NCBI GenBank assembly: GCA_937128055.1 | Contig: CAKZMC010000060.1 | Span: forward strand, 687 to 64,686 | Source of the DNA: an uncultured Actinomycetes bacterium | GTDB taxonomy: Bacteria; Actinomycetota; Geothermincolia; Geothermincolales; RBG-13-55-18 | DNA: 64,000 nt | Reading direction: 5' to 3' | Shown here: piece after piece, positions 1 through 64,000 of the stretch | Layout of the letters: each line of letters opens with the position of its first letter | Position numbering within the stretch: position 1 is the first letter of the stretch | The notes under the pieces: generated by a model | The model's input: the letters and a program-made list of their open reading frames with translations, nothing else | Told to the model about the DNA's origin: nothing | The model's database searches: none | Program-made: the position numbers and the translations under genes

Positions 1-265
1 TATATGCCTCTCCCCTCCTTTTCACCGCCAATATCTCCACCGTGCGCTCCCGGTCGTCCAAGTCGTACATGATACGGAAGTCCCCCACTCTCAAGCGATA
101 CTCCCCCAAATCGCGCAGTCGAAGCTTCACACATCCTGAGGGACGGGGGTCCCTCTCCAGGGCCGAGATGGCCGCAAACAGCCGTTCTCTTTCCGCTCTT
201 GGTAGCCCCTTTAGGACCTTGGCCACGTTTTTGGGGATGATGACCCGGTATCTCTTAGAGGCCAA
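1..265 (-). CDS. RelE/ParE-family toxin (3' end runs off the window start)
   Basis: Not in the ORF track (no stop inside the window). Minus-strand translation from TTG at about 263-265 gives LASKRYRVIIPKNVAKVLKGLPRAERERLFAAISALERDPRPSGCVKLRLRDLGEYRLRVGDFRIMYDLDDRERTVEILAVKRRGEAY, the RelE/ParE pattern. The start overlaps the stop of the upstream Phd/YefM gene, as in TA operons. Confidence 0.6.
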   Translation of the reverse strand, partial: MASKRYRVIIPKNVAKVLKGLPRAERERLFAAISALERDPRPSGCVKLRLRDLGEYRLRVGDFRIMYDLDDRERTVEILAVKRRGEAY

Positions 266-545
266 GGTGGCTCCTCAACTCTTCCAGGCCCATGGTTTCG
301 CCCTTTGCTATCTCGTGGCGGCTCCTTTTGACCATGGCCACAAGATCGGGGTCGCGCAGATCCTCGAGGAGCTCCATGAGCGCCTCGTACTCCTCCACCG
401 GTAAAAAGACGGCATCCGGTTTTCCTCTATCGGTCAGGAAAACGACGGAACCTCTGCGCCGGGCCGAGTCCAGGATTTCGGAGAGCCTCTCCCGGAACTC
501 ACGCTTGCCCACGAAGCGGTCATCGCGGTGCACCGGATATGTCAT
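255..545 (-). CDS. Phd/YefM-family antitoxin
   Basis: 96-aa ORF MTYPVHRDDRFVGKREFRERLSEILDSARRRGSVVFLTDRGKPDAVFLPVEEYEALMELLEDLRD, a typical Phd/YefM fold signature. Sits directly upstream of the RelE-like gene on the same strand. Confidence 0.85.
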   Translation of the reverse strand: MTYPVHRDDRFVGKREFRERLSEILDSARRRGSVVFLTDRGKPDAVFLPVEEYEALMELLEDLRDPDLVAMVKRSRHEIAKGETMGLEELRSHLGL

Positions 546-587
546 GGCCCACCTCCTTTCTCCGCCTGCGAGGGAATGCTAATATGA

Positions 588-609
588 ATGATAAACATAT
601 GATAAACAT
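588..609. promoter_or_regulatory. Tandem 11-bp direct repeat ATGATAAACAT x2 upstream of the antitoxin start; candidate TA operator/promoter
   Basis: Perfect tandem copy about 43 nt upstream of the Phd start, in an AT-rich patch. Phd/YefM-RelE operons are autoregulated at operators that overlap the promoter. Confidence 0.35.
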
Positions 610-1122
610 TAGAGTGGACGGGTGTCAAATCGAATTTAACGTGTCCTGGGCCTGTCGCCCCGTCATCCACTTAAGCGAGACAGGCCGCTTTCTCCTCATC
701 CCAGAGGGTATGCGCCATTGCCAGATCCCATTTCAAGAGATCAAAGGCATCGATGGATCTTTTCAGGTTCTCATCGGAGACAATACCGTCTTAGCGAGAT
801 CATGCCATAGAGTAAAGATATATATACGATCCTTGGATGCGGGGATGCTGAGATCTGACGGCGTTCAGTGGTAGGGGGAGCGGAAACCGGGGTCCATGGC
901 ATCGAAGGCGGCCGCGGCCTCCTCAGGGGGGAGGGCGTAGAGCTCGCCGTCCGGCCTCTGCAGCACGCAGCCGGAGCTGTGCAGGATCCTCGCGTTTTCC
1001 CGGGTGTCTTCCCGGTTGCCCCAGCAGACCAGCTGGCAGTTGCCGCAGGTGAGGTACTGCCTGCTCCCGTATCTCTGTTGCCGGCCCGGCGCCCGGTGGG
1101 CGCGCGGTGCGCGGCGCCCTCC

Positions 1123-2592
1123 TCACCAGGCGAGGTAGACGTCGGTGCCCTTCATCATGCCCGCGCACCCGATGACCAGTCTCCCCTCGTAGAGGGCCAT
1201 GGTCCGCACGCCGTAGTTGAGCGTGGTGGAGATGCCGTTGGGCACGCGCGAGCCCCTGCCCACCTCCACGGCCCACTCGCCGCCCCTGGTCACGGAGTAG
1301 AGATAGAAGCCGCGGTTCAGGTTGAAGGTGCCGATAAAGAGCCTTGATTCGGGGAGCTCATCCCCGCCCGGGTCCAGCGGGTAGACGATGCCCTCCCAGG
1401 CATAGTAGTTGCCGGCGTCGGTGAAGCCCTTCTCCGCCACCAGCTCCCAGTCGGCGTTGTTCCTTATCCCCGCGGGGTTCGCGGGCTTGGAGGCATAGAC
1501 GTCGAAGCCGGAGGAGAAGTTGACCGTGAGCACCCAGATCCTTCCATTGAAGGGCACCAGCTGGTGCACCCCCACGTTGCTGCCCTTGCGGATGCCGAAC
1601 TCCGCCACCCGCGACCACTTGCCCGACGCGAAGTCGTGTTTGTAGATGCTGAAGCCGAAGAGCCTCCAGGTGCCCACGAAGAGCTCCTCCTCGCCGTCCC
1701 CGTCGTCGTCGAAGAGGCACATGTCCGCCATGGCCAGCGATCCCATGTTGTAGATCCAGCCGAAGAGGCCGCTCTCCAGCTTCTGCACGCTGGTCACCAG
1801 CTCCCAGTCGACGCCGTTGGCGGTGCGCCATATCTGGCCCCCCTGGACGCGCATGGCGCCCACGTAGAGGTGATCGCCCACCGCCAGCATGCCCCTGCCG
1901 GACTCGTTGGAGGCGCCGTGGCCGAAGCCGTTGCCGATCCTGGCGCCACGGCCTACCACAATCTCCCAGTTGGCGCCGTCGAAGCTGCGCCATACCTCGA
2001 GGCCGTCCTTGAGGTTGATGGTGGTCCCGTAGATGGCAGGACCGCGGTCGGGCACGTCGTCGGGGTCGTCCCAGACCACCATGTTCCTCAAGCCCATGTT
2101 GTCGATGTCTCCCAGCCCGTTGTCCACCACGCGGGTCCAGGACTTGCCGGTGAGGCCGCCGTCATACCTCCACACCTCGGTGCCGGAGGTGGTGCCGGCC
2201 AGGAAGCCGGGGCTCAAGAAGCCCAACACCAGCTGGAAGATGCTCAGGGGCGTCCTCAGGTTCCAGGTGCCTACGTAGATCTTCCCCTTGAAATTCACCA
2301 TGGACCAGGAGTAGCGGTTGTCCGGGTTGCCGAAACCTGCCGTGTTGATGTCGCTGAAATTGCTCAGGCAAGGACCGGCTGAGGGTTCCTTGACCAGCTG
2401 CAGCGCGGCGCCGCCGCCTTGCGTCCCGGAGGTTTCGGACGGCTCGGACACGGGATCGCCTTCACCGGTTCCCCCTGCCGGCTGCTCCTCCGCCAGGGCC
2501 GGCGCCAACGCGAAGAGCGCCAGCCACAGGGCCATGGCCATCACCATCGTGAGCACGTAGAGCTTGCCTCTCCTCATTTTCTTACCCCCCAT
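1123..2592 (-). CDS. Secreted repeat protein (signal peptide, Gly/acidic linker, beta-propeller-like W-rich repeats); function unknown
   Basis: 489-aa ORF. N-terminus MGGKKMRRGKLYVLTMVMAMALWLALFALAPALA is a Sec signal. Recurring G-x-W/VW blocks (EVWRYDGG, EVWRSFDGANWEIV, QIWRTANGVDWELV, ADWELV). The internal antisense/alt-frame ORFs in the track are spurious. Confidence 0.7.
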   Translation of the reverse strand: MGGKKMRRGKLYVLTMVMAMALWLALFALAPALAEEQPAGGTGEGDPVSEPSETSGTQGGGAALQLVKEPSAGPCLSNFSDINTAGFGNPDNRYSWSMVNFKGKIYVGTWNLRTPLSIFQLVLGFLSPGFLAGTTSGTEVWRYDGGLTGKSWTRVVDNGLGDIDNMGLRNMVVWDDPDDVPDRGPAIYGTTINLKDGLEVWRSFDGANWEIVVGRGARIGNGFGHGASNESGRGMLAVGDHLYVGAMRVQGGQIWRTANGVDWELVTSVQKLESGLFGWIYNMGSLAMADMCLFDDDGDGEEELFVGTWRLFGFSIYKHDFASGKWSRVAEFGIRKGSNVGVHQLVPFNGRIWVLTVNFSSGFDVYASKPANPAGIRNNADWELVAEKGFTDAGNYYAWEGIVYPLDPGGDELPESRLFIGTFNLNRGFYLYSVTRGGEWAVEVGRGSRVPNGISTTLNYGVRTMALYEGRLVIGCAGMMKGTDVYLAW

Positions 2593-2926
2593 CGGTCAGC
2601 CTTGCCGCCCATCGACCGGGATGGGCGCCGCCACGCGAAACCTCTTTTTGGAAAGCGGTAGCGGGAGGCGTAACGGCGAAGCAGTGCGGATGCCTGGTTT
2701 ACCGGTTCCCGGAATCGCCCTTTTGAAACCGCCCGTTGCCATCTTCCCCCATGTTCTTTTGCCGGCTTTCCCCCATGCTCTGCCATCGTGACATGGATGC
2801 CGCGTCACCCTATTCCTAATACGAAGTAAAGCCGTCTGTCAACCCGGGATATTACCATGTAAACAAGTGTTAAAAAGGTTCAACAAGGGTAAACGAGATC
2901 CGGGCGGGCGGGCGGCGGTTGCGCGG

Positions 2927-3751
2927 TCAATCCTTGATATCGAAGCGGGGGCACACGGTGGAGACCTCCTTTTCCCGCGCCGCCGCCAGCGCTTCGCCCA
3001 CCGTGGCGTATTGCGAGAGCTCCCACAGGTTGGCCACCGTGGGGGGGAGCAGGGGGAAGCGCCCCTCGCGGCAGGTTTCGAGCGCCTCGCGGGGAGAGAT
3101 CCACAGGTGGGAAGAGGTCTCCGCCTCGTCGTGCAGGGGATGCTGGCCGGTCGGAGCCGGGGCCAGGAAGAAACGCGTGTCGTAGCGCATGGGCATGATC
3201 TCCGGGGTCACCCAGTGGGCGAAGTAGACCAGCCGGTCGAGGGCGAGCCGCAAGCCCTCCTCTTCTACCATTTTATGGAAGGTTATCCCTCCCGCACTCA
3301 GGCGCGAACGGAGGGCGGCGAGGCGCCCTCCTTCCTCCCCCTCGCAGGAGACGAGACCTTCCGCGCGCCCTTCCCTTGCCTCCCCGACGCGCCGGCCCGG
3401 CCCCTCGCCTCGCCCGTTGGCCTGCCTCCCCCCAGCGTTTTCGTAGGCGAGCAGGATCCCCGCCTCCTCGAAGAGCTCGCGCACCGCGGCCACGAAGAAG
3501 CCGAGGGCCCGCGGAGGAGGGAGGGAACCCCCCAGGATGTCCGCCGCCTGCCGCGGGTCCAACCCGGCGCAGTGGCGCGCGAAACCCGGGTCGCAATCCT
3601 CCTCGTCCACCATCCCTCCGGGGAACACGTACATGCCGCCCGCGAAGGCGCTGTTGGCGTGGCGCTCCACCATGAGGACCTCCAGCCCGCCCGGGCCGGG
3701 ACCTTCGCGCAGGAGCATCAGGGAAGAAGCCTCCCTGGGGACCACGGTCAT
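2927..3751 (-). CDS. NUDIX hydrolase
   Basis: NUDIX box GGMVDEEDCDPGFARHCAGLDP...AAVRELFEEAGI (G-x5-E-x7-REuxEExGu). Start set at the internal ATG (MTVVPREAS) preceded by GGAGG. The longer track ORF begins in a GC-rich Arg-run. Confidence 0.75.
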   Translation of the reverse strand: MTVVPREASSLMLLREGPGPGGLEVLMVERHANSAFAGGMYVFPGGMVDEEDCDPGFARHCAGLDPRQAADILGGSLPPPRALGFFVAAVRELFEEAGILLAYENAGGRQANGRGEGPGRRVGEAREGRAEGLVSCEGEEGGRLAALRSRLSAGGITFHKMVEEEGLRLALDRLVYFAHWVTPEIMPMRYDTRFFLAPAPTGQHPLHDEAETSSHLWISPREALETCREGRFPLLPPTVANLWELSQYATVGEALAAAREKEVSTVCPRFDIKD

Positions 3752-3948
3752 AGCGCCTCCTCGCCGAATCGCAGAGTGCCACCGCCGGTTGCCCGAGCGC
3801 CGCCGGCGCCAGCTCCCTGGCATAAGCCGGCTGCGGCGCTGAACGGTGGCGGCAGAACGCCGGCATGCAAATCATAATCTAACCCTTGGGCTCCCGCGGG
3901 TCCAGGGCTTCCCCTGCTTCCCCTGCTCTTGGGGAGCGCGTGCCGCGC

Positions 3949-4770
3949 TCAGCGCATGCGCTCGTATATCTTCAGCATGGGCTTCCCGAGCATCACGCGG
4001 TAGAGGTCGGGGGACAGCCTTTTCACGAGGTACATGAAGTGCGCCGAGGGGGTGAGGATGACCAGCGAACGCCTTTTCTTGACGGCTCTCAGGATGATGG
4101 CCGCCGCCTTGTCCGCCGCCATGCGCGGCATCACGCCGTAGGACATCCTGATGAGCTTCTCGCGGTCGTATCCCCTCACCTTGATGTGGTCCGCCATAGG
4201 GGTGCGGATGTTGCCGGGGCAGACCAGGGTCACGGAGATACCGTGCGGCCCCAGTTCATGCTGCAGGGTCTCGGTCAGTCCCACGAGGCCGAACTTGGTG
4301 GCGGAGTAGGCCGAAAGGGTCGGCATGGTCACCAGCCCTCCCAGCGATGCGATGTTCACGATATGGCCGCTCTTCCGCTCCATCATCCCGGGAAGAAAGG
4401 CTTTGATGGTGAGGATGGGTCCCCAGAGGTTCACCCCCATCAGCCACTCCCAGTCCGCGAGCGTCGTGTCCACGAAGTCCTCCCAGACGAAGACGCCGGC
4501 GTTGTTGACCAGCACGTCCGGACCGCCGAACTCCTCCCGCACCTTCGCGGCCACGGCGAAGACCTGTTCCCGGTCGGACACGTCGACGGCGTAGGGCCTG
4601 TTCCGGACCCCCAGGTCCTCGAGCAGCCCCGAGGTCTCCCCCAGCGCCGGCTCGTCGACGTCCGCCGGCAGGACCACCGCCCCTTCGCGCGCGAAAGCGA
4701 GGGCCAGTGCGCGCCCCATCCCGCTGGCGGCCCCGGTGATCAGCACCGACTTACCCCGCAGGTCATACAC
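3949..4770 (-). CDS. Short-chain dehydrogenase/reductase (SDR)
   Basis: Only the last 273 codons of the 617-aa track ORF look real: VYDLRGKSVLITGAASGMGRALA (TGxxxGxG), NNAG, S...YSATK catalytic triad. GTG start with GGAAAGGAG 8 nt upstream. The N-terminal 340 aa of the track ORF is read-through. Confidence 0.85.
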   Translation of the reverse strand: MYDLRGKSVLITGAASGMGRALALAFAREGAVVLPADVDEPALGETSGLLEDLGVRNRPYAVDVSDREQVFAVAAKVREEFGGPDVLVNNAGVFVWEDFVDTTLADWEWLMGVNLWGPILTIKAFLPGMMERKSGHIVNIASLGGLVTMPTLSAYSATKFGLVGLTETLQHELGPHGISVTLVCPGNIRTPMADHIKVRGYDREKLIRMSYGVMPRMAADKAAAIILRAVKKRRSLVILTPSAHFMYLVKRLSPDLYRVMLGKPMLKIYERMR

Positions 4771-4998
4771 GGACTTGCTCCTTTCCGGTCGCGCCGGCCG
4801 GCCTCGCGCTCCTTCACGTGTATAGTCGGCAGAAGGGCGGGTTTGTTGAGCGATGTGGTGGTGTAGCCGGCCACCAAGGAATAGTGGCATTGCCGGGGGT
4901 AAGGCACAAGGCGGAAAGGCGCGAAGCCCTTTCTCGCAGCGGGTGCCGCCGCGATCGTTTACTATATTAAAGGGAGCAAACGGCGAAGGGGAGGAGGC

Positions 4999-5862
4999 AT
5001 GCCGAGGGAAAAGGCCATCGAGGCGGAGAACATAGCCTATTCCTACGGTGACACCCAGGCGGTGGACCACATCTCCTTCCACGTGGAGGAAGGGGAGATA
5101 CTGGGCTTCCTGGGCCCCAACGGCGCCGGCAAGACCACCACCCTGAAGATGCTGGTGGGGCTCCTGACCCCTCAGGAGGGTAGGATCTCCGTCCTCGGCA
5201 AGGACATCGTGAAGGAAAAGGGCGAGATCCAGGCGCGCATAGGCGTCTGTTTCGAGGAGAAGAGCCTCTACGAGGAGATGTCCGCCGCCGCCAACCTCAA
5301 GTTCTTCGCGGCGCTCTTCGGCGTGCGGGACCTCGACGTCGCGGCCCTGCTGGAGCGGGTGGGGCTTTCGGACGCCAGGAAGGATCGCGTGGCAAATTAT
5401 TCCAAGGGGATGAAGCAGCGCCTCATGGTGGCCCGGGCGCTGGTCGGCCGGCCCCGCGTCCTCTTCCTCGACGAGCCCACCGACGGCCTGGACCCGGTGT
5501 CCTCCGAGGCCATACGCGAGGTGATCCTGGAGGAGAAGGGAAAGGGGGTCTCCGTCTTCCTCACCACCCACGACATGATGGAGGCGGACAAGCTCTCCGA
5601 CCGCGTGGTCTTCCTGAGCGAGGGCAGGATAGCCGCCTGCGACACCCCCGAGAACCTCAAGCACCGCTACGGCAAGAGGGTGCTCAAGGTGCGCTACCAC
5701 CGGGACGGGGAGCTGGCGGAGGAGGAGCTCCACCTGGAGGACGCGGACACGGGCCGGCGCGTGCAGGAGATCATCGCGACCCGCAGGGTGCTGGACATGC
5801 ATACCGAGGAGGCCACCCTGGAGGATATCTTCATCCTCTTGACGGGGAGGGGGCTGGCGTGA
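4999..5862 (+). CDS. ABC transporter ATP-binding protein (ABC-2 exporter type)
   Basis: Walker A GPNGAGKTT, signature YSKGMKQRL, Walker B VLFLDEPTDGLD, H-loop TTHDM. Confidence 0.9.
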   Translation: MPREKAIEAENIAYSYGDTQAVDHISFHVEEGEILGFLGPNGAGKTTTLKMLVGLLTPQEGRISVLGKDIVKEKGEIQARIGVCFEEKSLYEEMSAAANLKFFAALFGVRDLDVAALLERVGLSDARKDRVANYSKGMKQRLMVARALVGRPRVLFLDEPTDGLDPVSSEAIREVILEEKGKGVSVFLTTHDMMEADKLSDRVVFLSEGRIAACDTPENLKHRYGKRVLKVRYHRDGELAEEELHLEDADTGRRVQEIIATRRVLDMHTEEATLEDIFILLTGRGLA

Positions 5863-5931
5863 GCGGGGTCAGCGGCGCGTTCGAGAGGTAGGGGGCATGG
5901 GCCCGGTCCATTACATGTTATCCGGGGGACG

Positions 5932-7026
5932 GTGGGCATGAGGCGCGTTCTTCATATCGTGCGCAAGGATGCGGACCAGTACTTCCGCAACCGCTTCGTG
6001 GTGGTGATATCCGTGCTCTCCACCCTCGTCTTCGCCCTCATCTACAACCTCATGCCTTCCCGGGTGGACGAGACCGTAAAGCTGGGGCTCTACCTGCGGA
6101 CCGAGGAGGGTGGCGGGGAGGCGGCGGGCCCGGAGGCGGTGAGGCTGGCGGAAAGCCTCTCGCAGGCAGGAGAGGCCGCGCAGGGTGCGGAGGGGTTGCA
6201 GCTGGTCTGGGCGCCTTCGCCGGAGGAGCTGCGCGCGTTGGTGGAGGGGGAGGAGGTGAGCGCCGGGATCGCCCTCGACCTCTCCTCCCCGGAGCCGAAG
6301 GTCGACCTCTTCGTCACCTCGCAGGCTCCCGCGGAAATGGTGGGCGCGGCGGAGGCCATCGCGCGCGAGATGGCCTATAGCCTCGTCGGGTATGCACTGC
6401 CCGCCGACCTCGAGGCCACCGTCGTGGGGCCGGACATGGCCGGCCGGCAGGTCCCCATGCGGGACAAGCTGCGCGTGCTGCTCCTCGCCCTGGTCTTCAT
6501 CCTCGAACTCTACGGGCTGGGCAACCTGGTCATGGACGAGATCCAGCACCGCACGGCGGTGGCTCTCCTGGTCACGCCGGTGACCCTGGGGGACTTCGTG
6601 GCCGCCAAAGCCCTCACGGGCGTGGCTATCGCCTTCTCCCAGGGCCTGCTCATGGCCTTTCTCCTGGGGGCCATGTCCCGGGCGAGCTGGGCCGCCATCA
6701 TGGCCCTGCTCTTCATGGGGGCCGCACTGATGGTGGGGGTCGCCTTCATCATGGGGGCGGCAAGCCGCAACTTCGTGCACATGGCGATGATCTCCTTCAT
6801 CCCGGTGATGGTCCTGCTGGTGCCGGGGCTGGTAGTGCTGGACCCGGGCTTTTCCTCTCCCCTCATGAAGGCTATCCCCACCTATTACCTGGTGCGGCCG
6901 CTGGACGGCATCATCAATTACGGGAAAGGGGCGCTTTCATACGCCTCCTGCCTGGCCTACCTGGCGCTCTTCGCCGCGGCCTTCTTCCTGCTGGGGTCCC
7001 TGCTCATGAAGAGGAGGCTGGTATGA
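5932..7026 (+). CDS. ABC-2 family transporter permease
   Basis: 364 aa, N-terminal cytoplasmic stretch then a TM segment, a large loop, then 5 C-terminal TM helices. Follows the ATPase on the same strand. Confidence 0.8.
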   Translation: MGMRRVLHIVRKDADQYFRNRFVVVISVLSTLVFALIYNLMPSRVDETVKLGLYLRTEEGGGEAAGPEAVRLAESLSQAGEAAQGAEGLQLVWAPSPEELRALVEGEEVSAGIALDLSSPEPKVDLFVTSQAPAEMVGAAEAIAREMAYSLVGYALPADLEATVVGPDMAGRQVPMRDKLRVLLLALVFILELYGLGNLVMDEIQHRTAVALLVTPVTLGDFVAAKALTGVAIAFSQGLLMAFLLGAMSRASWAAIMALLFMGAALMVGVAFIMGAASRNFVHMAMISFIPVMVLLVPGLVVLDPGFSSPLMKAIPTYYLVRPLDGIINYGKGALSYASCLAYLALFAAAFFLLGSLLMKRRLV

Positions 7027-8096
7027 GCGCGCGCAGGGTCCTGGCCGTCATGAGGAAATGCCTCAACCCACGCAATCCCTACCTTTTCCTCGCCCTGCTG
7101 GGCCCCTTCCTGTACGTGGCGCTCTTCCAGGTCATCTTCGGCCTCTTCCGGGAGGAGCCGCGCGTGGCCGTCTATGAGGAGGGGGAAGAGGTCGTGGCGC
7201 GCCTCCTCGAGGAGACGGAGGCCGTGGAGGTCGTGCCCGCGGGCTCACGGGGGGAGGTGGAGAAAGCGGTGGAGGAGAGGAGGGCGGACCTGGGCGTGAT
7301 CCTGGGCGCGGACGTCAGGGAAAGGCTGGCGGCGGGGGAAAGGGCCGCGGTGAGCGTGTACATCGCCGGGGAGAGCCTGGCGAAGAGCCGCGCCATCGCC
7401 CTCGCGGCCCTGGCCGGCGCCTTGCGGTCGCTCACGCCGCAGACACCGCCCCTGGCCTTCGAGCTGGTGAAGCTGGGGGAAGAGAAAGCGCTCACCCTCA
7501 TGGAGATGTTCCTGCCCTTTTTCGCTATACTCATCATCATTTTGGGCGCCTACCTGCTGCCGGCCTCCTTCCTGGTCTCCGAGAAGGAGGCGCGGACCCT
7601 CACCGCGCTCCTGGTCACTCCGGCCACCCTTGCCGAGGTGCTCGTGGCCTTCGGCCTGGTGGGGATGATCATCTCGCTGGCCATGGGCGCGATCGTCCTC
7701 GCCCTCACCGTGGGCCTGGACCAGCCCCTGCTTCTTTCGGCGATATTCATCCTGGGTTCCGTGCTGGGCGCGGAGTGGGGGCTTCTCCTCGGCATGCTCT
7801 CCCGGGACCAGGCCACGCTCATGGCCTATATGAAGGGCCTGAACCTGTTCCTGATCGCGCCGGCGCTCTTCGTCATCTTCCCGAGCTGGCCCCAGTGGAT
7901 CGCCAGGGTCTTCCCCGTCTACTACATCGCCAACCCGGTCTTCCGCGTCTGCGTGTACGGGGAGGGTTGGAGGGAGGTGTGGTGGCAGGTGCTGGCCCTG
8001 GGGGGCTTCGCGGCGCTCTTCTTCCTCCCCCTGCTGGCGCTGGCGGCGAGGTCGCAGACCTCCGCCGACAGCAGGCTGCTGGGGGCGGCCGCTTAG
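7023..8096 (+). CDS. ABC-2 family transporter permease (second)
   Basis: 357 aa, same architecture as the preceding permease. ATGA start/stop overlap with it. Confidence 0.8.
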   Translation: MSARRVLAVMRKCLNPRNPYLFLALLGPFLYVALFQVIFGLFREEPRVAVYEEGEEVVARLLEETEAVEVVPAGSRGEVEKAVEERRADLGVILGADVRERLAAGERAAVSVYIAGESLAKSRAIALAALAGALRSLTPQTPPLAFELVKLGEEKALTLMEMFLPFFAILIIILGAYLLPASFLVSEKEARTLTALLVTPATLAEVLVAFGLVGMIISLAMGAIVLALTVGLDQPLLLSAIFILGSVLGAEWGLLLGMLSRDQATLMAYMKGLNLFLIAPALFVIFPSWPQWIARVFPVYYIANPVFRVCVYGEGWREVWWQVLALGGFAALFFLPLLALAARSQTSADSRLLGAAA

Positions 8097-8129
8097 CGCG
8101 GATGCCGCTCCGCGCTTGGGGGCGGGGTC

Positions 8130-8612
8130 TCACGGCCCGCCCAGGGCGGCCAGGATGTCTTCGTCCGGCGGGTACTCCGTCTGGATGCTGGCGATGAAGA
8201 TATATTTGATGATCCCCTCCCTGTCGAGGACGAAGGTGGACGGCCTGGCGATGTTGATCGATTCGAAGTTCACCTTGACGTAGACCCCGTAGTCCTTGGA
8301 GACCTGCCGCTTCTCGTCCGCGAGCACGGGGAAGGGGTAGGGATTATCTTCCAGGAATTCCCTGATGGCCTTGCGTTTCTGGGCCAGGATGACCACCGCC
8401 CGCGCGCCGCGCCTCTCCAGTTCGGGATAAAGCTCTTGTATATGACCCATATACTCCCGGCAGTGCGGTCACCAGGTGCCCCGTCCAAAATAGATCATCG
8501 CGGGCCGTCCCAGCAGCGAGGACAGCGCGAACTCCTCGCCGCTCCACGCGTCCGGCAGCCGGAAATCGGGCGCCGTGTCGCCCAACTTGAGGACCGTGCT
8601 CTCCCTGGACAT
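8130..8612 (-). CDS. Prx-like thioredoxin-fold protein (AhpC/TSA, PRX_like2-type), candidate selenoprotein with in-frame UGA at 8469-8471 (UxxC)
   Basis: The track splits it into 8130..8450 and the C-terminal 47 aa of ORF 8469..9575; the two are in frame and separated by one TGA. Joined read: MSRESTVLKLGDTAPDFRLPDAWSGEEFALSSLLGRPAMIYFGRGTW-U-PHCREYMGHIQELYPELERRGARAVVILAQ... The UGA falls where the first Cys of the F-x-R-G-x-W-C-P-x-C motif is expected. Good RBS (GGGAGGTGA) before the ATG at 8610-8612. Confidence 0.6.
8438..8454 (-). promoter_or_regulatory. Candidate bacterial SECIS hairpin (GUAUAU-GGGUC-AUAUAC) 14 nt downstream of the in-frame UGA
   Basis: mRNA reads UGA CCGCACUGCCGGGA GUAUAU GGGUC AUAUAC: a perfect 6-bp stem with a 5-nt loop containing GU, at the spacing bacterial SECIS elements use. 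The loop includes the AUG that the ORF caller took as a start. Confidence 0.45.
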
Positions 8613-8671
8613 CTTCTCACCTCCCGTGGCTTCCAACATTATAACGTTGAAAACTGTTCCGCCCCCCGCTC

Positions 8672-9835
8672 TCAGGCCTGGCGAGGAGGTCGGCCCTCGC
8701 CCAGGACGGCATGCACCTCCGGCATGAGCTCGCTCACCTTTATGGCTTGAGGGCACTTCTCCTCGCACTCGCCGCACTGCGTGCAGGCGGCGGCCCGCTC
8801 CTTCTCCTCGAGGAACCTGTGGTAGCGGAAGCGCGGCGTGAGCTGGTCGTCGTACATGACCAGGCTGTTGTAGAGCGCGAACACCTCCGGGATGTTCACC
8901 CCGCTGGGACAGGGCATGCAGTAGCCGCAGGCGGTGCAGGGGACGGCCGCACGCTCCGCGAATTTGCCGCGCACCTTTTCCAGGAGGGCGAGCTCCTCCG
9001 CGTTCAGGGCATGGGTGGCGGAAAGCTCCGCGGTAAGGAGGTTCTCCTCCAGTTGCTGCATGTCGCTCATGCCGCTGAGCACCACCGAGATCCCGGGTTG
9101 CTCCCAGAGCCAGAGCAGCGCCCACTGCGCGGGAGTGCGCCGCACGGGGAAACCCTCGAAGATGGCGGCGATCTCCCGCGGCGGACGGGCCAGGTTGCCG
9201 CCCAGCAGCGGCTCCATGACCACCACCGGCAGCCCTTTCTCCGCGGCGTATGACAGGCCTCGCGTCCCGGCCTGGTTCTCGGTGTCCATGTAGTTGTACT
9301 GGATCTGGCAGAGGGCCCAGCCTTCGTAGCCGTCCACGATCTCCTTGAAGGTGGCGAAGTCGTCGTGGAAGGAGAAGCCGATGCCGCCGATGCGGCCGTC
9401 TTTCACCGCGGCCTCCGCCCTGGCGAGCAGCCCGAGCTCCCCGATGGCCTCCCATCTCCTCGCGTTCAGGCCGTGGAAGAGGTAGTACTCGATGTGGTCC
9501 GTCCGCAGTCTGCGCATCTGCTCGGCGAGGAAGCGGTCGAAGTCCTCGCCCCTCTCCACCATCCATACCGGGCACTTGGTGGCAAGCCTCACCTGCTCCC
9601 GGTACCCTCCGCGCAGGAACTCGCCCAGCAGCGCCTCGCTCTTACCGTTGTGGTAGGTGTAGGCGCTGTCCAGGTAGTTGACGCCGCTCTCGATGGCGTG
9701 GTGGACCATCGCCTCCGCTTCCTCCACGTTGACGTTCTCGCTGATGGGAATGGCATCCAAGGTGGGGAAGCGCATGCATCCGAAACCGAGGATGGAGACC
9801 TCCCAGCCGCTCCTCCCGAATTCACGGTACTGCAT
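8672..9835 (-). CDS. Aldo/keto reductase with C-terminal 2x[4Fe-4S] ferredoxin-like domain
   Basis: MQYREFGRSGWEVSILGFGCMRF...YLDSAYTYHNGKSE (AKR N-terminal motifs). C-terminal Cys clusters CTACGYCMPCPSG and CTQCGECEEKCPQ. ATG at 9833-9835 preceded by GGAGGG. Confidence 0.85.
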   Translation of the reverse strand: MQYREFGRSGWEVSILGFGCMRFPTLDAIPISENVNVEEAEAMVHHAIESGVNYLDSAYTYHNGKSEALLGEFLRGGYREQVRLATKCPVWMVERGEDFDRFLAEQMRRLRTDHIEYYLFHGLNARRWEAIGELGLLARAEAAVKDGRIGGIGFSFHDDFATFKEIVDGYEGWALCQIQYNYMDTENQAGTRGLSYAAEKGLPVVVMEPLLGGNLARPPREIAAIFEGFPVRRTPAQWALLWLWEQPGISVVLSGMSDMQQLEENLLTAELSATHALNAEELALLEKVRGKFAERAAVPCTACGYCMPCPSGVNIPEVFALYNSLVMYDDQLTPRFRYHRFLEEKERAAACTQCGECEEKCPQAIKVSELMPEVHAVLGEGRPPRQA

Positions 9836-10019
9836 GGCTTGCCCTCCGTTCCGTGACGTTTTTCCCGCGCCTGCCAGCGGAATCGCGAGCACACCCCGTG
9901 GGCGAGGTCGCGGGACGCCATAAAACATTATAGCGGCAACACCGCGCAGGAGGAGCCAAGACGCAGGGCCGGGTGGGCCTGCGTCTCCTGCCCGGCGCGG
10001 CGAACGGGCGCCCTCGCCG

Positions 10020-11924
10020 CTAGATGCCCAGCGCTTTCCGCCTCTCCTCGATGTGCGCCAGCATGTTCTCCGCAGCTTCCACGGGGTCCTTCTCCAGGTG
10101 GAGCTGCCCGCCGGTTAGATCGCGGCACCCCTGCGTGAGGAGTTCCACGAGGTTGGGCGCGCCGGTGACGGTGGGCACCGGGTTGACGTAGGTGTAGAGG
10201 CCTAGGGCGAGAGCGAAGATGGCGTCGATGGTGGCCTTCTGCTCCATGTATTCCGGCGCGGCGGCGACCACGGGAAGGTCTGGAATGGGAATTCCTCCCA
10301 GGGCGCCGGAGACCGCCGCCAGGAGGTCGGCGACGCGGCCGGTGTCCGTGCAGGTCCCGTAGCTCAGCACGGGGGGCACCCCCAGCTTTTCGCACAGGCC
10401 TCTGAGGCCGGGCCCCGCCAGTTCCGCCGCCTGCGGAGCGCACAGGCCGGATACCTGCATGGCCGCGTTGCCGCATCCCATGGAGAGGATGATGATGTCC
10501 CGCGCGATGAGCTCCCTGGCCACCGCCACGCTGTGCGCGTCCTGGCCGCTGTCCCGCAGCGAGGTGCAGGAGACCAGGCCGGCGACCCCTCTTATGCTGC
10601 CGTCCTTGAGGGCCGCGAGGAGGGGATCGAGGCTCCCGCCCAGCGCCTCCAGGATGCTCTCGGTGGAGAAGCCGACCACCGCTTCCCTCAGCGGCTGGCC
10701 GGTGATGGGCTCCACGGCGCGGCGCCGCTCCGCGAAGTTGGCGATGGCCATCTCCAGGAGGCGCGCCGCCTGCTCCTCCGCCTTCTCGGGGTGGTAGTCA
10801 AGCCGCTCCTCCACTCCCTCGAAGGCCACCAGGTCGCTCACCGGGATGAGCTTGAAGCGGTAGCGCTCGGCGTAGATGGGGTCGACGGGCATGGAACAGT
10901 TCATGTCGGCTGCGAAGAGGTCCACGCAGCCCGAGGAGAGCACCGCCTCCTGCATGATCCAGTTGCCGGTGAAGCCGTGGAAAGCGTCGTCCATCTGCCA
11001 GCGCTGGATCATCTCCTGCCCGGTCTCGATGCAGGCGATGACGCGCAGCCCCTTCGCCCCGGCCGCCCGCGCCTTTTCCTGCCACGCGGGCTTGCGCGCC
11101 AGCTGCACCATGGCGAAGCCCAGGAAGGGCTCGTGCCCGTTGGGCAGCGCGTTCACGTAGTCGGGATCGAGCACCCCCAGGTCCACGCGCATGGGGTGGG
11201 GGCGCGGGATGCCGAAGAGCACGTCCTGGCAGTACTCGTTGACCACCTGGCTCTGGTAGGCCATGGCGATGCCCATGCGCATGGCCTTGAGCGCCAGGCT
11301 GGCGTAGTGGCCGTCGACATTGGTGAGGCAGGAGCTGGTGACGCGCATCATCTCACCGTAGATGCCTCCCGGGAAGATACCCAGTTTTTTCCATATCTCT
11401 CTGCGCTCCGGGGTGGCCAGGGCCTCCACGATGAGGCTGGGCTCGTCCGCCTTGCGGTTGAAGTCGGCCTCGCAGAGATCGCACAGGCGCAAGGCCACCT
11501 CGGCATCGCTTCCCGAGACATCCACCCCGAGGCGCGAGGCGAAGTCACGGAGCTTGCCGGGTTCGCTCATGGCGAAGGGCGACTTTCCCCGTGCCGTGGC
11601 CCGCAGGGTCTTCAGGGTCTGCTCCGTGTGGTAATGGTAGGTGGAAGCGCCCATGACGTTACGCAGGGCCATCATGCGCATGGCCATGCCGTCGGCGGTG
11701 ATGCCGCACACGCCGCGCTTGTCCTTGGCGGCGTCGGCGCGGCAGGGACCGTTGGAACACAGGTCGCAGCGCACCCCGCCCATGCAGAAGGGGCACCTCT
11801 TGTCGGGGTCGTCGCCCAGGCCCTGCGCCTGGTAGCGGTCCCAGATGTTGGTGATGCCCGCTTCCCTGATGCGCCGGTATGCCCTGCGCACCGACTCGTG
11901 ATGGGAGATACGCGCCTCTTCCAT
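10020..11924 (-). CDS. cooS: Ni-dependent carbon monoxide dehydrogenase catalytic subunit, CooS family
   Basis: N-terminal B/D-cluster motif CPFCMGGVRCDLCSNGPCR matches CooS C-G-F-G-x2-G-x-C-C-x2-C-x2-GPCR spacing. About 635 aa with Cys/His ligand-rich C-terminal half. Start placed at the third ATG (MEEARISHH), which has AAGGAGG 7 nt upstream. Confidence 0.75.
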   Translation of the reverse strand: MEEARISHHESVRRAYRRIREAGITNIWDRYQAQGLGDDPDKRCPFCMGGVRCDLCSNGPCRADAAKDKRGVCGITADGMAMRMMALRNVMGASTYHYHTEQTLKTLRATARGKSPFAMSEPGKLRDFASRLGVDVSGSDAEVALRLCDLCEADFNRKADEPSLIVEALATPERREIWKKLGIFPGGIYGEMMRVTSSCLTNVDGHYASLALKAMRMGIAMAYQSQVVNEYCQDVLFGIPRPHPMRVDLGVLDPDYVNALPNGHEPFLGFAMVQLARKPAWQEKARAAGAKGLRVIACIETGQEMIQRWQMDDAFHGFTGNWIMQEAVLSSGCVDLFAADMNCSMPVDPIYAERYRFKLIPVSDLVAFEGVEERLDYHPEKAEEQAARLLEMAIANFAERRRAVEPITGQPLREAVVGFSTESILEALGGSLDPLLAALKDGSIRGVAGLVSCTSLRDSGQDAHSVAVARELIARDIIILSMGCGNAAMQVSGLCAPQAAELAGPGLRGLCEKLGVPPVLSYGTCTDTGRVADLLAAVSGALGGIPIPDLPVVAAAPEYMEQKATIDAIFALALGLYTYVNPVPTVTGAPNLVELLTQGCRDLTGGQLHLEKDPVEAAENMLAHIEERRKALGI

Positions 11925-12050
11925 GATCATCCCCTCCTTCACTGTCCGTTAGGGTTTAATCTTTCCCCCTCCGCCCCTTATCGCAAACAACGGGCAAGGC
12001 CGGGGCCTGACCCCGTTCATGTTTGACCTGACGGGGTCCGGACACGGCGC

Positions 12051-12389
12051 TCACAGGATCCTGGTCTCCTCGCGGGGCCTGGGCGCTTTGACCACCAGCA
12101 CGCGCAGGTCTTTTTCCCCGCCGTTCATCCAGCGGTGGGGGATGTGCGCGGGGCTCTCCACCAGGTTGTCCCTGCCGACCCTGCGCCTCTCTTCCCCTAT
12201 CTCCACCGTCCCTTCCCCTTCCAGGACGTAGAAGAAGACGTCCACCGGGGTGACATGGCGTTTGAGGCTCTCGCCGGGGCGGAGCAGGATGTGCACCGCC
12301 TGCGCATGTTCGTTGTCGTATATCCTGCTGGCATGCACGCCATGCGGGTTGGGTGCCGGCGCCGCCTTGAGGACATCCACCACCTTCAT
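12051..12389 (-). CDS. Cupin-domain protein
   Basis: MKVVDVLKAAPAPNPHGVHASRIYDNEHAQAVHILLRPGESLKRHVTPVDVFFYVLEGEGTVEIGE: cupin two-motif pattern. Start at the internal ATG; the upstream extension MIYVIDIYITLTYIVAI lies in the AT-rich promoter region. Confidence 0.7.
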   Translation of the reverse strand: MKVVDVLKAAPAPNPHGVHASRIYDNEHAQAVHILLRPGESLKRHVTPVDVFFYVLEGEGTVEIGEERRRVGRDNLVESPAHIPHRWMNGGEKDLRVLVVKAPRPREETRIL

Positions 12390-12525
12390 CTCCACGCCTC
12401 CCTTTTCAAGACTGCCCCGAATGGCCACAATATATGTTAGAGTAATATATATGTCAATAACATATATCATATGTTAGAATATTTGAGAGGCAAGGTTACG
12501 GGGCCGGGAAGCGGGGGAGAGGAAT
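12390..12525. promoter_or_regulatory. AT-rich divergent promoter/operator region between cupin and PadR genes, with repeated ATATGTTAGA and ATATAT motifs
   Basis: Sharp GC drop. Sequence ATATATGTTAGAGTAATATATATGTCAATAACATATATCATATGTTAGAATAT holds two copies of (C)ATATGTTAGA flanking TATATA boxes. Typical layout for PadR autoregulation. Confidence 0.35.
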
Positions 12526-12915
12526 ATGGACAAGAGGAAGAACGGCGGCCGCGACCTCCTGACTGACGTGGAGACCTACATGCGCGAGGGGCCGGGAAAG
12601 CGCTTCCTCGAGCCGCGCTTGCTCTTCCTCCTCAGAAAGGGCCGCGCCCACGGGTACGAGCTGATTCAGCGCATGGGGGAGGTCCCCCTGCCGGGGCCAT
12701 TGCCCGACACGGGAGCCGTCTACCGCGCGCTGCGCCGGATGGAGCAGGAGGGGCTGGTCGCCTCGCGCTGGGCGGAGACGCAGAGGGGGCCGCGGAGGAA
12801 GGTCTACCGCATCACGGCCGAGGGAAGGAAGAGACTCGCCGTGTGGGCGGAGGCCATGCGGGGAAGGGTGGCGATGCTGCAGCGTTTTCTCGCGCTCTAC
12901 GACGAGGAGAGATGA
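12526..12915 (+). CDS. PadR-family transcriptional regulator
   Basis: RLLFLLRKGRAHGYELIQRM...GAVYRALRRMEQEGLV...RKVYRITAEGRKRL: the PadR winged-HTH signature. Confidence 0.85.
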   Translation: MDKRKNGGRDLLTDVETYMREGPGKRFLEPRLLFLLRKGRAHGYELIQRMGEVPLPGPLPDTGAVYRALRRMEQEGLVASRWAETQRGPRRKVYRITAEGRKRLAVWAEAMRGRVAMLQRFLALYDEER

Positions 12916-13384
12916 GCCGGGAGGAGGCCGCGGGCGTGCGCCGGGGCGCGTGGCCGGGTCCGGCTCGAGCGGGTTAACCGGGGACCCGGTGCTCCGGCTA
13001 AAGGATACGTGCGGCGCCGCGGGAAGGGTTTGCGGCGCCCCTCGCCCCCTGGAGGCTCGCTGCCGGCTTGCCGAAGGGAGGAACGGGTGGCGGCCGTACG
13101 CTCGTGCGCGAGGCCCGTCCCCGCGAGGAAGATGCCGGCTTGCCGTAACCCGGAAAACCGATGCTCGCGGCGGAGGACGAGCGCGATGACGTTTGTGGAC
13201 CCGGGCACTTGGCCGGGCGCCAGGGAACGGGGAGAGCGCGCCGTGCCACGCAGGCGCCTCTTTCCTCCCGGGAACCTTCCTCCCGGGAAGCGGGGCGGGG
13301 AGAGCTGCGACATTGGCGTCCGGGGCGGAGACGAGTATAATCCTTCCTCGTGTACGGCGAAGCACAGTTGAAAGGCGAGATGAT

Positions 13385-14707
13385 TTGAAGCTGCACCTGA
13401 TAGCCCCGACCAAGCAGGGAGAGAGGTACCTTTTCAGCGAGGGGCTCCTGGCCCCCCTTGGCCTCATGTACCTCGCGGCCCACACCCCGCCGGAGGTCGA
13501 GGTGCGCCTCATCGACGAGAACACCGAGCGTATCGACTTCTCGGAGGCGCCCGACCTGGTGGGCATCACCACCATGACCGCAACCGCGCCGCGCGCCTAC
13601 GAGATCGCGCGCCGCTACCGCGGGCAGGGGGCCAAGGTGGTGCTGGGAGGCATTCACGCCTCCATGGTGCCCGAGGAAGCGCTGCGCTACGCGGACGCGG
13701 TGGTGGTCGGCGAGGCGGAGAATGTCTGGCCGCGGGTACTGGAAGACTTCGAGGCGGGACGGCTTGAGCCCTTGTACCGCCAGGAGGGGCATATAGAATT
13801 CAAACGTCCCGTCCCGCCCCGCCGGGACATCATCAACCACCGTCGCTACTGGAGCGCAAACGGGGTGCAGACCGCGCGCGGCTGTCCCCACGGCTGCAAC
13901 TTCTGCTCGGTGACCGCCTTCAACGGCAGGCGCCTGCGCGAGCGCGACGTGGACAACGTGCTCGCGGAGGTCGAATCCCTGCCGCGCGGCAACCGTATAC
14001 GCCGCAAGGTGATCCCTTTCGTCGACGACAATATCGCGGCCAACCCCCGCCGCGCCAAGGAGCTCTTCAAGGGGCTCATCCCCATGAACGTCAGGTGGGG
14101 GTCCCAGGCGTCGATAACCTTCGCCAGGGACGAGGAGCTGGTGGCGCTGGCGGCGGAGAGCGGATGCCACTTCCTCTTCGTCGGCCTGGAGAGCATGTCA
14201 CGCAGGGCGCTTGCGGAGATGGGCAAGAGCCAGAACAAGGTGGAGGAATACGCCGATGCGCTGCGCCTGCTCAGGAAGTACGACATCCACGTCATGGGCG
14301 CCTTCGTGTTCGGCTTCGATTGCGACGACGAATCCTCGTTTGTGGAAACCCTGGACTTCGCCATGCGCAACAAGATCCAGGTTGCTCAGTTCGCGTACCT
14401 CGTCCCCTACCCCGGCACGCGCCTCTACCGCGAACTGCTGGCGGAGGGCCGCGTGGAGTCGGAGTTCTGGTTCGAGCCCTCCTGGGACAGCAGGGTGGTG
14501 TACGATCCGAAGAACTTCAGCGCCGAATGGCTGGCCGACCGCACCCACGAGGTACAGCGCAGCTTCTACTCCTACGCCTCCATCGCCAGGCGCATCTACC
14601 TGCACCGCCACTTGAGCTACTGGCTCGCCTTCAACCTCCTCTACCGCCACTCCCTCCGCAACGGCCGTTCCTGCGAGGTGGGCGAACACGCCGCCGTTCC
14701 CGCTTAG
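13385..14707 (+). CDS. B12-binding-domain radical SAM protein (class B rSAM), function unknown
   Basis: N-terminal cobalamin-binding Rossmann-like region (KLHLIAPTKQ...VGITTMTATAPRAYEIARRYRGQGAKVVLGGIHAS). rSAM cluster TARGCPHGCNFCSV. Likely TTG start at about 13385; the start is uncertain by tens of nt. Confidence 0.75.
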   Translation: MKLHLIAPTKQGERYLFSEGLLAPLGLMYLAAHTPPEVEVRLIDENTERIDFSEAPDLVGITTMTATAPRAYEIARRYRGQGAKVVLGGIHASMVPEEALRYADAVVVGEAENVWPRVLEDFEAGRLEPLYRQEGHIEFKRPVPPRRDIINHRRYWSANGVQTARGCPHGCNFCSVTAFNGRRLRERDVDNVLAEVESLPRGNRIRRKVIPFVDDNIAANPRRAKELFKGLIPMNVRWGSQASITFARDEELVALAAESGCHFLFVGLESMSRRALAEMGKSQNKVEEYADALRLLRKYDIHVMGAFVFGFDCDDESSFVETLDFAMRNKIQVAQFAYLVPYPGTRLYRELLAEGRVESEFWFEPSWDSRVVYDPKNFSAEWLADRTHEVQRSFYSYASIARRIYLHRHLSYWLAFNLLYRHSLRNGRSCEVGEHAAVPA

Positions 14708-15882
14708 CCTGAGCCCTCACCCTTTAACCTGCGGGCACGCCCGCCGGGTAGAGTGACGGTGAACGAGGGGTCGCGTCCGGTGGCGGTGCGGTAAAGGGAA
14801 GGCACCTTCTCGAGGTAGGCGGGAACGGCGTTCCCGTCGATGAGCGCGACGACGCATCCCCCGAAGCCGGCGCCGGTCATGCGGCAGCCCCATACCCCCC
14901 TTTGCGCGAGCGATATCTCCTGCAGCGCGTCGAGCTCGGGGCAGGAGACCTCGTAGAGATCGCGCAGGGAGGCGTGGGAGAGATTGAGGAGATTCCCCAG
15001 GGACTCCACGTCCCCTTCCTGCAGGGAGCGCGCCGCCCGCGCGACCCTGCGACTTTCCTCCACTACGTGGCGGGCGCGCCGCAGCAGCGTCTCGGGAAGG
15101 TGGGGAGCGGCGGCGGCGAGCTCCTCCTCCGTCACGCGGCCCAGGCATGCCCGCTCGCCGACCACCCCGCATATGATGCGCAGCGCCTCCTCGCACTCCC
15201 TCCTCCGTAGCTGGTAGGGTGATCCGGCGAGGGTGCGCCGGACGCCGGTGTGTCCCACCAGGATGGAGACCCCCGGCAGGTTATAAGGTATGTGCCGGTA
15301 GGACAGGGAAGCGCAATCCAGCAGGAGCAGGTGCGAGGAGCGGGCCAGCGACACCGCGTACTGGTCCATGATGCCGCAGGGGACGCCCACGAACTCGCTT
15401 TCCGCGCGCCAGGCCGCCCTCGCGGCCTCCTCGCCGCTCAGCTCCGTGCCCGCCAGGGAGGCGGCGGCGATCGCCGTTGCCACCTCCAGGGAGGCGGAGG
15501 AGGAGAGCCCTGCCTCCAGGGGAAGGTCCCCGCAGTAGAGGGCGTCGAAGGGCGGCGGATCGCACATCTCTTCCCGCAGCGCGTGCAGGACGGCGCGCAC
15601 GTAGTCCGCCCAGTCCCCGGCGGGATGGAGGTGCCCCGGGGAGATCTTCACCATATGCGGGTTGCGGCTGGAAAGCAGCAGCATGGGATAATCTTCCTTT
15701 TTCCGGACGAAGAGGAAGGTGCCCTGCTCGCAGGCCAGGGGCAGCACCAGCCCCCCGTTATAGTCGGTGTGCTCGCCGATGAGGTTCACGCGGCCGGGCG
15801 CGAAGAAGAGGCCGGGCTCCTCTCCTTCCCCGAATCGTTCGCGGAAGAGCCGCCGGTGCTCCTCGATCTCCCGCTCACGCAA
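14704..15882 (-). CDS. galK: Galactokinase (GHMP kinase)
   Basis: GRVNLIGEHTDYNGG (galactokinase signature), GHMP motif PLEAGLSSSASLEVATA, C-terminal GAGFGGC. Confidence 0.85.
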   Translation of the reverse strand: MREREIEEHRRLFRERFGEGEEPGLFFAPGRVNLIGEHTDYNGGLVLPLACEQGTFLFVRKKEDYPMLLLSSRNPHMVKISPGHLHPAGDWADYVRAVLHALREEMCDPPPFDALYCGDLPLEAGLSSSASLEVATAIAAASLAGTELSGEEAARAAWRAESEFVGVPCGIMDQYAVSLARSSHLLLLDCASLSYRHIPYNLPGVSILVGHTGVRRTLAGSPYQLRRRECEEALRIICGVVGERACLGRVTEEELAAAAPHLPETLLRRARHVVEESRRVARAARSLQEGDVESLGNLLNLSHASLRDLYEVSCPELDALQEISLAQRGVWGCRMTGAGFGGCVVALIDGNAVPAYLEKVPSLYRTATGRDPSFTVTLPGGRARRLKGEGSG

Positions 15883-15884
15883 GG

Positions 15885-16880
15885 TCAGGCGCCCTCCTCC
15901 CCGCCGGGCCGTCTCTCCGTCGCGGCGCGCGCTTTCTCCACCGCCCTCCGCAGCTCCGCCGCCTTTTCCTCGGGAACGGTGGTGTTGATGTGCGCCCAGG
16001 CGCCGGTCTCCGAGGAGGCGCTGAATTTCAACTTGTCGCGGTCACGCAGCGGCGGGTAGAACTCCACGTGGAAATGGTAATAAGGGTAATCTCTCCCGTC
16101 GGTGGGGGTCTGGTGCATGCACATCATGAAGGGGAAAGGGAAGCCGAAGAGCGCGTCGTAGCCGCCCACCACGCGCTTCAAGGCCAGGGCGAGGCCGCGC
16201 GCTTCTTCCTCGCCCATCTCCGCCAGGGACCCGAAATGGCGGTCGGGAACGATGAAGACGTCGTACCCGTACTGGGCGAAGGAGGGCAGGAAGGCCGTGA
16301 ATCCCTCCGCGGCGTGAATGATACGAGACCCCTCCCCGCGCTCGCGTCGCAGCAGGTCGCAGAGGAGGCAGCTCCCCTTTTCCCGCCAGTGGCCCTCGCA
16401 GGAGGCCAGCTCCACCTGCAGGCGCTGGGGTACGAAGGGGTAGGCGTAGATCTGGCCGTGGGGGTGGTGGATGGTGACTCCCACCGCCTCCCCGCGGTTC
16501 TCGAAGATGAGCACGTACTCGATGCCGGGAAGATTTCCCAGTTCCTGGTAACGCGCGCGCCAGTGCTCCACCAGTCTCACCAGGTGCTCGAGGGGGAGCT
16601 CGGGGAGGGTGACGTCGTGGCAGGGCGAATAGAGGGTGATCTCGCACTTGCCGATGCTGGGCCGCACGGGCAGGAGGTCATCGCCCCGCAGGCTCGGCTC
16701 GGGCGGGTCGGGCAACAGGGCGGGGAAATCGTTGTCGTAGGCGAGGATATCGTAGCCTTCCGGCACCTTGCCCGAAGAGGGGCAGAAAGGGCAGGCGCCC
16801 TCCGGCAGCAGAGGCCTTTCCTGGCGCTGTGCGGCCACCATGGTCCAGGTGCGCAGGAGCGGGTGCCAGCGAAGCTCCAT
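15885..16880 (-). CDS. galT: Galactose-1-phosphate uridylyltransferase
   Basis: CPFCPSSGK zinc site, HPHGQIY active-site HPH motif. Start at MELRWHPLL; the track ORF's long upstream extension is a Pro/Arg-rich artefact. Its stop overlaps the galK start. Confidence 0.85.
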   Translation of the reverse strand: MELRWHPLLRTWTMVAAQRQERPLLPEGACPFCPSSGKVPEGYDILAYDNDFPALLPDPPEPSLRGDDLLPVRPSIGKCEITLYSPCHDVTLPELPLEHLVRLVEHWRARYQELGNLPGIEYVLIFENRGEAVGVTIHHPHGQIYAYPFVPQRLQVELASCEGHWREKGSCLLCDLLRRERGEGSRIIHAAEGFTAFLPSFAQYGYDVFIVPDRHFGSLAEMGEEEARGLALALKRVVGGYDALFGFPFPFMMCMHQTPTDGRDYPYYHFHVEFYPPLRDRDKLKFSASSETGAWAHINTTVPEEKAAELRRAVEKARAATERRPGGEEGA

Positions 16881-17041
16881 CGGTTCGCCCCCTTCGCTTT
16901 CCGGTCCGCTTGAGGAGGGCCCTTCGCGGCCTCTTGCCGCAAAGGTGGCCCTATCGATTATAGGGCACGGCGATCCGGAAACGAAACGTGAGCGGGGCCT
17001 AGCCCCGCGCGTGCCCGGGCATGGGCGTGGCCTGACCCCAC

Positions 17042-17728
17042 CTATGCCTGGTAGGGGAGGCGGGTTTCCAGGCGCATCTCGCGCCCCCGCCACGTGGCCA
17101 GGTAGGGGATGATCTCCACGCCCTCACCCGCGGCACGGTCGAGGGTGGCGGCGAAGAGGGGGTCGGTTCCACGGTTGGCGGAGAAGGCCCTGCCGCCGGG
17201 GTGCTTGACCACGAAAACCGCGCAGGCACGCATCCCCCTCCTGCGCGCCTCCATCAATTCCTCGAGGTGGCGGGAGCCCCGTGCCGTGGGCGCGTCCGGG
17301 AAGAGGGCCAGGCCGCCTACGGAAAGGGTGCACCCCTTGACCTCCACCAGGCAGGGAGGGCCCTCGCCCTCGAGGAGGAAGTCGAGGACGCTGCTTCCGT
17401 GGCGGTATTCCGGGATGATGCGCGTAACCTTGGTAAACTCTTCCAGCCATCCTGCGCGCACCGCCTCGGCGAAGAGGAGATTGGGGAGACGGGAGTCGAT
17501 GTTCACCCAACCTTCCCGGCACGCCACGCCGATGAGGTCCCAGGAGGTGCGGCGGCCCTTTCCGGCGGCCGGCCTCAGGCGCGCGTCCGCGCCGGGCACC
17601 AGGAGCTCCTGCAGCCGGCCCGGGTCGGGAACGTGCGCCTCCTCGCGCACGCCGCCCACCTCGACGACCGCCAGGAAGCGGTTGGGCCTTTCCAGGAACA
17701 CGGCGTCCTTCCAGGTTCCTACGTCCAT
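17042..17728 (-). CDS. sfsA: Sugar fermentation stimulation protein SfsA
   Basis: MDVGTWKDAVFLERPNRFLAVVEVGG...CLVEVKGCTL...FVVKHPGGRAFSAN matches the SfsA family. Start at an internal ATG; the track ORF's first 91 aa are not SfsA-like. Confidence 0.75.
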   Translation of the reverse strand: MDVGTWKDAVFLERPNRFLAVVEVGGVREEAHVPDPGRLQELLVPGADARLRPAAGKGRRTSWDLIGVACREGWVNIDSRLPNLLFAEAVRAGWLEEFTKVTRIIPEYRHGSSVLDFLLEGEGPPCLVEVKGCTLSVGGLALFPDAPTARGSRHLEELMEARRRGMRACAVFVVKHPGGRAFSANRGTDPLFAATLDRAAGEGVEIIPYLATWRGREMRLETRLPYQA

Positions 17729-17997
17729 GTAGCCAAGGATACCCGGTGCGGGCAGTGCTTGCCATGACGCGAGCGGGGGCCGGAGGGCCTGCCCCTTGGC
17801 GGCCTTGGAGGGGCGGCTGTCCCCGCTCGCGGGAAGGGCGCCGCCGGCCGCGAGCTCCCGCGGCGGGGATGCCCTTTCGCAGGCGCGGAGACGTCCCGCC
17901 GGCGCGCTATGCGCGGGGATGAGGGACAAGGTGAACCCCCCTCCGCAGCGGTCCGTCCGGCGTGCGGGAACGGGACGCCGTCGCCACCCGGGGTCGC

Positions 17998-20856
17998 TCA
18001 CAGGTAGGGAAGGAAGAAGCGGAAGATGGAACCTCCCCCGGGGCGCTCCTCGTGCCAGATGCGGCCGCCGTGGCCCTGCACGATCTGACGCGCCAGGAAA
18101 AGCCCCAGCCCCAGGCCCTCGGAATGGTACTGCGCCTCCTCCACCTGGTAGAAGCGGTCGAAGATGCGCTCGCGGCTTTCCTCCGCCACCCCCTTCCCGC
18201 GGTCCAGGATGGAGACGTTCACCCCCTCCCTGGCCGCTTCCACCTGAACCTCCACCTCGGCATGGGAGGGGGAGAATTTTACCGCGTTGTCCAGGAGAAT
18301 GACCAGCAGCTCGTGGATGCGGGTGGCGTCAATGGAGCACGACCCGACCTCACCTATCACGTTGAAGCGGAACTCCCGCCCCGGGAAGAGCCTCTTCATC
18401 TCGGATACGGCCTGCCTGGCGAGGAGGACGATGTCCTCCTTCTTCCGGGACAGGGGGAAGCGGTCACGCTCCACCAGGGAGACGCGCACCAGCCCCTCTG
18501 CTATGTCCTTGAGCCTTTCGGTGGCGGAGAGAATGGCCTCGGCCACTTCCACGCGCGTCTCCTCGTCCATATCGTCCGCGCGCTCCCGCAGCAGCTCGGA
18601 GAACCCTCCCAGCAGGGCCACGGGATGGCGCAGCTCGTGGGAGGCGATGTCGATGAAATCCCGCAAGCTTTCCTGGTAATCCCAGCGGTCTTCCTCGATG
18701 GAGATAGCCCTTCCCAGCATGATGAGGATGTCGATATCAGCGGCGCTGAATTGGCGCTCGGTGTCGAAAAACAGGGAGAGGCAGCCGATGGGCTCTCCCT
18801 TGAGCCTCACGGGAAAGCAGAGGGCCTCCTGCAGGTGATAGGAGGTCACGTCGGGGTCGTCATCGAAGACGCCCGGCGGGAGGTCCTTGCGCGAAACGGG
18901 AGAGTCAGTGCCCCGCGAGAGCAGCTGCCAGCAGACCAGGTTGTCCACGTTGTCGAAGGCAACGAGTCCCTTCTCCGACGCCAGCGACGAATAGACCTGG
19001 AACCTGCCCCTTTCCTTCCTGCCGTAGCGGGCGAGGCGGGCGTCCATGATCTCCCCGGCCGCATCAACGATATTGATGATGTTCCCCAGAGGATCATGGC
19101 CCAAGCTGAGGAGGCAACGGTTGAGCTTTTCCAGCCCCATCTCGCTCTTCTTGCGTTCGGTTATGTCGCGGGTAATGGCGGTGAAGCCGACGGGTCTGCC
19201 CTGAGGATCGCGCAGGAGGGAGGCGCTGATCTCCCCCCAGAATCGCGCCCCGCCCCCGCGGACAAGGATGTAATCCTCCCTCTTCACCCTACCTTCTCCG
19301 GGCCTGGTGCGCATGGAGTCTATGGCGCGCGCGTGGTCCTCGAGGGCGATGAACTCCAGGACGTTCCTGCCGATCACCTCCTCGGGGCGGTCGTAACCCA
19401 GCAACTGCGCCCCCGGTGGGTTGATCATGACGATCTTCCCCGCAAGGTCCGTGACGGTTATGGCGTCCGGAGAGGTTTCCACCAGGGCGCGGAAGAGCTC
19501 CTCGCTCTCCGCGAGGGCCCGCTTCGCTTCCTCGCTCTCGGTCACGTCCCGGGCGTTGACGACGATGCCCCTTACCGCGGGGTCGTCCAGGAGGTTGAAG
19601 GCTATGGCTTCCTGCCAGCGATGAGTGCCGTCCTTGTGGCGGTAACGAAAGCGGGCTATTTCCGTGACGCCTTTTTCTTCCAGGTCGGGCCGGAAGGAAT
19701 CCACCACCGCCTGCACGTCCTCGGGGTGGAAGAACTCCAGCGCGTTCTTCCCTATCGCTTCCTCCTGGGTGTATCCGGAGGTCTTTTCCACGGAGGGGCT
19801 GACATAGCGGATGGTCAGGTCATCGTCCAGCACCGCTATGAGGTCGTAGGCATTCTCGATGAGGGCCCGGTAGTATCGCTCGCTTTGCTCCAGCCGCCGC
19901 AAGGCTTCGTTCAATTCGCCGGTGCGCTGCTCCGCCAGCCTTTCCAGGCTCGCGCGGTATTCCGCGAGTTCTTCCTCCAGGCGTCTCTGCTCGGTCACGT
20001 CGTTGCCGATGTTCATTATCTCCACTACTTCTCCCGAGGGGCCCATGATGGGCACGCCCACGATGTCGGCCACCAGGTAGGTCCCGTCCCTTTTTCTTAT
20101 CTTCAGGTCGTTGCGGGCGGCTTTCGTCCCGCCGAAGAGCTGCGAGAGGGCGGTGGCCACCCGCTGGTAATCGTCGGGGTGGAGCAGGTTCAGCTCCATG
20201 AAGTTCTTGCCCAGGAGCTCGTCCTCCCGGTAGCCGAGCAGCTCCGTGACCACCCGGTTGACGCCGGTGATGACCAGGTCGCGGTCGAGGGAGAAGACGG
20301 CGAAGCGGGCGTTGTCGTGGAGGACGCGATAACGCTCCTCCGATTTGCGCAGCGCTTCCTCCACCCGCTCCCTTTGAGTGACGTCCCGGAACACGGCGAG
20401 GAAGTACCTGCTGCCATCCACGGTGAAGTAGGAGAGGGACATTTCCGCCAGGAAAGCAGCCCCGTCTTTTTTGGCCGAGCTGATACGGTACCTCTGGGCC
20501 GGTGCCCCCTCACCCTTGCCGGAGGCCATTTCCCGGAAGGAGCGCTGGAAGTCCGCCCTCTCGTTTTCGGATACGAGCAGCGAGCTTGCGCAGGCGCCCA
20601 GGGCTTCCTCCCGCGTATACCCCCAGAGCTCTTCCGCCGCACGGTTCAGGTAGACGATGCGCGCTTCCCCATCCATGCAGACGAAAGCGTCGGAGGCGGC
20701 TTCCGCGAGCTGGCGCAGCAGCCCCTCCTCAGGGCGGATCTCGCCCTCGCCGCCGTAAGGCTTGCCGGGTGAAGCGCCCCGCCTCCCCGCTCGGGCCGAT
20801 CCCTCTTTCGCGCGCCCTGGCCTCTTGCCTTTCTTGCGGGGCCCCGCCTTTCGCAT
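17998..20856 (-). CDS. Multi-PAS sensor histidine kinase
   Basis: 952 aa. At least four PAS/PAC-like blocks, then HisKA H-box SHELRHPV and HATPase_c (DNAVKFSP...GLGLGLFLARQIVQGHGGRIW). The 936-aa antisense ORF 17962..20772 is spurious. Confidence 0.85.
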   Translation of the reverse strand: MRKAGPRKKGKRPGRAKEGSARAGRRGASPGKPYGGEGEIRPEEGLLRQLAEAASDAFVCMDGEARIVYLNRAAEELWGYTREEALGACASSLLVSENERADFQRSFREMASGKGEGAPAQRYRISSAKKDGAAFLAEMSLSYFTVDGSRYFLAVFRDVTQRERVEEALRKSEERYRVLHDNARFAVFSLDRDLVITGVNRVVTELLGYREDELLGKNFMELNLLHPDDYQRVATALSQLFGGTKAARNDLKIRKRDGTYLVADIVGVPIMGPSGEVVEIMNIGNDVTEQRRLEEELAEYRASLERLAEQRTGELNEALRRLEQSERYYRALIENAYDLIAVLDDDLTIRYVSPSVEKTSGYTQEEAIGKNALEFFHPEDVQAVVDSFRPDLEEKGVTEIARFRYRHKDGTHRWQEAIAFNLLDDPAVRGIVVNARDVTESEEAKRALAESEELFRALVETSPDAITVTDLAGKIVMINPPGAQLLGYDRPEEVIGRNVLEFIALEDHARAIDSMRTRPGEGRVKREDYILVRGGGARFWGEISASLLRDPQGRPVGFTAITRDITERKKSEMGLEKLNRCLLSLGHDPLGNIINIVDAAGEIMDARLARYGRKERGRFQVYSSLASEKGLVAFDNVDNLVCWQLLSRGTDSPVSRKDLPPGVFDDDPDVTSYHLQEALCFPVRLKGEPIGCLSLFFDTERQFSAADIDILIMLGRAISIEEDRWDYQESLRDFIDIASHELRHPVALLGGFSELLRERADDMDEETRVEVAEAILSATERLKDIAEGLVRVSLVERDRFPLSRKKEDIVLLARQAVSEMKRLFPGREFRFNVIGEVGSCSIDATRIHELLVILLDNAVKFSPSHAEVEVQVEAAREGVNVSILDRGKGVAEESRERIFDRFYQVEEAQYHSEGLGLGLFLARQIVQGHGGRIWHEERPGGGSIFRFFLPYL

Positions 20857-21312
20857 CGCTCCTCCCTTTTCAGGAGGGCGAGGCCGTGCCTCGCGTCCTC
20901 ATCCGGCTTTCCCGCTTGGGGAGCGCGGCGGGAAGGATGGGAGAGCCCCTTTTACCGGGCTCCCTTCCCGCTGCCGGTCATCTCGCTCCGTCTTGCCAAG
21001 CGGCGGTTACCATACAATGTCAATATACCCTAAAAAGGGAAGGATGAGCATTATGGGCGGGGGCAAAGAGCGGCCTTAGCCTCGCCGGGGGAATTCGGTG
21101 TGCGCGGATTGCATGTACAATGTATGTGGCGAGACCATATAAGAAGATGCGGAGGGCCTCCCGCCCGGCGGAGGCAGGCCGTGGCTGCGGCGCTGCGCCG
21201 GGGAGGCGGGGAAGGGTTTCACGTGAGCGGAGGGAGGAGAGGCTCCAGGAAGGGAGGGCCGGGAAGCGGGCAAGGAAGAGCGGGAGGCTTTGCAAAGGCT
21301 TGGCGGGATGAC

Positions 21313-22086
21313 ATGGGCAAGCTGACCATCATATCCTGGAACGTCAATGGGTTGCGGGCGGCGTACGGGAGGGGATTCCTGGAGTGGTTCCGGGATACCC
21401 GGCCCCATATCCTGTGCGTGCAGGAGACCAAGGCTACGGAGGAACAGCTGCCGCCGGAGCTGCGGGAGGTGGAAGGCTACCGCGCCTACTTCTCCACGCC
21501 CGACCGCAAGGGATACAGCGGAGTGGGTCTTTACACCCGGCGCGAGCCGGAGGGAGTGCGCGCCGCTTTAGGCATAGCGAGGTTCGATGCCGAGGGGAGG
21601 TTCCTGGCGGCCGACTACGGCGATTTCCTCCTCTGCAACGTGTACTTTCCCAACGGGAAGCAATCGCGGGAGCGGTTGCGCTACAAGCTGGATTTCTACG
21701 ATGCCTTCCTGGATTACGTGGAGGCCGTGCGCAAGAAAGGGAAGGCCATCGTGGCCTGCGGCGACTTCAATACCGCGCACCGCGAGATAGACCTGGCGCG
21801 GCCCAAGGAGAACAGCAAGGTCTCGGGATTCCTCCCCGAGGAGCGCGCCTGGCTGGACAGGCTCGTGGAGCACGGCTACCTGGACACCTTCCGCATGTTC
21901 AACGGGGAACCCGGCCAGTACACCTGGTGGGACCTGAAGACGCGCGCCAGGGAGAGGAATATCGGATGGCGGATCGACTATTTCTTCGTAAGCGAGGAGC
22001 TGCGCAAGCGGGTGAAAGCGGCCTACATACTCCCGGAGGTGGAGGGTTCCGACCACTGCCCCATCGGGCTGGAGATGGAGGGGTAA
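21313..22086 (+). CDS. xth: Exodeoxyribonuclease III
   Basis: [16 protein letters not shown]...ILCVQETK...[14 protein letters not shown]...[10 protein letters not shown]...GSDHCPI: canonical Xth/APE1 motifs. Start at the internal ATG at 21313. Confidence 0.9.
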
Positions 22087-22167
22087 GGCCGAGAGGCGCC
22101 CCTCCCGGCGGGGAGAATGTCTGGAAATGAACGGTAGTAAGGGAAAACACGGATAAGGGAGGTAAGA

Positions 22168-22494
22168 TTGTTCGAGGACGTCGAGGACATCACCATCAAT
22201 TACGAGGAAGACGGGGTGCAGGTGATCGAGGAGCTGGACAAGGAGATCATCACCCGCGGCGCCTGGGCCACGGTGCTCTTCCGCTACCGCCAGTGGGAGC
22301 GCTCGCGGGAGGGATACGGCCCGGAGCGCTACACCATAAGGCGTTACCGCCGCATCAACGGGGAGTACCGGCAGCAGGCCAAGTTCAACATCTCCAGCGT
22401 GGAACAGGCGAGGAAGATGGTGCAGGTCCTCGAGCGCTGGATAGCGGAGGCGCAGGAAGGCGGCGCGGGGGGCGAGGAAGAGGAAGGGGATTGA
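22168..22494 (+). CDS. Hypothetical small protein (108 aa)
   Basis: TTG start 6 nt after AAGGGAGG. Coding-like composition and a C-terminal Glu-rich tail. No recognisable family. Confidence 0.5.
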   Translation: MFEDVEDITINYEEDGVQVIEELDKEIITRGAWATVLFRYRQWERSREGYGPERYTIRRYRRINGEYRQQAKFNISSVEQARKMVQVLERWIAEAQEGGAGGEEEEGD

Positions 22495-22560
22495 GGGTGC
22501 GGGCGGGGGAAAGGCAGCCTGCCGGCGGGGCGGGCGCTCGCGGGCGCTCGCGATCCCCGC

Positions 22561-23676
22561 TCAACCTCCGAGTTCCTCCAGCCAGCCCAGGATGACGGGA
22601 TATACTTCCTCCTGGACTCTTTTCCCCATCACCAGGTCCGTGTGGCCGTACCCCGCGAAGTTCTCGAAGCGCTTGCGTCCGCTTGCCACCAGCTCGTAAC
22701 CGTGCGCGCGGATGTTTTCCGCCCCCACGAAGTCCAGGGTCCCGGTGATGAAGAGAAGGGGCAGGGTGATGTGCGCCATGCGTTCCGTGTAACTGCATGC
22801 GCGCCGGAAGTCCCGGAAGTCGCGGTCGCGCACGAGGGAGAGTATCTGTGCGGTCATGCGCGTGGTGACGTTGTCGGAAGCCCATCTCAGGAGGCTGTAA
22901 CCCACTTCCGGGTATACGTTCTCCCTGTTGTAGAGGAAGATGGCGATGGGGCCATGCATCGCCAGCACTCTTCCCAGGCGCGGGAAGCGCGCGACGAGGT
23001 CACCCAGCCGGCTGACGGGAAGGAGGGGAGACGCCTTTTCCAGCAGTCCGCACAGGCGGATGAGCGCGCGGACGGAGGCCTCGAAGAAGGGGAGGCGGGA
23101 GAGGGTCGCCACCCAGGCGCCCCCGCCGTGGTAAAAGGCAGGAGGGCTTCCGATGGTGATCCCTCCCAGGAGAGAGCGGTTCCTCTCGGCAGCCAGCAGG
23201 GGATCCAGCGACACCTGGGAGCCGCCTTCGCCGGGGGCGATGCGAGCGCCGGCGAGGTACATGTAGAGCACCATTCCTCCCATGCTGTGTCCTATCCACA
23301 CGGGCTTCTTGCCCGTGGCCAGGCTCACCCCGTCCACCAGGGCCGGCGCGTCCAGGGCGGCGAGGTGGTCGACGGAGTGGAGCCAGCCGTTCGTGTCGCT
23401 GCGGTAAGGCGCCCTGCCGCATCCCCGGAAGCTGGAGATCCACACGTCGTAACCACGCTCCGCCAGGAAGAGAGCGAGGTTGTGTCCGCGGTGGGGCAGG
23501 TCGAATTCCAGGCCGTTGCCCGTGTAGCCGTGGACGAGGATGATGGGCTGGGCGCCCTCCCTGGCGTACCGTTTGAGGCGCAGGGTCACGCCGTCCCCGG
23601 TGTGGAAGCACTCGCAGCGGACCTCCAGGCCGGAGCCGGGAGCGACCTCCTCCGGGTTAAAGGGAATTATTTCCAT
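22561..23676 (-). CDS. Alpha/beta-fold hydrolase
   Basis: MEIIPFNPEE...PIILVHGYTGNG... nucleophile elbow GHSMGG. About 371 aa. Start at the internal ATG; the track ORF's first 124 aa are an artefact. Confidence 0.8.
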   Translation of the reverse strand: MEIIPFNPEEVAPGSGLEVRCECFHTGDGVTLRLKRYAREGAQPIILVHGYTGNGLEFDLPHRGHNLALFLAERGYDVWISSFRGCGRAPYRSDTNGWLHSVDHLAALDAPALVDGVSLATGKKPVWIGHSMGGMVLYMYLAGARIAPGEGGSQVSLDPLLAAERNRSLLGGITIGSPPAFYHGGGAWVATLSRLPFFEASVRALIRLCGLLEKASPLLPVSRLGDLVARFPRLGRVLAMHGPIAIFLYNRENVYPEVGYSLLRWASDNVTTRMTAQILSLVRDRDFRDFRRACSYTERMAHITLPLLFITGTLDFVGAENIRAHGYELVASGRKRFENFAGYGHTDLVMGKRVQEEVYPVILGWLEELGG

Positions 23677-24093
23677 GTCCCGGGACCGTGAAGCCGTATG
23701 GGAGCAATCCATCGTCCACCTCCGTGTGATGCGGGAAGGCGCGCATCGCCCAGCCCGCCGTCCGTATCGTGCAAAGGAGCGGCTCGCCTCGCCCCTTACC
23801 GCGGCTTTCCTCGCGGCCACGCCCCGCCGCCGGGGCCGTTCTGCGTCGTGCGCCCTCATGCGAAGCGCCATCATTTTATCATTTGCCGCCGCGGGGAAGG
23901 CGGGTTGCCCGGGGAGCTGCCGGAGGTTCCCGGGCGGCGAGCGGCGTGAATACGCGGGAAGGAACGGGACGGCGGGGAGGCCTGTCCACGCAACTCCGGG
24001 AGGTGCGCCGGCGATTGACGGAGAGGCTGCCCGCCAGTAGAATGTCATTACCGACCGTTAAGTAAAATCCTCGTCAAGCAGGGGAGGGAGTGG

Positions 24094-24681
24094 ATGAACA
24101 AGGCACGTTGGGAGGAGATACTGTCCGTGGCCGCACGCCTCTTCCGCGAGAAGGGGTATCGCGCCACCACCATGGAGGACATCGCAAGAGAGCTCCGGGT
24201 GACAAAGCCTGCCCTTTATTACTACATCGACACCAAGCACGATTTGCTCTACGCCATCTGCGGGGCGGCAATCGAGCGGCTCATGGAGGGGGCCAAGAAG
24301 ATCATGCGCGAGGACGGTTCGGTGGAAGATAAGCTGCGCCGCCTCATCGCCTGGCACGTGAACATGTTCTCAGCGAACGGCGACGTGATCGCCGTGTACC
24401 TGGCGGACGAGAACGAGCTTGCCGAGGATAAGCGGAAATTCATCCGTTCCCGGAGCCGGGAGTACGAGTCGTTCTACCGGGAGCTCATGGAGCGGGGCAT
24501 CGAGGAGGGCAGGTTCCGGGAGCTGGACGTCCCCATGGCCGTGCGCGCCATATCCGGCATGTGCAACTGGCTCTCCGTCTGGTTCCGCCCGGGAGGGAAG
24601 TACACGGCGGAGGAGATCGCGGAGATATTCTCCGACCTCTTCCTCCGCGGGTGCGCGGCTGCGGCGGGCGGGGAGGCGTGA
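24094..24681 (+). CDS. TetR/AcrR-family transcriptional regulator
   Basis: LFREKGYRATTMEDIARELRVTKPALYYYIDTKHDLL is a TetR HTH. Divergent from the hydrolase and upstream of the DUF35/thiolase cluster. Confidence 0.85.
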   Translation: MNKARWEEILSVAARLFREKGYRATTMEDIARELRVTKPALYYYIDTKHDLLYAICGAAIERLMEGAKKIMREDGSVEDKLRRLIAWHVNMFSANGDVIAVYLADENELAEDKRKFIRSRSREYESFYRELMERGIEEGRFRELDVPMAVRAISGMCNWLSVWFRPGGKYTAEEIAEIFSDLFLRGCAAAAGGEA

Positions 24682-24775
24682 CGGGGGGCCGGCGTAGATG
24701 GCGCGGCCGCGCGTCGTGAGCGGGCGGTTTTCCCGGGGCGGAAAGCAGCCCGCTGGGTGAAGGGAGGTGCGGGGA

Positions 24776-25246
24776 ATGGAGGACTGGAGAACGGGCCAGG
24801 AGATCCTGGTCATGGAGGGCAGGATCAAGGTCCCCTACCGCTGGGCGGCGGGAGAGACGGGGACCCGCTACCTGCAGGCCCTGCGGGACGAGATGAGGTT
24901 CCTGGGCACCAGGTGCCCGCAATGCGGCGTCGTCTACCACCCGCCGCGCCGCCACTGCCCCGACTGCGGCACGGAATGCGAGTGGAGGGAGCTTGCGAGC
25001 CGGGGGGTGCTCGTCACCTACACGGTGGTGCGGCGACACCATTCCCAGCTAACGCCCCTCGACATCCCCTTCGCCTACGGGATCATCCGGCTGGAGGGCG
25101 CGGACACCGGTTTCCTGCACCTGCTGCACGAGTTCGCGGAGGGCGAGCTGCGCGCGGGCATGGAGGTGGAGGCGGTCTTCGCCACGGAGAGGGAGGGGAG
25201 CGTACGCGACGTGCGCTACTTCCGGCCCCTGCGGGAGGCGGTTTGA
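24776..25246 (+). CDS. DUF35 / OB-fold protein with Zn-ribbon (thiolase partner; BbsA/ChsH2-like)
   Basis: CPQCGVVYHPPRRHCPDCG Zn-ribbon followed by an OB-fold region. ATG 9 nt after GGGAGG. Confidence 0.8.
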   Translation: MEDWRTGQEILVMEGRIKVPYRWAAGETGTRYLQALRDEMRFLGTRCPQCGVVYHPPRRHCPDCGTECEWRELASRGVLVTYTVVRRHHSQLTPLDIPFAYGIIRLEGADTGFLHLLHEFAEGELRAGMEVEAVFATEREGSVRDVRYFRPLREAV

Positions 25247-26392
25247 ATGGAGCCGGTGGCGGTGGTGGGCGTGGGGATGACCCGCATGGAGCGTGAGAGG
25301 CGCCCGGACGGGTACGCCGACCTGGTTTACGAGGCGGTGTGCCTGGCGCTCGCGGACGCGGGGATGACCATCGACCAGGTGGACAACGTGGTAACGATCT
25401 CCAACGACTTCTTCGACGGCAGGACCATCTCCTCCATGGCCGTGCAGGACGCCTGCGGGTCCTACGACAAGAACATATCCACCGTGGAGGGGGACGGCGC
25501 CTTCGGGGCGTTTTACGGCCTCATGCGCATCCTCTCCGGGAGCTTCGGCACAACCTTGGTCTGCGCCCATCACAAGGGGTCGGAGAGCGACATGTCGCTC
25601 ATCACCAACGCCATGTTCGACCCGGTCTACGAGCGTTCCCTGGGCATAGAGGCGGTGACCTCGGCGGCCCTGCAGGCGCGCGCCTACATGGACAGGTACG
25701 GCGTGAGCGAGGAGGATTGCGCACTGGTCTCCGTGAAGAACCGCGCCAACGCCCTCCGCAACCCGCTGGCCCAGCTACCCCTGGAGCTGACGGTGGAGGA
25801 GGTCATGTCCTCTCCTTACCTCGCCGAGCCCCTCAAGGTCCTGGACTGCTGTCCCGTCTCCGACGGCGCCGCGGCGCTCGTCCTGGCATCGGCCGAGAGG
25901 GCGCGCAAGGCGGCCGGAAAGCCGGTGTGGGTGCGGGGCGTGGCGCACTGCTGCGACGCCTACCACCTGGGCGACCGCGACCTGAGCGACGTACGCGCCC
26001 TGCAGCGGGCGGCGGCGAAGGCCTATTCCATGGCCGGCATCGACGATCCCGCACGCGAGATCGACGTCGTCGAGCTGTACGATGCCTTCTCCTACATGGA
26101 GCTCATGTGGCTGGAGGGCCTCGGATTCTGCGGGCGGGGCGAGGCCGGGAGGCTCACCGCCGGCGGGGCCACCTCCCTGGAGGGGAACACGCCGGTAAAC
26201 GCATCGGGGGGCTGCCTGGCGGGGAACCCGGTGCTGGTTGCGGGGCTGAACCGCATCATCGAGTGCGCCTTGCAGGTGCGGGGAGAGGCCGGCGAGCACC
26301 AGGTGGAAGGGGTGCGCACGGCGGTGGCGCAGGGGATCAACGGCCCCTGCGGCCAATCGCATTGCGTCTGGGTGCTGGGAGGTGAGCGGTGA
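25247..26392 (+). CDS. Thiolase-like protein (SCP-x / nonspecific lipid-transfer protein family)
   Basis: MEPVAVVGVGMTRMERER...NASGG near the C-terminus. SCP-x thiolase architecture, paired with DUF35. Confidence 0.85.
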   Translation: MEPVAVVGVGMTRMERERRPDGYADLVYEAVCLALADAGMTIDQVDNVVTISNDFFDGRTISSMAVQDACGSYDKNISTVEGDGAFGAFYGLMRILSGSFGTTLVCAHHKGSESDMSLITNAMFDPVYERSLGIEAVTSAALQARAYMDRYGVSEEDCALVSVKNRANALRNPLAQLPLELTVEEVMSSPYLAEPLKVLDCCPVSDGAAALVLASAERARKAAGKPVWVRGVAHCCDAYHLGDRDLSDVRALQRAAAKAYSMAGIDDPAREIDVVELYDAFSYMELMWLEGLGFCGRGEAGRLTAGGATSLEGNTPVNASGGCLAGNPVLVAGLNRIIECALQVRGEAGEHQVEGVRTAVAQGINGPCGQSHCVWVLGGER

Positions 26393-27582
26393 TGGGAAAG
26401 AGAGTGGCCGTGGTGGGCGTGGGCATGACCAGGCAGCGCTCCTCGCGCCCCGACGTCAACGGGCAGGAACTCATCCACGAGGCGGTACGCGCCGCCCTCG
26501 CGGACGCGGGGATGAAGCGGGATGACATCGACGCCGTGGTCATCGGCAACATGGACCACTTCGAGGGCATCAACTACGTGGACACCTGGTCCGTGGACGG
26601 CAGCGGAGCTCTCATGAAGCCCATCATGAAGCTGACCACCGGCGGCACCACCGGGTCCACGGTGGCCATGGCCGCCTACTACCACGTGGCCTCCGGGCTC
26701 TTCGACCGGGTGTTGGCCATCGGGTGGGAAAAGAACTCCGAGTCCGACACCACGGGGGCCATCATCACCGCCTTCGATCCCTTCTGGGACCGCCCCATCT
26801 TCGCCGGTGCGGTGGCGGGCCTGGCCCTGGAGGCAACCCAGTACATGCACCTGACCGGGGCCACGGAGGAGGACGCAGCCTACGTGGCGGTGCGCGAGCG
26901 CAGGCACGCCCTCAACAACCCCTTCGCCCACCTGCACATCAACCTGACCGTCGAGGACGTGATGAACTCACCCTACCTCTCCTGGCCGGTGAAGATGGGC
27001 GACATGTGCCCCCGCACCGACGGGGCCTGCGCGCTGGTCTTCGCGTCCGAGGATCTTGTGGAAGAATTTCCCAATCAACCGGCGTGGATCCTGGCCGTGG
27101 CCGACCGCCACCTCTGGGCCTACACCAGCGACCCCTACGTCAACCAGGCGCTGGAGAACGGCTGGTGGTTCCCCGCCCTGGAGTGGGCGGCCCGGGAGGT
27201 CTACGACAAGGTGGGGGTCAGGGAGCCCCTCAAGGAGATCGACGTGGCGGAGCTCTACCTGCCCTACTCCTTCGCGGGGCTGCGCTACATGGAGTCGCTG
27301 GGCTTCTGCCCGCGCGGAGGCGGCCCGGAGCTGGTGCGCTCGGGGGCCACCGACATGGGCGGGGAGTGCCCGGTGAACCCCTCGGGCGGGGTCATGTCCT
27401 CCAACGCCATCGGGGCCACGGGGCTCTTGCGGGTGGCGGAGTGCGCCCTGCAGATACAGGGGCGGGCGGAGGACCGCCAGGTCCCGGACGTGAGGCTGGC
27501 GCTGGCCACCGGCTTCGGCGGCTGCTTCTGGTCGGACGTGCTGCTCATGGGCAGGGAGAAACCGGAAAGGTCACGGGGGTGA
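26389..27582 (+). CDS. Thiolase-like protein (SCP-x family), second copy
   Basis: MMGKRVAVVGVGMTRQ...NPSGG. A diverged paralogue of the preceding gene. ATGA overlap with it. Confidence 0.85.
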   Translation: MMGKRVAVVGVGMTRQRSSRPDVNGQELIHEAVRAALADAGMKRDDIDAVVIGNMDHFEGINYVDTWSVDGSGALMKPIMKLTTGGTTGSTVAMAAYYHVASGLFDRVLAIGWEKNSESDTTGAIITAFDPFWDRPIFAGAVAGLALEATQYMHLTGATEEDAAYVAVRERRHALNNPFAHLHINLTVEDVMNSPYLSWPVKMGDMCPRTDGACALVFASEDLVEEFPNQPAWILAVADRHLWAYTSDPYVNQALENGWWFPALEWAAREVYDKVGVREPLKEIDVAELYLPYSFAGLRYMESLGFCPRGGGPELVRSGATDMGGECPVNPSGGVMSSNAIGATGLLRVAECALQIQGRAEDRQVPDVRLALATGFGGCFWSDVLLMGREKPERSRG

Positions 27583-27587
27583 GGGAG

Positions 27588-28094
27588 ATGGCCGGGGAGA
27601 AGAACGGGGAGGGAAAGGAAGCGAAGGAGGAGAGGAAGGAGCTGATCAAGCTGGAGAGCGGCGAGGCGGAGCAGCCCTTCCGCTGGTCGGCGGGGACCTA
27701 CGGGTCGCGTTTCCTCAGCGAGTTGCGGGACAATTGCAGGTTCGTGGGGGTCAGGTGCCCCTGCTGCGGGAGGGTCTACGTGCCCCCGCGCCGCGTCTGC
27801 GGGCCCTGCTTCCGGGAACTGACGGAGCTGGTGCCCGTCTCGGATGAGGGCGAGGTGATCACCTTCACCGTGGTAAGCTTCGGGTTCGTGGACCCCTCCA
27901 CCGGACGGCAGAAGCCGGTTCCCTACGGGTACGCGGTCATCAAGCTGGACGGCGCCGACACCTACATCCTCCATTACCTGGACGAGACGGACCCGGGAAA
28001 GATAAAGGTGGGAGCCAGGGTGAAGGCGGTCTTCGCGGAGGAGCGCAGCGGCAGCATGCTCGACGTGAAGCACTTCGCCCTCCTCCGGGCATGA
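27588..28094 (+). CDS. DUF35 / OB-fold Zn-ribbon protein, second copy
   Basis: CPCCGRVYVPPRRVCGPCF Zn-ribbon plus OB-fold. ATG after GGGGTGAGGGAG. Stop overlaps the next gene. Confidence 0.8.
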   Translation: MAGEKNGEGKEAKEERKELIKLESGEAEQPFRWSAGTYGSRFLSELRDNCRFVGVRCPCCGRVYVPPRRVCGPCFRELTELVPVSDEGEVITFTVVSFGFVDPSTGRQKPVPYGYAVIKLDGADTYILHYLDETDPGKIKVGARVKAVFAEERSGSMLDVKHFALLRA

Positions 28095-28138
28095 ACGGGG
28101 CCTGGCCCCCTTCGTGCCTGCGCGTCGGGGAGGTGGAC

Positions 28139-28912
28139 ATGGAAGGCGACGCTTTCAGGGTGGAGAAGGAGGAAGGGGTAGCCCGTTGCACCATGGACGG
28201 GCCTAACATGAACGCTCTGGGCGTGGAGATGGTCACGGGGATGTTGGAGGGCCTGCGCCGTGTCCTGGACGACGAGGAGGTGCGGGTCATCGTCATCCGC
28301 GGCGAGGGGGGGAACTTCTCCGCCGGCGCCGACCTCTCCCTCATGGGGGAGAAGATGGACCCCGCCCTGCTCGCGGAGACCATGCGCGCCATGGGCCGGC
28401 TCATCCGCGAGCTGCACGAGGGACCCCGGCCGCTCATAGCCGAGGTGGACGGGTGGACGGTAGGAGGGGCCTTCGGCCTGGCCATGGCCTCGGATATCAC
28501 CTACGCCACGGAGCGCGCCCGCTTCTACCTGAGCTTCGTGCGCATCTCCCTGGTCCCCGACTTCGGGTCCGCCTATTTCCTGGCCCGCCGCGTGGGCCTG
28601 GCGCGCGCCAAGGAGATCGCCCTCACCGGGCGCGTTATCGACGCCGAGGAAGCCCTGCGCATCGGCATGGTCAACCGCGTGTTGGACCACGGGGAGATCT
28701 CCGGCGAGGTGATGAGGTTGGCGAAGAGGCTGGCGGGAAGGCCACCGGACATACTGGCGCATACCAAGCGCTTCGTGAACACGGCCTTCACCGTGGACCT
28801 GGGAACGCAGCTGGACCTGGAGGCTTATCTCCAGTCCCTCAACGTGACCACCCCGGAGCACCGGGAGGATGTGAGGAAGTTCCTGGAAAAAGCCGGCGGC
28901 GGAGGAGGATGA
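28139..28912 (+). CDS. Enoyl-CoA hydratase/isomerase (crotonase family)
   Basis: IRGEGGNFSAGADLS oxyanion-hole motif, DGWTVGGAFGLAMASD. Start at MEGDAFRVEKEEGVA, which has GGGGAGGTGGAC upstream. Confidence 0.85.
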   Translation: MEGDAFRVEKEEGVARCTMDGPNMNALGVEMVTGMLEGLRRVLDDEEVRVIVIRGEGGNFSAGADLSLMGEKMDPALLAETMRAMGRLIRELHEGPRPLIAEVDGWTVGGAFGLAMASDITYATERARFYLSFVRISLVPDFGSAYFLARRVGLARAKEIALTGRVIDAEEALRIGMVNRVLDHGEISGEVMRLAKRLAGRPPDILAHTKRFVNTAFTVDLGTQLDLEAYLQSLNVTTPEHREDVRKFLEKAGGGGG

Positions 28913-29121
28913 GGAAACGCCGCGGCGTCATCGCGGGAGGGGGAAGGGGAAAGCGAGCTGCCGGGGAACGGCGGTGAAGGCGGCGGCGTGGCACGGAAGA
29001 GGCGTGCGGAGGGTCCGGGCCGCGGCGCTCGTCATGAGGAATCATCGTGGAGAGACATGGCATATGCCGAGTATCTCGGCAACGAAAAGGCGTGCGGAGC
29101 ATGCACGGGAGGTAGGTTGAG

Positions 29122-31767
29122 ATGAAGGATTACGACGTGGTGGTCATCGGCGCCGGCCTGGGGGGTCTCGCGTCTGCGGCGTTCCTGGCCAAGGAGGGGA
29201 AGAGGGTGCTGCTGCTGGAGAGGCATTACGTGCCCGGAGGTTACGCCACCTCCTTCCTGCGCGGCCGGTTCGAATTCGAGATCTCCCTGCACGAGCTGTC
29301 CGGCCTGGGCGACGAGAAGAACCCCGGACCCCTGTGGAGGATGTTCAAGGAGCTCGGGGTGACGGAGAAGGTGGAGTTCCTCCCCATCCCCGAGTTCTAC
29401 CGCTGCGTGCTGCCCGACGTGGACCTGGTGGTTCCCACGGGAAGGGAGAACTTCGAGGCCGCGCTCTGCGAGCGCTTCCCGCACGATGCCGAGGGGATCA
29501 GGGAATTCACCGACATCATGTTCAAATTCGCCGAGGAGGCGCTGCGGGCCAACCGCGTGGGCATGAAGATGGTCATGGAAAACCAGGAAGAATTTCCCAC
29601 CCTGCTCACCTACTTCGGGCGCAGCCTGAAGGAGGTGAGGGACCCTCTCATCAAGGACCCCGCGGCGCGCACCGTGCTCGATGTCATCTGCGGGTACTAC
29701 GGCAACCCGCCGTCGCGGATCTCATTCCTCATCTACGCCCTGGGGACGGCCAGCTACATACGCTTCGGGCCCTGGCACGTCAAGGGAAAGTCGCAGGCCC
29801 TCTCGCAGGCTTTCATGGACCGCATTGAGGAGATGGGGGGCGAGGTCTGGCTGCGCAACGGCGCCCGGCGCATCCTGGTCGAGGGAGGGCGGGTGAAGGG
29901 CGTGGTTGCCCAGGACGGCACGGAGATCGCCTGCCCGGTGGTGGTGAGCAACGCCAACCCCTACGTCACCTGCCTGGAGCTCATCGGCAAGGAGGACACC
30001 CCCGACTGGTACCTGCGCAGGTTGGGCGCCTGGTCGGGAGGGAACTCCACCGTAAACCTCTACCTGGGCGTGGACTGCCCCTACCAGGACCTGGGGCTCT
30101 TCACCCACGAGACCTTCTGCAGCGACAGCTACGACGTCGACGGCGACTGGAAGAAGATGCGGGCAGGAGAGGTCCTGGAACCCTCGGACGTCGCGGTGAC
30201 CGCGTACAACACGGTGGACGACGAGTTCTCCCCGCCCGGCACCTCGTCCCTGGTGTGCACCTTCATCGCCTTCGCCGATCCCTGGCTGAAGCTGCCGCCG
30301 CAGCGCTATTTCGAGACCAAGCAGCGGGTGGCGGAGCGCGCCCTGGAGCTGGCGGAGCGCGTGGCCCCCGGACTGCGCGACCACATCGAGGTCATCGAGG
30401 TGGCCACCCCCCTCACCAACATGCGCTATTCACGCAACCCGGCGGGGAGCATCATCGGTTTCGACGAGACCTTCGCCGGCAGCGGGGCGGTGCGGCTGCC
30501 GGCGGAGGGGCCGCTGGCGGGGCTCTATTTCTCCGGTGCCTGGGTGAACATCGGGGGCGGCTACGAGCCCTCCCTCTATTCCGGGTTCCTCACCGCGGGC
30601 AGGGTCCTCAGAGACATGGAGAAGGGCGGCCCCGGGGCAGAGGCCATGCAGAAACTACGGGAGCAAGTGGAAAAACAGGTGGAGGGCGCCGAGCTTATGG
30701 AAAGCCCCCTGGTCCGCGTGGAGCAGGCCCTCGCGGGGCTGCATCCCGAGCGGGTGAAGCTCCGGGTTGCGGAGGTCATAGACGAGACCGCGAGCGCCAG
30801 GACCCTGCGCATGGTGGCGGCGGAGGGGAGGCTCCCCGGCTTCTGCGCCGGCCAGTACGTCAACCTCTTCTGCGAGATAGGCGGCATCGCGACCTCCCGC
30901 CCCTATTCCATCTCCTCCCCTCCGGGGAAGGATTTCTGGGACATAACCGTGCGCCGCATGCCGGGAGGTTTCGTCTCCGACTTCCTCCTGGACAGGGTGA
31001 AGGAGGGCGATGTCTTTCTTTCCACGGGACCGTCCGGGAGCTTCTACCACGAGCCCCTCATGGACACGAGCGACCTGGTCTTTCTGGCGGGAGGCTCGGG
31101 CATAACCCCCTTCGCCTCCATGATCCGGGAGGCGGCGGAGAAGGGCACGGACCTCACCATGCACCTGCTCTACGGCAGCCGGGACCCGGACGACGTCATC
31201 TTCGGGGAGGAACTCCGCAGGCTCGCCGCCGAGCACCCCTGGTTCGCCTGCGACCTGGTCATCTCCGAGCCGCCGCAGGGATACGAGGGCAGGTGCGGCA
31301 TGCTGGACGCGGAGACCATCCGCGCGCTGGTGGGAGAGGTGGCGGGCAAGACCTTCTACCTCTGCGGCCCCGCTCCCATGTACGCCCTGTGCGAGGAGGC
31401 CCTCCTCTCCCTGGGGGTGCCGCGGCGCAGGATACGCCGCGAGGCCTACGGCCCTCCGCAGGACATCACCACCGAGCCGGGATGGCCGGGGCTGGACCCC
31501 GACACCGTCTTCCAGGTGACCGAGGAGCGCAGCGGCAGGACCTTCCCCGCCCGCGCCGGGGAACCCCTCATGAACTCCATGGAGAGGGCGGGTCTGGTGG
31601 TGGAGGCCGTGTGCCGTTCCGGCGAGTGCAGCGTGTGCCGCACGCGGCTGCGTGAGGGCCGGGTCTTCGCGCCGCAGCGGGTGCTCAAGCGCTGGGTGGA
31701 CGAGAAGGCGGGCTTCATCCACCCCTGTATGTGCTACCCCCTCTCCCACCTAACAATAAAGATTTAA
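29122..31767 (+). CDS. Tri-domain redox fusion: CrtI/phytoene-desaturase-like FAD oxidoreductase + ferredoxin-NADP reductase-like (FAD/NAD) + plant-type 2Fe-2S ferredoxin
   Basis: N-terminus MKDYDVVVIGAGLGGLASAAFLAKEGKRVLLLERHYVPGG (GxGxxG dinucleotide fold, CrtI-like length about 500 aa). Middle RPYSISS...GGSGITP (FNR-like RxYS and NAD motifs). C-terminus CRSGECSVCRTRL...HPCMC (2Fe-2S). A single 881-aa ORF. Confidence 0.85.
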   Translation: MKDYDVVVIGAGLGGLASAAFLAKEGKRVLLLERHYVPGGYATSFLRGRFEFEISLHELSGLGDEKNPGPLWRMFKELGVTEKVEFLPIPEFYRCVLPDVDLVVPTGRENFEAALCERFPHDAEGIREFTDIMFKFAEEALRANRVGMKMVMENQEEFPTLLTYFGRSLKEVRDPLIKDPAARTVLDVICGYYGNPPSRISFLIYALGTASYIRFGPWHVKGKSQALSQAFMDRIEEMGGEVWLRNGARRILVEGGRVKGVVAQDGTEIACPVVVSNANPYVTCLELIGKEDTPDWYLRRLGAWSGGNSTVNLYLGVDCPYQDLGLFTHETFCSDSYDVDGDWKKMRAGEVLEPSDVAVTAYNTVDDEFSPPGTSSLVCTFIAFADPWLKLPPQRYFETKQRVAERALELAERVAPGLRDHIEVIEVATPLTNMRYSRNPAGSIIGFDETFAGSGAVRLPAEGPLAGLYFSGAWVNIGGGYEPSLYSGFLTAGRVLRDMEKGGPGAEAMQKLREQVEKQVEGAELMESPLVRVEQALAGLHPERVKLRVAEVIDETASARTLRMVAAEGRLPGFCAGQYVNLFCEIGGIATSRPYSISSPPGKDFWDITVRRMPGGFVSDFLLDRVKEGDVFLSTGPSGSFYHEPLMDTSDLVFLAGGSGITPFASMIREAAEKGTDLTMHLLYGSRDPDDVIFGEELRRLAAEHPWFACDLVISEPPQGYEGRCGMLDAETIRALVGEVAGKTFYLCGPAPMYALCEEALLSLGVPRRRIRREAYGPPQDITTEPGWPGLDPDTVFQVTEERSGRTFPARAGEPLMNSMERAGLVVEAVCRSGECSVCRTRLREGRVFAPQRVLKRWVDEKAGFIHPCMCYPLSHLTIKI

Positions 31768-31787
31768 GGGGTCAGGTCTTGAATTTT

Positions 31788-31805
31788 GATACCCCCTGGG
31801 GTATC
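31788..31805. terminator. Perfect hairpin GATACCC-CCTG-GGGTATC about 20 nt after the fusion-gene stop (no U-tract)
   Basis: 7-bp inverted repeat with a 4-nt loop just downstream of the TAA at 31765-31767. Preceded, not followed, by a T-run, so at best a non-canonical terminator. Confidence 0.25.
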
Positions 31806-31873
31806 TGTAGAGCCGCCGGCGGAAGGCGGGAAGAACGGGCCCTTGGGGTAGGCCCCCTGTGTCTTAGAGGGAA

Positions 31874-31995
31874 ACCCACGCGTAGGCGGCTTTCGTGATA
31901 ACAGCACGTAGACGAGCCCCGGTGGAACCAGGAGACCCACGCGTAGGCGACTTTCGCGATACTCCGCTCGCGATACCGCATCCCGGGGGTGAGGA
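31874..31995 (+). repeat. About 61-nt tandem duplication (2 units; 27-nt core ACCCACGCGTAGGCGRCTTTCGYGATA 25/27 identical) in the 5' leader of the sigma-factor gene
   Basis: Unit 1 31874-31934, unit 2 31935-31995. Cores identical except for 2 transitions; the tails are diverged but alignable (GAGCCCCGGTGG vs GCATCCCGGGGGTG). Confidence 0.55.
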
Positions 31996-32274
31996 GGCGA
32001 GTTCCGCCGGGAGAAGCTGGGCACGAGGACGGGCGGAGGGAGGGGGAAGGCGGATTGGAGGGGCTGGGGGTGCACGGGAGCGGCGGCCGCCTGTTGCTTC
32101 GGGCATGCGCAAGATCATGGAAAGGCAAGCTGAGTCGGCGTTAGCTTTTAAAAAGCGCCTTGCTCCGGTAAGCGGCGACCCGGAAGCCGGCGGCGGCGAG
32201 GCAGCGGGGAGGAGGATCAGGGGGGGCGCGAGCAAGGAAGCGGATGAGGGAGCCTTGCAGCGGGAGGTGTTGAG

Positions 32275-33057
32275 GTGAGCGATAAAAGAACCTGGAGGAT
32301 GCAGGACGGCGATGAGAGCGAGGCGGTCCTCCTGGAGCGCATAAGGAACGGAGGCGATACCAAGGCGAAGGAGAGATTCTTCGCGAGGTACGAGGACCTG
32401 TTGCACCGCTTCGCGCACAAATACAGTTCGGACCGGCTGCCCTACGAGGACGCCTTCCAACTGGCGGCGCTGGGGCTCATGAAGGCCCTGCACCGCTTCG
32501 ATCCCCGGCGCGGGGTTTCCTTCATCACCTTCGCCTATCCCACCATCGAGGGGGAGCTGAAGAAGCATTACCGTGACCACCTGGAGCTGATCCGCCTGCC
32601 ACGGCCTCTGCGCGACCTGAGGCAGCGCGTTGTCGCCGCCTGGCGTGACATGGAACAGGACGGGAAGGAACCGGACGTGGCCATGCTGGCGGAAAGGCTG
32701 GGGACGGGCGAGGAGGAGATCATAGAGGTCCTGGCCGCGCAGCGCAACAGCAGCGTGTTTTCGCTGGATGCCTCGCACGGGGAAGAGGGCGGAGAGGCGC
32801 TGGAGTCTTTCGTCGGGACATACGACGCGGCCTACGACGAGGTGGAGAAGAACATCCTCATCGACGACGCCCTCGCCGGGTTGCCGCCGCGTCACCGCAA
32901 GGTCATGGAGCTTCGCCTGCGGAGAGGCATGACCCAGACCCGCATCGCCCGTGAGCTGAAGGTCTCGCAGATGCACGTCTCACGCATTATCCGGGAAGCG
33001 GTGGAGCTGTTGCGCAGGAGTTGCCACCAGGAAGCGGCGTCGCGCGAGGCGGGTTAG
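32275..33057 (+). CDS. RNA polymerase sigma factor, group 3 (SigB/SigF/SigG-like)
   Basis: Region 2 (YEDAFQLAALGLMKALHRFDP...FITFAYPTIEGELKKHYRD), region 3, region 4 HTH (MTQTRIARELKVSQMHVSRI). GTG start. Confidence 0.85.
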   Translation: MSDKRTWRMQDGDESEAVLLERIRNGGDTKAKERFFARYEDLLHRFAHKYSSDRLPYEDAFQLAALGLMKALHRFDPRRGVSFITFAYPTIEGELKKHYRDHLELIRLPRPLRDLRQRVVAAWRDMEQDGKEPDVAMLAERLGTGEEEIIEVLAAQRNSSVFSLDASHGEEGGEALESFVGTYDAAYDEVEKNILIDDALAGLPPRHRKVMELRLRRGMTQTRIARELKVSQMHVSRIIREAVELLRRSCHQEAASREAG

Positions 33058-33063
33058 CAAAGC

Positions 33064-33084
33064 GGGCGCCCGAGCAGGGCGCCC
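33064..33084. terminator. Hairpin GGGCGCCC-GAGCA-GGGCGCCC 7 nt after the sigma stop; possible bidirectional terminator between convergent genes
   Basis: Two copies of the self-complementary octamer GGGCGCCC form an 8-bp stem. No U-tract. Confidence 0.4.
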
Positions 33085-33131
33085 GTGAGAGTGTTTGCGC
33101 GAGGACGGCGCGAGCGTAGCCCTAAGTAGCC

Positions 33132-34175
33132 CTAATACACTATCTCGAAGACCTCGCCCGTCTCCTTGTCCACGGCGTACCAGCCGTAGGTGGCGGTATG
33201 GCCGCCCGTGACGTCATCCTCCACGTATTCGAAGAAGTGCACCTGGTAGCTGTCTCCTTCGTCGAAGACCTCGACCTGTGATTCCGGCGTTGCGAGGTAC
33301 CAGTCGTTCAGGTCAGGGTACAGCATCAACACCAATTCGATGGCCTCTCCCTCGGAGTCAACGGGAAGGGTGACCCCCGTTTCCTCGGGCCATTCATCCT
33401 CGTAGTCGGTGTAGTCTTCGTAACCGGATTCATCCTCGTAGTCGGTGTAGTCGTCCAGTTCCCCCTCTTCCTCGCGCAGGAAATCCTCGATATCCTCTAT
33501 GGCCAGCCCCATATCCGCGAGGGCCTCGGAGGACAGGTACCACTTGCCCTTTATCTTCACCAGCTCCAGGGAATCCATGTCGCTCCTGGAGGCTTCCTCG
33601 CTCACCTTGTCGCCGTACTCGTCGGTGTAGGTCATGGTGCCCTCGAGGATGGTGACCTCCGCCCTGTCACCCTCTATCTTGGTATCCATCTTCCTGATAT
33701 CCACCTTCAGGTCGTCGGGGACGTAGGAAAAGAGGTACTCCTCCAGGACATCCTGGTAATCCTTGCCGAACGCCTCCTCGAGCTCGTCCACGAAGTCCGG
33801 TTCCATGACGTCGAGGAGCATGCCCATGTCCTTCTTTTCCAGTGCCCTGAAGAAGTTCTCCACCACCTTTTCCGGTCCCTTGTCCGCCCCTCCCTTGAAG
33901 ACCACGAAGACCAGCACCAGCACCACGGCCACCGCCGCCAGGACCCCGAGGATCCCGAGGATCCAGGGCAGCGCCGATTTCTTGGGCGGAGGGGGATAGG
34001 GAGCGGCCTGCTGGTAGACCCCCGGGGGCGGCGCCTGCTGGTAACCCTGGGATGGAGGGGGAGGCGGGGGTGGAGGCGGCGTTGCCGCGGAGGCCGTGGC
34101 TCCGGTGGCGGCGCCGCAGTATCCGCAGAACTCACTGTCGGGGGGGATTTCCTTTCCGCATTGCTTGCAAAACAT
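33132..34175 (-). CDS. Zn-ribbon / Pro-rich linker / single-TM / acidic extracytoplasmic-domain protein, function unknown
   Basis: MFCKQCGKEIPPDSEFCGYCG (double CxxC), poly-Pro linker, TM LPWILGILGVLAAVAVVLVLVFVVF, then an about 260-aa D/E-rich domain. ATG with a perfect AAGGAGG upstream. Lower GC than its neighbours. Confidence 0.7.
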   Translation of the reverse strand: MFCKQCGKEIPPDSEFCGYCGAATGATASAATPPPPPPPPPSQGYQQAPPPGVYQQAAPYPPPPKKSALPWILGILGVLAAVAVVLVLVFVVFKGGADKGPEKVVENFFRALEKKDMGMLLDVMEPDFVDELEEAFGKDYQDVLEEYLFSYVPDDLKVDIRKMDTKIEGDRAEVTILEGTMTYTDEYGDKVSEEASRSDMDSLELVKIKGKWYLSSEALADMGLAIEDIEDFLREEEGELDDYTDYEDESGYEDYTDYEDEWPEETGVTLPVDSEGEAIELVLMLYPDLNDWYLATPESQVEVFDEGDSYQVHFFEYVEDDVTGGHTATYGWYAVDKETGEVFEIVY

Positions 34176-34504
34176 ACGATCCTCCTTGCTTACAGGCGAC
34201 CGCGGGCTCTGTACGCGGTGCTTCACCGTCTCATCTCATTATTCCCCGAAAGTTATCGGGATTACAGCCTCTTTATGTTAATGTCAACACTTGGCAACAC
34301 TTGGGGTCATGCCTCATTCGTTGCCTTTCCAAGCATCCCGTTTCATGCATGCGTTCTGCAATATGGGATGGGTTTGCGGCGGGCACTTATGTTTAGGTGG
34401 AGGAAGGTATAGAATGGACGAAAAGCGTTGCCGCAATCTATTTTACCTGGGGAGATTCCGTTTTACGGGTGAAACGCGTTTTTCGCGACCATTGCGGAAA
34501 GGGG

Positions 34505-35953
34505 ATGATGTTAATGTCTCTGGCGGAGGAAACGGCGTTCCTGGACGCCACGGCGCAGGCGGAGATGGTGCGCAGGAAGGAGGTCAAGCCGGTCGAACTG
34601 CTGGAGGCGGCCATCGAGCGCGTGGAGCGCCTCAACCCGCAGCTCAACGCGGTGATCACGCCCATGTATGAGCTGGCGCGCGAGGAGGCGGAGGGAAGGC
34701 TGCCACAGGGGCCTTTCACCGGCGTGCCCTTTCTCCTCAAGGATATCATCGCCGCGTACAAGGGCGTGCGCCTGAGTTTTGGGTCGGCTTACTTCGAGGA
34801 TTACGTCCCCGACTTCGACAGCGAGTTGGTGGTGCGGCTGCGCAAGGCCGGCCTGGTGATATTCGGCAAGACAAACGCGCCCGAGTTCGGCATCCTTCCC
34901 ACCACCGAACCCCGCCTCTTCGGCCCCACCCGCAACCCCTGGAACCTCGAGAGGAGCACGGGGGGATCCAGCGGCGGGTCGGCGGCGGCGGTCGCCGCGG
35001 GCATCGTTCCCGCGGCGCACGCAAATGACGGCGGGGGCTCTATCCGCATACCGGCCTCCTGCTGCGGGCTCTTCGGGCTCAAGCCCACGCGTGCGCGCAA
35101 TCCCCTGGGGCCGGCGTTGGGGGATGTCCTCGGCGGATTGGTCGTGGAACACGCGCTTACGCGGTCGGTGAGGGACAGCGCCGCCCTGCTGGACGCCACC
35201 TGCGGCCCGGACCTCGGCGACCCTTACTGGGCGCCGCCCCCGGCCCGGCCCTTCCTGCAGGAGGTGGGCGCGGACCCGGGAAGGCTGCGCATCGCCTACA
35301 CCGTGCGGGCAGGGGACGCGGTGGCCCACCCCGACTGCGTGCGGGCGGTGGAGGAGGCGGCGGCGCTCTGCACGGAGCTGGGCCATGCCGTGGAGGAGAA
35401 GGACCTCGTCCTGGATGTAGAGGCCATAACTTCGCAGTTCATGGTGTTGTGGGGGGCGGCGCAAGCCTGGATGGCGGACGGCATGGCGCTGGCGACGGGG
35501 AAGGCTCCCGCCCCGGACCTCTTCGAGCCCCTCACGTGGGCGCTCATAGAGATGGGGCGAGGTTTCAATGCCGGCCAATACCTTACCGCGGTTACCTTGC
35601 TGCAGCGCGTCTCGCGGGACATATCCCGCCAGGCAGAGGCTTACGACCTGTGGCTCACGCCCACCCTTTCGGAACCACCGCCGCCTCTGGGCACTTTCGA
35701 TTCCCCGCCCGAGAATCCCCTCTACGGGATCGTTCGCGCCGGCGTCTTCGTGCCCTTCACCCCCATCAGCAACATCACCGGGATGCCGGCCATGAGCGTC
35801 CCCTTGCACTGGAACGAGGAGGGTTTGCCCATCGGCGTGCAGTTCATCGCCAAGTTCGGGGACGAGGCCACCCTCTTCCGGCTCGCGGCGCAGCTCGAGG
35901 AGGCAAGGCCCTGGGCGGGCCGCAGGCCGCCCGTCAACGCCTCCCCATCTTGA
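34505..35953 (+). CDS. Amidase (amidase-signature family)
   Basis: [14 protein letters not shown] amidase signature, catalytic K and S context (KTNAPEFG...GGSIRIPAS). Start at ATGATG after GGAAAGGGG. Confidence 0.85.
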
Positions 35954-36037
35954 GTTGCGAGGCCGGTTCCCAGGGGATAGGCATCGACCGCCTCCCGCGG
36001 AAGCCCGAGTCAACGCCTCCCCATCTTGAGTTGCGAG
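35933..36037. repeat. Perfect 29-bp direct repeat GTCAACGCCTCCCCATCTTGAGTTGCGAG (35933-35961 and 36009-36037) spanning the convergent 3' ends of the amidase and MCP genes
   Basis: Copy 1 holds the amidase stop (TGA) and encodes its last residues PVNASPS. Copy 2, read on the other strand, encodes the MCP C-terminus SQLKMGRR plus its stop. 47-bp spacer. Confidence 0.6.
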
Positions 36038-38238
36038 ACCATTTCCAGCAGGTGGTGGGCCACCTCGGCCAGCTTCTCCGCGGTCACGGTAAGCTCTGTG
36101 GTCGATTGGGTCTGCTGCTCCGAGGAGGCGTTGATCTCCTCGTAAGCCTCGGCGGTACTCTCCACCTTGGACCGCATGGCCTCCAGCGAGGCGGTGAGCC
36201 TCTCGCTCATGTCGAGCTCCCGGGAGGAAGCCTGCGCTATGCTCTCGGCCAGGCGGGACATGCGGTTGACGGCCTCGGAGATGGAGATCAGCGCCTGGTC
36301 GGTGCGGTCCACCGTCTCCATGCCCACGTACATGCCCATGGTCCCCTTTTCCATGAGGCTTTTCGCCGTGTCCACGTCCTTCTGTATCGCGTGCACAAGG
36401 TCACTTATCTTCTGGGCGGAGGCCGCCGCCTCCTGCGCCAGCTTCTTCACCTCGTCGGCGACCACGGCGAAGCCCTTGCCGTACTCCGGGACGCGGGCCG
36501 CCTCTATGGCGGCGTTGAGGGCGAGGAGGTTGGTCTGGTCGGCGATGCGGGTGATGATGTCCACGATGGTGCCGATCTGCTCCGAGCTCTCGCCCAGGGA
36601 TAGGATGGCGTCCATGGTGATGTCGAGCATATCCTTGAAGTCCCCTATTTTCCGCACCGCCTCATGCGCGGATTCCCGGCCCTCCGTCACGATCCTCTCT
36701 GCGTCCTGGCTTATCTCCTGGCTTTGGGCGGCTTGGGCGTGGGACAGGGAGATGGTTTCGGCCACGCCGGCCATGATCTCCTCCACCTTTATGATGTGCT
36801 CCACCTCGTCCTCGATCTGTCCGGAAAGCTCCTGTACCAGCGCGTTCAGCTCCTCTATGGCCCCCATGATCTCCTCGGATACGGCCACGATGTTCTCCGC
36901 CCCCTCGTTTACCTCGCCGGAGGTTTCCAGGAGGCCCTGGGTGATGCGGCGCAGCGAGGCCAGCATCTCCTTGTATGAGCTGGATAGCTCTCCCACGTCG
37001 TCCAGCGAGTCCACCGGCACCTCCACGTCCAGCTCTCCGCCCGCCACCGCGCGGCAGATGCCGACGAGGCGCTTCAGGGGATCGGAGAAGTTGTGGTAGA
37101 GGATGAGCACCATGAAAGCAGCCACCAGGGCGCTGAAGATGGAGAGCACGATCATGGTGGGGGTGAGCTGCCACATGGTATGGAAGGAGACGCCCGTGCG
37201 ATCCGCGCGGAGCACCTTCCACCCCGGCAGGCCCGGAAGCGCGGCCATGGTCACCAGGTACTCGCGGCCCTTATGGATCTCGATGCTGCTGGCGGAATCG
37301 CTCTCCTCCCGGGAGGTTTCGGATACCAGTTCCTGCCATACGTCCTCTTTCATGCGCTCCTTTTCGCGCTGGTAATAGACGTCGCCGTCCGCGTTCATCA
37401 CCTGCAGGCTTTCCTGGGGGGTTATGGCCAGTTCCTCGACGATGGCGTCAAGGTCGGAGAAGGGAGCTTCCTCGAGGATGGCGGAACCCAGGCGTTGCGC
37501 GAGAAGGCGCACGTTGTCCATTCCACGTTTTACCATCTCCTCCCTGAGGTTCTCGCTGGAGAGGTAGAAGGCAGCCACCCAGGTTATGCCCAGGGTGAAG
37601 ACGACGAGCACCGTAGCGAAGGAGGCGAGGCGCTTTCCGAGACCGGTGGCGGTGTAGTAGCCGAAACCCTCGCAGGAGGCGAGCAATATCTCCATAACCG
37701 GGCGCATCTCGCGGTGGGAGATGAAGACGGTCAGGAACCACTCCACCAAGCCCAGGATAAGGCCGAAGGCGACGTAGGAGAGGGTAAGGTTGGGGGTGAA
37801 GTCGGCGAAGCGCCCGAAGATGACCACCCCTAAGGCCAGGCTCAGCAAGATGGTGACCGATACGAGGGCGCCGTGAGTAAAAGCGGAGCGGTAGAGGTCT
37901 TCCTGCAGGCTGACCGCCAGCTTGCGGTCGCTTTCCGACGCGGGGTCCCTGGGGTAGCTGTACCAGGAGCGCAGGCGGCGGTAGAGGCGGCGCTGCAGGT
38001 AGCGGTAGATGAGGACGCAGATGATCACGAGGGGAACGACCAACACCCCGATGGCCAGAAGGTAGACGAGATACTGGCGCGCGGCGAAGCGGAATACGGT
38101 GAGGGAAAACAAGGCGAGCACCAATAGCGGCAGGGTACCCGCCGATAGCGAGATCTTGAACGTCAACTTCCTTGAGGCGGCGGCGAATTCCGCCCGCAGC
38201 CTCCGCAAGCTCTCAGGCGCCTCCGGCCTTTCCGCCAA
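36010..38238 (-). CDS. Methyl-accepting chemotaxis protein with multi-TM N-terminal sensor region
   Basis: C-terminal MCP signalling domain ([33 protein letters not shown]), a HAMP-like region, and at least 5 hydrophobic helices in the first 330 aa. Confidence 0.85.
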
Positions 38239-38615
38239 CTTCGGTCGCCCCCCGCCGTCTTTTCCGCTTCGCTTTCAGGTTTTCCGGTAGCGCGACCCGC
38301 GGGCTCTTTTCCCGCGGCCGCTCTGGTCTCTTGCTTTAATCGACCTCTCATCGGCGCGCCTTAACCGTAAGCGGGGAAGCGGGTTTGGCCCGGGGCCTTG
38401 CTGGCCTCCGGCTTCATGGCGGCTCTCAGGGGCCCGCGCTCTCGGCGCTCGCCGGCCGCGGCAGGAGAGCCGCCCCTGGCAAGAGAGGGCGCTCCGTCAC
38501 GCCCCGGCCAGGGGGGAGAATCCCCGCCGTCTTCGCGGGGAACGGGTTCCTGCAGGGAGCAAAACGGGTGGATGCTAAAATAGAAGCGTATCCGTCCACA
38601 GGGAGGAGAGGAAGT

Positions 38616-40979
38616 ATGGAACCGTCGAGCGATACCGCCGCATGCGGCGTGCGCTTCCTGCGCATAAAGGAAGCCCTTCTGTCCACGCCGGTGCATCTCT
38701 GCCCCGAGAGGGCGCTCCTCGTCACGCAGTACTTCAAAAAGCACGACGACCCCTCGGAGCCGATGCCGGTGCGACAGGCAAAGGCCTTGCGCCACATCCT
38801 CGCCAACAAGTCGGTGCATATCTATCCGCACGAGCTCATCGTGGGCAACGTGGGTTCCTACCGCATCTCGGCCATCACGCAGCCGGAGCTGGCCGGCGTC
38901 TTCATGAGCGAGGACCTCCTCTGGATCGAGCGCAGAAAGACCACTCCGCTGCGCATATCCTGGCCCGACCGCATGAGGCTGCTCTTCGGCGTTATCCCCT
39001 ACTGGCTCACGCGGAACATGAATTTCCGCGCCTTCCGGGACAAGCGGCACCTCGCGCGCTACGTGCGTGAACAGTTGCGGCCCGCCTACTACCTTATCAA
39101 CGAGGCAGGAGGCATCGGCCACTTCCTACCCAACTACGAGAGGATGCTCAGGGAGGGCATCGAGGGATACCTGGCAGGCATGGAGGGGAAGGAGGGGGAA
39201 TTATACCGCGCCGCGCGCATCGCCTGCGAGGGCCTGGAAATTTATGCCGGGCGCCTCGCCGAGGAGGCCGATAGGATGGCGGGAAGCGAGGCGGACCCGG
39301 GGCGCCGGGAGGAGCTGCGCGAGATCGCTCGCATCTGCCGCAAGGTACCCCGGCAGCCGGCGCAAACCCTCCACGAGGCGCTGCAGTCGCTGTGGCTGAC
39401 CCATCTGGCCGTCAACCTGGAGAGCCTCAATTCGGCCATATCCTTCGGGCGCGTCGACCAGTACCTCTATCCCTATTACCGCCAGGACGTGGAGGAAGGG
39501 CGGCTCGACGCGGCGAGGGCCAAGGAGCTGCTGCTCTCCTTCAGCGCCAAGGCGACGGAGCACGTCTTCCTGCTCTCGGAGAGGATCAGCCAGTATCACG
39601 GCGGCTACCTGGTGGTGCAGGCGGCCATCGTGGGCGGCACCGACCGTGAGGGGAAGGACGCCGTCAACGAGCTCACCTACCTTTTCCTGGAAATCATGGA
39701 GGAAGCGGGGTTGCGCGACCCCAACTACCAGGCTCGCGTCCACGCGGGCTCCCCGCCCGAGTACCTCCTCCGCGTGGCGGATGTTGCCCGCAAGGGGAAG
39801 GGCGTCCCCGCCGTGTTCAACGACGAGGCGGCGGTGGCCTCCCTGGTGCATCACGGCTACCCCCTGCGGGAGGCGCGCAACTACGCCACGGTGGGGTGCG
39901 TGGAGCTGGCCCTCCCCGGGATCAGCTTCCTCTCCACCGACGCCGCGCTTTTCAACCTGCCCCTCTGCCTGGAGCTGGCGCTCAACGAGGGCAGGCGCTT
40001 CGGCCGCCGGCGCAGGGTGGGAGCTCCCACTCCCGGCCCCGGTAGCTTCCGGGACATGGAGGACATCATCGAGGCCTTTCGCCGCCAGGTGGATGCCATG
40101 GTGGACCGCATGGTCCGTGATTTCCAGGTAGTGGAAAGAGGGAACCGTGATTATCACCCCACGCCGCTCTCCTCCATGCTGGTGGAAGGCTGCCTGGAAG
40201 CGGGCAGGGACCTTACCGAGGGCGGGGCCAGGTACAACGCGAGCGGCATACAGGGGGTAGGAGTAGCAGATGTGGCCGACTCCCTGGCCGCGCTGCACGA
40301 GGTGGTTTTCCGCCGGGGTAAGTACACCGTGGAGGAGATTGTCGCGGCCCTGCGGGAAGACTTCGCCGGACAGCGGCGCTTGCAGGCGGAGCTGCTCAAA
40401 GCCCCGAAATACGGCAACGACCACCCGTTGCCGGACGGGTACGCCGACCTGGTGGTGCGCATATTCCACGACTCTCTCGCGCGCCACAGGAACACGAGGA
40501 GCGGGCCTTACGTCCCCGGTTTCTATTCCGTCACATGCCATGTGGCCTTCGGTAAGGAGGTGGGGGCCCTTCCCAGCGGGCGCCGCGCCGGCGAGACGCT
40601 GGCGGCCAGCCTGGGCCCGGCGAACGGGTGCGACCGCCACGGCCCCACCGCCGTACTGAACTCCGTGGCGCGCGTAGACTCGCGCCTCATGCCCAACGGG
40701 TGCGCCCTGAACCTGAGCTTCTCCCCCCATGAGGTGCGTGGAGGGGAAGGGGCGGAGAAGCTGGCGGCCCTCATGCGCAGCTTTTTTGACTGCGGCGGGA
40801 TGCAGGTGCAGTGCAACGTGCTCGACCCCGAGGTGCTGGAGGACGCGCGCCTTCATCCCGGAAAGTACCCGGGACTGGTGGTGAGGGTAGCAGGGTACTG
40901 TGCCTACTTCGACGACCTTCCGGATGCCGCCAAGGGGGAGATCATCTCCCGCTGGAGGCGAGGCGGAAGCGAATGGTAA
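38616..40979 (+). CDS. Glycyl radical enzyme (pyruvate formate-lyase family), substrate unknown
   Basis: Glycyl radical motif RVAGYCAYFDDL 28 aa from the C-terminus. Thiyl-radical Cys loop ATVGCVELALPG. 788 aa. ATG preceded by GGGAGGAGAGGAAG. Confidence 0.9.
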   Translation: MEPSSDTAACGVRFLRIKEALLSTPVHLCPERALLVTQYFKKHDDPSEPMPVRQAKALRHILANKSVHIYPHELIVGNVGSYRISAITQPELAGVFMSEDLLWIERRKTTPLRISWPDRMRLLFGVIPYWLTRNMNFRAFRDKRHLARYVREQLRPAYYLINEAGGIGHFLPNYERMLREGIEGYLAGMEGKEGELYRAARIACEGLEIYAGRLAEEADRMAGSEADPGRREELREIARICRKVPRQPAQTLHEALQSLWLTHLAVNLESLNSAISFGRVDQYLYPYYRQDVEEGRLDAARAKELLLSFSAKATEHVFLLSERISQYHGGYLVVQAAIVGGTDREGKDAVNELTYLFLEIMEEAGLRDPNYQARVHAGSPPEYLLRVADVARKGKGVPAVFNDEAAVASLVHHGYPLREARNYATVGCVELALPGISFLSTDAALFNLPLCLELALNEGRRFGRRRRVGAPTPGPGSFRDMEDIIEAFRRQVDAMVDRMVRDFQVVERGNRDYHPTPLSSMLVEGCLEAGRDLTEGGARYNASGIQGVGVADVADSLAALHEVVFRRGKYTVEEIVAALREDFAGQRRLQAELLKAPKYGNDHPLPDGYADLVVRIFHDSLARHRNTRSGPYVPGFYSVTCHVAFGKEVGALPSGRRAGETLAASLGPANGCDRHGPTAVLNSVARVDSRLMPNGCALNLSFSPHEVRGGEGAEKLAALMRSFFDCGGMQVQCNVLDPEVLEDARLHPGKYPGLVVRVAGYCAYFDDLPDAAKGEIISRWRRGGSEW

Positions 40980-41058
40980 TGGAAATTAATTCCTTATAGC
41001 GCCAGACGTCCATCTACCTTGACCTGCTGGCGCGTGCGGCGGGAAGCGACAGGAGCCC

Positions 41059-42534
41059 TCAGTCCTCTGAGGCGGCCGCGGTGAAGTAGAAGGTGGAACC
41101 CTCACCGGGGTTGGAGTTCACCCATACTCGTCCTCCCCAGGCCTCGACAGCCCGCTTTACGGTGGCCAGGCCGATGCCCAGGCCGTGGGGTTTCCCCCCT
41201 TCCAGGCGCTTGAAAGGAAGGAATATGTCATCCAGGAAACGATGATCGATGCCGCGCCCGTTGTCGCGCACGTAGAAGGTCACTACGCCGCCTTGTTGCA
41301 CCGCGCCGATCTCGATATGGGGATTCTCCGCTTCCGCGGTGTACTTGATGGCGTTGTCCACCAGGTTGTAGATGACCTGGTTGAGCTTGAGGGGGTCGGC
41401 GTGGATGCGAGGCAGCCCCCTCTCCACCTCCACCTCCACCTTGGCGGCCTGCAGCTCGACGGCGCGTTCGGCCAGCACCTCCGCTATCACGGTGCCCGGA
41501 TCTATGGAGACCATGTTCCCCTCCGGTTTGCCGGCCTGTGCGTAGGTCAGAAGGGATGCGGTGAATTCGTCCAGACGTTCCGCCGCCTTGGCGATGCTGG
41601 CGACGTACGCCTTCCTGTCCTCCTCCGTGAGGTCGTCCGACTGCAGGAGCTGGGCATATCCGGAGATGATGGAGAGGGGGGTGCGCAAGTCGTGAGAGAC
41701 CGTGGTGGCGAAGGCGTCCAGCTCGCGGTTGCGCGACACCAGTTGTTCCTCCATGAGCTTGCGCTCGGTGATGTCGCGGGAGTTGATTATGATGCCGCGC
41801 ACGGTGGTGTCGTCGAGGAGGTTGTTCACTATAGCCTCGTGGTAATGGTAGCTCCCGTCGCTGTGGCGGAAGCGCCTGATCGCGTGCAAGGGGTTTCCCG
41901 GGTTGCGCAGGATGAATTCGAAGTCCGCCCGCGACACCTCCAGGTCCTCGGGGTGGATGAAATCCAGGACGGATTTGCCGTAGATGGCGCCGCTGTAGCC
42001 GGTAATGGCGGCCGTGGAGCGGCTTCCCCAACGGAAGCGGAGGTTCTCGTCCAGGATGGTGACCATGTCCGCGGCGTTGTGCAGCAGGGCACGGTAATAG
42101 CGTTCCCTCTGTCGCAGGTCCTCTTCCGTTTTCTTCAGCTCCGTGACGTCGGAGAAGATGGCCAGGGCGCTCAGGAAGCTGCCGTCCGCGCGGAAGCGCG
42201 GTGAAGCGGTGACCCTGATGATGCGCCTCTCGCCGTCGGCGCGGATGATGGCCAGGTCGTAGGTACCGCTCTTTCCCTTTTTTCGCTCCTCGGTCTCTTC
42301 CCGCACCTGCCGGAAACTCCCCTCGTCCATGAAGTCCCGCAGGTTCCTTCCCACCAGGCCGCCCGGCGGTACGCCGAATATCTGGTGCGCGGCGAGGTTG
42401 GCGAAGAGAAAATTCTCCTCCTGGTCCACCTCGCTTATCCCCATGGCCTGGTTCTCGATAATGACCCGGTAGCGGTCTTCCTCCTCTTCCCTTCCCATGA
42501 CAATCGCCCCGTTAGCTGTGGGGCCCGTTTGCAT
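41059..42534 (-). CDS. PAS-domain sensor histidine kinase
   Basis: Three PAS-like segments, H-box SHDLRTPLSII, HATPase_c N/G boxes (DNAIKYT, DNGRGI, GLGIGLA). Confidence 0.85.
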   Translation of the reverse strand: MQTGPTANGAIVMGREEEEDRYRVIIENQAMGISEVDQEENFLFANLAAHQIFGVPPGGLVGRNLRDFMDEGSFRQVREETEERKKGKSGTYDLAIIRADGERRIIRVTASPRFRADGSFLSALAIFSDVTELKKTEEDLRQRERYYRALLHNAADMVTILDENLRFRWGSRSTAAITGYSGAIYGKSVLDFIHPEDLEVSRADFEFILRNPGNPLHAIRRFRHSDGSYHYHEAIVNNLLDDTTVRGIIINSRDITERKLMEEQLVSRNRELDAFATTVSHDLRTPLSIISGYAQLLQSDDLTEEDRKAYVASIAKAAERLDEFTASLLTYAQAGKPEGNMVSIDPGTVIAEVLAERAVELQAAKVEVEVERGLPRIHADPLKLNQVIYNLVDNAIKYTAEAENPHIEIGAVQQGGVVTFYVRDNGRGIDHRFLDDIFLPFKRLEGGKPHGLGIGLATVKRAVEAWGGRVWVNSNPGEGSTFYFTAAASED

Positions 42535-42721
42535 CTACGCCCGCGTTGAGAGCGAGATCCCAGCGGGGCCCAGCCTCCGGATTCCTTGCCGTGCCGGCGT
42601 CAACGATTATGTCGCAATCCTCTCCCCTTGCGCGCATCCCATGGATGCGGGCGCGTTTACACCATTATATATCAAGCCGCCGCCGCGCGCCGTAGCTGCC
42701 CGGCCGCTGCGGCGTGTAAAC

Positions 42722-42750
42722 TTGCGCCGCCATGGCGCAGTGGGTATAAT
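42722..42750 (+). promoter_or_regulatory. Candidate sigma-70 promoter (TTGCGC-17nt-TATAAT) for the MobB-like/tup operon
   Basis: Consensus -10 TATAAT with a -35-like hexamer at 17-nt spacing, about 120 nt upstream of the first gene. A TTGACA hexamer lies just downstream in non-promoter order. Confidence 0.3.
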
Positions 42751-42756
42751 GCAAAC

Positions 42757-42873
42757 GCATTGACAGGTGAATGAAGGCTCTCCGAGTCCTGTTTCCTAAG
42801 GCCTCGGCTATGGAACCGGACCGATAGGGTGCAGGTGGAAACGCCGGCGCCTCCCGTGTTTGGAAAGGAGAGG
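42757..42873 (+). promoter_or_regulatory. Candidate molybdenum/tungsten-cofactor (Moco-type) riboswitch in the leader of the MobB-like-tupABC-moeA operon
   Basis: About 117-nt leader with CUCCGAG...AAGGCCUCGG helix, GGAAACGCC, and CCUCCC positioned to pair with the RBS GGAAAGGAGAGGG. These elements resemble the Moco RNA motif, and the genomic context (Mo/W transport and cofactor genes) fits. Confidence 0.3.
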
Positions 42874-43758
42874 GCATTGAGCGATAAGGCGCGCCCGTCC
42901 CCTCCGGACGGGTTTTTTACGGATGGCCACGAGGGAGACAATCAGCAGCGCCCCGCGCAGCCCCCGGGCTCGCTCGGGAACGTCATCTCCACCACCAAGA
43001 TCATCACCGTCTCCGGGGCCAGCAAAGACGTTGGAAAGAGTTCCCTGGCCGCCTTTCTCGCTTCCCGCTGCCGCGCCTGCGCGGGCGTCAAGGTCTCCGT
43101 GCACGACCGGAGGCCGCCGGGAGAGGTGGTCGTGGAGGAGGGCGAGGTGCCGGCGCGGCCCGAAACGGATACCGGGCGCCTGCGCCTGGCGGGCGCCTTC
43201 CCCGTGCTCTGGGTGAGGAGCACGCAGGAGGGCCTGGAGGGGGACCTCGCGGCGGCGCTATCGCGCGTCGACGCGCCGGTGGTCATCGTGGAGGGCAACA
43301 GCGTCCTACGCTACCTGGAACCGCATTACGCCGTTTTCGTCATGCCCTCCACCTTCGCTGATTTCAAGCCCTCGGCCTTCGCTGCCTTGCGAAAGGCCCA
43401 CACGGTGGTGGTGAACGGGGAGGAGGGTATCTCCGGTGGAGCAGCACTGGAGCTCGAAAGGAAAATAAAGGAAATCAATCCCGGGGCCAAGCTGGTCGTG
43501 GTCCCGGAGCTGGGAAGAGAGGCGGCCTGGGAGGTGGTGCTCTCCCGGGCGGCGGGAAGGATAGGAGGTGAGCTCATGTCCGCCGGGGTCGAGGAGAGGG
43601 TCCTGCAGGCGGTGAGGGAGAGGGCGGAGGAAGGGCGCATACCCTGCGCCGTCGCCCTGAAGCTGGCGGAGGAGCTGGAGGTGCCGCCCCTCGAGGTGGG
43701 GAAGGCGGCCAACGCCCTCAACGTGAAGATCGTCAAATGCTCGCTGGGATGTTTCTGA
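42874..43758 (+). CDS. MobB-like P-loop protein with C-terminal domain of unknown function
   Basis: KIITVSGASKDVGKSSLAAFLASR (degenerate MobB Walker A), then a further domain ending KIVKCSLGCF. TTG start after GGAAAGGAGAGG; start uncertain. Overlaps the tupA start. Confidence 0.55.
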   Translation, partial: ALSDKARPSPPDGFFTDGHEGDNQQRPAQPPGSLGNVISTTKIITVSGASKDVGKSSLAAFLASRCRACAGVKVSVHDRRPPGEVVVEEGEVPARPETDTGRLRLAGAFPVLWVRSTQEGLEGDLAAALSRVDAPVVIVEGNSVLRYLEPHYAVFVMPSTFADFKPSAFAALRKAHTVVVNGEEGISGGAALELERKIKEINPGAKLVVVPELGREAAWEVVLSRAAGRIGGELMSAGVEERVLQAVRERAEEGRIPCAVALKLAEELEVPPLEVGKAANALNVKIVKCSLGCF

Positions 43759-44606
43759 CAAAGGAAAGCCGGCGAGCGGGCAGGGCGGTGGCGCTGCTCG
43801 CCCTCTTGCTGCCACTGACGTTGCTTGCTGGATGCGGCGGCGTGAGAGAGGGGGAGGTGGGGAAGAGGGAGCTCATCCTGGCCACCACCACCAGCACCCA
43901 GGACTCGGGCCTGCTGGACGAGTGGATTCCCATGTTCGAGAAGGCATACCCCTACTCCGTGAAGGTGATCGCGGTGGGGAGCGGGCAGGCCATGGAGATG
44001 GGCCGCAACGGGGAATGCGACGTCATGTTGGTGCACAGCCCCGCTGCTGAGGAGGAGATGGTTGCCCAGGGCTATGCCGTCGGCCGCGAGGCGGTCATGC
44101 ACAACGACTTTGTCATCGTGGGGCCTGCAGCCGACCCGGCCAGGATAAGGGGGAAGACATCCGCGAAGGAGGCGTTTGCCGCCGTCGCCTCCTCCGGGTC
44201 GAAGTTCGTCTCCCGTGGGGATGATTCAGGCACGCACGCCAGGGAGCTCGCCGTCTGGAAGGCGGCCGGGATCGCCCCTCAGGGGGACTGGTACGTGGAG
44301 AGCGGCAGGGGCATGGGAGACACCCTGCGCATCGCGTCGGAGGAAAGAGCGTATACCCTGAGCGACCGGGGCACCTACCTGGGCATGAAGAGCCAGCTGG
44401 AGCTGGAGGTCCTTGTCGAGGGGGATACGGCGCTCTTCAACACATACCACGTCATGGTGGTTAACCCGGAGAGACACCCCGACGCGAACAGCGAGGGCGC
44501 GCGGGCGTTCGCCGCTTTCGTGACCGGCAGGGAGGCCCAGGAGTTCCTCGAGGTTTTCGGCCTGGACAGATACGGCGAGCCCCTGTTCTTTCCCGATGCT
44601 TTATGA
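43737..44606 (+). CDS. tupA: Tungstate ABC transporter substrate-binding lipoprotein TupA
   Basis: Lipobox LLAGC. TupA anion-binding signature ILATTTSTQDSGLLDEW. Confidence 0.85.
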   Translation: MLAGMFLTKESRRAGRAVALLALLLPLTLLAGCGGVREGEVGKRELILATTTSTQDSGLLDEWIPMFEKAYPYSVKVIAVGSGQAMEMGRNGECDVMLVHSPAAEEEMVAQGYAVGREAVMHNDFVIVGPAADPARIRGKTSAKEAFAAVASSGSKFVSRGDDSGTHARELAVWKAAGIAPQGDWYVESGRGMGDTLRIASEERAYTLSDRGTYLGMKSQLELEVLVEGDTALFNTYHVMVVNPERHPDANSEGARAFAAFVTGREAQEFLEVFGLDRYGEPLFFPDAL

Positions 44607-44665
44607 AGGTGAGGGAGAAAAGCGGTCCCGCGACGGCACGGCCATAAGGGCGGCATCGTCGCTCG

Positions 44666-45460
44666 ATGCTTTTACGGGAGGTGAAGAAGAAGGTGGGAGA
44701 GATATGGCGCGGTTTCGTGGAGGCGCTGAAACTCATAGCGCGCTTCGATCCTTACGTCATGAAGGTGACGCTTTTCACCCTCTATGTGTGCGCCATTGCG
44801 ACCGCCTTCGGCATGGTGATGGGCATCCCGCTGGGGTCGGCGTTGGCCCTCTACCGTTTCCGGGGCCGCAAGCTGGTGGTGACCCTGGTGAACGCGGGCA
44901 TGGGACTTCCTCCCGTGGTGGTGGGGTTGTTCGTCTATCTCTTCCTGAAAAGGCGGGGACCGCTGGGCTTCCTCGGCTGGCTTTATACTCCCAAGGCGAT
45001 AATCCTGGCGGAGATAGCGCTGGCCATGCCGCTCATCGCCGGCATCACCATGGCCGCCCTGCAGAACGCCGATCCCAAGCTGCGCATGCAGTCCAGGTCC
45101 CTGGGGGCCAGCGAGGCGGGCTCTATCCTCACCCTGCTGCGGGAGACGCGCCTCTCCCTGCTGGCCGCGGTTATCGCCGGCTTCGGGGGGATCATATCCG
45201 AGGTGGGGGCGGCGATGATAGTGGGGGGCAACCTCCTCCTCAACGGGGAACCCTATACCCGTACCCTCACCACGGCCACCGTCCTCGAGTTGAACAAGGG
45301 GAACAGCACCCTGGCCATCGCGCTGGGTATAATCCTCCTGGGCATCACCTTGCTCCTGGTGTGGGTGATGACCCTCATCCAGCAGGGGACCCTTCTGAGC
45401 TATCCGGGGAGGGCGGCCCGGAGCCTTTTCTCCAGGCTTCGCAAGGAGGCCCCGGCTTGA
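44666..45460 (+). CDS. tupB: Tungstate ABC transporter permease TupB
   Basis: 264 aa, 5-6 TM helices. ABC permease EAA-like loop SRSLGASEAGSILTLLRE. Confidence 0.85.
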   Translation: MLLREVKKKVGEIWRGFVEALKLIARFDPYVMKVTLFTLYVCAIATAFGMVMGIPLGSALALYRFRGRKLVVTLVNAGMGLPPVVVGLFVYLFLKRRGPLGFLGWLYTPKAIILAEIALAMPLIAGITMAALQNADPKLRMQSRSLGASEAGSILTLLRETRLSLLAAVIAGFGGIISEVGAAMIVGGNLLLNGEPYTRTLTTATVLELNKGNSTLAIALGIILLGITLLLVWVMTLIQQGTLLSYPGRAARSLFSRLRKEAPA

Positions 45461-45474
45461 ACGCGTTGCTGACC

Positions 45475-46557
45475 ATGCAGGGCCTGCGGCACTCCTACGA
45501 CGGCCGCCCGGTGCTGGGGGTGGAGAGCCTGGAGGTCTTGGAGGGGGAGATCCTGGCCATCGTGGGCCCCAACGGTTCGGGGAAGAGCACCCTGCTGCGC
45601 ATCGTCAACCTGCTCGAGAGGCCGACGCGTGGCGAGATCGAGTTCTGGAACGGTTCGCGCCTCTCGGGCATGAGCCGGGGGGAAAGGAAGGAACTGGCCA
45701 GGCAGATGGCGATGATCTTCCAGGAGCCGCTGCTCTTCAGGCGCACGGTGCGGGAAAACGTGGCCTACGGCCTCAAGGTACGCAGGGTGCCCAGGGATGA
45801 GAGGCGGGTGCAGGTGGGCGAGATGCTCGCCAGGCTGAACCTCGTGGACCTCGCCGAGCGGGACGCTTTGACTCTTTCGGGGGGCGAGGCCCAGAAGGTG
45901 GCCCTGGGGAGGGCCATGGTGCTGAAGCCGCGCCTGCTGCTCCTGGACGAGCCCTTGGCCTCTCTGGATATGCCCTCGCGCAGGGAGATGAGGACGTACA
46001 TCTCGCGCCTGGTGCGGGAGATGGGGGTTACCGCGATCTACGTCTCCCACGACTATCACGAGGTGCTGGAAATCGCCGACCGGCTGGCGGTGATCATTGG
46101 GGGAACCCTGCTGCAGACGGGCAAGCCTGGAGAGGTCTTCGGCCGGCCCGTTAACGGCGCGGTGGCGGAGTTTCTGGGCGCGGAGAACCTGCTGGAGGGC
46201 GAGGTGACATCGTGCCGGGAGGGAGCGGCGCGCATAAGCGTGTCGGGCTTGGAGCTGGAAGCCCTGTGCGACCTCTCTCCCGGCTCCCGGGTGAAGGTCC
46301 TCATCCATCCCGAGGAGGTGGCCCTGCTCTCCGGGGTCGGCGAGGCCGGCTCGGTGCGCAACCGCCTGCGGGCGAGGGTGCTGGAAGTGAGGGAGATAGG
46401 AGGGATGGTGAGGGTGAGGCTCGACTGCGGCTTTCCCCTGGTGGCGCACATCACCCGGGCTTCCCGGGAGGAGATGGGAGTGGAGCCGGGAAGGGAGTTT
46501 ACGGCGGCGGTCAAGGCCACCGCGCTGCACGTCATGCCCTTCACCCGCAAGGGATAA
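45475..46557 (+). CDS. tupC: Tungstate/molybdate ABC transporter ATPase with C-terminal TOBE domain
   Basis: GPNGSGKST Walker A, LSGGEAQKV signature, LLLDEP Walker B. C-terminal TOBE-like about 140 aa. Confidence 0.85.
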   Translation: MQGLRHSYDGRPVLGVESLEVLEGEILAIVGPNGSGKSTLLRIVNLLERPTRGEIEFWNGSRLSGMSRGERKELARQMAMIFQEPLLFRRTVRENVAYGLKVRRVPRDERRVQVGEMLARLNLVDLAERDALTLSGGEAQKVALGRAMVLKPRLLLLDEPLASLDMPSRREMRTYISRLVREMGVTAIYVSHDYHEVLEIADRLAVIIGGTLLQTGKPGEVFGRPVNGAVAEFLGAENLLEGEVTSCREGAARISVSGLELEALCDLSPGSRVKVLIHPEEVALLSGVGEAGSVRNRLRARVLEVREIGGMVRVRLDCGFPLVAHITRASREEMGVEPGREFTAAVKATALHVMPFTRKG

Positions 46558-46571
46558 GGTAGAATAGCCTC

Positions 46572-47456
46572 GTGAAAATCCATATGTGGATGTTGGAGAA
46601 GAACATGGAGAACCGCGAGGGAAGCCACGCGAGGGCCGCAGGGAAGGGCAAGGCCCTTGCCTGGGTCGCCGGCCTTCTCGTCCCGGGCCTGCTTTCGGCG
46701 GCCTTGCTGGCGGGTTGCGGGGGGAAGGGCGGGGGCACCCTGGTCTTCGCGGCCACGCGGGACCTCGACGGTTTCGGCGTCCTGGAGGAGTGGGTGGAGG
46801 ACTTCGAGCGGCGATCCGCCTGCGACGTGGAACTGGTGACGGCCGTGGACCGGGATCTCGTGGCGATGGCCAGGCACGGGGAGTGCGACGTGGTGCTCTC
46901 CCACCTCTCCGAGGAGACGGGCATGCTGGAAAGATATGGCTATGTGGAGGACAGGCAGGAAGTGATGCGCGACACCTACCTGCTGGTGGGCCCGGCGGAC
47001 GACCCGGCGAGAGCCGGGGAGGCGGGCTCTTTCCCGGAAGCCTTCACCAGGATAGCGGAGGCGAAACGGCCTTTCGTCATGCGCGTGGACGGGTCCGGCG
47101 CCGCCTTGGTGGCGGATTCCCTCTGGGAGGCGACGGGGGTGGAGGATTTCGCGGGATGGATGCGGACGGAGAAGGGAAGCATGAGGGAGACCCTGCAGCG
47201 CGCCTCCCGGGAGGGAGCCTACACCTTTTGCGACCGCAGCACGTACGAGAGCATGCGGGAGGAGCTGATGCTGGAGGTCGTCTACGAGGGCGGCGAGCCG
47301 CTGGTCAATTCCTACTTCGTGATGATGGTGAGCACCTTGCCCTACCCGGATACCAACGCCGCGGGTGCCCGGGAATTCATCGGCTACCTGCTTTCGGAGA
47401 AGGCGAGGGAGCGTCTCGTGCTGGGCTCCTGGGCGGTGCCGCCGGAGGAGCAATAG
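46572..47456 (+). CDS. TupA-like periplasmic binding lipoprotein with altered anion-binding motif (paralogue)
   Basis: Lipobox LLAGC. Same fold as TupA (GECDV.L.H, GDWYVESG-like blocks), but the TTTSTQDSG motif is replaced by AATRDLDGFG. Confidence 0.75.
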   Translation: MKIHMWMLEKNMENREGSHARAAGKGKALAWVAGLLVPGLLSAALLAGCGGKGGGTLVFAATRDLDGFGVLEEWVEDFERRSACDVELVTAVDRDLVAMARHGECDVVLSHLSEETGMLERYGYVEDRQEVMRDTYLLVGPADDPARAGEAGSFPEAFTRIAEAKRPFVMRVDGSGAALVADSLWEATGVEDFAGWMRTEKGSMRETLQRASREGAYTFCDRSTYESMREELMLEVVYEGGEPLVNSYFVMMVSTLPYPDTNAAGAREFIGYLLSEKARERLVLGSWAVPPEEQ

Positions 47457-47551
47457 CGGCGCCCGCGCCGGGCGTGGCGCGGACGCTGCGGGGGAAGCGG
47501 CTCCTGGGGCGCGCGGCAGGGGAGGTGCGAGCAGCGCGAGGAGGGGTGAAG

Positions 47552-48757
47552 ATGTTGAGCGTGGAGGAGGCGCGCGAAGCGATTCTCGCGTCCATCGCCG
47601 TCCTGCCGGAAGCGGAGGTGGGCCTCCTGGACGCCTTGGGGATGACGCTGGCGGAGGACGTGGTGGCGAGGCATGACATCCCCCCCTTCGACAACTCGGC
47701 CATGGACGGCTACGCTTTGCGCGCCGCGGATATTGCCGGCGCGTCGCCGCAGCGGCCGGTTGAGCTCGCCGTGCTGGGGGACCTGCCCGCCGGCTATGCG
47801 CCGGAGGTGGCCGTCGAGCGGGGGCAGGCCCTGCGCATAATGACCGGGGCGCCCCTGCCGCGGGGCGCCGACGCCGTGGTGCCGGTGGAGGCCACGCGCA
47901 GCGAGGGCGGCCTCGTTCATGTCATGGAAGAAGTTGCCAGGGGAACGCATGTGCGCCGGGCGGGAGAGGACGTGCGTGCGGGGGATACGGTGATGGAGGC
48001 GGGAAGGGCCGTCGCTGCGGCGGAACTGGGAATGCTTGCCAGCCTGGGATACGCGAAGGTGCGCTGCTTCCGGAGCGCCGTGGCAGGGATCATCTCCACG
48101 GGTGACGAGCTGGTAGGCGTGGAGGAGGAACTGCCGCCGGGGAAGATCCGGGACTCCAACAGCTACACCCTGTACGGGATGGTGCAGGAGGCGGGAGGTG
48201 TTCCGCTGCGCCTGGGCACGGTGCGGGATGATGCGACCCTCCTGGAACGCACCATCCTGGAGAACCTGGATCGCGTGGACCTCTTCGTCACCAGCGGCGG
48301 CGTGTCGGTGGGGGATTACGACATGGTCAAGGACGTCCTGGGGAAGCTGGGGGAGATGAACTTCTGGAAGGTGGCCATGCGCCCCGGAAAGCCCCAGGCT
48401 TTCGGGCACATCCGGGGGAAGCCGCTCTTCGGCTTGCCGGGAAACCCGGTATCGGTGATGGTCTCCTTCGAGCAGTTCGTACGCCCCGCGCTCCTCAAGA
48501 TGATGGGGAGGCGCGACCTTTTCCGGCCCACGGTGACCGCCGTCCTCGACGCTCCTCTGGGCCGCAGGGAGGGCCGGACGGAGTTCATCCGCGTGATCGC
48601 CGAGTGGCGGGAGGGCCGCTACCACGCCCGCCCCACGGGCCCCCAGGGCAGCGGCATCCTCAGCTCCATGGTGGCGTGCAGCGCGCTCGCCGTCCTTCCC
48701 GAGGAGGTGGGGCGCCTGGAGCCGGGAAGCGAGGTCACCCTGCAGCTCCTCCGCTGA
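47552..48757 (+). CDS. moeA: Molybdopterin molybdo-/tungsto-transferase MoeA
   Basis: PPFDNSAMDGYA, GDEL, GGVSVGDYD and LPGNPVS motifs of MoeA/gephyrin E-domain. ATG after GAGGAGGGG. Confidence 0.85.
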   Translation: MLSVEEAREAILASIAVLPEAEVGLLDALGMTLAEDVVARHDIPPFDNSAMDGYALRAADIAGASPQRPVELAVLGDLPAGYAPEVAVERGQALRIMTGAPLPRGADAVVPVEATRSEGGLVHVMEEVARGTHVRRAGEDVRAGDTVMEAGRAVAAAELGMLASLGYAKVRCFRSAVAGIISTGDELVGVEEELPPGKIRDSNSYTLYGMVQEAGGVPLRLGTVRDDATLLERTILENLDRVDLFVTSGGVSVGDYDMVKDVLGKLGEMNFWKVAMRPGKPQAFGHIRGKPLFGLPGNPVSVMVSFEQFVRPALLKMMGRRDLFRPTVTAVLDAPLGRREGRTEFIRVIAEWREGRYHARPTGPQGSGILSSMVACSALAVLPEEVGRLEPGSEVTLQLLR

Positions 48758-48811
48758 GCGGGCAGGGCACGAGAGGCCCGCCGCGGGGGCCTCTCGCGGC
48801 GCCCGCGCGCC

Positions 48812-50335
48812 TCACGGGACCTCCGCCGCGAAGATGGGCGGCATGGCGAGATGTACGATGGAAAAGCCGTTTCCCAGGATTTCCCCGGCCATGCTCCAGG
48901 CCTGCTCCAGCGAGCCCGCGTACTCGAAACCCAGGCGCTCCACCACCTCGCGGCTCTTTGCCCCCACCACGATCACCCGGCTCAGGTGCTCGAGCGCAGG
49001 GGCTCCCCAGTACCAGACGTAGAAGGGGTGCACCCCGTGGTAGGAGTGGTCTTCCCGGTAAGCGTGGATGAATTCCCCGCGTCTGGCGAAATCCTCCTCG
49101 AAGCGCGCCTCCATCTCCCGTGCATCCCGGGTCTGGGGGAGCACCCGCTCGAAGAACTCGATGTAGGGAAGGTGATGGCGCTGGTGGAAACCGGGCAGGA
49201 AGGGCTGCATGAGAACCAGCACCCCTCCCTTGCGCACCACCGGCCGCCCGAGGTGCATGTTGAAGACGTATCCCAGCGCCGCGTTCATGGCCAGCAGGGG
49301 GTTCATGCGCGAGAAGGCGGCGTAGGGGCAGATGTTGGGCAAGGCCAGGAAGAGGGCGTCCGCCTGCTCGTCCACCCGCACGTTCTGCTGCCGGAACAGT
49401 GCCTGGAGGGTCTCGGGGTGCACCGCGTCGGGGTTCCCGGCATGCACGGCGATGGGCGAGTAAGCGGCGCGCAGCAGGGAGGAGAAAGCGCTCTTCGCCG
49501 CCTGGGGGAAAGGGCGCGAGACGCGGAAGGGAAGGGGCACCTTCTTCCGCGAGAGGGATAGGTAGCGGTCGAGGGGGCCGGGCCAGACGCGGTTGTTGAG
49601 CACCGTCTCCAGGCTCAGCATGCGGGCGTGGCGGGCGAGGTGCCTTCCCTGCTCCCGCAGGATGTCGTGGAAGCGGCTGCGGGGGTCCATGACCGAGCCG
49701 CCGCTGAGCACGGAGGGGTTGTGATGGGCGCGTATGGACCGGTAGGTCCCCAGGCCCACGAGGTACGATTTCCAGCCCCCGTTCATGCTGGTCCAGTTGA
49801 CGTTGACGTAGACGGTGAGGTCCGATTCCAGCAGCCTGCGGTTGACCTCCACCGGGTATCCATTGGCAGTATTTCCCAGATTCACGTTTCCCGCCGGGTC
49901 TTCGGCGTCGTGGTTGGCGATGCGGTCGGGCCCCATCACCATCCACACCCTCTTCCCCAGCAGGTGCCGGAGTTCCCGTTCCGTCCACTTGCGGTGCAGG
50001 CCCACGGCGCAGACCAGGTTCACGTTCTCCCTCCGCACGCCCTGCGAGAAGAGCTCTTCCAGCACCACCTCCACGGCCAGGCCACGGGGATCCCTGGGCA
50101 CGGGGGGCAGGGGCAGGCAGGGATCGTCGAAGGCGATGGTCACCCGTGAGCGCGGGTTGACCAGCTCGCGCAAGGGAGGGGAGCCCAGAGGCCGGCCGAG
50201 GGCTTCCCTGACCGCTCCCTGGAAATCGGATAAGGCCGGAAGGCAGGAGGGAGCCTCGATGACCCGGGTGCGCTCCGGGAGCTCCACCTGCACGAGGTCG
50301 TCCCCGCAAAAGACCAGCCTGCGCATATCGCTCAC
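48812..50335 (-). CDS. LarA-like (lactate racemase family, DUF2088) protein
   Basis: 507 aa with LarA N-terminal domain features. The alternative-frame ORF 48735..50360 is a Gly/Arg/Pro-rich artefact. Confidence 0.65.
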   Translation of the reverse strand: MSDMRRLVFCGDDLVQVELPERTRVIEAPSCLPALSDFQGAVREALGRPLGSPPLRELVNPRSRVTIAFDDPCLPLPPVPRDPRGLAVEVVLEELFSQGVRRENVNLVCAVGLHRKWTERELRHLLGKRVWMVMGPDRIANHDAEDPAGNVNLGNTANGYPVEVNRRLLESDLTVYVNVNWTSMNGGWKSYLVGLGTYRSIRAHHNPSVLSGGSVMDPRSRFHDILREQGRHLARHARMLSLETVLNNRVWPGPLDRYLSLSRKKVPLPFRVSRPFPQAAKSAFSSLLRAAYSPIAVHAGNPDAVHPETLQALFRQQNVRVDEQADALFLALPNICPYAAFSRMNPLLAMNAALGYVFNMHLGRPVVRKGGVLVLMQPFLPGFHQRHHLPYIEFFERVLPQTRDAREMEARFEEDFARRGEFIHAYREDHSYHGVHPFYVWYWGAPALEHLSRVIVVGAKSREVVERLGFEYAGSLEQAWSMAGEILGNGFSIVHLAMPPIFAAEVP

Positions 50336-50417
50336 CCCCGTCTATCTCGCCGCCCGGCACCTTTCGCCCGTATTCGCGTTCCGGGATGAAGAAAGTCCCT
50401 CGAGCGCGAGGAACGTC

Positions 50418-51608
50418 TCAACCCATGGCACCGGATGCCAGCACACGCTCCGCCTCCTCGCCGTCCTTGCCCAGGACCTCGGTGAGGAGCCAGCGGTTGT
50501 GCTCCCCCAGGGCGGGCGCGGGCCCCCTGGGCCGGATATCGGACCGCGCCGCCTTGATCGCGGGGCCGAAGGCGGTTATGCCGCCCACGCCCGGCTGTTC
50601 CAGTTCCACCAGCATGCCGCGGGCCCTGGTGTGGGGATGCTCGACCACCTGCTTCACGTCCTGGATGGGAGCCCCGGGCACGCCGTGCTTCTGCAGGAGT
50701 TCCCATGCCTCGGCGGTGGAAAGCTCGTCCGACCAGCCCTCGATTATCTCCTTCAGGGCGGCCTCGTTGGCGTTGCGCGCGAAGAGGTCGCGGAACCTCT
50801 CGTCCTCGGCGAGATCCGGCCTGCCCATGGCCTCGCAGAGGCTGTGGAAGGGGTGATCACCCACGCAGATGATGAAGACGTGTCCGTCCCGTGTGCGGAA
50901 GGTGTCGAAGGGGGTGACGTAGGGATACCTGTTTCCCGTCCTCTGCGGGATATTGCCCGTCACCGTGTAGTCCACGAACTTCGCCTCCAGCAGGTTGATG
51001 CCGACGTCGTACATGGAGATGTCCAGGTGCTCCCCCTCGCCCGTCCTCTCGCGGGCGAAGAGGGCGGCGCAGACGGCGAAGGCGGCATTGAAGGCCGTTG
51101 CTATGTCTATGATCAGGGTGCCGGAGCGCAAGGGAGGGCCGTCCGGGAAACCGGTGGTGCTCATGAGCCCGCTCATGGCCTGGATCACGGCGTCGTAAGC
51201 GGGGAGGCGGGAGAGGGGGCCGTACTGGCCGTAACCGGATATGGAGCACATCACCAGGCGGGGATTGATCTCCCTGAGGCTCTCGTAACCCAGGCCCAGT
51301 TTTTCCATGACCCCGGGGCGGAAGCTCTCCACCAGCACGTCGGAGAGGGAGGCCAGCTCGCGAAAGAGCCGCACCCCTTCGGGGTTCTTGAGGTCGATGG
51401 TCACCCCCTTTTTCCCGCGGTTCAGCACGGCGAAAGATGCCGACATGCCGTCCTTGTAGGGAGGGAAGAGCCTGGCCTCGTCGCCCAACCCGGGCCTTTC
51501 GACCTTTATCACCTCCGCTCCCATATCCGCGAGGAAAAAGGCGCAGCCGGGACCGGCTACGGTGGTGGTGAAGTCGATCACCCTGATCCCCTCGAGCATG
51601 GAACGCAT
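50418..51608 (-). CDS. Family III CoA-transferase (CaiB/BaiF/Frc/BbsEF family)
   Basis: MLEGIRVIDFTTTVAGPGCAFFLADMGAEVIKVERP... catalytic Asp context (GYDAVIQAMSGLMSTTG). About 396 aa. Confidence 0.85.
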   Translation of the reverse strand: MRSMLEGIRVIDFTTTVAGPGCAFFLADMGAEVIKVERPGLGDEARLFPPYKDGMSASFAVLNRGKKGVTIDLKNPEGVRLFRELASLSDVLVESFRPGVMEKLGLGYESLREINPRLVMCSISGYGQYGPLSRLPAYDAVIQAMSGLMSTTGFPDGPPLRSGTLIIDIATAFNAAFAVCAALFARERTGEGEHLDISMYDVGINLLEAKFVDYTVTGNIPQRTGNRYPYVTPFDTFRTRDGHVFIICVGDHPFHSLCEAMGRPDLAEDERFRDLFARNANEAALKEIIEGWSDELSTAEAWELLQKHGVPGAPIQDVKQVVEHPHTRARGMLVELEQPGVGGITAFGPAIKAARSDIRPRGPAPALGEHNRWLLTEVLGKDGEEAERVLASGAMG

Positions 51609-51848
51609 CTCCGCGACCTCCTTCCCCCATGTTGCACCACGAAATCAGCTTCGCTGCCGGATGGAATCAGGATACCACATGCCGGCCGCGGAACGGCAAG
51701 AAGGACCGTCGAGGGTTCCCGCGCGCCCCCGCCCCCTTGCGGGACGTTTACGTGGCGGAAACGGGGATGCGAGGGCCTTGCGATGGTATCATATTGCGTG
51801 ATGCGCCGTGGACGCCCCCTTGCCGGCGCCGAGTGACGGGAGTGAAAC

Positions 51849-53153
51849 GTGAAGGAGCTGCGTAAAAGGGTCGCGTGGGCAAAGAGCCGAAACGCGACCA
51901 TGGCCAACCTCTTCGAGAACCTGGCCCGTGTCTACGGCGGGGCGGAGGCCATGAAGGTCGCCTCACCGGATGCATGTAAGATTTTTCCAGGAGGGTCGGT
52001 CACCCATGAGGATGCACTCCGTTTCACCAACCTGGCGGCGGAGGCGCTCATCAACGAGATGGATCTGCTGAAGGGGGAACGCGTGCTGGTGATGACCATG
52101 GACGGGGGCGAGGGTTTCCTCCTGGCGTCGGCGGTGATCAAGGCGGGCGGCATCGTGGTGCCTGTGCTGAGCGCGTGTGATGACGAGGAGCTGGCGTACC
52201 TCGTGCGCAGTTGCGGCGTGAACGTGGCGCTGGTACGGACGCGGCTGCTGGAAGGTCACCCGCGCCTGCGGGAGGCGTTGGGGGGGAAGGTGCGGCTGAT
52301 GGAAGTCGGGCAGGCGCCGCAGGCGGGGGAGGACGCCCCCACGCTTTACCAGGCCCTGGAAGGCGCGGGAGGGTTTTTCCTTCCCTACACCCTGAAGCCC
52401 GGAAACCCGGTGCTGCTCTGCGGGGTGGGTGGATGCGATGGCCCCATGCGGGCGGTGATGGTCACCAACCGGGGGCTGATGTCCCCGGCGCGCTTGCTGT
52501 CCCCCTTGCTGCCGGCGCGGGTGGGTGATCTCTGCCTGGTCTGCAGCCCACCCGAGAAGCCCTCCCTCTTCGCCGCCGTGGTGCTGGCCCTGGCTGCCGG
52601 GATGAGGCTGCGCTTCCTGTTCTCCCACGGGACGGAGGAGCTCCAAGTGTTGCTGGAGGAGGAAAGGCCCGCGGCGATCCTGGGGGATCCACGCTGTCTC
52701 TGCGAGCTGGCGCAGATGTATCCGCCGGCGGGAGAGCATGCATCGCCGAAATTGTGGCTGAGCGCCGGTTTGCTGGGAGAGGAGGCGGAGGCGTCCTTAC
52801 GCCCCTTGCGGGAGCAGGAAGTACCCGGGCGAAGGCATTGGCTGGTGGAGACATTTACCGCCGGGGAGCACGCCACCATCGCGGGGCTGCGCATCTCCCG
52901 CGGCGGACGGCGAAGCCGCGTGACTTTCCCCTGCATGGCGCTGCCCCCCAACCGCGTGCGCCATTTGCGCGCCGACGGCACCCGCGCGGGGAGGGGAGAG
53001 GAAGGGGAGCTGGTGGTCAGGGGACCCGCCGTCACGCCCGGCTATTGGAACGACCTGGAAACCACCTTCCGCAACTGGAGGGAGGGCTGGCTGCACACCG
53101 GGCTGCGAGGGAAGGCGGGCCCGTGCGGGATTCCCGGGAACGAGCCCTCTTGA
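51849..53153 (+). CDS. AMP-dependent synthetase/ligase-like protein, degenerate and C-terminally truncated (possible pseudogene)
   Basis: Has the acyl-CoA ligase motif GEEGELVVRGPAVTPGYWNDLETTFRNWREGWLHTG but a degenerate P-loop (LLCGVGGCDGPMRAV) and no C-terminal about 110-aa domain. The +1 frame continues ...RERALLITGD, suggesting a frameshift. Confidence 0.55.
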   Translation: MKELRKRVAWAKSRNATMANLFENLARVYGGAEAMKVASPDACKIFPGGSVTHEDALRFTNLAAEALINEMDLLKGERVLVMTMDGGEGFLLASAVIKAGGIVVPVLSACDDEELAYLVRSCGVNVALVRTRLLEGHPRLREALGGKVRLMEVGQAPQAGEDAPTLYQALEGAGGFFLPYTLKPGNPVLLCGVGGCDGPMRAVMVTNRGLMSPARLLSPLLPARVGDLCLVCSPPEKPSLFAAVVLALAAGMRLRFLFSHGTEELQVLLEEERPAAILGDPRCLCELAQMYPPAGEHASPKLWLSAGLLGEEAEASLRPLREQEVPGRRHWLVETFTAGEHATIAGLRISRGGRRSRVTFPCMALPPNRVRHLRADGTRAGRGEEGELVVRGPAVTPGYWNDLETTFRNWREGWLHTGLRGKAGPCGIPGNEPS

Positions 53154-53192
53154 TCACCGGCGATTAAGGGGTGCCGCCCGCTGCGCCGAGCA

Positions 53193-55874
53193 TCAGGAGC
53201 CTTCAGCCCGTTCCCCTTCGGTGGCGTCCTGTGCGGCGGGCTGCGAACTCGCCTTGCGGCGTTGTATGCGGCGCAACGCATCCGTAACCGCATCCCTGAC
53301 CGTCTCGCTCCGGTCGTTCGTGAACTGCATGAGGAAAGAGCGGCATTCCTCGTTGCCGATGGAGCCCAGGGCGCGGGCGGCGGCTGCCCTCAGCGGATCC
53401 CGCCTCCCCAGCCGGAAGGGGTTGCGGGAGCCCTTGCGCAAGAGGCTTTGGCAGTAGGGTATGGCGGAATGGTCGCCGATCTCCCCCAAGGCCCACAGCG
53501 CGGCCGCCTTAACCGCGTTGCTGCGGTGCCTTTCGCGGTGGAAGCTGCGCGGGGGTTTGACCACGTCGACCAGGACGGGAGCGGTGGAGACGTCGCGCAT
53601 GCGCCCCAGCCCCAGGCAGGCTTCCCTCTGCACCTGCTCGTCCCGGTCGTTCAGGGCTTCCACCAGGAGGGAAACGGTTTCCGGGGTGCGGATGCGGGAG
53701 ACGGCCTTGATGGTTTCGCGCCGCACCTCCGGGTTCTGGTGCTTGATGAAGCGCGCCAGGGACTGGATGATGGAGCGGTTGCCGATCTCCGCTAGGATGG
53801 AGACGATGTTGCGGTACATGTGCCAGGGGTTGTATTTCTCGAGGTCATTGATGAGGCTGAGGATAGCGTCCTTGCCGATGTTCTCCAGGGCCTCGAAGGT
53901 GACCCTCCTCACCAGGAGGTCCTCGCTGTCCTTGAGTACCCGGATGAGCGGCTGCACTGACTTGTCCTCGAACTTGATGAGCAACTCCGCCACCTCGGTT
54001 ATGGTCTGGATGTCGCCCTCGCGCAGGACGTCGGCCAGGGTATCCAGGACCGAGGGGCTGGCCACGGTGGCCACCGCGTCCAGGGCCACCTTTCGCTGCT
54101 CCGGCTTGCGGCTTTCGTCGGCGCCGTGGTGGCGCCAGAAGGTGTCTATGATGTCAAGGGCCGCCGGGTATTCCTGGGAGAGGATGAAGGTCTGCGCCAG
54201 GGTGACCAGGCATCCGGCCAGGGTGGTGTAGATCTCGGTGAGCTCGCGCTCCCGCTCCAGCCTTTCCAGCAGGCGCTCCTTCATCTCGTAGGCGACGGGG
54301 AACTCCTGCAGGCGGCGGCTCATCTCCAGGGCATCGGGGATGTTGCGCAGGGTCTCCGCCGTCTTCAGGCGTATCTCAGGGCTCATGTCCTCCAGGTTGT
54401 CAAGGAGGCTTTCCAGGACCTTGATCACCGTTTCGGGTCGCCTGGACCGGTAGAGTTTCTGCAGCAGCCGGGGGATGTTCTCGTCGATGGTCAGGCTGCG
54501 TGAAAGCTCGTCTATGTCCAGGGTAAGTCCCTCCTGCACCAGCATGCTGCTGACCTGGTAGACGAGGGTGCTGGCGCCAGCGCTCCCCGTTTCGCTCTTG
54601 CCGTTGACGATCTTCTTCCACATGTCCGCCTGGAAGACGCGGTCACTCACCTTGGCTTCCCATGGCTTGCCCACCGAGGACTGGTAGATCTCGTCGATGA
54701 GCGCGGAGAGGTCGTGCATGCGCTTCTCCTGCTCGGCGCCGAGGGAAGCTTCGCTTTCTTCCGAGAGGCGTTCCAGGTATTCGTGCTCGCGGATCACGCT
54801 CTCCAGCAGGTCGAGGGCCTTGTTCTCACGAAGACCTTCCAGGATTTTCCTGCGAATGTCGAGCTCCTCGAGGGCCTCCGGCTTGTCGAGCAGGAGGAAG
54901 TCCTTGAGCTCGGAGGGTTCCAGGAAGGCGGCGGCCTTGGCGATCTCTTCCTCGTCCATGCGCCGCAGTTCCTCGTCCGGCAGCTCCTTGAGCAGGAGGG
55001 CGCTTCTCTGCAGGGCGTCGCATACCGCCCGCAGGGCGGCTTCCGGGTCCTCCTGTCCCACCACGATCTCCCGCACCGCCTGCCGTAGCAGGAGGCTCAA
55101 GCGGGGTGGATTGGAGATGACGCCCCGGATGGTTTCCTCGCCGGCCTGCCCCCGGTCGTATATTCCAAGGATGTAATTGACGAAGCGCTCGTCCTTCAGC
55201 TTCTCCTCGAGGCGGAGCAGTTCCTCCTCGCGAAAGCGGGTCTCCTCCTTTTCGGCGGCCTCCGCGGTCACCACTTCCTCGTCGGTGACGGAGACGAAGC
55301 GCCTCTCGTTTACCAGGATATGGGAACAACTTGCGCGCTGGACCTCCTCCGCCAGGCCACCCAGCTGGCGCAGCTCCTCCGGGTCCTTGGCCATTATGTA
55401 GAGGAAGCTGAGGAACTCCTCCTGGCTCATGCCGTGGCTGAACGTGATGCTGTAAACGTCGCGGCGGCGCAGCCCTTCCAGGAAGGAAAGGACCGGCGGC
55501 CGCACCTGGTCGCGGTCGTGGAGGCGTTCCCCGTTCACCAGGAGAAGGTTGTCGGCTTCTCCCAAGGTGAGTTTCCCGGTCTGGGTCAGGAGGGGCTCAA
55601 CGCGAGCGAAGGCCGTCTCCACGGAAGCCGAGATCATGTCGCTGGTGGGAGGATACATGTGGATGTTGATCATGGCCGCGTTGAGGGCGATGAGCAGCTC
55701 CACCGCCCTGCGGGCCAGCTCCTCGCCCGCCTCTCCCTCGTCGGGGGTCCCGGGCGGGCCTGTCCTCTCCTCCTCCATGTCCTTCCCGTCCCTGTCGTCG
55801 GCTTCTGTCCGCCCGCGCTCCCGTATCGACGCGGGCTTTTCCTCTTGCCAGGGTGCTTCCAGCGGAAGCGCCAA
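53193..55874 (-). CDS. Large HEAT/PBS-lyase-repeat protein, function unknown
   Basis: 893 aa. Acidic N-terminus, long alpha-helical body, C-terminal HEAT-like repeats (PEVRRETIKAVSRI, DRDEQVQREACLGLGRM, VKAAALWALGEIGD, RAAAARALGSIGN). Confidence 0.75.
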   Translation of the reverse strand: MALPLEAPWQEEKPASIRERGRTEADDRDGKDMEEERTGPPGTPDEGEAGEELARRAVELLIALNAAMINIHMYPPTSDMISASVETAFARVEPLLTQTGKLTLGEADNLLLVNGERLHDRDQVRPPVLSFLEGLRRRDVYSITFSHGMSQEEFLSFLYIMAKDPEELRQLGGLAEEVQRASCSHILVNERRFVSVTDEEVVTAEAAEKEETRFREEELLRLEEKLKDERFVNYILGIYDRGQAGEETIRGVISNPPRLSLLLRQAVREIVVGQEDPEAALRAVCDALQRSALLLKELPDEELRRMDEEEIAKAAAFLEPSELKDFLLLDKPEALEELDIRRKILEGLRENKALDLLESVIREHEYLERLSEESEASLGAEQEKRMHDLSALIDEIYQSSVGKPWEAKVSDRVFQADMWKKIVNGKSETGSAGASTLVYQVSSMLVQEGLTLDIDELSRSLTIDENIPRLLQKLYRSRRPETVIKVLESLLDNLEDMSPEIRLKTAETLRNIPDALEMSRRLQEFPVAYEMKERLLERLERERELTEIYTTLAGCLVTLAQTFILSQEYPAALDIIDTFWRHHGADESRKPEQRKVALDAVATVASPSVLDTLADVLREGDIQTITEVAELLIKFEDKSVQPLIRVLKDSEDLLVRRVTFEALENIGKDAILSLINDLEKYNPWHMYRNIVSILAEIGNRSIIQSLARFIKHQNPEVRRETIKAVSRIRTPETVSLLVEALNDRDEQVQREACLGLGRMRDVSTAPVLVDVVKPPRSFHRERHRSNAVKAAALWALGEIGDHSAIPYCQSLLRKGSRNPFRLGRRDPLRAAAARALGSIGNEECRSFLMQFTNDRSETVRDAVTDALRRIQRRKASSQPAAQDATEGERAEGS

Positions 55875-55980
55875 ACATCCCCTCTAAAAGATATTTATCG
55901 TCAGCCCCCGGTGCTTACATTAGGAGGCTTGCCTGCGAACACATTCCCAGGCGCGCGCCACGATAGGCTACAATAGCATT

Positions 55981-56616
55981 ATGCCAGAGACATTGCGCCT
56001 GGAGGAGGGGAACGAACCCCTCGTGGCGGAGGCTTGCGCCAAAGCCCTGGAGAAGGGGTCGGTGGTCGTTTTGCCCACCGATACCGTGTACGGCCTCGCG
56101 GCCAGGGTGGATATGCCACGGGCCGTTGGCCGCATCTTCGAGATCAAGCGCAGGGAAGCAACCAAGGCGCTGGTGGTCATGGTGGGCACCGTGGAAGAGG
56201 CCGTCGCGCTTGCCGTCCCGGGGGAGTGGGAGAGCGTGCGGCGGCTGGGCTCATTCTGGCCGGGTCCCCTGACCCTGGTGGTGAAGGCGGCTGAACTTCC
56301 CTGGCGGGAGGCGGTGGCGCCGTCATCGGCGACCCTGGGGATACGCATTCCAGACCATTCCTTCTTGCTGGGCCTGCTCTCGCTTACCGGTCCCCTCGCG
56401 GTGACCAGCGCCAACCCTTCCGGAGGCAGCGCCCCGGCCGGGGCGGAGGACATCGATCCCTCCCTCTTGGAGGATGTTGACCTGGTCATCCATGGTGGAA
56501 GGGTGGGTTCGGGGAGGCCTTCCACGGTGGCGGAGATAAGGGAGGGGAAGTTGCTTATATTGCGGCCCGGGGATATAGGCGAAGAGGAATTGCTGGCGGC
56601 GCTTTCTTCGCGATGA
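55981..56616 (+). CDS. L-threonylcarbamoyladenylate synthase (TsaC/YrdC/YwlC family)
   Basis: VVVLPTDTVYGLAARV and LTLVVK...LGIRIPDH YrdC-domain motifs. 211 aa. Confidence 0.8.
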   Translation: MPETLRLEEGNEPLVAEACAKALEKGSVVVLPTDTVYGLAARVDMPRAVGRIFEIKRREATKALVVMVGTVEEAVALAVPGEWESVRRLGSFWPGPLTLVVKAAELPWREAVAPSSATLGIRIPDHSFLLGLLSLTGPLAVTSANPSGGSAPAGAEDIDPSLLEDVDLVIHGGRVGSGRPSTVAEIREGKLLILRPGDIGEEELLAALSSR

Positions 56617-56739
56617 GTTTACGGGAACGGAGGGGGGCGCCCACGTATCCTGGTCGGACATCCGGGAAGGCGGGCAGGGAAAGCGGTTATCGCGCCCGGC
56701 GCGCCCGTGGCGGGAAGCGGAAGGGCCCGGGGACGGGGC

Positions 56740-57375
56740 ATGCCCCAACCGGCATGGCAGGGACAGAACGCAGTGATAGAGATCCTTTTCATATGCACCG
56801 GCAATATATGCCGCAGCCCCATGGCGGAAAGCCTCTTCCAGTCCAAGCTGGCCAGGGATTACCCGCATCTCGATTTCGTGCACTCCCTTTCGGCAGGCAC
56901 CTCCGCGGTGGAAGGCAACCCCGCCACCTCGACTTCCGTCCAGGCCATGGACCTCTGGGGCCGCGATATGAGCGGCCACCGCGCTTCCGTGCTCACTTCA
57001 CGGAAGTTGCGGGAAGCGGATCTGGTCCTGGCCATGGCCCGTGAGCACCTCCTTACCATCGAAAGGATCGAGCCCGCGGCGCTGCGCAAGTCCACCACCC
57101 TCAAGCACCTTTCCTTGCGGGCGGAGGAAGTGTTGGAGAGGTTGGGGGATGACCCGGTGCTGGACGAAGAGGATGCGCGCGCCAGGCTGGGCCAGGTGCT
57201 CGAGGTGCTGCGCGCTTCCGCTGCTCCGGGGGCGTACCTGGTGGATATGCAATCACAGGCCTCTGATATAATTGACCCCATTGGGAGTTCGCTGCGGGTA
57301 TATATCGGGGTGGCGGATGACCTGGATGCGTCATTGCAGGGAGCTTTGCGTGCCCTGTTCGGTCGCCCGCTTTGA
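56740..57375 (+). CDS. Low-molecular-weight protein-tyrosine phosphatase
   Basis: ILFICTGNICRSPMAE (C-x5-R P-loop) and a DP motif region. Confidence 0.8.
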   Translation: MPQPAWQGQNAVIEILFICTGNICRSPMAESLFQSKLARDYPHLDFVHSLSAGTSAVEGNPATSTSVQAMDLWGRDMSGHRASVLTSRKLREADLVLAMAREHLLTIERIEPAALRKSTTLKHLSLRAEEVLERLGDDPVLDEEDARARLGQVLEVLRASAAPGAYLVDMQSQASDIIDPIGSSLRVYIGVADDLDASLQGALRALFGRPL

Positions 57376-57480
57376 GCGGCGGCCCGGTTTTCGTGCTGGA
57401 TAGGCAGCGGACGCGGGAACGTGCGTCATGCGAGCTCCGGTGAGGTCGTTGACGAGGAAGGGAAGGCCGGGGGCGGAAGG

Positions 57481-57969
57481 ATGAAAGGCAAAGCTGGCAG
57501 GATGAGGGTGGCCCTGGGGTGCGACCACGCAGGCCATGCCCTCAAGTTGCAGGTGGCGGAATGGCTGCGGGGGCAGGGCCACGAGGTCCTGGACGAGGGA
57601 ACCTTTTCCGAGGAGTCCTGCGACTACCCCGACTTCGCCCTGGGCGTGGCCCGGCGCGTGGCCTCGGGCGAGGCGGAGCGCGGGATCGCCATCTGCGCCA
57701 CGGGTATCGGCATGGCCATGGCGGCCAACAAGGTGCGCGGAGTGAGGGCCGCCGTGTGCAACGACCTCTACACGGCGCGTTACAGCCGACTGCACAACGA
57801 CGCCAACGTGCTGGCGCTGGGAGCCCGCGTCGTCGGTCCCGGGCTGGCGGGGGAGATCGTGCGCACCTGGATGGAGACTCGCTTCGAGGGGGGCAGGCAT
57901 TCCCGGAGGCTGGAGAAGATAGCGGGGATCGAGAGAGGCCGGGAAGGAGACGAGGGTGGGCGAGCTTGA
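57481..57969 (+). CDS. rpiB: Ribose-5-phosphate isomerase B
   Basis: [15 protein letters not shown]...[14 protein letters not shown] matches RpiB/LacAB. Confidence 0.85.
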
Positions 57970-59206
57970 CGAGATAGCCCAGGTGGATCCCGAGGCGGCG
58001 GAGGCCATCCGCGCGGAGCTGGCAAGGGAACGCCGCAAAATCGAGCTCATCGCCTCCGAGAACTTTGCCTCCCGCGCGGTGCTGGCCGCGGCGGGGAGCA
58101 TCCTCACCAACAAGTATGCGGAAGGGTATCCCGGGAGAAGGTGGTACGGGGGCTGCGAGTACGTGGACGTGGCCGAGACCCTGGCCATCGAGCGCGCCAA
58201 GCGGCTCTTCGGGGCGGAGCACGCCAACGTGCAACCGCACGCGGGGGCCCAGGCCAACATGGCGGTGTATTTCTGCGTGCTGCAACCCGGGGACGTCATC
58301 CTGGGCATGGATAAGGCGGCAGGGGGTCACCTGACCCACGGCACCCATGCCAACATCAGCGGCGCACTCTACCGGGCTTACTTCTACGAGGTGAACCGGG
58401 AGACGGAGAGGCTCGACTACGGGGAGATAGGGGAGATCGCCAGGAAATGCCGGCCCCGCCTCATCATCGCCGGGGCCAGCGCCTATCCGCGCGACATCGA
58501 CTTCAGCGCCTTCCGTGAGATCGCTGACGAGGTGGGGGCGATTCTCATGGTGGATATGGCCCACTTTGCCGGCCTGGTGGCGGCAAAGATCCACTGCGAC
58601 CCGGTGCCTCACGCGGAGTTCGTCACCACCACCACCCATAAGACCCTGCGCGGTCCACGGGGAGGGATGATACTCTGCCGCAGCGAATATGCCCAGGAGC
58701 TGGACCACGCCGTATTCCCCGGGACCCAGGGTGGTCCCCTCATGCACATCATAGCCGCCAAGGCGGTGGCGCTTAAGGAAGCCGCGCAGCCGGAGTTCGC
58801 AGCCTACCAGAGGCAGGTGGTGAGCAACGCCAGGGCCCTGGCCGGCGCCTTGATGGAGCGCGGTATGCGTATCGTCTCGGGGGGCACGGACACCCACCTC
58901 CTCCTGGTGGACCTGCGGCCGCAGGGGCTCACCGGTCGCGAGGTCGAGGAAGCGCTGGATGCGGTGCAGATAACCGTGAACAAGAACAACGTGCCCTTCG
59001 ACGACAAGCCGCCCGCGGTAACCAGCGGTATCCGGCTGGGGACCCCCGCCGTGACTACTCGGGGCATGCGGGAGCCGGAGATGGTGGAGATAGCCGACCT
59101 CATAGCCACCGTGATCGGGAACCTGGGTTCGGAGGACGTGCTGCGCCGGGTGCGAGGCAGGGTGGACGAGCTGCTGGCGGGCTTCCCGCTCTATCCCCAT
59201 CTCTAA
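57956..59206 (+). CDS. glyA: Serine hydroxymethyltransferase
   Basis: [16 protein letters not shown]-Lys motif [14 protein letters not shown]. Confidence 0.9.
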
Positions 59207-59239
59207 AAGTCGCGGAAGAAGGGCGGCAAGGAGTTCTCC

Positions 59240-59701
59240 ATGAGCAGGCCTAGTTGGGAAGAATATTTCATGTCCATCGCACGGCAGGTGTCCACGCGTT
59301 CCACCTGCCTCCGCCGCAGCGTGGGCTGCATCATCGTGGTGGAGAAGCGCATCGTCTCCTCTGGTTACAACGGGGCTCCCAGCGGTCTTCCCCACTGCGA
59401 GGAGGTCGGTTGCCTGAGGGAGAGCCGGGGCGTGGCCAGCGGCGAGAGGCACGAGCTTTGCCGTGGGTTGCACGCGGAGCAGAACGCCATCATCCAGGCG
59501 GCCTTGCACGGGACGGCGGTGCGGGGCGGGACCCTGTACTGTACCCATAAACCCTGCGTGCTCTGCACCAAGATGCTCATCAACGCCGGTATCGTGCGCG
59601 TCTACTACCGGGAGGGGTACGAGGACGAGCTTGCCGATGAGCTGGCGAGGGAGGCGGGGATGACGGTGGAACGCATTTCCTGCGGGGAGGAGTCCCCTTG
59701 A
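59240..59701 (+). CDS. dCMP deaminase / ComEB-type cytidine-deoxycytidylate deaminase
   Basis: HAEQNAI (H-x-E) and PCVLCTKML (PCxxC) zinc-binding motifs. Confidence 0.85.
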
Positions 59702-60861
59702 TCTACGTCCTTTCCTTCGGGGTGTCCTTGCTGCTGGTACTCATCCTCACCCCGGTGGCCCGGCGCCTGGCGGTGTGGGTGGACGCCGTGGACATGCCTC
59801 ACGATCGCAAGGTGCACGAGAACCCCACCCCCTCCCTGGGGGGCCTGGCCATCCTGGTAGCGGTGATCCTCTCCGTCCTCGCGGCGAAGGTGCTGGTGGC
59901 CGCCGCCCCCTCCCTCGCCAAACCGCGGGGCATGAGCGAAGCCCTCTCTTCTTACCAGCTTCTGGGAATCATTGTCGCCGCCTCCTTCATTGCCGTGCTG
60001 GGTGCGGTGGATGACATGCGCCACCTCTCCCCGTGGATAAAGCTGGCCGGGCAGGTGATGGCCGCGCTCGTCCTCATCTCCTTCGGGGTGGAGATAACCA
60101 GCCTGGCCCTTCCCCGGGGCAACGTCATCGACCTCACCGCCAGCCCCGTCCTGTCCATCATGCTCACCGTGCTCTGGATAGTGGCGTTCACCAATATCAT
60201 CAACCTTATCGACGGCCTGGACGGTCTGGCGGCGGGCGTTTCCCTCATCTCCGCCGCCGCCTTCTTCTATTACGGCTCGCGCATAGGGGGGGATCCCAAC
60301 ACCCTGCAGGCCATGGTCATCTCCGCCGCCGTGGGAGGGGCGTGCCTGGGTTTCCTGCGGCATAATTTCCACCCGGCGAACATCTTCATGGGCGATTCAG
60401 GCGCCATGTTCCTGGGTTTCATCCTGGGGGCCATCAGCATACAGGGCATCCTCAAGCGCACGGCGGTGGCCACCCTCTTTACCCCCATCATCATACTGGC
60501 GGTTCCCATCGCCGACACCGGCCTGGCCATCTTGCGCCGCGCCCTCAAAGGAAAACCCTTCCATTACGCGGACAAGGAGCATATACATCACCGCCTCCTC
60601 TACATCGGCCATTCGCAACGCCAGGCGGTGCTCATAATCTACCTGTGGACCGCCCTTCTCACGGGCATCGCCCTTTCCCTGGAGTTCGTGGCCTCGAAGA
60701 CGCTCTTCTTCATCCTGCTCGCCGTGGGCGTGGCCAGCCTTCTGGCGACCACCCTCCCGCGCATGATCATCGGCGGGCGCGAGCTGGAGAAGACGGAGGA
60801 AGAGCGGGAAGAGCGGGAAGAGCGGGAAGAGTGGCATGGGGAGACGGGGGAGGGAGGTTGA
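59698..60861 (+). CDS. Polyprenyl-phosphate sugar-1-phosphate transferase (MraY/WecA family, GT4)
   Basis: 10-11 TM helices. [10 protein letters not shown] and FMGDSG motifs of the MraY/WecA family. TTG start overlapping the deaminase stop. C-terminal [11 protein letters not shown] tail. Confidence 0.8.
60797..60832 (+). repeat. 12-bp tandem repeat GAAGAGCGGGAA x3 encoding (EERE)n at the C-terminus of the MraY/WecA-family gene
   Basis: Three perfect in-frame copies, then a fourth degenerate copy (gaagagtgg). Confidence 0.6.
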
Positions 60862-60953
60862 CGGAGAGGAAGGAACGGGACGAGGGGAAAGGGAGAGCGG
60901 GCCGGAGCGGCCGGCGGGAGGGGGTGAAGCTCACCCGCAAGATACGGCGCGAT

Positions 60954-62126
60954 ATGTACAGGGCTTTCGGCCCTCCCACCTTCCCTCTCTTCATGGCGGC
61001 CGGCGGATGGATCTTGAAGAACATCGGGCCGCGCACGCCGTTCATCCGCTTCGCCAGGCCGGACCGCTTTTCGTATCACCTGCCGCCGGTCAAGTCCAGG
61101 GCGTACGAGAGGTTTTACCGCAACATCATCGACCGCGGCCTGGGACGGGAATGGGGGCCGCATGCGGCGACCATCGCCGTGACCCACGAATGTAACGCCT
61201 CTTGCGTGCACTGCAGCGCTTTCCGGCGCTCCCGCGACGGGTCCCTGACCACCGGCCAGTGGTGCGAGGTGGTTGACCAGTGTGCCGATTTGGGAATCAC
61301 CGACGTCATCATCACGGGCGGCGAGCCCCTGCTCCACCCCGACCTCGATATCATCATACGCAGGATAGTGGAGAACGGCTGCGTCGCGGACCTCTTCACC
61401 AACGGGTACCTGCTCAGCGAGGAGAACCTGGAGAGATTAAGCGAGGCGGGCTGCGACACCATATTCGTCAGCCTGGACAGCCCCTGGGCCGAGGAACACG
61501 ACCGCCTGCGGGGGGTGCCGGGACTATACCAACAGGCAATCGCAGGCATAGAGAGAGCCGTCTCGCGCGGGATGGCCGTGGGTATCTCCACGTACATGAG
61601 CCGTGAAAAGGTGCAACGCGGTTACCACCGGCACTTCCTCGCCCTCTGCAAGAGACTCGGCGTCAGGGAGCTGACCGTCTTCGATCTCGTCCCCACCGGC
61701 AGATGCATAAAGCAGGACGAGCTCATCCTGACCGACGCGGAGCGGGAGGCCTTCCGGCCCATCCAGGAAGAGCAGTGGAAGGATTTCCGGGGCCCGCGGG
61801 TCTGCCTGATGTGTCACGTCAACGACCACCATATCATGGGCTGCTTCGGCGTCAAATGGCAGATCCACATCACCCACAACGGGTTCGTGACCCCTTGCGA
61901 TTTCACGCCCCTGCATTTCGGAAACGTCAAGGAAGAGCCCCTCAGGGACATCTGGCGTCGCATGAAGGTCCACCCGGAATACGACCGCAAGACGATGACC
62001 TGCCGCATGCAGGACGCATCATTCCGCCGCAAGTACATACATAAAATACCGGAAGGGGCGGAGCTCCCCTTCCCCATACACCTGGTGGACGAGGAGCACC
62101 GCGCCGCCGCCGGAAGGGCGGAGTGA
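60954..62126 (+). CDS. Radical SAM protein with SPASM/twitch-like C-terminal Cys motifs and about 85-aa N-terminal extension
   Basis: CNASCVHC (CxxxCxxC), GGEPLL. C-terminal CLMCHVNDHHIMGCFG...TPCDF. The start is uncertain; upstream in-frame GTG codons exist. Confidence 0.75.
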   Translation: MYRAFGPPTFPLFMAAGGWILKNIGPRTPFIRFARPDRFSYHLPPVKSRAYERFYRNIIDRGLGREWGPHAATIAVTHECNASCVHCSAFRRSRDGSLTTGQWCEVVDQCADLGITDVIITGGEPLLHPDLDIIIRRIVENGCVADLFTNGYLLSEENLERLSEAGCDTIFVSLDSPWAEEHDRLRGVPGLYQQAIAGIERAVSRGMAVGISTYMSREKVQRGYHRHFLALCKRLGVRELTVFDLVPTGRCIKQDELILTDAEREAFRPIQEEQWKDFRGPRVCLMCHVNDHHIMGCFGVKWQIHITHNGFVTPCDFTPLHFGNVKEEPLRDIWRRMKVHPEYDRKTMTCRMQDASFRRKYIHKIPEGAELPFPIHLVDEEHRAAAGRAE

Positions 62127-62268
62127 GGACCGGGCGGAAACCGCCCCGCCCCCGGGCCTCGAGCGCGCCTGTACGCAGCGGTACCGGAAACAGCGCGGGA
62201 AGCGGGGTAAGGGGAGGGCTTTTCCTGCCGCGGAGCCTGCGACTGCCGCCCGCTAAAGCGCATGCCGA

Positions 62269-62298
62269 TTGCATTCGATAAGTGGCAATATATAGAAT
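62269..62298 (+). promoter_or_regulatory. Candidate sigma-70 promoter TTGCAT-18nt-TAGAAT upstream of the GAF-GGDEF gene
   Basis: AT-rich patch about 55 nt upstream of the ATG at 62351. Confidence 0.3.
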
Positions 62299-62350
62299 AA
62301 TGAGTGATGCGCTGTGCATGTGGTGAATCGGCTCGAGAGGTGCTGGCGGC

Positions 62351-63703
62351 ATGCAAGTGAGGGTGGCTTTCCTGGGGTTCGACGACAGGTGCGCCCAACT
62401 GGTCAAGGCGCTGTCCTCCCTGGAGGGAGTCGAGTTGATCGGCGTCCTGGAGAAGAAGGTGCCCGAGCACTGGCCATCTTCGTTAAAACCGCTGCCCCTT
62501 TACAAGTCGCGGAGCAAGCTCTTGCAGGAGGGCAGGCCGGACATCCTCTTCCTGAGCGGGGAAGCGGGCGAGCTGAAGGGCCTCCCGGAGAACTGCCAGG
62601 TAGTGGATTTGAAGAAAAATATACCAATCGTAGAATTACTTTCCATTTTCAGCGAGAGGCTGGAGGAAAACCAGCGCCTGAAGAATAACCTGCAGGAGGT
62701 GACCTCCATCTGCGCCAGCGTGAACGTCGTGGAGGCGTATTCCGATCCCCTGCCCAAGCTTTCTCAACTCCTGGACCGGGCATTGGCCCTTTGCGGCGAA
62801 GGGATAGGAATGGTGCTCATGCCGGGAGAGGCGGTGGACACCCTCCAGGTGGTGCTGGCGAGGGGGGACGGGGCCGAAGCCATGGTGGGGAGGACGCTGA
62901 GCATCACCAGCTCCGTATGCGGCAAGGCGTTCGATGCGGGGGTCATCGTCCAGAGGGAAGTGGGCCCCGAAATGGACGAATTCGATTATCTGCGCGACGC
63001 GGCGATCAAGCACCTGCTGGCCATGCCCATGCGTGCCGAGGGAAGGGTGGTGGGGATAATCGGCCTGGGCTTGTTGCGGGATATCTTCAACGCCGAAAGC
63101 ATGCCGTTGCTCACCCTGCTCGCCGACCAGGCAGGGCTGGCGGTGCTCATTGCGAGGCTCTATTCGGAACTGGAGACGAACGTGGTGAAGGACACGGTCA
63201 GCGGGCTATACAATGCGAATTATTTCCAGCAAAGGTTGCATGAGGAAATCTGCCGCGCGCGGCGTTACAGCCTCAACGTGTGCCTGGTTTTCCTGGAGAT
63301 CGACGATTTCGAGGGCTATGTGGAGAGGAACGGCCGCTTCATGGGCGATTTCGTCCTCTCCGATGTGGGCAACATCATCAAGCGCAACACCAGGGAAGTC
63401 GACACCGCCTCTCGTTTCCAGGACCATCTCTTCGCGCTGCTTTTGCCGGAAACCAGGAGGCTGGGAGCCATGCGGCTGGCGGAGCGCATCCGCAAGGTGA
63501 TGGTAGAATACCCCTTTCCTTCCCGGGAGAGGAAAGAGGTGGAAGCGCTTTCCATGTGCGCCGGCATCGCCTCTTATCCGGCCAACGCCGACAACGAGGA
63601 AGACCTGGTCAAGCGGGCTCTCGCGGCGCTTGCCGCGGCGAAGGTCGAGGGTCCCGACAGCCTGTGCCTGTATTCCGATGAGGTCGCTTCGGAAAACAGG
63701 TGA
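62351..63703 (+). CDS. GAF-domain / degenerate-GGDEF protein with N-terminal Rossmann-like region
   Basis: GGDEF-domain scaffold (LYNANYFQQRL, LVFLEIDDF, RNGRFMGDFVL), but the GG(D/E)EF site reads SRFQDH. Preceding GAF-like segment. Confidence 0.8.
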   Translation: MQVRVAFLGFDDRCAQLVKALSSLEGVELIGVLEKKVPEHWPSSLKPLPLYKSRSKLLQEGRPDILFLSGEAGELKGLPENCQVVDLKKNIPIVELLSIFSERLEENQRLKNNLQEVTSICASVNVVEAYSDPLPKLSQLLDRALALCGEGIGMVLMPGEAVDTLQVVLARGDGAEAMVGRTLSITSSVCGKAFDAGVIVQREVGPEMDEFDYLRDAAIKHLLAMPMRAEGRVVGIIGLGLLRDIFNAESMPLLTLLADQAGLAVLIARLYSELETNVVKDTVSGLYNANYFQQRLHEEICRARRYSLNVCLVFLEIDDFEGYVERNGRFMGDFVLSDVGNIIKRNTREVDTASRFQDHLFALLLPETRRLGAMRLAERIRKVMVEYPFPSRERKEVEALSMCAGIASYPANADNEEDLVKRALAALAAAKVEGPDSLCLYSDEVASENR

Positions 63704-63798
63704 ACGCCGCCATCCGCGCCGGCCTGGGGGACGAACCTTCCAGCCGCGTCTCGCGATGCGGAAGGCGAAACCGCAAAAAAGTAAGCGGGAGTAATTGC

Positions 63799-64000
63799 TC
63801 AGCGCTTAAGCAGGTCCGCATACTTCCTGCGCAGTCCCCAGACGACCCTGAGGCCTTCCCAGAATATGTCCGCGCCCATCTTGGATTCGCCTCCCCTGCG
63901 GTCGGTGAAGACGATAGGCACCTCCACCACGCGGAAACCCAGGGCCTCGGCAACGAAGGTCATCTCGATCTGGAAGGCGTATCCCTGCGAGGTCACGCGG
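63799..64000 (-). CDS. Glycosyltransferase family 2 (polyprenol-phosphate mannose/glucose synthase-like), C-terminal fragment; gene continues beyond the window
   Basis: C-terminus ...MTSQGYAFQIEMTFVAEALGFRVVEVPIVFTDRRGGESKMGADIFWEGLRVVWGLRRKYA matches the Dpm1-like GT2 C-terminus. Confidence 0.7.
   Translation of the reverse strand, partial: RVTSQGYAFQIEMTFVAEALGFRVVEVPIVFTDRRGGESKMGADIFWEGLRVVWGLRRKYADLLKR

Follow-up and report, generated by a model that had tools for sequence, protein, structure and literature searches.

A peroxiredoxin-fold gene with an in-frame UGA at its active site and a conserved downstream hairpin: a probable UxxC selenoprotein in an uncultured Actinomycetota lineage

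The window analysed here is a 64-kb stretch of DNA from an uncultured member of the Actinomycetota. On its minus strand, positions 8612 to 8130 form one continuous reading frame, as seen by translation: 47 codons, a TGA at 8471-8469, a further 112 codons and a stop codon at 8132-8130. Codon 48 is the sole in-frame TGA among the 160 codons. The translation begins with MSRESTV, runs through MSRESTVLKLGDTAPDFRLPDAWSGEEFALSSLLGRPAMIYFGRGTW to the TGA, which is directly preceded by YFGRGTW, resumes as PHCREYMGHIQ and ends in DEDILAALGGP before the stop. With the UGA (8469..8471, minus) read as selenocysteine (Sec, U), the gene (8130..8612, minus) would have 160 sense codons and an active site of the form T-W-U-P-H-C. 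Codon 48 would then be the N-terminal site of a CxxC-type motif, and codon 51, a TGC at 8460..8462 (minus), would provide the partner (resolving) Cys of the UxxC motif. A ribosome-binding site read from the sequence, GGGAGGTG (8618..8625, minus), ends 5 nt ahead of the ATG at 8612-8610; its GGAGG Shine-Dalgarno core, at 8624-8620, lies 7 nt ahead of the ATG.

A preliminary description of this locus had noted two minus-strand ORFs (8130-8450 and the tail of 8469-9575) that share a frame and are separated by a single TGA, and had credited the upstream 47-codon piece with a good ribosome-binding site and start. The ORF list and the translation bear out the former statement, and the position of GGAGG relative to the ATG at 8612 the latter. 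The split annotation it described is likewise real: the gene is recorded as two proteins of 47 and 106 aa in NCBI, ENA, JGI and Logan gene calls. TGA serves as the stop codon of 15 of the 22 Pfam-supported genes in the window, and the genetic code is therefore standard.

The gene located upstream, on the same strand and 59 nt apart, encodes a fusion of an aldo/keto-reductase with a 4Fe-4S dicluster domain (AKR-4Fe4S; 8672..9928, minus; Pfam Aldo_ket_red and Fer4_9). The two genes are probably co-transcribed. Farther upstream are cooS, which encodes the catalytic subunit of an anaerobic Ni-CO dehydrogenase (10020..11942, minus; NCBIfam TIGR01702, 702 bits vs a cut-off of 478), a cupin gene and a divergently transcribed PadR gene. 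A strong sigma-70-like site is found at 12457-12429. The AKR-4Fe4S neighbour is also present upstream of the orthologous gene in four other loci that carry the TGA (L002, L019, L020 and L027), and adjacency to cooS is seen only in the same-species contigs L016 and L017. A conserved cooS neighbourhood was accordingly rejected as a general feature, since only the AKR-4Fe4S neighbour recurs, and in some loci only. As cooS adjacency is confined to contigs of the same species, a functional link of the gene to CO oxidation is speculative.

When Cys was substituted at codon 48, the protein matched Pfam AhpC-TSA (PF00578) over positions 2-124 of the 124 in the profile, with 110.3 bits (cut-off 26) and an E-value of 8e-32. 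It also matched Redoxin (E 2e-25), and Pfam AhpC-TSA_2, considered in connection with the proposed PRX_like2 (cd02970) assignment, gave 26.2 bits vs a cut-off of 27. Thus, as had been proposed, the joined pieces make a complete AhpC-TSA protein of 160 aa. None of the NCBIfam models reached its cut-off; SelL_rel_redox was the best of the selenoprotein models (44.6 bits vs 120). The AhpC-TSA domain starts at about residue 10, with neither a signal sequence nor a membrane anchor at the N-terminus. The protein is therefore probably cytoplasmic, unlike ResA, TlpA and DsbE.

In the PDB, the sequence matched peroxiredoxins of the BCP/PrxQ group and oxidoreductases of the ResA type (E ~4e-12). Sec48 lines up with the leading Cys of WCPHC in ResA chain 3c71, and in the family alignment with distant BCP-type proteins it falls on the Thr of the Prx TxxC motif. 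Cys51 is invariant in all 31 aligned homologues and aligns with the peroxidatic Cys of BCP-type peroxiredoxins; R123, corresponding to the active-site Arg of BCP/PrxQ, is nearly invariant in the family alignment. In the AlphaFold model of P0001, a Cys-containing orthologue with 66% identity (pLDDT 89.5, pTM 0.87), the Sec-equivalent residue Cys55 is positioned directly ahead of helix 56-74. The best PDB neighbour of this model is Sulfolobus solfataricus Bcp4 (3hjp; TM 0.85/0.91).

The protein resembles BCP/PrxQ enzymes (3hjp; Aeropyrum pernix PrxQ, 2cx3), which supply the best structural neighbours of the modelled Cys orthologue and the best PDB sequence matches. It differs from them in having Sec or Cys where the Prx PxxxTxxC motif has Thr, resulting in a thioredoxin-like CxxC. 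With ResA/TlpA/DsbE it shares a W-C-P-x-C type active site and the fold. Several established classes were considered and rejected: canonical peroxiredoxin or PrxU, given the Sec/Cys in the Thr column and the score with NCBIfam PrxU (26.4 vs 270); the BCP/thiol peroxidase equivalog PRK09437 (51 bits vs a cut-off of 140); and ResA/TlpA/DsbE, given the scores with ResA (62.3 vs 170) and DsbE (27.7 vs 123) and the lack of a hydrophobic N-terminal segment.

A predicted selenoprotein family named 'Prx-like thiol:disulfide oxidoreductase' is defined by PF00578 together with UxxC or UxxU (PMC9312934, PMC13188914). Its representative is WP_010940744.1 from Geobacter sulfurreducens (Kryukov and Gladyshev 2004, as tabulated in PMC13188914 and PMC9312934), and Prx-like UxxC proteins from Geobacter, Syntrophus and Desulfotalea have been on record since 2004 (PMC1794560). 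The preliminary description was thus right that the Prx-like UxxC family is not new (PMC13188914, PMC9312934, PMC1794560). Both family-defining features, the PF00578 match and the UxxC motif (W-U-P-H-C), are present in the window protein, and by these features the gene would belong to this family. Common to both are the AhpC-TSA domain, Sec as the first residue of UxxC, the existence of Cys homologues, and a putative SECIS hairpin within the coding sequence just past the UGA; the local motif of the window protein is GRGTW-U-PHC. Unlike the G. sulfurreducens member, it comes from uncultured Actinomycetota (relatives of Ca. Solincola) and not from Deltaproteobacteria.

A scan of species-representative genomes returned 14 full-length relatives, five with TGA at the position of codon 48 (Sec-type) and nine with TGC or TGT (Cys-type). 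The five TGA genomes are Actinomycetota MAGs (L001-L005; JAPWVA01, JACIXB01, JAXHVT01, JACVJD01 and CAYPZH01), Ca. Solincola daggyaiensis among them, and share the motif TW-(TGA)-PHCREYM. Further orthologues of both types came from a metagenome scan. After removal of duplicates, the set contained 23 distinct Sec-type and 14 Cys-type sequences, aligned over their full length. The Sec-type sequences, from Actinomycetota MAGs and metagenomes, have 57-85% amino acid identity and carry TGA in the codon-48 column without exception (23/23). The Cys-type sequences, from Bipolaricaulota, others and Ca. Geothermincola secundus, all have TGC or TGT in this column (14/14) and read TWCPTCR. The column is thus occupied by Cys in homologues, as the preliminary description had expected, and the alternation of TGA with TGC/TGT is the classic Sec/Cys pairing.

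Full-length Cys-containing orthologues, which it had also called for, were found as well. One of them, P0001/L006, comes from Ca. Geothermincola secundus, is 66% identical to the window protein and is the Cys form closest to the Sec-type sequence L035 (72.5% identity). In a protein collection, about 25 Cys-type clusters are full-length; another set of about 37, with lengths of 89-123 residues, covers only the C-terminal 53-66% of the query and consists of truncated gene calls.

Downstream of the UGA, after a spacer of 14 nt, there is a hairpin with the sequence GUAUAUG-GGU-CAUAUAC (8438..8454, minus), a putative bacterial SECIS apical hairpin. It occupies nt 18-34 counted from the U of the UGA, within codons 53-59 (E-Y-M-G-H-I-Q), and its stem and loop are readable in two ways, with 7 bp around 3 nt or with 6 bp around 5 nt. 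The hairpin had previously been placed 14 nt past the UGA and given the 6-bp/5-nt reading; the position is correct and the reading valid, the 7-bp/3-nt alternative being possible too. Folded alone, the hairpin has an energy of -5.2 kcal/mol (z = -3.5), and one of 200 shuffles folds as well. The window contains 1349 TGA trinucleotides; for 0.44% of them, the same zone holds a perfect hairpin with at least 7 bp and a loop containing G, and with at least 6 bp the share is 1.6%. As a feature of a single sequence, the hairpin is only moderately unusual, and the 81-nt region around it folds no better than shuffled sequence (z = +0.4). The case for it therefore rests on the comparative data, which put it beyond chance.

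All seven pairs of the hairpin are formed in each of the 23 Sec-type sequences, and six of the seven never vary. The remaining pair shows a compensatory change from A-U to G-C in L030, achieved by Met55 to Val and a synonymous CAT to CAC substitution. The covariation score was reached by 23 of 500 shuffles, a weak statistic because it stems from a single event. L035 retains the same hairpin despite differing nearby amino acids (PSCRKYMVHI). The hairpin is absent from every Cys-type orthologue sequence; L006 has only a remnant of it, GTATATGGCCCATCTGC, which folds at -1.7 kcal/mol and suggests replacement of Sec by Cys followed by decay of the SECIS. A conserved lower helix below the hairpin was not found in the 63-nt alignment.

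The consensus model of bacterial SECIS elements describes an apical loop of 3-9 nt on an upper stem of 4-16 bp, a G in the first two loop positions (pattern N1-G-[G/U]-N-N2), a UGA-to-loop distance of 16-37 nt and an energy of -7.5 kcal/mol or lower (PMC13188914). When the hairpin was compared with this model, it agreed with three of the four constraints, in favour of the proposed SECIS. The stem and loop (7 bp and 3 nt, or 6 bp and 5 nt) are within the range in 23/23 sequences; the loops are G-GGU-C, G-GUU-C and G-GUC-C, with G25 invariant in 23/23; and the interval between UGA and loop measures 21 nt (positions 4-24). The energy of the conserved hairpin alone (-5.2 kcal/mol, or -7.0 in L030) is weaker than the model threshold of -7.5 kcal/mol. 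A 52-nt stretch of the window reaches -11.2 kcal/mol through a lower stem that has no conservation. Rfam gave no SECIS match in the whole window at gathering thresholds or in 8350-8550 at a permissive E-value. The sole permissive match in 8350-8550, Guanidine-II, was at chance level (E = 7.9) and was discarded.

The conserved putative SECIS is very small and AU-rich. The SECIS of E. coli fdhF is a minimal 17-nt SelB-binding hairpin with a GGUC apical loop, located at nt 22-25 in the numbering of the published sequence. The hairpin described here is similar to it in being a 17-nt apical hairpin inside the ORF, shortly past the UGA, with a loop of the G-G-U-C type. It is different in having a perfect AU-rich 7-bp stem with no bulged U and in lying one codon farther from the UGA (loop at nt 24-28), and a conserved lower helix was not found.

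The pattern of substitutions in the Sec-type sequences (253 sequence pairs) was also analysed. The pN/pS ratio, 0.36 upstream of the UGA (codons 2-47) and 0.35 in the C-terminal part, indicates that both halves are kept as coding sequence, which excludes a pseudogene. Synonymous divergence is reduced where the hairpin lies: pS is 0.36 in codons +1 to +11 after the UGA vs 0.53-0.55 in the rest of the gene. In Cys-type sequences, the 11 codons after the UGA column are the most variable stretch (pS 0.61). The fixed codons of the Sec-type alignment are TAT at +6 (23/23), CAT at +9 (22/23) and ATA at +10 (23/23). In the Pfam-supported genes of the window the shares of such codons within their synonymous families are 15% for TAT, 25% for CAT, 20% for ATA and 8% for GGT. 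Under this codon usage, the joint probability of rare-codon fixation in the hairpin is ~6e-4.

We looked for the Sec-decoding machinery in the available sequence. ARAGORN detected no tRNA-Sec in the window, which has no tRNA at all, or in 24 related loci. The genes selA, selB and selD were not present among the ~40 window ORFs scanned with Pfam, and phmmer searches with E. coli queries returned no SelA, SelB or SelD matches among all ORFs of the window and 276 kb of related loci. Other genes with an in-frame TGA and coding signal on both sides were not found in the window or related loci. Two places in which neighbouring ORFs share a frame with a single TGA between them (24761-26392 and 55924-57969) were rejected, being independent, complete genes. 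A literature search gave no paper that connects selenocysteine with Geothermincolia or Solincola. Within Actinobacteria, Sec decoding has been documented (PMC1794560, PMC13449736), which makes it reasonable to infer it here. Since neither sel genes nor tRNA-Sec lie in the 64-kb window or the 276 kb of loci, the Sec machinery of this organism is likewise something we infer.

The observations can be set against three other explanations. In one of them, a Cys codon (TGC or TGT) has mutated to TGA in a decaying gene. Such a nonsense mutation takes one base change, gene callers do take the TGA as a stop, and Sec machinery is not seen in the window. Conservation effectively refutes this pseudogene explanation, and we give it next to no credence: 23 distinct orthologues share the TGA, some with as little as 57% identity; frameshifts and extra stops are absent, and pN/pS is ~0.35 on either side; the hairpin, conserved at the nucleotide level, is found with all TGA forms and with none of the Cys forms. 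A shared assembly artefact is also argued against, as the Sec-type sequences derive from NCBI, ENA and JGI assemblies of different samples. It is very unlikely, too, that the locus makes two products, a 47-aa peptide terminated at the UGA and a 106-aa fragment re-initiated at the AUG of codon 55 (8450), with the conserved stretch being its start region. A GGGAG motif does lie just upstream of AUG55 in the window, and the codon is AUG in all but one of the 23 orthologues; the exception, L030, has GUG, which is a start codon as well. However, only 3 nt separate the GGAG from the AUG, the GGAG varies (CGCGAG, CGTGAG, and CGAAAG in L035) while the hairpin is conserved, and AUG55 itself is within the hairpin stem. 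Moreover, the first beta-strands of the fold and both of its redox residues are missing from the 106-aa piece, and Cys-type orthologues are single polypeptides. The preliminary description had allowed for two separately conserved genes; these were not seen, as the 47-codon piece in every case runs in frame right up to the TGA and pN/pS is ~0.35 in both parts.

The third explanation is selenium-free read-through of the UGA, for example by near-cognate insertion of Trp or Cys or in another stimulated manner, with the hairpin as a generic stimulator or a selenium- or redox-dependent pause site. UGA followed by C is a leaky termination context, and the context found here, TGACC, is invariant across the Sec-type alignment. 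The hairpin is also weaker than consensus SECIS elements, and no Sec machinery was found in the window or the related loci. Against this, the recoded site is exactly the catalytic Cys column of CxxC, which is a signature of Sec and not of generic read-through; both the loop of the hairpin and its distance from the UGA conform to the SelB-type consensus (PMC13188914); and Actinobacteria are among the bacteria with documented Sec decoding (PMC1794560, PMC13449736). Overall, we regard selenium-free read-through as improbable.

The explanation that we favour, with a probability of about 0.9, is that 8612-8130 (minus) is a single gene for a Prx-fold selenoprotein with a Sec48-Pro-His-Cys51 active site, whose UGA is recoded by means of the downstream hairpin SECIS. 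The data show that the frame is continuous, that Sec and Cys codons share one column, that the hairpin is conserved and that either half is under purifying selection; they also show the fold. The preliminary description had interpreted the locus as a UxxC selenoprotein with its own SECIS hairpin, and all of the tests it proposed that could be run came out in favour of this interpretation.

According to the selenoprotein model, the UGA at codon 48 would be recoded as selenocysteine during translation. The hairpin GUAUAUG-GGU-CAUAUAC would act as a bacterial SECIS bound by SelB-GTP-Sec-tRNA(Sec), and the SelB complex, competing with release factor 2, would bring Sec to the ribosome. In the folded protein, Sec is predicted to cap helix alpha-1 at its N-terminus, where CxxC enzymes with a thioredoxin fold carry their nucleophilic Cys. 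From there it would attack a disulfide, or possibly a peroxide, as its oxidised substrate. Pairing with Cys51 would then give a selenenylsulfide, which a thioredoxin-like donor would re-reduce. Thus, the protein would most likely be a cytoplasmic selenol/thiol oxidoreductase that cycles through the Sec48-Cys51 selenenylsulfide. With its Prx-type Arg and fold, it may also have peroxidase activity.

A more far-reaching proposal starts from the hairpin itself, which is 17 nt long, AU-rich, below the energy threshold and nucleotide-invariant across a hot-spring and subsurface Actinomycetota lineage. This may mean that the minimal SECIS goes together with lineage-specific, sequence-specific recognition by SelB. 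In this organism, the selenoprotein may at the same time be the terminal member of a module of cooS, AKR-4Fe4S and the Prx-like protein in which the oxidation of CO is coupled to peroxide or disulfide reduction. As a joint proposition, we hold this to be unlikely, and mention it as a tentative idea.

The gene represents neither a new mechanism nor a new selenoprotein family; it is a case of a known family in an uncultured Actinomycetota lineage. Its recognition corrects a systematic annotation error by which one gene is split in two across public gene calls. It also indicates that an uncultured lineage associated with CO and acetogenesis, the relatives of Ca. Solincola, decodes selenocysteine. 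Finally, the orthologues form a clean Sec/Cys series, including a Cys form with what appears to be a decaying SECIS remnant, and should be useful for studying the replacement of Sec by Cys.

Single in-frame TGA codons also separate same-frame neighbours at two further places in the window. At 24761-26392 (+) a gene for a ChsH2-like OB-fold protein is followed in this way by a thiolase gene, and at 55924-57969 (+) Sua5/YrdC, LMW phosphatase and RpiB genes follow one another in that order, in the same frame, with single TGA separators. Read-through was rejected for both arrangements, since each gene encodes its own complete domain. A LarA homologue at 48815-50341 (-), which scores 526 bits against the NPN-dependent hydroxyacid isomerase family NF052592 (below its cut-off of 740), likewise terminates in TGA. 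Behind it, and in the same frame, lies a 476-codon open frame (47384-48811, -) whose composition is atypical (GC1 0.85).

On the strand of the selenoprotein gene, and two genes ahead of it, lies cooS (10020-11942, -), encoding the catalytic subunit of an anaerobic Ni-CO dehydrogenase; it scores 702 bits on TIGR01702, where the cut-off is 478. Upstream of cooS come a cupin gene (12051-12389, -) and then a divergently transcribed PadR regulator (12487-12915, +), and a promoter-like site, TTGACA-17-TATATT, is present at 12457-12429. The adjacency of cooS to the selenoprotein gene was seen only in contigs of the same species.

Elsewhere in the window, 38340-40976 (+) encodes a PFL2/glycerol-dehydratase-type glycyl-radical enzyme, which carries PFL-like and Gly_radical domains and scores slightly below the TIGR01774 cut-off (667.7 against 678.2). 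The stretch 42768-42884 (+) is a riboswitch for the molybdenum/tungsten cofactor (Moco; RF01055, 79 bits, E 1.5e-17); together with the downstream gene for a PBP_like_2 periplasmic binding protein (43572-44603) it probably marks a molybdate or tungstate uptake operon. An 896-aa protein encoded at 53196-55883 (-) consists mostly of HEAT/PBS-lyase repeats. Neither Pfam nor NCBIfam gives a match for a 489-aa ORF at 1123-2592 (-), although its coding signal is strong (GC3 0.91) and its N-terminus is hydrophobic and signal-like; the gene-position collection has no entry for it with either of two alternative start codons.

In the window and in the alignments of orthologues with TGA in the active-site column (Sec-type), the sole conserved SECIS structure is the 17-nt AU-rich hairpin (8438-8454, -; -5.2 kcal/mol), and no conserved lower stem beneath it was observed in the alignments. 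Several carriers of the Sec-type gene come from hot-spring MAGs, so a hairpin this weak is unexpected in a lineage associated with thermophiles.

In the Cys-type orthologue of Ca. Geothermincola secundus (locus L006, 6141-6200), which has a cysteine codon in the active-site column, the SECIS hairpin persists in decayed form (GTATATGGCCCATCTGC). The closest relative of this orthologue (72.5% identity), at locus L035 (1641-1700), is Sec-type with an intact hairpin, but its motif differs, reading U-P-S-C-R-K-Y-M. This pair looks like a recent Sec-to-Cys replacement.

Follow-up and report, generated by a model that had tools for sequence, protein, structure and literature searches.

The cluster described here lies within a window of 64,000 nucleotides (the whole stretch of DNA that was analysed) and is best read as a single catabolic operon, controlled by a FadR-like TetR-family regulator and composed of two separable modules. 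By analogy, its core module probably cuts C–C bonds by a retro-aldol reaction and not by thiolysis. An Ltp3-Ltp4-like aldolase operon joined to an isomerase/flavoenzyme module is our best explanation of the region, held with a confidence a little better than even.

Organization of the locus

All seven open reading frames given in a preliminary description of this DNA were confirmed on the forward strand at the coordinates reported there. These frames, their domain calls and their tight junctions bear out its account of the gene content, the operon-like coupling and the leading TetR gene. The assigned enzyme classes are well supported.

24015..24043, + strand: putative sigma70-like promoter, TTGACG-17-TAGAAT, 5' of the TetR gene
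24094..24681, + strand: TetR-family regulator, FadR/YsiA-like (TetR_N PF00440, 6.2e-16; TetR_C_24 PF17932, 7.7e-33)
24776..25246, + strand: DUF35-A, free-standing Zn-ribbon/OB-fold subunit (zf-ChsH2 + OB_ChsH2_C)
25247..26392, + strand: Thl1, alpha-type Cys-less thiolase-fold subunit (Thiolase_N + Thiolase_C_1)
26392..27582 (or from 26389), + strand: Thl2, beta-type Cys-less thiolase-fold subunit (Thiolase_N + Thiolase_C_1)
27588..28094, + strand: DUF35-B, second free-standing Zn-ribbon/OB-fold subunit (zf-ChsH2 + OB_ChsH2_C)
28136..28912, + strand: crotonase-fold protein of the PaaG (enoyl-CoA isomerase) type (ECH_1)
29122..31767, + strand: 881-aa CrtI-like/FNR/2Fe-2S fusion (Amino_oxidase/NAD_binding_8, FAD_binding_6, NAD_binding_1, Fer2)
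29122-30627, + strand: COG1233/CrtI-like flavoprotein domain, N-terminal part of the fusion (aa 1-502)
30787-31389, + strand: FNR-type FAD/NAD(P)H module, middle of the fusion (aa 556-756)
31516-31740, + strand: plant-type 2Fe-2S ferredoxin domain, C-terminal part of the fusion (aa 799-873)

Close spacing binds the first five structural genes, which follow the TetR gene in the order DUF35, thiolase-like, thiolase-like, DUF35, crotonase, with the fusion gene last. The Thl1 ATG directly abuts the DUF35-A TGA, the Thl1 stop and Thl2 start overlap as TGATG, and 5 nt separate Thl2 from DUF35-B. The DUF35-A reading frame opens with GTG at 24767, and a Shine-Dalgarno sequence precedes the ATG at 24776. 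The crotonase could start at ATG 28091, overlapping the DUF35-B stop as ATGA, or at 28136, which leaves a 41 nt gap and has the better Shine-Dalgarno sequence. A further 209-nt gap separates crotonase and fusion gene, and a search of it for a + strand terminator found none. The promoter call is a consensus match only (10/12 positions; 2 sites found vs 0.7 expected). The TetR gene is kept 5' of the core in Geothermincolia loci (64-78% identity), and its product scores 70 bits, below cutoff, against the model for FadR of the Bacillus type.

The thiolase-fold subunits lack thiolase catalytic residues

A MAFFT alignment set Thl1 and Thl2 beside PDB references and the SCP2-type and classical thiolases encoded in the same loci. 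The nucleophilic Cys, present in every true thiolase of this alignment, is missing from both proteins in almost all of the roughly 80 sets of orthologues, and Tyr replaces the His of the HDCF motif in both. In Thl1 the nucleophile loop reads V-E-G-D-G and is shorter by three residues; its other motifs are Y278-D-A-F, Asn327 at the GHP position and a GPCGQSHC loop. Thl2 has T-T-G-G86-T-T-G, with Gly86 in place of the Cys, together with Y290-L-P-Y, Asn339 and GFGGC379. The GHP His position is occupied by Asn in 78/80 Thl2 orthologues and by Asn or His (26/55) in those of Thl1. Conserved residues include Glu81/Asp83 and Cys368/Cys373 in the alpha subunit and Asn339/Cys379 in the beta subunit, Cys368 and Cys379 being C-terminal-loop cysteines. 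Across phyla, conservation of the active-site motifs of the beta-type Thl2 exceeds 95%, mean column identity of Thl1 is about 78%, and CxxC...CxxC is found in every orthologue of DUF35-A (79/79) and DUF35-B (78/78).

Judged by these residues, neither Thl1 nor Thl2 can act as a thiolase, and the complex would carry out no thiolysis, because the nucleophilic cysteine is lost in both of its thiolase-fold subunits. The preliminary description had called the genes thiolytic modules; besides the missing Cys and HDCF His, BbsB and BbsA models score far under their cutoffs here (137-143 vs 750 and 23 vs 250, respectively). In thiolase-fold aldolases that have been characterised, Gly occupies the nucleophile site and the motif opens with a catalytic Tyr (PMC12329534). 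Tyr290 of Thl2 (AF2 model: pLDDT 84, pTM 0.89) aligns with TcLtp2 residue 294 (Ltp2 Tyr294), and Thl2 is the probable catalytic subunit.

The same description was right in its broad label of a CoA-ester pathway and in the kinship that it drew with DUF35-partnered SCP2-type thiolase-fold proteins. Such proteins include the benzoylsuccinyl-CoA thiolase BbsAB and the archaeal thiolase/HMGCS/DUF35 complex, which are the best PDB sequence and fold matches; these are genuine thiolases with catalytic Cys and His, whereas the window proteins have neither. The best PDB sequence match of Thl1 is an archaeal acetyl-CoA acetyltransferase (7yvy, 34% identity) and that of Thl2 is BbsB (143 bits). Sequence scores place both nearer true thiolases than Ltp2 (for Thl1, 177 bits vs 7yvy and 117 vs 6ok1). 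A fold search gave no separation between aldolases and thiolases; its top matches include 6et9/6esq, and PhlC, MucABC and TbSLP are comparably close. The aldolases Ltp2-ChsH2(DUF35) (6ok1) and Sal-Shy(DUF35) (9myr) share with the window proteins the SCP2-thiolase fold (TM ~0.8), a DUF35 partner, the missing nucleophilic Cys and a Tyr that opens the motif replacing HDCF. However, Ltp2 and Sal are homodimers whose DUF35 is a domain of a MaoC hydratase, unlike the separate DUF35 genes found here, and their second catalytic residue (Ltp2 Tyr344, Sal Cys304) has no counterpart here: the corresponding positions hold Asn339 and Pro292 (Thl2) or Ala280.

A conserved four-gene core

Thl1 homologues (59-90% identity) occur in 281 species-representative genomes of Actinomycetota, Thermodesulfobacteriota, Syntrophales, Leptospirales, Chloroflexota and Bacillota. 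The lineages that carry the core are anoxic, and many are uncultured anaerobes. Among 80 related loci, the order DUF35-Thl-Thl-DUF35 is invariant wherever the flanking sequence is long enough, so the arrangement is not due to chance. In a neighbor-joining tree of limited sampling, Thl1 groups with PRK07937/Ltp4-like proteins (alpha type, 89% bootstrap) and Thl2 with PRK08313/Ltp3-like proteins (beta type, 98%), within a Cys-less clade apart from 7yvy (96%). What had been described as two mirror pairs is, given the invariant order and these clades, one conserved heteromeric alpha/beta unit. In some lineages the alpha-type subunit is degenerate: a Thl1' lacks the Glu, the Tyr and the His; in Rhodococcus, the alpha partner is a truncated protein of 305 aa.

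A census of 81 loci found as neighbors of the core ACAD (30), CrtI-like (28), acyl-CoA ligase (26), ECH (22), BKACE (18), NMO (17), MaoC (12) and 3-hydroxyacyl-CoA dehydrogenase (HADH; 7) genes. HADH and classical thiolases adjoin the core in some loci, and Liv-type uptake transporters are among its catabolic neighbors. MaoC lies directly 3' of DUF35-B in several loci, an arrangement that recalls the Shy and ChsH2 DUF35-hydratase fusions.

Relationship to Ltp3-Ltp4

Ltp3-Ltp4 (Rv3523/Rv3522 with Rv3521, Mycobacteriales) is described in the literature as a genetically defined heteromeric aldol-lyase of C24-branched sterol side chains, needed only for branched side chains. PRK07937/PRK08313 pairs with a double-DUF35 partner have the Rv3521-ltp4-ltp3 layout; going by the order and sizes of the genes and by the label ‘lipid-transfer protein’, we tentatively equate these NCBIfam families with Ltp4/Ltp3, names that no source was found to use for them. 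A Tsukamurella locus, for instance, combines a double DUF35 with members of PRK07937 (593 bits, cutoff 419) and PRK08313 (734, cutoff 514) and has ligase, crotonase and NMO neighbors; its beta protein and Thl2 show 41% identity and have the signature motifs in common.

The two systems share a side-by-side pair of paralogous genes for Cys-less thiolase-fold proteins, one or more DUF35 partners, the alpha and beta clades, and adjoining acyl-CoA ligase, crotonase and NMO-family genes. Beta subunits here and of the Ltp3 type share T-(G/A)-G, Y-x-P-(F/Y)-S and N-(P/A)-I-G-A, at 39-41% identity. They differ in that two separate DUF35 genes flank the thiolase pair here, whereas in the Ltp3-Ltp4-like arrangement a single double-DUF35 gene precedes the pair. 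The window proteins also fall under the PRK family cutoffs (Thl2 362 vs 514 for PRK08313, Thl1 201 vs 419 for PRK07937), and the alpha subunit is full length with Glu81, Tyr278 and Cys368 conserved, whereas Ltp4-like proteins are shortened by a deletion and have H-A-P-F as their motif. The organisms that carry the cluster here are strict anaerobes, and partner genes such as the CrtI/FNR fusion, BKACE and MaoC are unlike those of Ltp3-Ltp4. Across related loci no carboxylase recurs near the core, so the published Ltp3-Ltp4 reaction scheme is not simply transferable. In the literature searched, no assay or solved structure was found for any enzyme of the clade, Ltp3-Ltp4 included, and the aldolase chemistry therefore rests on analogy. 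On that footing, the core is best read as a new, split-DUF35 form of the Ltp3-Ltp4-type aldolases.

The crotonase and the fusion flavoenzyme

The crotonase, previously described as an enoyl-CoA hydratase, has the motif GGAFGLAM...FVRISLVPDFG, in which the catalytic Glu pair is absent and the PaaG-type Asp is present. The F-V-R-I-x-L-V-P-D motif is common to PaaG, the 1,2-epoxyphenylacetyl-CoA/delta3,delta2-enoyl-CoA isomerase, which likewise lacks the hydratase Glu pair. Best PDB matches include 3hrx, 6sl9/a/b and 4fzw_C, PaaG structures ranking second to 4jcs, an uncharacterised enoyl-CoA hydratase/isomerase entry. On its motifs the protein is a predicted PaaG-type isomerase and not a canonical hydratase. 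It scores below the TIGR02280 cutoff (166 vs 345), and other paa genes are absent, unlike in the PaaG context.

The crotonase belongs with the fusion gene, which also occurs without the core: one locus (L090) has it with a ligase, NMO and a PaaG-like ECH, and two others (L091, L093) with TetR and a ligase. The fusion was rightly called unusual and uncharacterised. It has more than 120 full-length homologues, as well as split two-gene versions (CrtI-like + FNR/Fer2; L034, L083). Its cofactor motifs, as read from the sequence, are all intact (GxGxxG, RPYSISS, GGSGITP, C-x4-C-x2-C...C), and CrtI/CrtISO model scores lie under cutoff (143 vs 238). In component set it resembles the limonene dehydrogenase system of Castellaniella defragrans (CtmAB + CtmE + CtmF), where a COG1233 flavoenzyme, a 2Fe-2S ferredoxin and an NAD(P)H:ferredoxin reductase together serve the anaerobic breakdown of a terpene; both systems would degrade an unsaturated hydrocarbon chain anaerobically. 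Unlike the fusion, which joins one CrtI-like domain to a PaaE-type FNR-Fer2 module, the Ctm system is made of individual proteins, and its CtmAB heterodimer binds flavin covalently and has no Fe-S. The closest relatives carry an ACAD upstream and an NMO-family gene before the fusion, both of which the window has lost; this counts against the proposal that the flavoenzyme takes the place of an acyl-CoA dehydrogenase.

Alternative readings

The preliminary description had also linked the cluster to X-succinate-type pathways, on the strength of three genes that are indeed in the window.

3949-5802, minus strand: SDR-domain protein, distant from the cluster with unrelated genes between
38385-40979, + strand: glycyl radical enzyme (GRE) of the PFL2/glycerol-dehydratase type, 6.6 kb from the cluster
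50418-51608, minus strand: family III CoA-transferase, distant from the cluster with unrelated genes between

The pathway link fails. The GRE is of the dehydratase type, gave no X-succinate synthase match and shows no synteny with the cluster, from which it is separated by genes for a sigma factor, a membrane protein, an amidase and an MCP; only 2 of about 90 related loci contain a GRE.

Two BbsAB/SCP-x-type DUF35-thiolase pairs, thiolysing 3-ketoacyl-CoA in a beta-oxidation-like pathway, perhaps after fumarate addition by the GRE, would account for the fold, the DUF35 partners, the BbsB match of Thl2 and the three genes just listed, and one fusion homologue (L090) does adjoin a GRE and its activase. 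The Cys missing from both subunits largely refutes this, no homologue of that activase was found anywhere in the window, and HADH is rare near the core (7/81); with the low BbsB/BbsA scores and the type and position of the GRE, these make thiolysis very improbable. An archaeal ACAT/HMGCS-type set, suggested by the 7yvy match of Thl1 and by 6et9/6esq among the fold matches, has a negligible probability: the domain search refutes it, finding no HMG-CoA synthase domain in Thl1, Thl2 or nearby, the proteins lack the catalytic Cys and form their own clade apart from 7yvy, and the cluster stands under a FadR-like TetR with catabolic partners.

The fold might instead serve non-retro-aldol chemistry, which we regard as unlikely but worth serious consideration. 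Candidates are decarboxylation of malonyl-/beta-carboxyacyl-CoA (weakly shown for TbSLP), retro-Claisen/hydrolytic cleavage of a beta-diketone/beta-ketoacyl compound, PhlABC-like C-acyl transfer, and aldol/Claisen condensation in the biosynthetic direction. The conserved Glu, Asp, Asn and Cys residues of the two subunits are unlike both known aldolase solutions, BKACE (beta-keto-acid enzyme) is a frequent neighbor, and PhlC, MucABC and TbSLP are close in fold. However, the neighbors are overwhelmingly catabolic and of beta-oxidation type (ligase, ACAD, hydratases, Liv-type transporters), with no recurrent polyketide/biosynthetic genes; PhlC-type acyl transfer requires the Cys; and the only relatives backed by genetic evidence have been assigned an aldol-lyase role. 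Improbable, too, is that one or both proteins are non-catalytic, serving as scaffolds or as ‘lipid-transfer’ subunits that bind lipid and offer a hydrophobic substrate to other enzymes. The degenerate alpha subunits are consistent with this, and heteromers that degrade steroids often contain inert partner subunits (PMC11321319). A pure scaffold is hard to square with the conservation of the beta motifs and of Thl1, and if alpha alone were inert, the aldolase explanation would still hold.

Proposed function

In the aldolase reading, the first module (24776-28094) encodes DUF35-A, alpha, beta and DUF35-B, for which we infer, as most likely, a DUF35-alpha-beta-DUF35 heterotetramer on the alpha-beta-beta-alpha plan of solved DUF35 complexes. 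Like Ltp3-Ltp4, Ltp2 and Sal, this complex would cleave a 3-hydroxyacyl-CoA by retro-aldol chemistry to acyl-CoA (acetyl- or propionyl-CoA) and an aldehyde, ketone or keto-acid, with the conserved Tyr290 of the beta subunit acting as base on the beta-hydroxyl. Such a route serves where the beta-carbon is branched or otherwise barred from a 3-keto intermediate. No hydratase, ACAD or aldehyde-oxidising enzyme is encoded in the window; the hydratase and acyl-CoA dehydrogenase would be encoded elsewhere, because the proposed pathway needs them.

The second module (28136-31767) would pair the PaaG-type enoyl-CoA isomerase with a self-sufficient COG1233 (CrtI-like) flavoenzyme, which would carry electrons between NAD(P)H and the CrtI-like FAD by way of the FNR flavin and the 2Fe-2S cluster. 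This module may reposition, reduce or otherwise process a C=C bond of the same acyl chain, making hydration and cleavage possible. We infer that the substrates would be unsaturated and/or beta-branched, isoprenoid-like acyl-CoAs.

Organization of the cluster and its control region

A TetR gene, five closely spaced genes and a gene for an 881-aa redox fusion protein had been described as seven forward-strand ORFs, and all seven are present with the domain content claimed. Four of them (DUF35-A, Thl1, Thl2 and DUF35-B; 24776-28094) are referred to below as the core.

Features of the cluster and of the glycyl radical enzyme gene in the window
24015-24043: predicted sigma70-like promoter
24094-24681, +: TetR-family regulator, FadR-like
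24776-25246, +: DUF35-A, Zn-ribbon/OB-fold subunit; the ORF opens at 24767
25247-26392, +: Thl1, thiolase-like, alpha-type subunit
26392-27582, +: Thl2, thiolase-like, beta-type subunit; alternative GTG start at 26389
27588-28094, +: DUF35-B, Zn-ribbon/OB-fold subunit
28136-28912, +: crotonase-fold protein; alternative ATG at 28091
29122-31767, +: 881-aa fusion; N-terminal amine-oxidase/CrtI-like flavoprotein domain, then FAD_binding_6, NAD_binding_1 and Fer2
38385-40979, +: glycyl radical enzyme (GRE), PFL2/glycerol-dehydratase family

From DUF35-A onward the successive junctions measure 0 nt, an overlap of 1-4 nt, 5 nt, either an overlap or 41 nt, and 209 nt; no forward-strand terminator was found in the 209-nt gap between the crotonase and fusion genes. 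A hairpin at 31788-31805 (GATACCC-CCTG-GGGTATC), 21 nt past the fusion stop codon and with no T-run after it, may mark the end of the operon. Between TetR and DUF35-A, immediately 5' of the Shine-Dalgarno sequence, lies an inverted repeat with 15-nt arms (AGCGGGCGGTTTTCC / GGAAAGCAGCCCGCT; 24719-24754), which we dropped as a TetR operator or attenuator since it is unconserved in 16 related loci.

Divergent from the TetR gene, an alpha/beta-hydrolase (Abhydrolase_1/Hydrolase_4) is encoded on the reverse strand at 22561-24048; the called gene is 383 aa in the identical contig, and the contig recurs in one ENA assembly and two JGI metagenomes. At least eight Geothermincolia loci have a homologue (57-66% identity) 4-6 kb upstream of the core, and the hydrolase could be an esterase that frees the acid substrate.

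The thiolase-fold subunits lack thiolase catalytic residues

Both Thl1 and Thl2 have the thiolase fold, with PF00108 and PF22691 in each. Pairwise HMMER comparison with solved thiolases indicated that both apparently lack the nucleophilic cysteine and the catalytic histidines. This was confirmed in a MAFFT L-INS-i alignment with the DUF35-linked SCP2-type and classical thiolases of related loci and with fragments of 7yvy, 7pxp_C and 6hrv, in which the nucleophile column is Cys in every genuine thiolase.

Catalytic positions of thiolases and the corresponding residues in the window
Nucleophile loop (N-beta3/N-alpha3): Thl1, V-E-G-D, then a three-residue deletion and G; Thl2, T-T-G-G86-T-T-G
HDCF/HDAF motif: Thl1, Y278-D-A-F; Thl2, Y290-L-P-Y
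GHP histidine: Thl1, Asn327; Thl2, Asn339

The Cys-less nucleophile pattern is kept in 78/81 orthologues of Thl1 and in all 80 of Thl2. Other positions of Thl1 are similarly conserved (Glu81, 78/81; Tyr278, 69/81; Cys368, 79/81), and at its GHP position 55 of the 81 orthologues have His and the other 26 have Asn, the residue of the window's own clade. Conservation in Thl2 is nearly complete at Gly86 (80/80), Tyr290 (79/80), Pro292 (77/80), Asn339 (78/80) and Cys379 (78/80), and the CxxC...CxxC zinc ribbon is retained in all DUF35 copies of about 80 orthologue sets. The thiolytic role that the preliminary description gave to these proteins is therefore untenable, as both the nucleophilic Cys and the HDCF His are missing from Thl1 and Thl2, a loss seen in nearly all of about 80 orthologue sets. 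Public databases label the genes 'thiolase family protein' or 'acetyl-CoA C-acetyltransferase', names that are chemically impossible because the nucleophilic cysteine is absent. We conclude with high confidence that Thl1 and Thl2 are not thiolases and that the four core genes are one unit.

An AF2 model of Thl2 (pLDDT 84.3, pTM 0.89) has TM scores of 0.79-0.87 to SCP2-type thiolases. As a test of aldolase against thiolase the fold search was uninformative, because DUF35-partnered thiolase-fold structures of either kind match the model about equally. One solved structure, PDB 4yzo (Sulfolobus tokodaii ST0096, 'thiolase-like protein'), is likewise without the nucleophilic Cys (V-D-N-T-S-G-S-G-G) and retains the HD motif and GHP; thus archaea too have Cys-less proteins of the DUF35-associated clade. 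Its placement with the Cys-less clade is unstable (38% bootstrap).

The core is a single conserved unit in many phyla

Homologues of Thl1 (59-90% identity) are spread over Actinomycetota, Thermodesulfobacteriota, Syntrophales, Desulfobacterales, Leptospirales, Chloroflexota, Bacillota and candidate phyla, and a Thl1 relative is present in 281 species-representative genomes. The nearest named relatives by Thl1 are Candidatus Solincola and Geothermincolia MAGs (83-85% identity). We examined synteny by tblastn in 80 loci, all from MAGs; wherever flanking sequence was present, the offsets from Thl1 (0) were about -480 for DUF35-A, about +1150 for Thl2 and about +2320 for DUF35-B. The genes had been seen as two DUF35/thiolase pairs in mirror order; the order is the same wherever flank exists in the 80 loci, which makes them one conserved four-gene unit. 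Sequence identity between Thl1 and Thl2 is only 41%.

In four loci (L052, L066, L067, L087) there is a further set of Cys-less paralogues, about 6-7.7 kb upstream of the main core and ordered Thl1'-Thl2'-DUF35-DUF35-unknown-CrtI-like-classical thiolase. The Glu, Tyr and His are gone from Thl1', and Thl2' retains TTGGT-G, Y-x-P and N. This pattern points to the beta type as the catalytic subunit, with alpha as a partner able to degenerate. A literature search on the four-gene core, on DUF35 with BKACE and on DUF35 in syntrophs returned nothing relevant.

Relationship to known thiolase-fold enzymes

The thiolase-fold aldolases Ltp2 and Sal offer one comparison. Such enzymes have Gly at the nucleophile position, and Y-D-(H/C)-(F/Y) in place of HDCF with a catalytic Tyr in the first position (PMC12329534, the 2025 Sal paper). 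Thl2 resembles them in lacking the nucleophilic Cys and in having Gly86 and the motif-first Tyr290, which falls on residue 294 of TcLtp2, the catalytic Tyr, in the fragment alignment. By spacing, Asn339 appears to occupy the position of Ltp2 Tyr344, Sal Gln352 and the thiolase His. The second catalytic residue of these enzymes (Tyr344 in Ltp2; Cys304, at the third motif position, in Sal) is, however, absent from the window subunits, where the third motif position is Pro292 in Thl2 and Ala280 in Thl1. Moreover, Ltp2 and Sal are homodimers whose DUF35 is a domain joined to a MaoC hydratase, whereas the window encodes two paralogous subunits and two free-standing DUF35 proteins. A BbsAB-type module, as first proposed, is contradicted by the model scores (BbsB, 137.5/142.7 bits against a cutoff of 750; BbsA, 23.3 against 250). 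A mevalonate-pathway ACAT/HMGCS set was rejected, the Cys-less clade being separate from the archaeal thiolase and no HMG_CoA_synt domain being found in the cluster proteins.

A closer relationship is to proteins of the PRK08313/PRK07937 families. A search with Thl2 against the proteins of annotated plasmids located a locus in Tsukamurella tyrosinosolvens with adjacent genes for a 309-aa double OB-fold protein and for 359-aa and 390-aa thiolase-domain proteins, and with an acyl-CoA ligase, a crotonase and an NMO-family gene as neighbors. The thiolase-domain pair is in-family (PRK07937, 'lipid-transfer protein', 593 bits against a cutoff of 419; PRK08313, 734 against 514), and the 390-aa protein shares with Thl2 41% identity, the Cys-less loop and the motifs Y-x-P-F-S and S-N-P-I-G-A. 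On a Rhodococcus plasmid, ACAD-ACAD-MaoC-MaoC (ACAD, acyl-CoA dehydrogenase) is followed by a partner that is degenerate and 305 aa long, by a protein resembling PRK08313 and by DUF35. In a neighbor-joining tree of limited taxon sampling (32 taxa, 378 columns, 500 bootstraps), the Cys-less subunits form a single clade (96%) that divides into alpha (Thl1, Thl1', PRK07937; 89%) and beta (Thl2, Thl2', PRK08313; 98%) clades. Since the window proteins score below both cutoffs (PRK08313: Thl2 361.8, Thl1 314.4; PRK07937: Thl1 201.5), they are relatives of these families and not members.

The layout of the Tsukamurella locus matches Rv3521-ltp4-ltp3 in M. tuberculosis, and the protein sizes probably correspond, so that PRK07937 and PRK08313 are putatively the families of Rv3522 and Rv3523. 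The mycobacterial gene order is as in PMC6429209. What the window and the Tsukamurella locus have in common with this Ltp3-Ltp4 type is an adjacent Cys-less alpha/beta pair with one or more adjacent DUF35 partners. According to reviews citing Wilbrink 2012, Ltp3-Ltp4 is a heteromeric aldol-lyase, needed only for C24-branched sterol side chains, from which acetyl- or propionyl-CoA is released after hydration. The names Ltp3 and Ltp4 were not found among the source names of homologues of the Tsukamurella protein, and a literature search found no biochemical or structural study of Ltp3-Ltp4-type proteins.

The crotonase and the fusion flavoenzyme

The crotonase-fold protein had been called an enoyl-CoA hydratase, a name that its catalytic positions do not bear out. 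After the uncharacterized 4jcs, its top solved relatives include PaaG of T. thermophilus (3hrx, 6sl9/a/b) and of E. coli (4fzw_C). Its sequence GGAFGLAM...LSFVRISL has Gly and Phe at the positions of the hydratase catalytic Glu residues (GGG-x-E-L...P-E-x-x-L-G), both of which are present in the canonical crotonases (ECHs) of other loci in the same alignment, and the PaaG-type Asp is present (FVRISLVPDFG, aligned to FVRIGLVPDSG of TtPaaG). On motif and PDB comparison we rejected it as the hydratase for the putative aldolase. A score of 166 against the TIGR02280 cutoff of 345 makes the PaaG similarity one of type rather than of equivalog membership. The signature is found in all Geothermincolia ECHs downstream of the core and in a Chloroflexi ECH beside a fusion homologue; the ECHs adjoining the core in Deltaproteobacteria are canonical hydratases.

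All cofactor motifs of the fusion are intact (GxGxxG; RPYSISS; GGSGITP; C-x4-C-x2-C...C, as CRSGECSVC...C). Its N-terminal part contains PF01593 (residues 13-496) and PF13450 and resembles CrtI (PDB 4dgk, 2.5e-21; TIGR02734 over residues 6-502, 142.6 bits against a cutoff of 238), with CrtI-family and carotenoid-isomerase models scoring equally, both sub-cutoff. The reductase part (PF00970, PF00175, PF00111) has the motif order of the PaaE/phthalate-dioxygenase-reductase type, and the C-terminal part resembles PaaE and benzoate dioxygenase reductase (PaaE TIGR02160, 140 bits against a cutoff of 420). At least 120 full-length homologues with 56-89% identity occur in Actinomycetota, Deltaproteobacteria, Chloroflexi and Dehalococcoidia MAGs, none of them with a functional name, and in two loci (L034, L083) the halves are neighboring separate genes.

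Distant homologues of the fusion occur without the core, in L090 alongside a ligase, an NMO-family gene and a PaaG-like ECH, and in L091 and L093 alongside a ligase and a divergent TetR_C_24 regulator; the fusion and the isomerase-type crotonase thus form a separable module acting on a CoA-activated acid. The Castellaniella Ctm system for anaerobic monoterpene catabolism has a similar component set, namely the COG1233 proteins CtmAB, the 2Fe-2S ferredoxin CtmE and the NADH:ferredoxin reductase CtmF, and the likeness is one of components alone, CtmAB being heteromeric with a covalently bound flavin. In reductase modules of the PaaE/FNR-Fer2 type, NAD(P)H is normally the electron source, which favors a reductive or reduced-flavin-dependent reaction over NAD+-linked desaturation; the fusion would accordingly carry out saturation or isomerization in preference to the latter.

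Gene neighborhoods of the core

For 81 loci, ORF families lying up to about 9 kb from the core were tallied de novo.

Families near the core, in loci of 81 (counts are approximate lower bounds, with antisense ORF artifacts in high-GC loci)
ACAD: 30
CrtI-like: 28
Acyl-CoA ligase: 26
ECH: 22
BKACE (PF05853): 18
NMO: 17
MaoC: 12
TetR: 12
Liv-type ABC transporter: 10-11
Classical thiolase: 9
SDR: 7
3-Hydroxyacyl-CoA dehydrogenase: 7

Two deltaproteobacterial operons recur, SBP-ABC-ligase-ABC-core-BKACE with MaoC and ACAD divergent, and core-MaoC-BKACE-ligase-ACAD. In some loci MaoC lies immediately 3' of DUF35-B, which recalls the DUF35-MaoC fusions Shy and ChsH2 that recruit Sal and Ltp2. BKACE adjoins the core or lies directly downstream in, for example, L049, L057, L060, L069, L075 and L082, and as the Ltp3-Ltp4 scheme would structurally leave a beta-keto acid, the pairing may be functional. 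A scheme of Atu/Ltp-style carboxylation followed by hydration and lysis was set aside, since no carboxylase recurs among the neighbors of the core; the link of BKACE to a beta-keto-acid product therefore stays speculative.

The nearest Geothermincolia relatives (L010, L077) have the order ACAD-TetR-core-ECH-NMO-fusion. The window differs from them in missing the ACAD before TetR and the NMO between crotonase and fusion; only the 209-bp gap (28913-29121) is left, no remnant being detectable, and both genes are lost from the window. Across the 64 kb we found no MaoC, ACAD, NMO, BKACE, 3-hydroxyacyl-CoA dehydrogenase or second ECH.

In a few loci (L023, L024, L031, and L004 at 19317-19739), proteins encoded close to the core have an SCP2 sterol-carrier-like domain, in one case in fusion with a flavodoxin-like reductase; their presence hints at lipid-like substrates of poor solubility. 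One locus has both an aldehyde:ferredoxin oxidoreductase and an Fe-ADH close to the core. Lar_N (lactate-racemase N-terminal) and ApbE genes follow the core in L029, L044 and L055 (Syntrophaceae/Deltaproteobacteria), and in the window a Lar_N protein is encoded beside the family III CoA-transferase and a short AMP-binding protein (48812-53153).

The GRE and the CoA-transferase had suggested an X-succinate-type pathway, a context that we rejected as unsupported. The GRE is of the dehydratase type, falling just below the cutoff of TIGR01774 (667.8 against 678.2 bits), with HypD, sulfopropanediol dehydratase (HpsG) and CutC as runners-up and no match to an X-succinate synthase model, and its flanking genes encode an MCP and a PAS histidine kinase. 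Among about 90 related loci only 2 have a GRE, 32-35% identical to that of the window, and the CoA-transferase is 19 kb from the cluster on the opposite strand. In a Chloroflexi MAG (L090, 3698-9725), a ligase-NMO-PaaG-like ECH array precedes a fusion homologue (56% identity), directly after which come a PFL-like GRE of 798 aa and the activase of this GRE. This case, the sole one seen, makes a link of the COG1233 fusion to radical chemistry possible; no homologue of the activase was found in the window.

Interpretation

In sum, the gene content first described stands, and its interpretation survives only in part: the thiolytic, two-pair, hydratase and X-succinate components fall away. The core would be best filed as a new, split-DUF35 variant, from an anaerobe lineage, of the Ltp3-Ltp4-type heteromeric thiolase-fold aldol-lyases, joined in the window to a PaaG-type isomerase and a self-sufficient COG1233 flavoenzyme, with a FadR-like TetR in control. 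By analogy with Ltp3-Ltp4, we lean toward retro-aldol cleavage as the chemistry of the core. That the substrate is isoprenoid-like or branched is a tentative suggestion.

A wider reading, its parts taken jointly, is speculative and in our estimate rather improbable. The core might be an unrecognized, phylum-spanning four-subunit thiolase-fold aldol-lyase of strict anaerobes, with an active site (beta Tyr/Asn/Cys, alpha Glu/Tyr/Cys) unlike those of both Ltp2 and Sal. Its targets might be beta-branched or tertiary 3-hydroxyacyl-CoAs barred from the 3-keto form, such as those from isoprenoid, sterol or hopanoid side chains or from alicyclic acids. Its partner might be a COG1233 flavoenzyme of a new kind, self-sufficient and linked to NAD(P)H, for O2-free saturation, isomerization or hydroxylation of the chain.

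As a compact COG1233 redox enzyme that is self-sufficient, the fusion is a candidate for use as a biocatalyst in C=C or allylic chemistry under anaerobic conditions. The present thiolase labels would misdirect the reconstruction of metabolism in Geothermincolia, Syntrophales, Thermodesulfobacteriota and other anaerobes of the subsurface. If the core is an aldol-lyase, its proteins would be the first tractable soluble, thermophile-derived relatives of the Ltp3-Ltp4 enzymes with which mycobacteria break down sterols, and it would mark an oxygen-independent route for degrading branched or unsaturated lipids that persist in anoxic sediments, for example isoprenoids and steroid-like side chains.

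Follow-up and report, generated by a model that had tools for sequence, protein, structure and literature searches.

The 64,000-nucleotide stretch of DNA analyzed here (the window), from an uncultured bacterium of the Geothermincolia, encodes an 881-residue protein in which a CrtI-superfamily flavin domain is fused to an FNR-like reductase module and a plant-type [2Fe-2S] ferredoxin. We tentatively propose, at a little under even confidence, that this protein is a self-sufficient cytoplasmic reductase with three cofactors, which would move electrons from NAD(P)H through a flavin and a [2Fe-2S] cluster to a second flavin and from there to a C=C bond of an acyl-CoA-type substrate. The internal electron path had already been suggested in an initial annotation of this DNA, and invariant cofactor ligands, coupled split genes, repeated and reversed fusions and the exchange of the reductase for another module in a relative (P0203) all argue for it. 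The family is large and widespread (relatives are encoded in at least 591 species-level genomes) and without biochemical characterization in the literature, our search of which returned no publication on a characterized member.

The open reading frame runs from ATG to TAA on the forward strand (positions 29122–31767, 881 amino acids plus stop) with no internal stop codon, and a GGGAGG Shine-Dalgarno sequence can be read 9 nt 5' of the ATG (29107–29112, + strand). Pfam assigns Amino_oxidase (residues 13–496, covering the full profile, positions 1–443), NAD_binding_8 (8–78), FAD_binding_6 (556–642), NAD_binding_1 (654–756) and Fer2 (799–873), all five above their gathering scores and all recovering the domains that had been anticipated. 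Pfam, NCBIfam, PDB and Foldseek searches define a CrtI/amine-oxidase-superfamily flavin domain (residues 1–505; 29122–30636, +), which is followed by an inter-domain linker with two predicted helices (residues 506–545; 30637–30756, +), by an FNR-like flavin/NAD(P)-binding reductase module located by Pfam, PDB and Foldseek matches and by conservation (residues 546–780; 30757–31461, +), and by the plant-type [2Fe-2S] ferredoxin domain located by Fer2 and its cysteine ligands (residues 799–873; 31516–31740, +). Frame, Pfam domains and intact cofactor motifs thus bear out the uninterrupted tri-domain ORF of the initial annotation. Its motifs RPYSISS (593–599), GGSGITP (657–663) and CRSGECSVC (831–839) and a fourth cysteine (869) are found as described; the N-terminal GxGxxG motif is real (GAGLGG) but occupies residues 10–15, not 8–13.

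The N-terminal domain had been called CrtI-like, which is correct for superfamily and fold but not at the level of the CrtI and CrtISO families. Like CrtI, CrtD and CrtISO in fold and full-length sequence, it matches the CrtI structure 4dgk (E = 1e-21 across residues 7–502) and returns 4rep (E = 6.5e-23, TM 0.76), 4dgk and 3ka7 in Foldseek. The NCBIfam models crtI_fam and carot_isom align over the full length (E ~1e-41), both far below cut-off, with 142.6 bits against a required 238.1 for TIGR02734 (CrtI; protein residues 6–502, model positions 1–495 of 504) and 142.2 bits against 586.9 for TIGR02730 (CrtISO). A bona fide CrtI-family paralogue at the related locus L001 reaches 321.9 bits on TIGR02734. 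Where CrtI shows F-D-A-G-P-T, the family carries F-E-x-[SA]-L-H (F-E-x-S-L-H in the window protein), and carotenoid-biosynthesis genes (crtB, crtE, crtY and others) were found neither around the target gene nor in the related loci examined. Vertebrate retinol saturase (RetSat) presumably has a similar F-D-x-G-x-H motif.

The histidine of this motif, His-57 (codon 29290–29292, +; E-F-E-I-S-L-H-E), is kept in all 59 homologues compared (32–89% identity), and the motif occurs in ∼125 of 150 representatives of a 50%-identity set. The Δ24-sterol desaturase of Sterolibacterium denitrificans, which belongs to the branch of limonene dehydrogenase CtmAB, has its flavin covalently attached to His57/His58, in the consensus G-F-L/R-X-N/S-T/L-H-A, and shares this residue number with the invariant histidine (PMC11061730 and supplement). 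CtmAB likewise has a histidine in F-x-x-[NS]-[TL]-H, ∼57 residues from the N terminus, as judged by its consensus. Phe, Ser, Leu, and His of our motif agree with the Ctm consensus and the Gly, Leu/Arg, and Ala positions differ, and the exact consensus is found in none of the 150 nearest representatives. His-57 is a candidate covalent-flavin or catalytic residue, placed by residue number and motif. There is one catalytic domain per polypeptide, and the 64-kb window contains no second CrtI-like paralogue; an extra CrtI-like gene is present at some related loci (L001, L004, and L028).

The C-terminal half shows the domain order and motifs of an FNR-like module with a plant-type ferredoxin, as previously annotated. 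R593-x-Y-S596 belongs to the flavin barrel, G657-G-S-G660 and C748-G-P to the NAD(P) fold, and the four [2Fe-2S] ligands (Cys-831, Cys-836, Cys-839, and Cys-869) occur together in 59 of 59 homologues, among which Arg-593, Gly-657, Gly-658, and Gly-660 are invariant as well. The PDB entry 1krh (BenC) matches this half with E = 8e-31, Foldseek returns 2pia, 7ylr and the CYP116B reductase domains 6kbh and 6laa, and the NCBIfam reductase equivalogs (PaaE, Hcr, GbcB, BenC, and MmoC) score 116–140 bits against cut-offs of 383–500. The module shares flavin barrel, NAD(P) fold and C-terminal [2Fe-2S] domain with PDR (2pia), BenC, PaaE, Hcr and CYP116B, and like the self-sufficient CYP116B-type fusions it is joined to the enzyme it would serve. 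Unlike in PDR-type systems, the client is a CrtI-superfamily flavoprotein and not a Rieske, diiron or P450 oxygenase or a hybrid-cluster protein. The initial annotation regarded this pairing as unusual, but a precedent exists in CtmAB of Castellaniella defragrans, a member of the COG1233 superfamily that requires the 2Fe-2S ferredoxin CtmE and the reductase CtmF (PMC4109377).

A database survey for the same architecture found the layout to be common and filed under generic names. In most distant relatives the same two parts are encoded by neighboring in-frame genes: the second gene starts 0–20 codons past the stop of the first in the same frame in 48 of 49 split loci, the stop and start codons fall where the linker segment begins, and the two-gene form is, judged from this arrangement, translationally coupled. 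Recoding at the split-gene stop (selenocysteine, pyrrolysine or programmed read-through) was considered; recoding of one codon is unsupported because TAA, TAG and TGA are all used and an ATG follows within 0–20 codons, although low-level read-through is still conceivable. A neighbor-joining tree places two independent fused clades among the split ones, which suggests at least two fusion events. One relative has the reversed order FNR-Fer2-CrtI-like (P0185), in P0203 the same catalytic domain is fused to a non-homologous reductase composed of Pyr_redox_2 and the [2Fe-2S] domain Fer2_BFD, and in P0176, P0199 and P0219 it is fused to 4HBT/4HBT_2 hotdog thioesterase domains. Members are encoded by strict anaerobes, among them Smithella, Dehalococcoidia, Geothermincolia and Asgard archaea, and also by aerobic Nocardia, Streptomyces and Kitasatospora.

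The target gene lies in a same-strand cluster headed by a TetR-family regulator (24094–24681, +), next to which a sigma-70-like promoter match is found at 24015–24043; the regulator gene is syntenic at five related loci (L001, L002, L013, L084, and L086). There follow on the + strand a DUF35 protein with zf-ChsH2 and OB_ChsH2_C domains (24767–25246), a type A thiolase-like protein without the nucleophilic Cys and with another residue in place of the catalytic His (GNP; 25247–26392), a type B thiolase-like protein with TTGGTTG for the Cys motif and SNA for GHP (26389–27582), a second DUF35 protein with an OB_ChsH2_C domain (27588–28094, start inferred at ATG 27588), and a crotonase-family enoyl-CoA hydratase/isomerase whose top NCBIfam matches are of the PaaG/oxepin-CoA type, all below cut-off (28091–28912). 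A 217-nt spacer (28889–29105) stands in place of the FabK-like (PF03060 NMO) gene found at this position in L084, a syntenic locus that is 89% identical, and an Rfam search (E ≤ 0.1) of the operon and the 217-nt gap revealed no riboswitch or other known RNA. Specific identities for the neighbors (BbsB, PaaG, FabK, cyclohexanecarboxyl-CoA dehydrogenase, and others) were rejected, as all NCBIfam equivalogs score below cut-off. The other window neighbors of the target include a sigma factor and an amidase. No CoA ligase, ACAD, FabK-like, AOR, Fe-ADH or glycyl radical enzyme (GRE) activase gene is present in the 64-kb window, and the lack of the first three is a counterpoint to an acyl-CoA substrate.

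Comparison of 80 related loci revealed a crotonase gene adjoining the target in 20 of them. CoA ligase, ECH, ACAD, thiolase-like or DUF35 genes lie within 5 kb in 16 of 20 loci of the window's fused clade, in 6 of 8 archaeal loci and in 8 of 14 loci from Deltaproteobacteria/Leptospirales, often immediately beside the target and on the same strand, and a FabK-like reductase is also among the neighbors in the window clade, Asgard archaea and Deltaproteobacteria. Two Asgard loci (L045 and L053) show the order DUF35-Thl-Thl-DUF35-CoA ligase-ECH-target, and Asgard and Dehalococcoidia loci also hold Fe-ADH, aldehyde:ferredoxin oxidoreductase and CoA ligase genes. The acyl-CoA context is absent from all 35 loci in the Nocardia/Streptomyces, Clostridia and gut Acutalibacteraceae clades, and substrates therefore vary across the family.

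For the window protein, gene neighborhood and the hotdog-thioesterase fusions of relatives point most plausibly to an acyl-CoA-type thioester as substrate and to C=C saturation as the reaction. Of the isoprenoid-, steroid- or fatty-acyl-like substrates envisaged initially, the last agrees with a genomic context that points to acyl-CoA thioesters; such a thioester may or may not carry an isoprenoid or steroid skeleton. FNR/PDR-type modules act as NAD(P)H-dependent electron donors. The FNR flavin would accept a hydride from NAD(P)H and release single electrons via the [2Fe-2S] cluster to re-reduce the CrtI-like flavin, and the latter would deliver two reducing equivalents to the substrate. The E°' values are about −320 mV for NAD+/NADH and about −10 mV for enoyl-CoA/acyl-CoA, and C-C desaturation or allylic hydroxylation is therefore unable to reduce NAD+. 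The related limonene dehydrogenase depends on an acceptor of positive potential (PMC12583861). Within the CrtI superfamily, RetSat is an example of C=C saturation and CrtISO of the use of a reduced flavin. The flavin of Δ24-sterol desaturase cycles between semiquinone and hydroquinone (PMC11061730), a cycle that would suit, and agrees with, a one-electron [2Fe-2S] carrier.

The same proposed logic (NAD(P)H to flavin to Fe-S to flavin to an acyl-CoA C=C bond) may be seen in 2,4-dienoyl-CoA reductase FadH and the type III aryl-CoA reductases of anaerobic CoA-ester degradation, but these are OYE TIM-barrel enzymes with FMN, [4Fe-4S] and FAD, so that the folds are unrelated and the analogy is functional. 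We speculate that an unsaturated acid would be activated by a CoA ligase, that our enzyme, functionally analogous to FadH and retinol saturase, would then reduce a conjugated or remote double bond, that a remaining double bond would be shifted or hydrated by the neighboring crotonase, and that the product would be handled by the FabK-like enzyme, ACAD and the thiolase-like/DUF35 proteins. Two counterpoints concern the direction of the reaction: the nearest characterized anaerobic relatives that bear the histidine (CtmAB and Δ24-sterol desaturase) are oxidative, and covalent flavins, which would raise the potential here if the protein had one, are commoner in dehydrogenases.

We consider it unlikely that the enzyme is redox-neutral, either a CrtISO-like isomerase or a double-bond-migrating or -hydrating enzyme, with the fused reductase only maintaining a reduced or semiquinone flavin. 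CrtISO does need reduced FAD without net redox change. The carot_isom and crtI_fam scores are equal (142 bits each), and some relatives are named “prolycopene isomerase” by JGI (for CRTI and CRTISO see PMC3382138). The flavins of Δ24-sterol desaturase rest as semiquinones that are not further oxidizable (PMC11061730), and one might therefore envisage a one-electron “activating” donor; electron acceptance poorly explains the genetic need of limonene dehydrogenase for CtmE. The reductase is however strictly 1:1 with the catalytic domain, coupled, repeatedly fused and even swapped for a non-homologous NAD(P)H/[2Fe-2S] module, which is the pattern of stoichiometric electron supply and not of occasional repair, and acyl-CoA double bonds are usually isomerized by a cofactor-free crotonase, here encoded by the neighboring gene. 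To our knowledge, neither CrtISO nor CrtI, CrtD or RetSat has a fused or dedicated reductase.

Decidedly unlikely is an O2-independent oxidative desaturase or allylic hydroxylase of the CtmAB/Δ24-sterol desaturase type, in which the module would drain electrons from the substrate-reduced flavin. The window protein resembles CtmAB in superfamily (phytoene dehydrogenase), in its 2Fe-2S ferredoxin and NAD(P)H-linked reductase, in presumably oxygen-independent chemistry and in a pathway that would continue via CoA ligation and crotonase-type enzymes; an oxidative role gains from the genetic tie of CtmAB to a 2Fe-2S ferredoxin and ferredoxin reductase, from the invariant His-57 in F-x-x-S-L-H, which has the residue number of the flavinylated Δ24-sterol desaturase histidine and matches the core of the CtmAB consensus, and from the Asgard and Dehalococcoidia Fe-ADH, AOR and CoA ligase genes, which parallel the route from limonene via alcohol, aldehyde and acid to the CoA ester. 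Such oxidations have an E°' of ∼0 mV or higher and cannot reduce a [2Fe-2S] cluster at ∼−200 mV or NAD(P)+. The exact Ctm consensus is absent, as described above, and a single catalytic chain replaces the αβ heteromer: in CtmAB two paralogues form a heterodimer, served by separate electron-transfer proteins of another class (CtmF is annotated as NADH:ferredoxin oxidoreductase) and Δ24-sterol desaturase is an oxidative α4β4 enzyme without iron-sulfur clusters, whereas the window protein has one catalytic domain fused to an FNR/PDR-type module. Unlike the proposed reductase, limonene dehydrogenase oxidizes its substrate and requires a positive-potential acceptor (PMC12583861).

An O2-dependent flavin monooxygenase, whose CrtI-like flavin would be reduced by NAD(P)H electrons and activate O2 in the manner of self-sufficient oxygenases with PDR-type reductases, is very improbable. 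Although the C-terminal half finds its nearest counterparts among oxygenase-system reductases (PaaE, BenC, GbcB, MmoC, and the CYP116B domains) and the Nocardia, Streptomyces and Kitasatospora members are aerobic, presence in strict anaerobes argues against O2-dependent chemistry: orthologues with identical invariant residues are plentiful in obligate anaerobes, the same window codes for an oxygen-sensitive glycyl radical enzyme, and we found no CrtI-superfamily example of a reductase-fed monooxygenase. The chance that two neighboring genes were joined by faulty assembly or sequencing at the junction is negligible: most of the distant relatives are truly two genes with a stop at precisely that junction, but more than 120 independent fused clusters of like length (880–889 amino acids, 56–89% identity, identical domain set) come from NCBI, JGI, ENA and Logan assemblies, the fused clade is monophyletic and 55–89% identical to the window protein, GC3 is even along the entire ORF, junction included (0.86–0.94), and in an alignment of 20 sequences each of the three modules shows invariant columns and the linker is gap-free, so that a frameshift merge is excluded at the level of sequence comparison. 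An exact-match gene index contained no entry for the window protein.

Returning to an NAD(P)H-driven acyl-CoA reductase, a bolder version is possible, though we doubt it: the family may be an undescribed class of flavin “saturases,” in which single electrons would pass from the [2Fe-2S] cluster to a His-57-linked, possibly covalent, semiquinone/hydroquinone flavin for H-atom transfer to a conjugated or remote acyl-CoA C=C bond, as part of a shared anaerobic pathway for unsaturated acids. If so, the enzyme would physiologically run in the direction opposite to that of the radical Δ24-sterol desaturase, its pathway partners would be the Cys-less thiolase-like/DUF35 pair, the crotonase and the FabK-like reductase, joined in several lineages by a glycyl radical enzyme, and the route for unsaturated, perhaps isoprenoid-derived, acids would be horizontally shared across Asgard archaea, Dehalococcoidia, Geothermincolia and syntrophic Deltaproteobacteria.

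In the CtmAB and Δ24-sterol desaturase branch, and likewise for RetSat, the physiological electron partners are poorly understood. By fusion, gene coupling and non-homologous replacement, the present family points to such a partner, an NAD(P)H-linked [2Fe-2S] module, and because the fusion names the partner the question is testable with one recombinant polypeptide. A self-sufficient NAD(P)H-dependent C=C reductase could also be of interest for biocatalysis. The family ranges from deep-subsurface Actinomycetota and Dehalococcoidia through Asgard archaea to Nocardia and gut Clostridia, and in its environmental clades marks a conserved, uncharacterized acyl-CoA gene cluster. Once its reaction is assigned, hundreds of genomes would gain an annotation, and the way in which anaerobes handle unsaturated or branched acids may come to light.

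The target protein of the window (29122-31767, + strand) is encoded by a single reading frame of 881 codons running from ATG to TAA, with a ribosome-binding site (GGGAGG) located 9 nt 5' of the start codon. The uninterrupted tri-domain layout proposed in the initial annotation is borne out by this reading and by the domain search it suggested: all Pfam families it named are found above their gathering scores, namely Amino_oxidase (residues 13-496, spanning the full 443-position profile), NAD_binding_8 (residues 8-78), FAD_binding_6 (residues 556-642), NAD_binding_1 (residues 654-756) and Fer2 (residues 799-873). The motifs quoted there are present, except that GxGxxG maps to residues 10-15 and not 8-13. 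The suggested survey for the same architecture covered 5.8 billion proteins and brought up more than 120 clusters with 56-89% identity to the target, nearly all of 880-889 aa with an identical domain set; the nearest relatives belong to Candidatus Solincola and further Geothermincolia (Actinomycetota). GC3 is 0.86-0.94 along the whole reading frame, junction included, and an alignment of 20 relatives contains invariant columns in each of the three modules. Uniform GC3, the many independent clusters of the same length and these invariant columns together show that the fusion is real. That it was created by assembly is extremely improbable, as proteins of the same layout occur in NCBI, JGI, ENA and Logan assemblies and GC3 is even over the junction.

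The N-terminal domain (residues 1-505, N-domain) is matched from end to end by Pantoea CrtI (4dgk, E=1e-21), and the predicted structure of the target (AlphaFold, pLDDT 78.7, pTM 0.75) best matches a CrtD-type desaturase (4rep), CrtI (4dgk) and an uncharacterised protein (3ka7). It scores 143 bits against NCBIfam crtI_fam (cut-off 238) and 142 bits against carot_isom (cut-off 587). As judged by these sub-threshold scores, the N-domain is a distinct family within the CrtI/COG1233 superfamily, neither CrtI nor CrtISO, so the earlier label of a CrtI-type desaturase is right about the superfamily and otherwise too specific. In domain order and in structure, the C-terminal half corresponds to phthalate-dioxygenase-reductase (PDR)-type modules (2pia, 7ylr, BenC 1krh and the reductase domains of CYP116B) and stays under every equivalog cut-off (PaaE, Hcr, GbcB, BenC). 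In 59 homologues from many phyla (32-89% identity), GxGxxG, Arg-593 and the Gly-657-Gly-658-x-Gly-660 motif of the reductase, and the cluster ligands Cys-831, Cys-836, Cys-839 and Cys-869 are invariant.

His-57, located in the motif E-F-E-I-S-L-H-E, is invariant in the same 59 sequences. An exhaustive N-domain search (E<=1e-30) yielded 1293 representatives of 50% identity clusters, and about 125 of the best 150 contain F-[ED]-x-[SA]-L-H 42 residues past GxGxxG, where CrtI instead carries F-D-A-G-P-T. The limonene dehydrogenase CtmAB and Δ24-sterol desaturase share the consensus G-F-L/R-X-N/S-T/L-H-A, and His-57 (α) and His-58 (β) of the desaturase bind its flavin covalently (PMC11061730 and supplement). 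The exact Ctm consensus is found in none of the best 150 representatives. The positional match, a comparison by consensus motif only, is suggestive of His-57 being a candidate covalent or catalytic histidine. The flavins of Δ24-sterol desaturase cycle solely between semiquinone and hydroquinone (PMC11061730), which would fit a one-electron [2Fe-2S] partner. CtmAB is a COG1233 member whose gene cluster includes genes for a genetically required 2Fe-2S ferredoxin, CtmE, and for a ferredoxin reductase, CtmF (PMC4109377). CtmABEF thus represents a separate-protein version of the partnership that the target would hold in one self-sufficient polypeptide, and the earlier premise that reductases of the PDR type normally serve oxygenases and not enzymes of the CrtI family has to be softened. 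The fused architecture itself appears to be undescribed in the searchable literature, in which we found no paper on the fused family; databases nevertheless contain many such proteins, under generic names ('FAD-dependent oxidoreductase', 'phytoene dehydrogenase-like protein/ferredoxin-NADP reductase', 'prolycopene isomerase', 'glycine betaine catabolism B').

A one-genome-per-species scan located at least 591 loci encoding a target relative, 80 of which were fetched for comparison. Loci at least 55% identical to the target are fused as in the window, and those at most 51% identical almost all consist of two genes: a CrtI-like gene of ~500 aa, ending in TAA, TAG or TGA near codons 493-514 of each match (L014-L077), and an FNR+Fer2 gene of ~385 aa starting 0-20 codons downstream. 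The second gene is in frame with the first in 48 of 49 split loci (L076 is the exception). Common ancestry, ready switching between the fused and the split form, or selection for some read-through could each account for this. Recoding at the stop is unlikely, as all three stop codons are used. In a neighbour-joining tree, two separate fused clades (that of the window and L052/L054/L056) are nested within split ones, from which we infer that the two-gene form is probably ancestral and that fusion occurred at least twice. The best 150 N-domain representatives are a mixture of ~500-aa and ~850-930-aa proteins. Among single homologues, P0185 carries the reductase module N-terminal to the same catalytic domain, P0203 replaces FNR+Fer2 by a non-homologous Pyr_redox_2 and BFD-type [2Fe-2S] module, and P0176, P0199 and P0219 have C-terminal hotdog thioesterase domains (4HBT, 4HBT_2).

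Several loci depart from these arrangements. L079 (Dehalococcoidia, 1690-4335) has an in-frame TGA at match codon 636, replacing the conserved Gly of S-T-G-P-S-G; this could mark a pseudogene or stem from a sequencing error or from recoding. L028 encodes, next to a CoA ligase and a split target, a stand-alone CrtI-like paralogue (5634-7340, - strand) with a lipoprotein-type signal sequence and the family motif F-D-x-A-L-H-E. Many of the best 150 representatives likewise have 30-60 residues ahead of the catalytic domain and may be exported members that lack a fused reductase. In L078 (Jordarchaeia, 9995-11485) and L080 (unclassified archaeon, 8609-10099) the N-domain gene alone is matched (residues 2-501), directly after genes for a glycyl radical enzyme (GRE), an activase and a HAD hydrolase; an adjacent FNR+Fer2 gene is not seen in the two ORF maps.

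In the window, the target is the last gene of a same-strand (+) cluster comprising a TetR regulator (24094-24681), DUF35 (24767-25246), thiolase-like proteins A (25247-26392) and B (26389-27582), a second DUF35 (27588-28094) and a crotonase (28091-28912), and is preceded by a 217-nt spacer (28889-29105). At the spacer's position, the syntenic, 89% identical locus L084 contains a FabK-like FMN gene (PF03060, 8828-9984). L084, L001, L004 and L013 have this gene immediately 5' of the target; in L008 and L085 it stands ahead of the crotonase, two genes upstream of the target. Its replacement by an unrelated spacer in the window looks like a lineage-specific deletion. A 3-hydroxyacyl-CoA dehydrogenase is not found in the operon. 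The thiolase-like pair represents two conserved paralogue types, A (VEGDGxFG/GNP) and B (TTGGTTG/SNA), both without the nucleophilic Cys. Type B and most type A copies have another residue in place of the His of GHP (the type A proteins of L013 and L021 retain a His). The pattern is kept from Actinomycetota to Asgard archaea (window, L001, L002, L013, L021, L041, L044, L045, L053, L059, L083, L084, L086), and the canonical thiolases of L012, L022 and L079 retain C...GHP. The pair may act as Ltp2-like aldolases or as a non-thiolytic complex.

A GRE of the PFL2/glycerol-dehydratase family (38385-40979, + strand; TIGR01774, 668 bits, cut-off 678) is located 6.6 kb 3' of the target; no activase homologue was detected within the 64-kb window. 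A sigma-70 factor (32275-33057, +), an amidase (34397-35953, +) and a methyl-accepting chemotaxis protein (36010-38238, -) lie in between, and multi-PAS histidine kinases (17998-20856 and 41059-42534, both -) flank the region. The arrangement from histidine kinases to GRE is wholly syntenic in L084. Geothermincolia, Dehalococcoidia, Leptospirales and archaea repeatedly have such a GRE no more than 10 kb from the target (L008 12683-15079, L009 2482-4878, L058 531-3044, L078 5403-7808, L080 3970-6420, L084 19555-21924, L085 6382-8778), and in L008 and L085 GRE and radical-SAM activase directly follow it.

Across the 80 loci, neighbours include AMP-forming CoA ligases (24), crotonases (20), acyl-CoA dehydrogenases (ACAD, 14), thiolase-like proteins (13), FabK-like proteins (11) and DUF35 (10). 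At least one acyl-CoA gene lies within 5 kb, often directly adjoining, in 16 of 20 loci of the window's fused clade, 6 of 8 archaeal loci and 8 of 14 from Deltaproteobacteria/Leptospirales. The order DUF35-Thl-Thl-DUF35-CoA ligase-crotonase-target is preserved in the Asgard loci L045 and L053, which also encode aldehyde:ferredoxin oxidoreductase and Fe-alcohol dehydrogenase. An acyl-CoA context is absent from all 35 loci of Nocardia/Streptomyces, Clostridia and gut Acutalibacteraceae. MAGs of the animal and human gut contain a split clade (Acutalibacteraceae and other gut Clostridia; L062-L075, L077) that is 32-33% identical to the target. Unlike the acyl-CoA context elsewhere, its context is glycan degradation: its genes lie between those for GH92 mannosidase, alpha-galactosidase, BNR/sialidase-like proteins and PF12831 FAD-oxidoreductases, and in Acutalibacteraceae among glycoside hydrolases. 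The chemistry is probably common to the family, and the substrate is not.

Strong comparative evidence for an NAD(P)H-linked [2Fe-2S] relay serving the catalytic flavin domain comes from the repeated fusions, the occurrence of both domain orders and the exchange of the reductase for another type of NAD(P)H/[2Fe-2S] module; the conserved ligands and coupled halves also back this idea of the initial annotation. In FNR/PDR modules NAD(P)H donates a hydride, and the electrons then move on singly via the [2Fe-2S] cluster. C-C or allylic C-H oxidation has an E°' around 0 mV, compared with -320 mV for NAD+, so NAD+ reduction is thermodynamically closed. Limonene dehydrogenase is stated to need a positive-potential acceptor and to be unsuited to highly reduced habitats (PMC12583861). 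From these three points we infer that electrons flow from NAD(P)H to the catalytic flavin. Together with the CoA-ligase/crotonase adjacency and the thioesterase fusions, this direction makes an NAD(P)H-dependent reductase of a C=C bond in an acyl-CoA-type substrate our best, if tentative, reading, with a little short of an even chance of being correct. FadH and retinol saturase would be functional analogues. Speculatively, a ligase would act first, followed by the target reductase, the PaaG-like crotonase as isomerase or hydratase, the FabK-like enoyl reductase or ACAD, and a thiolase-like/DUF35 step. A reduced-flavin-dependent isomerase, or a reductase in an activation role, is unlikely yet deserves some weight. 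A Ctm-like oxidative enzyme is a rather doubtful candidate, as such oxidation at ~0 mV could not reduce NAD+ (-320 mV). An oxygenase is very unlikely: many family members come from syntrophs, fermenters and Asgard archaea (scan of at least 591 loci), which disfavours O2-dependent chemistry. The probability beyond the acyl-CoA C=C reductase and its four rivals, assembly artefact included, is left to chemistry not considered here.

Taken together, the target represents an apparently undescribed self-sufficient architecture in a superfamily with one known ferredoxin-dependent system, and belongs to a large, uncharacterised family whose gene neighbourhood is conserved across domains of life.
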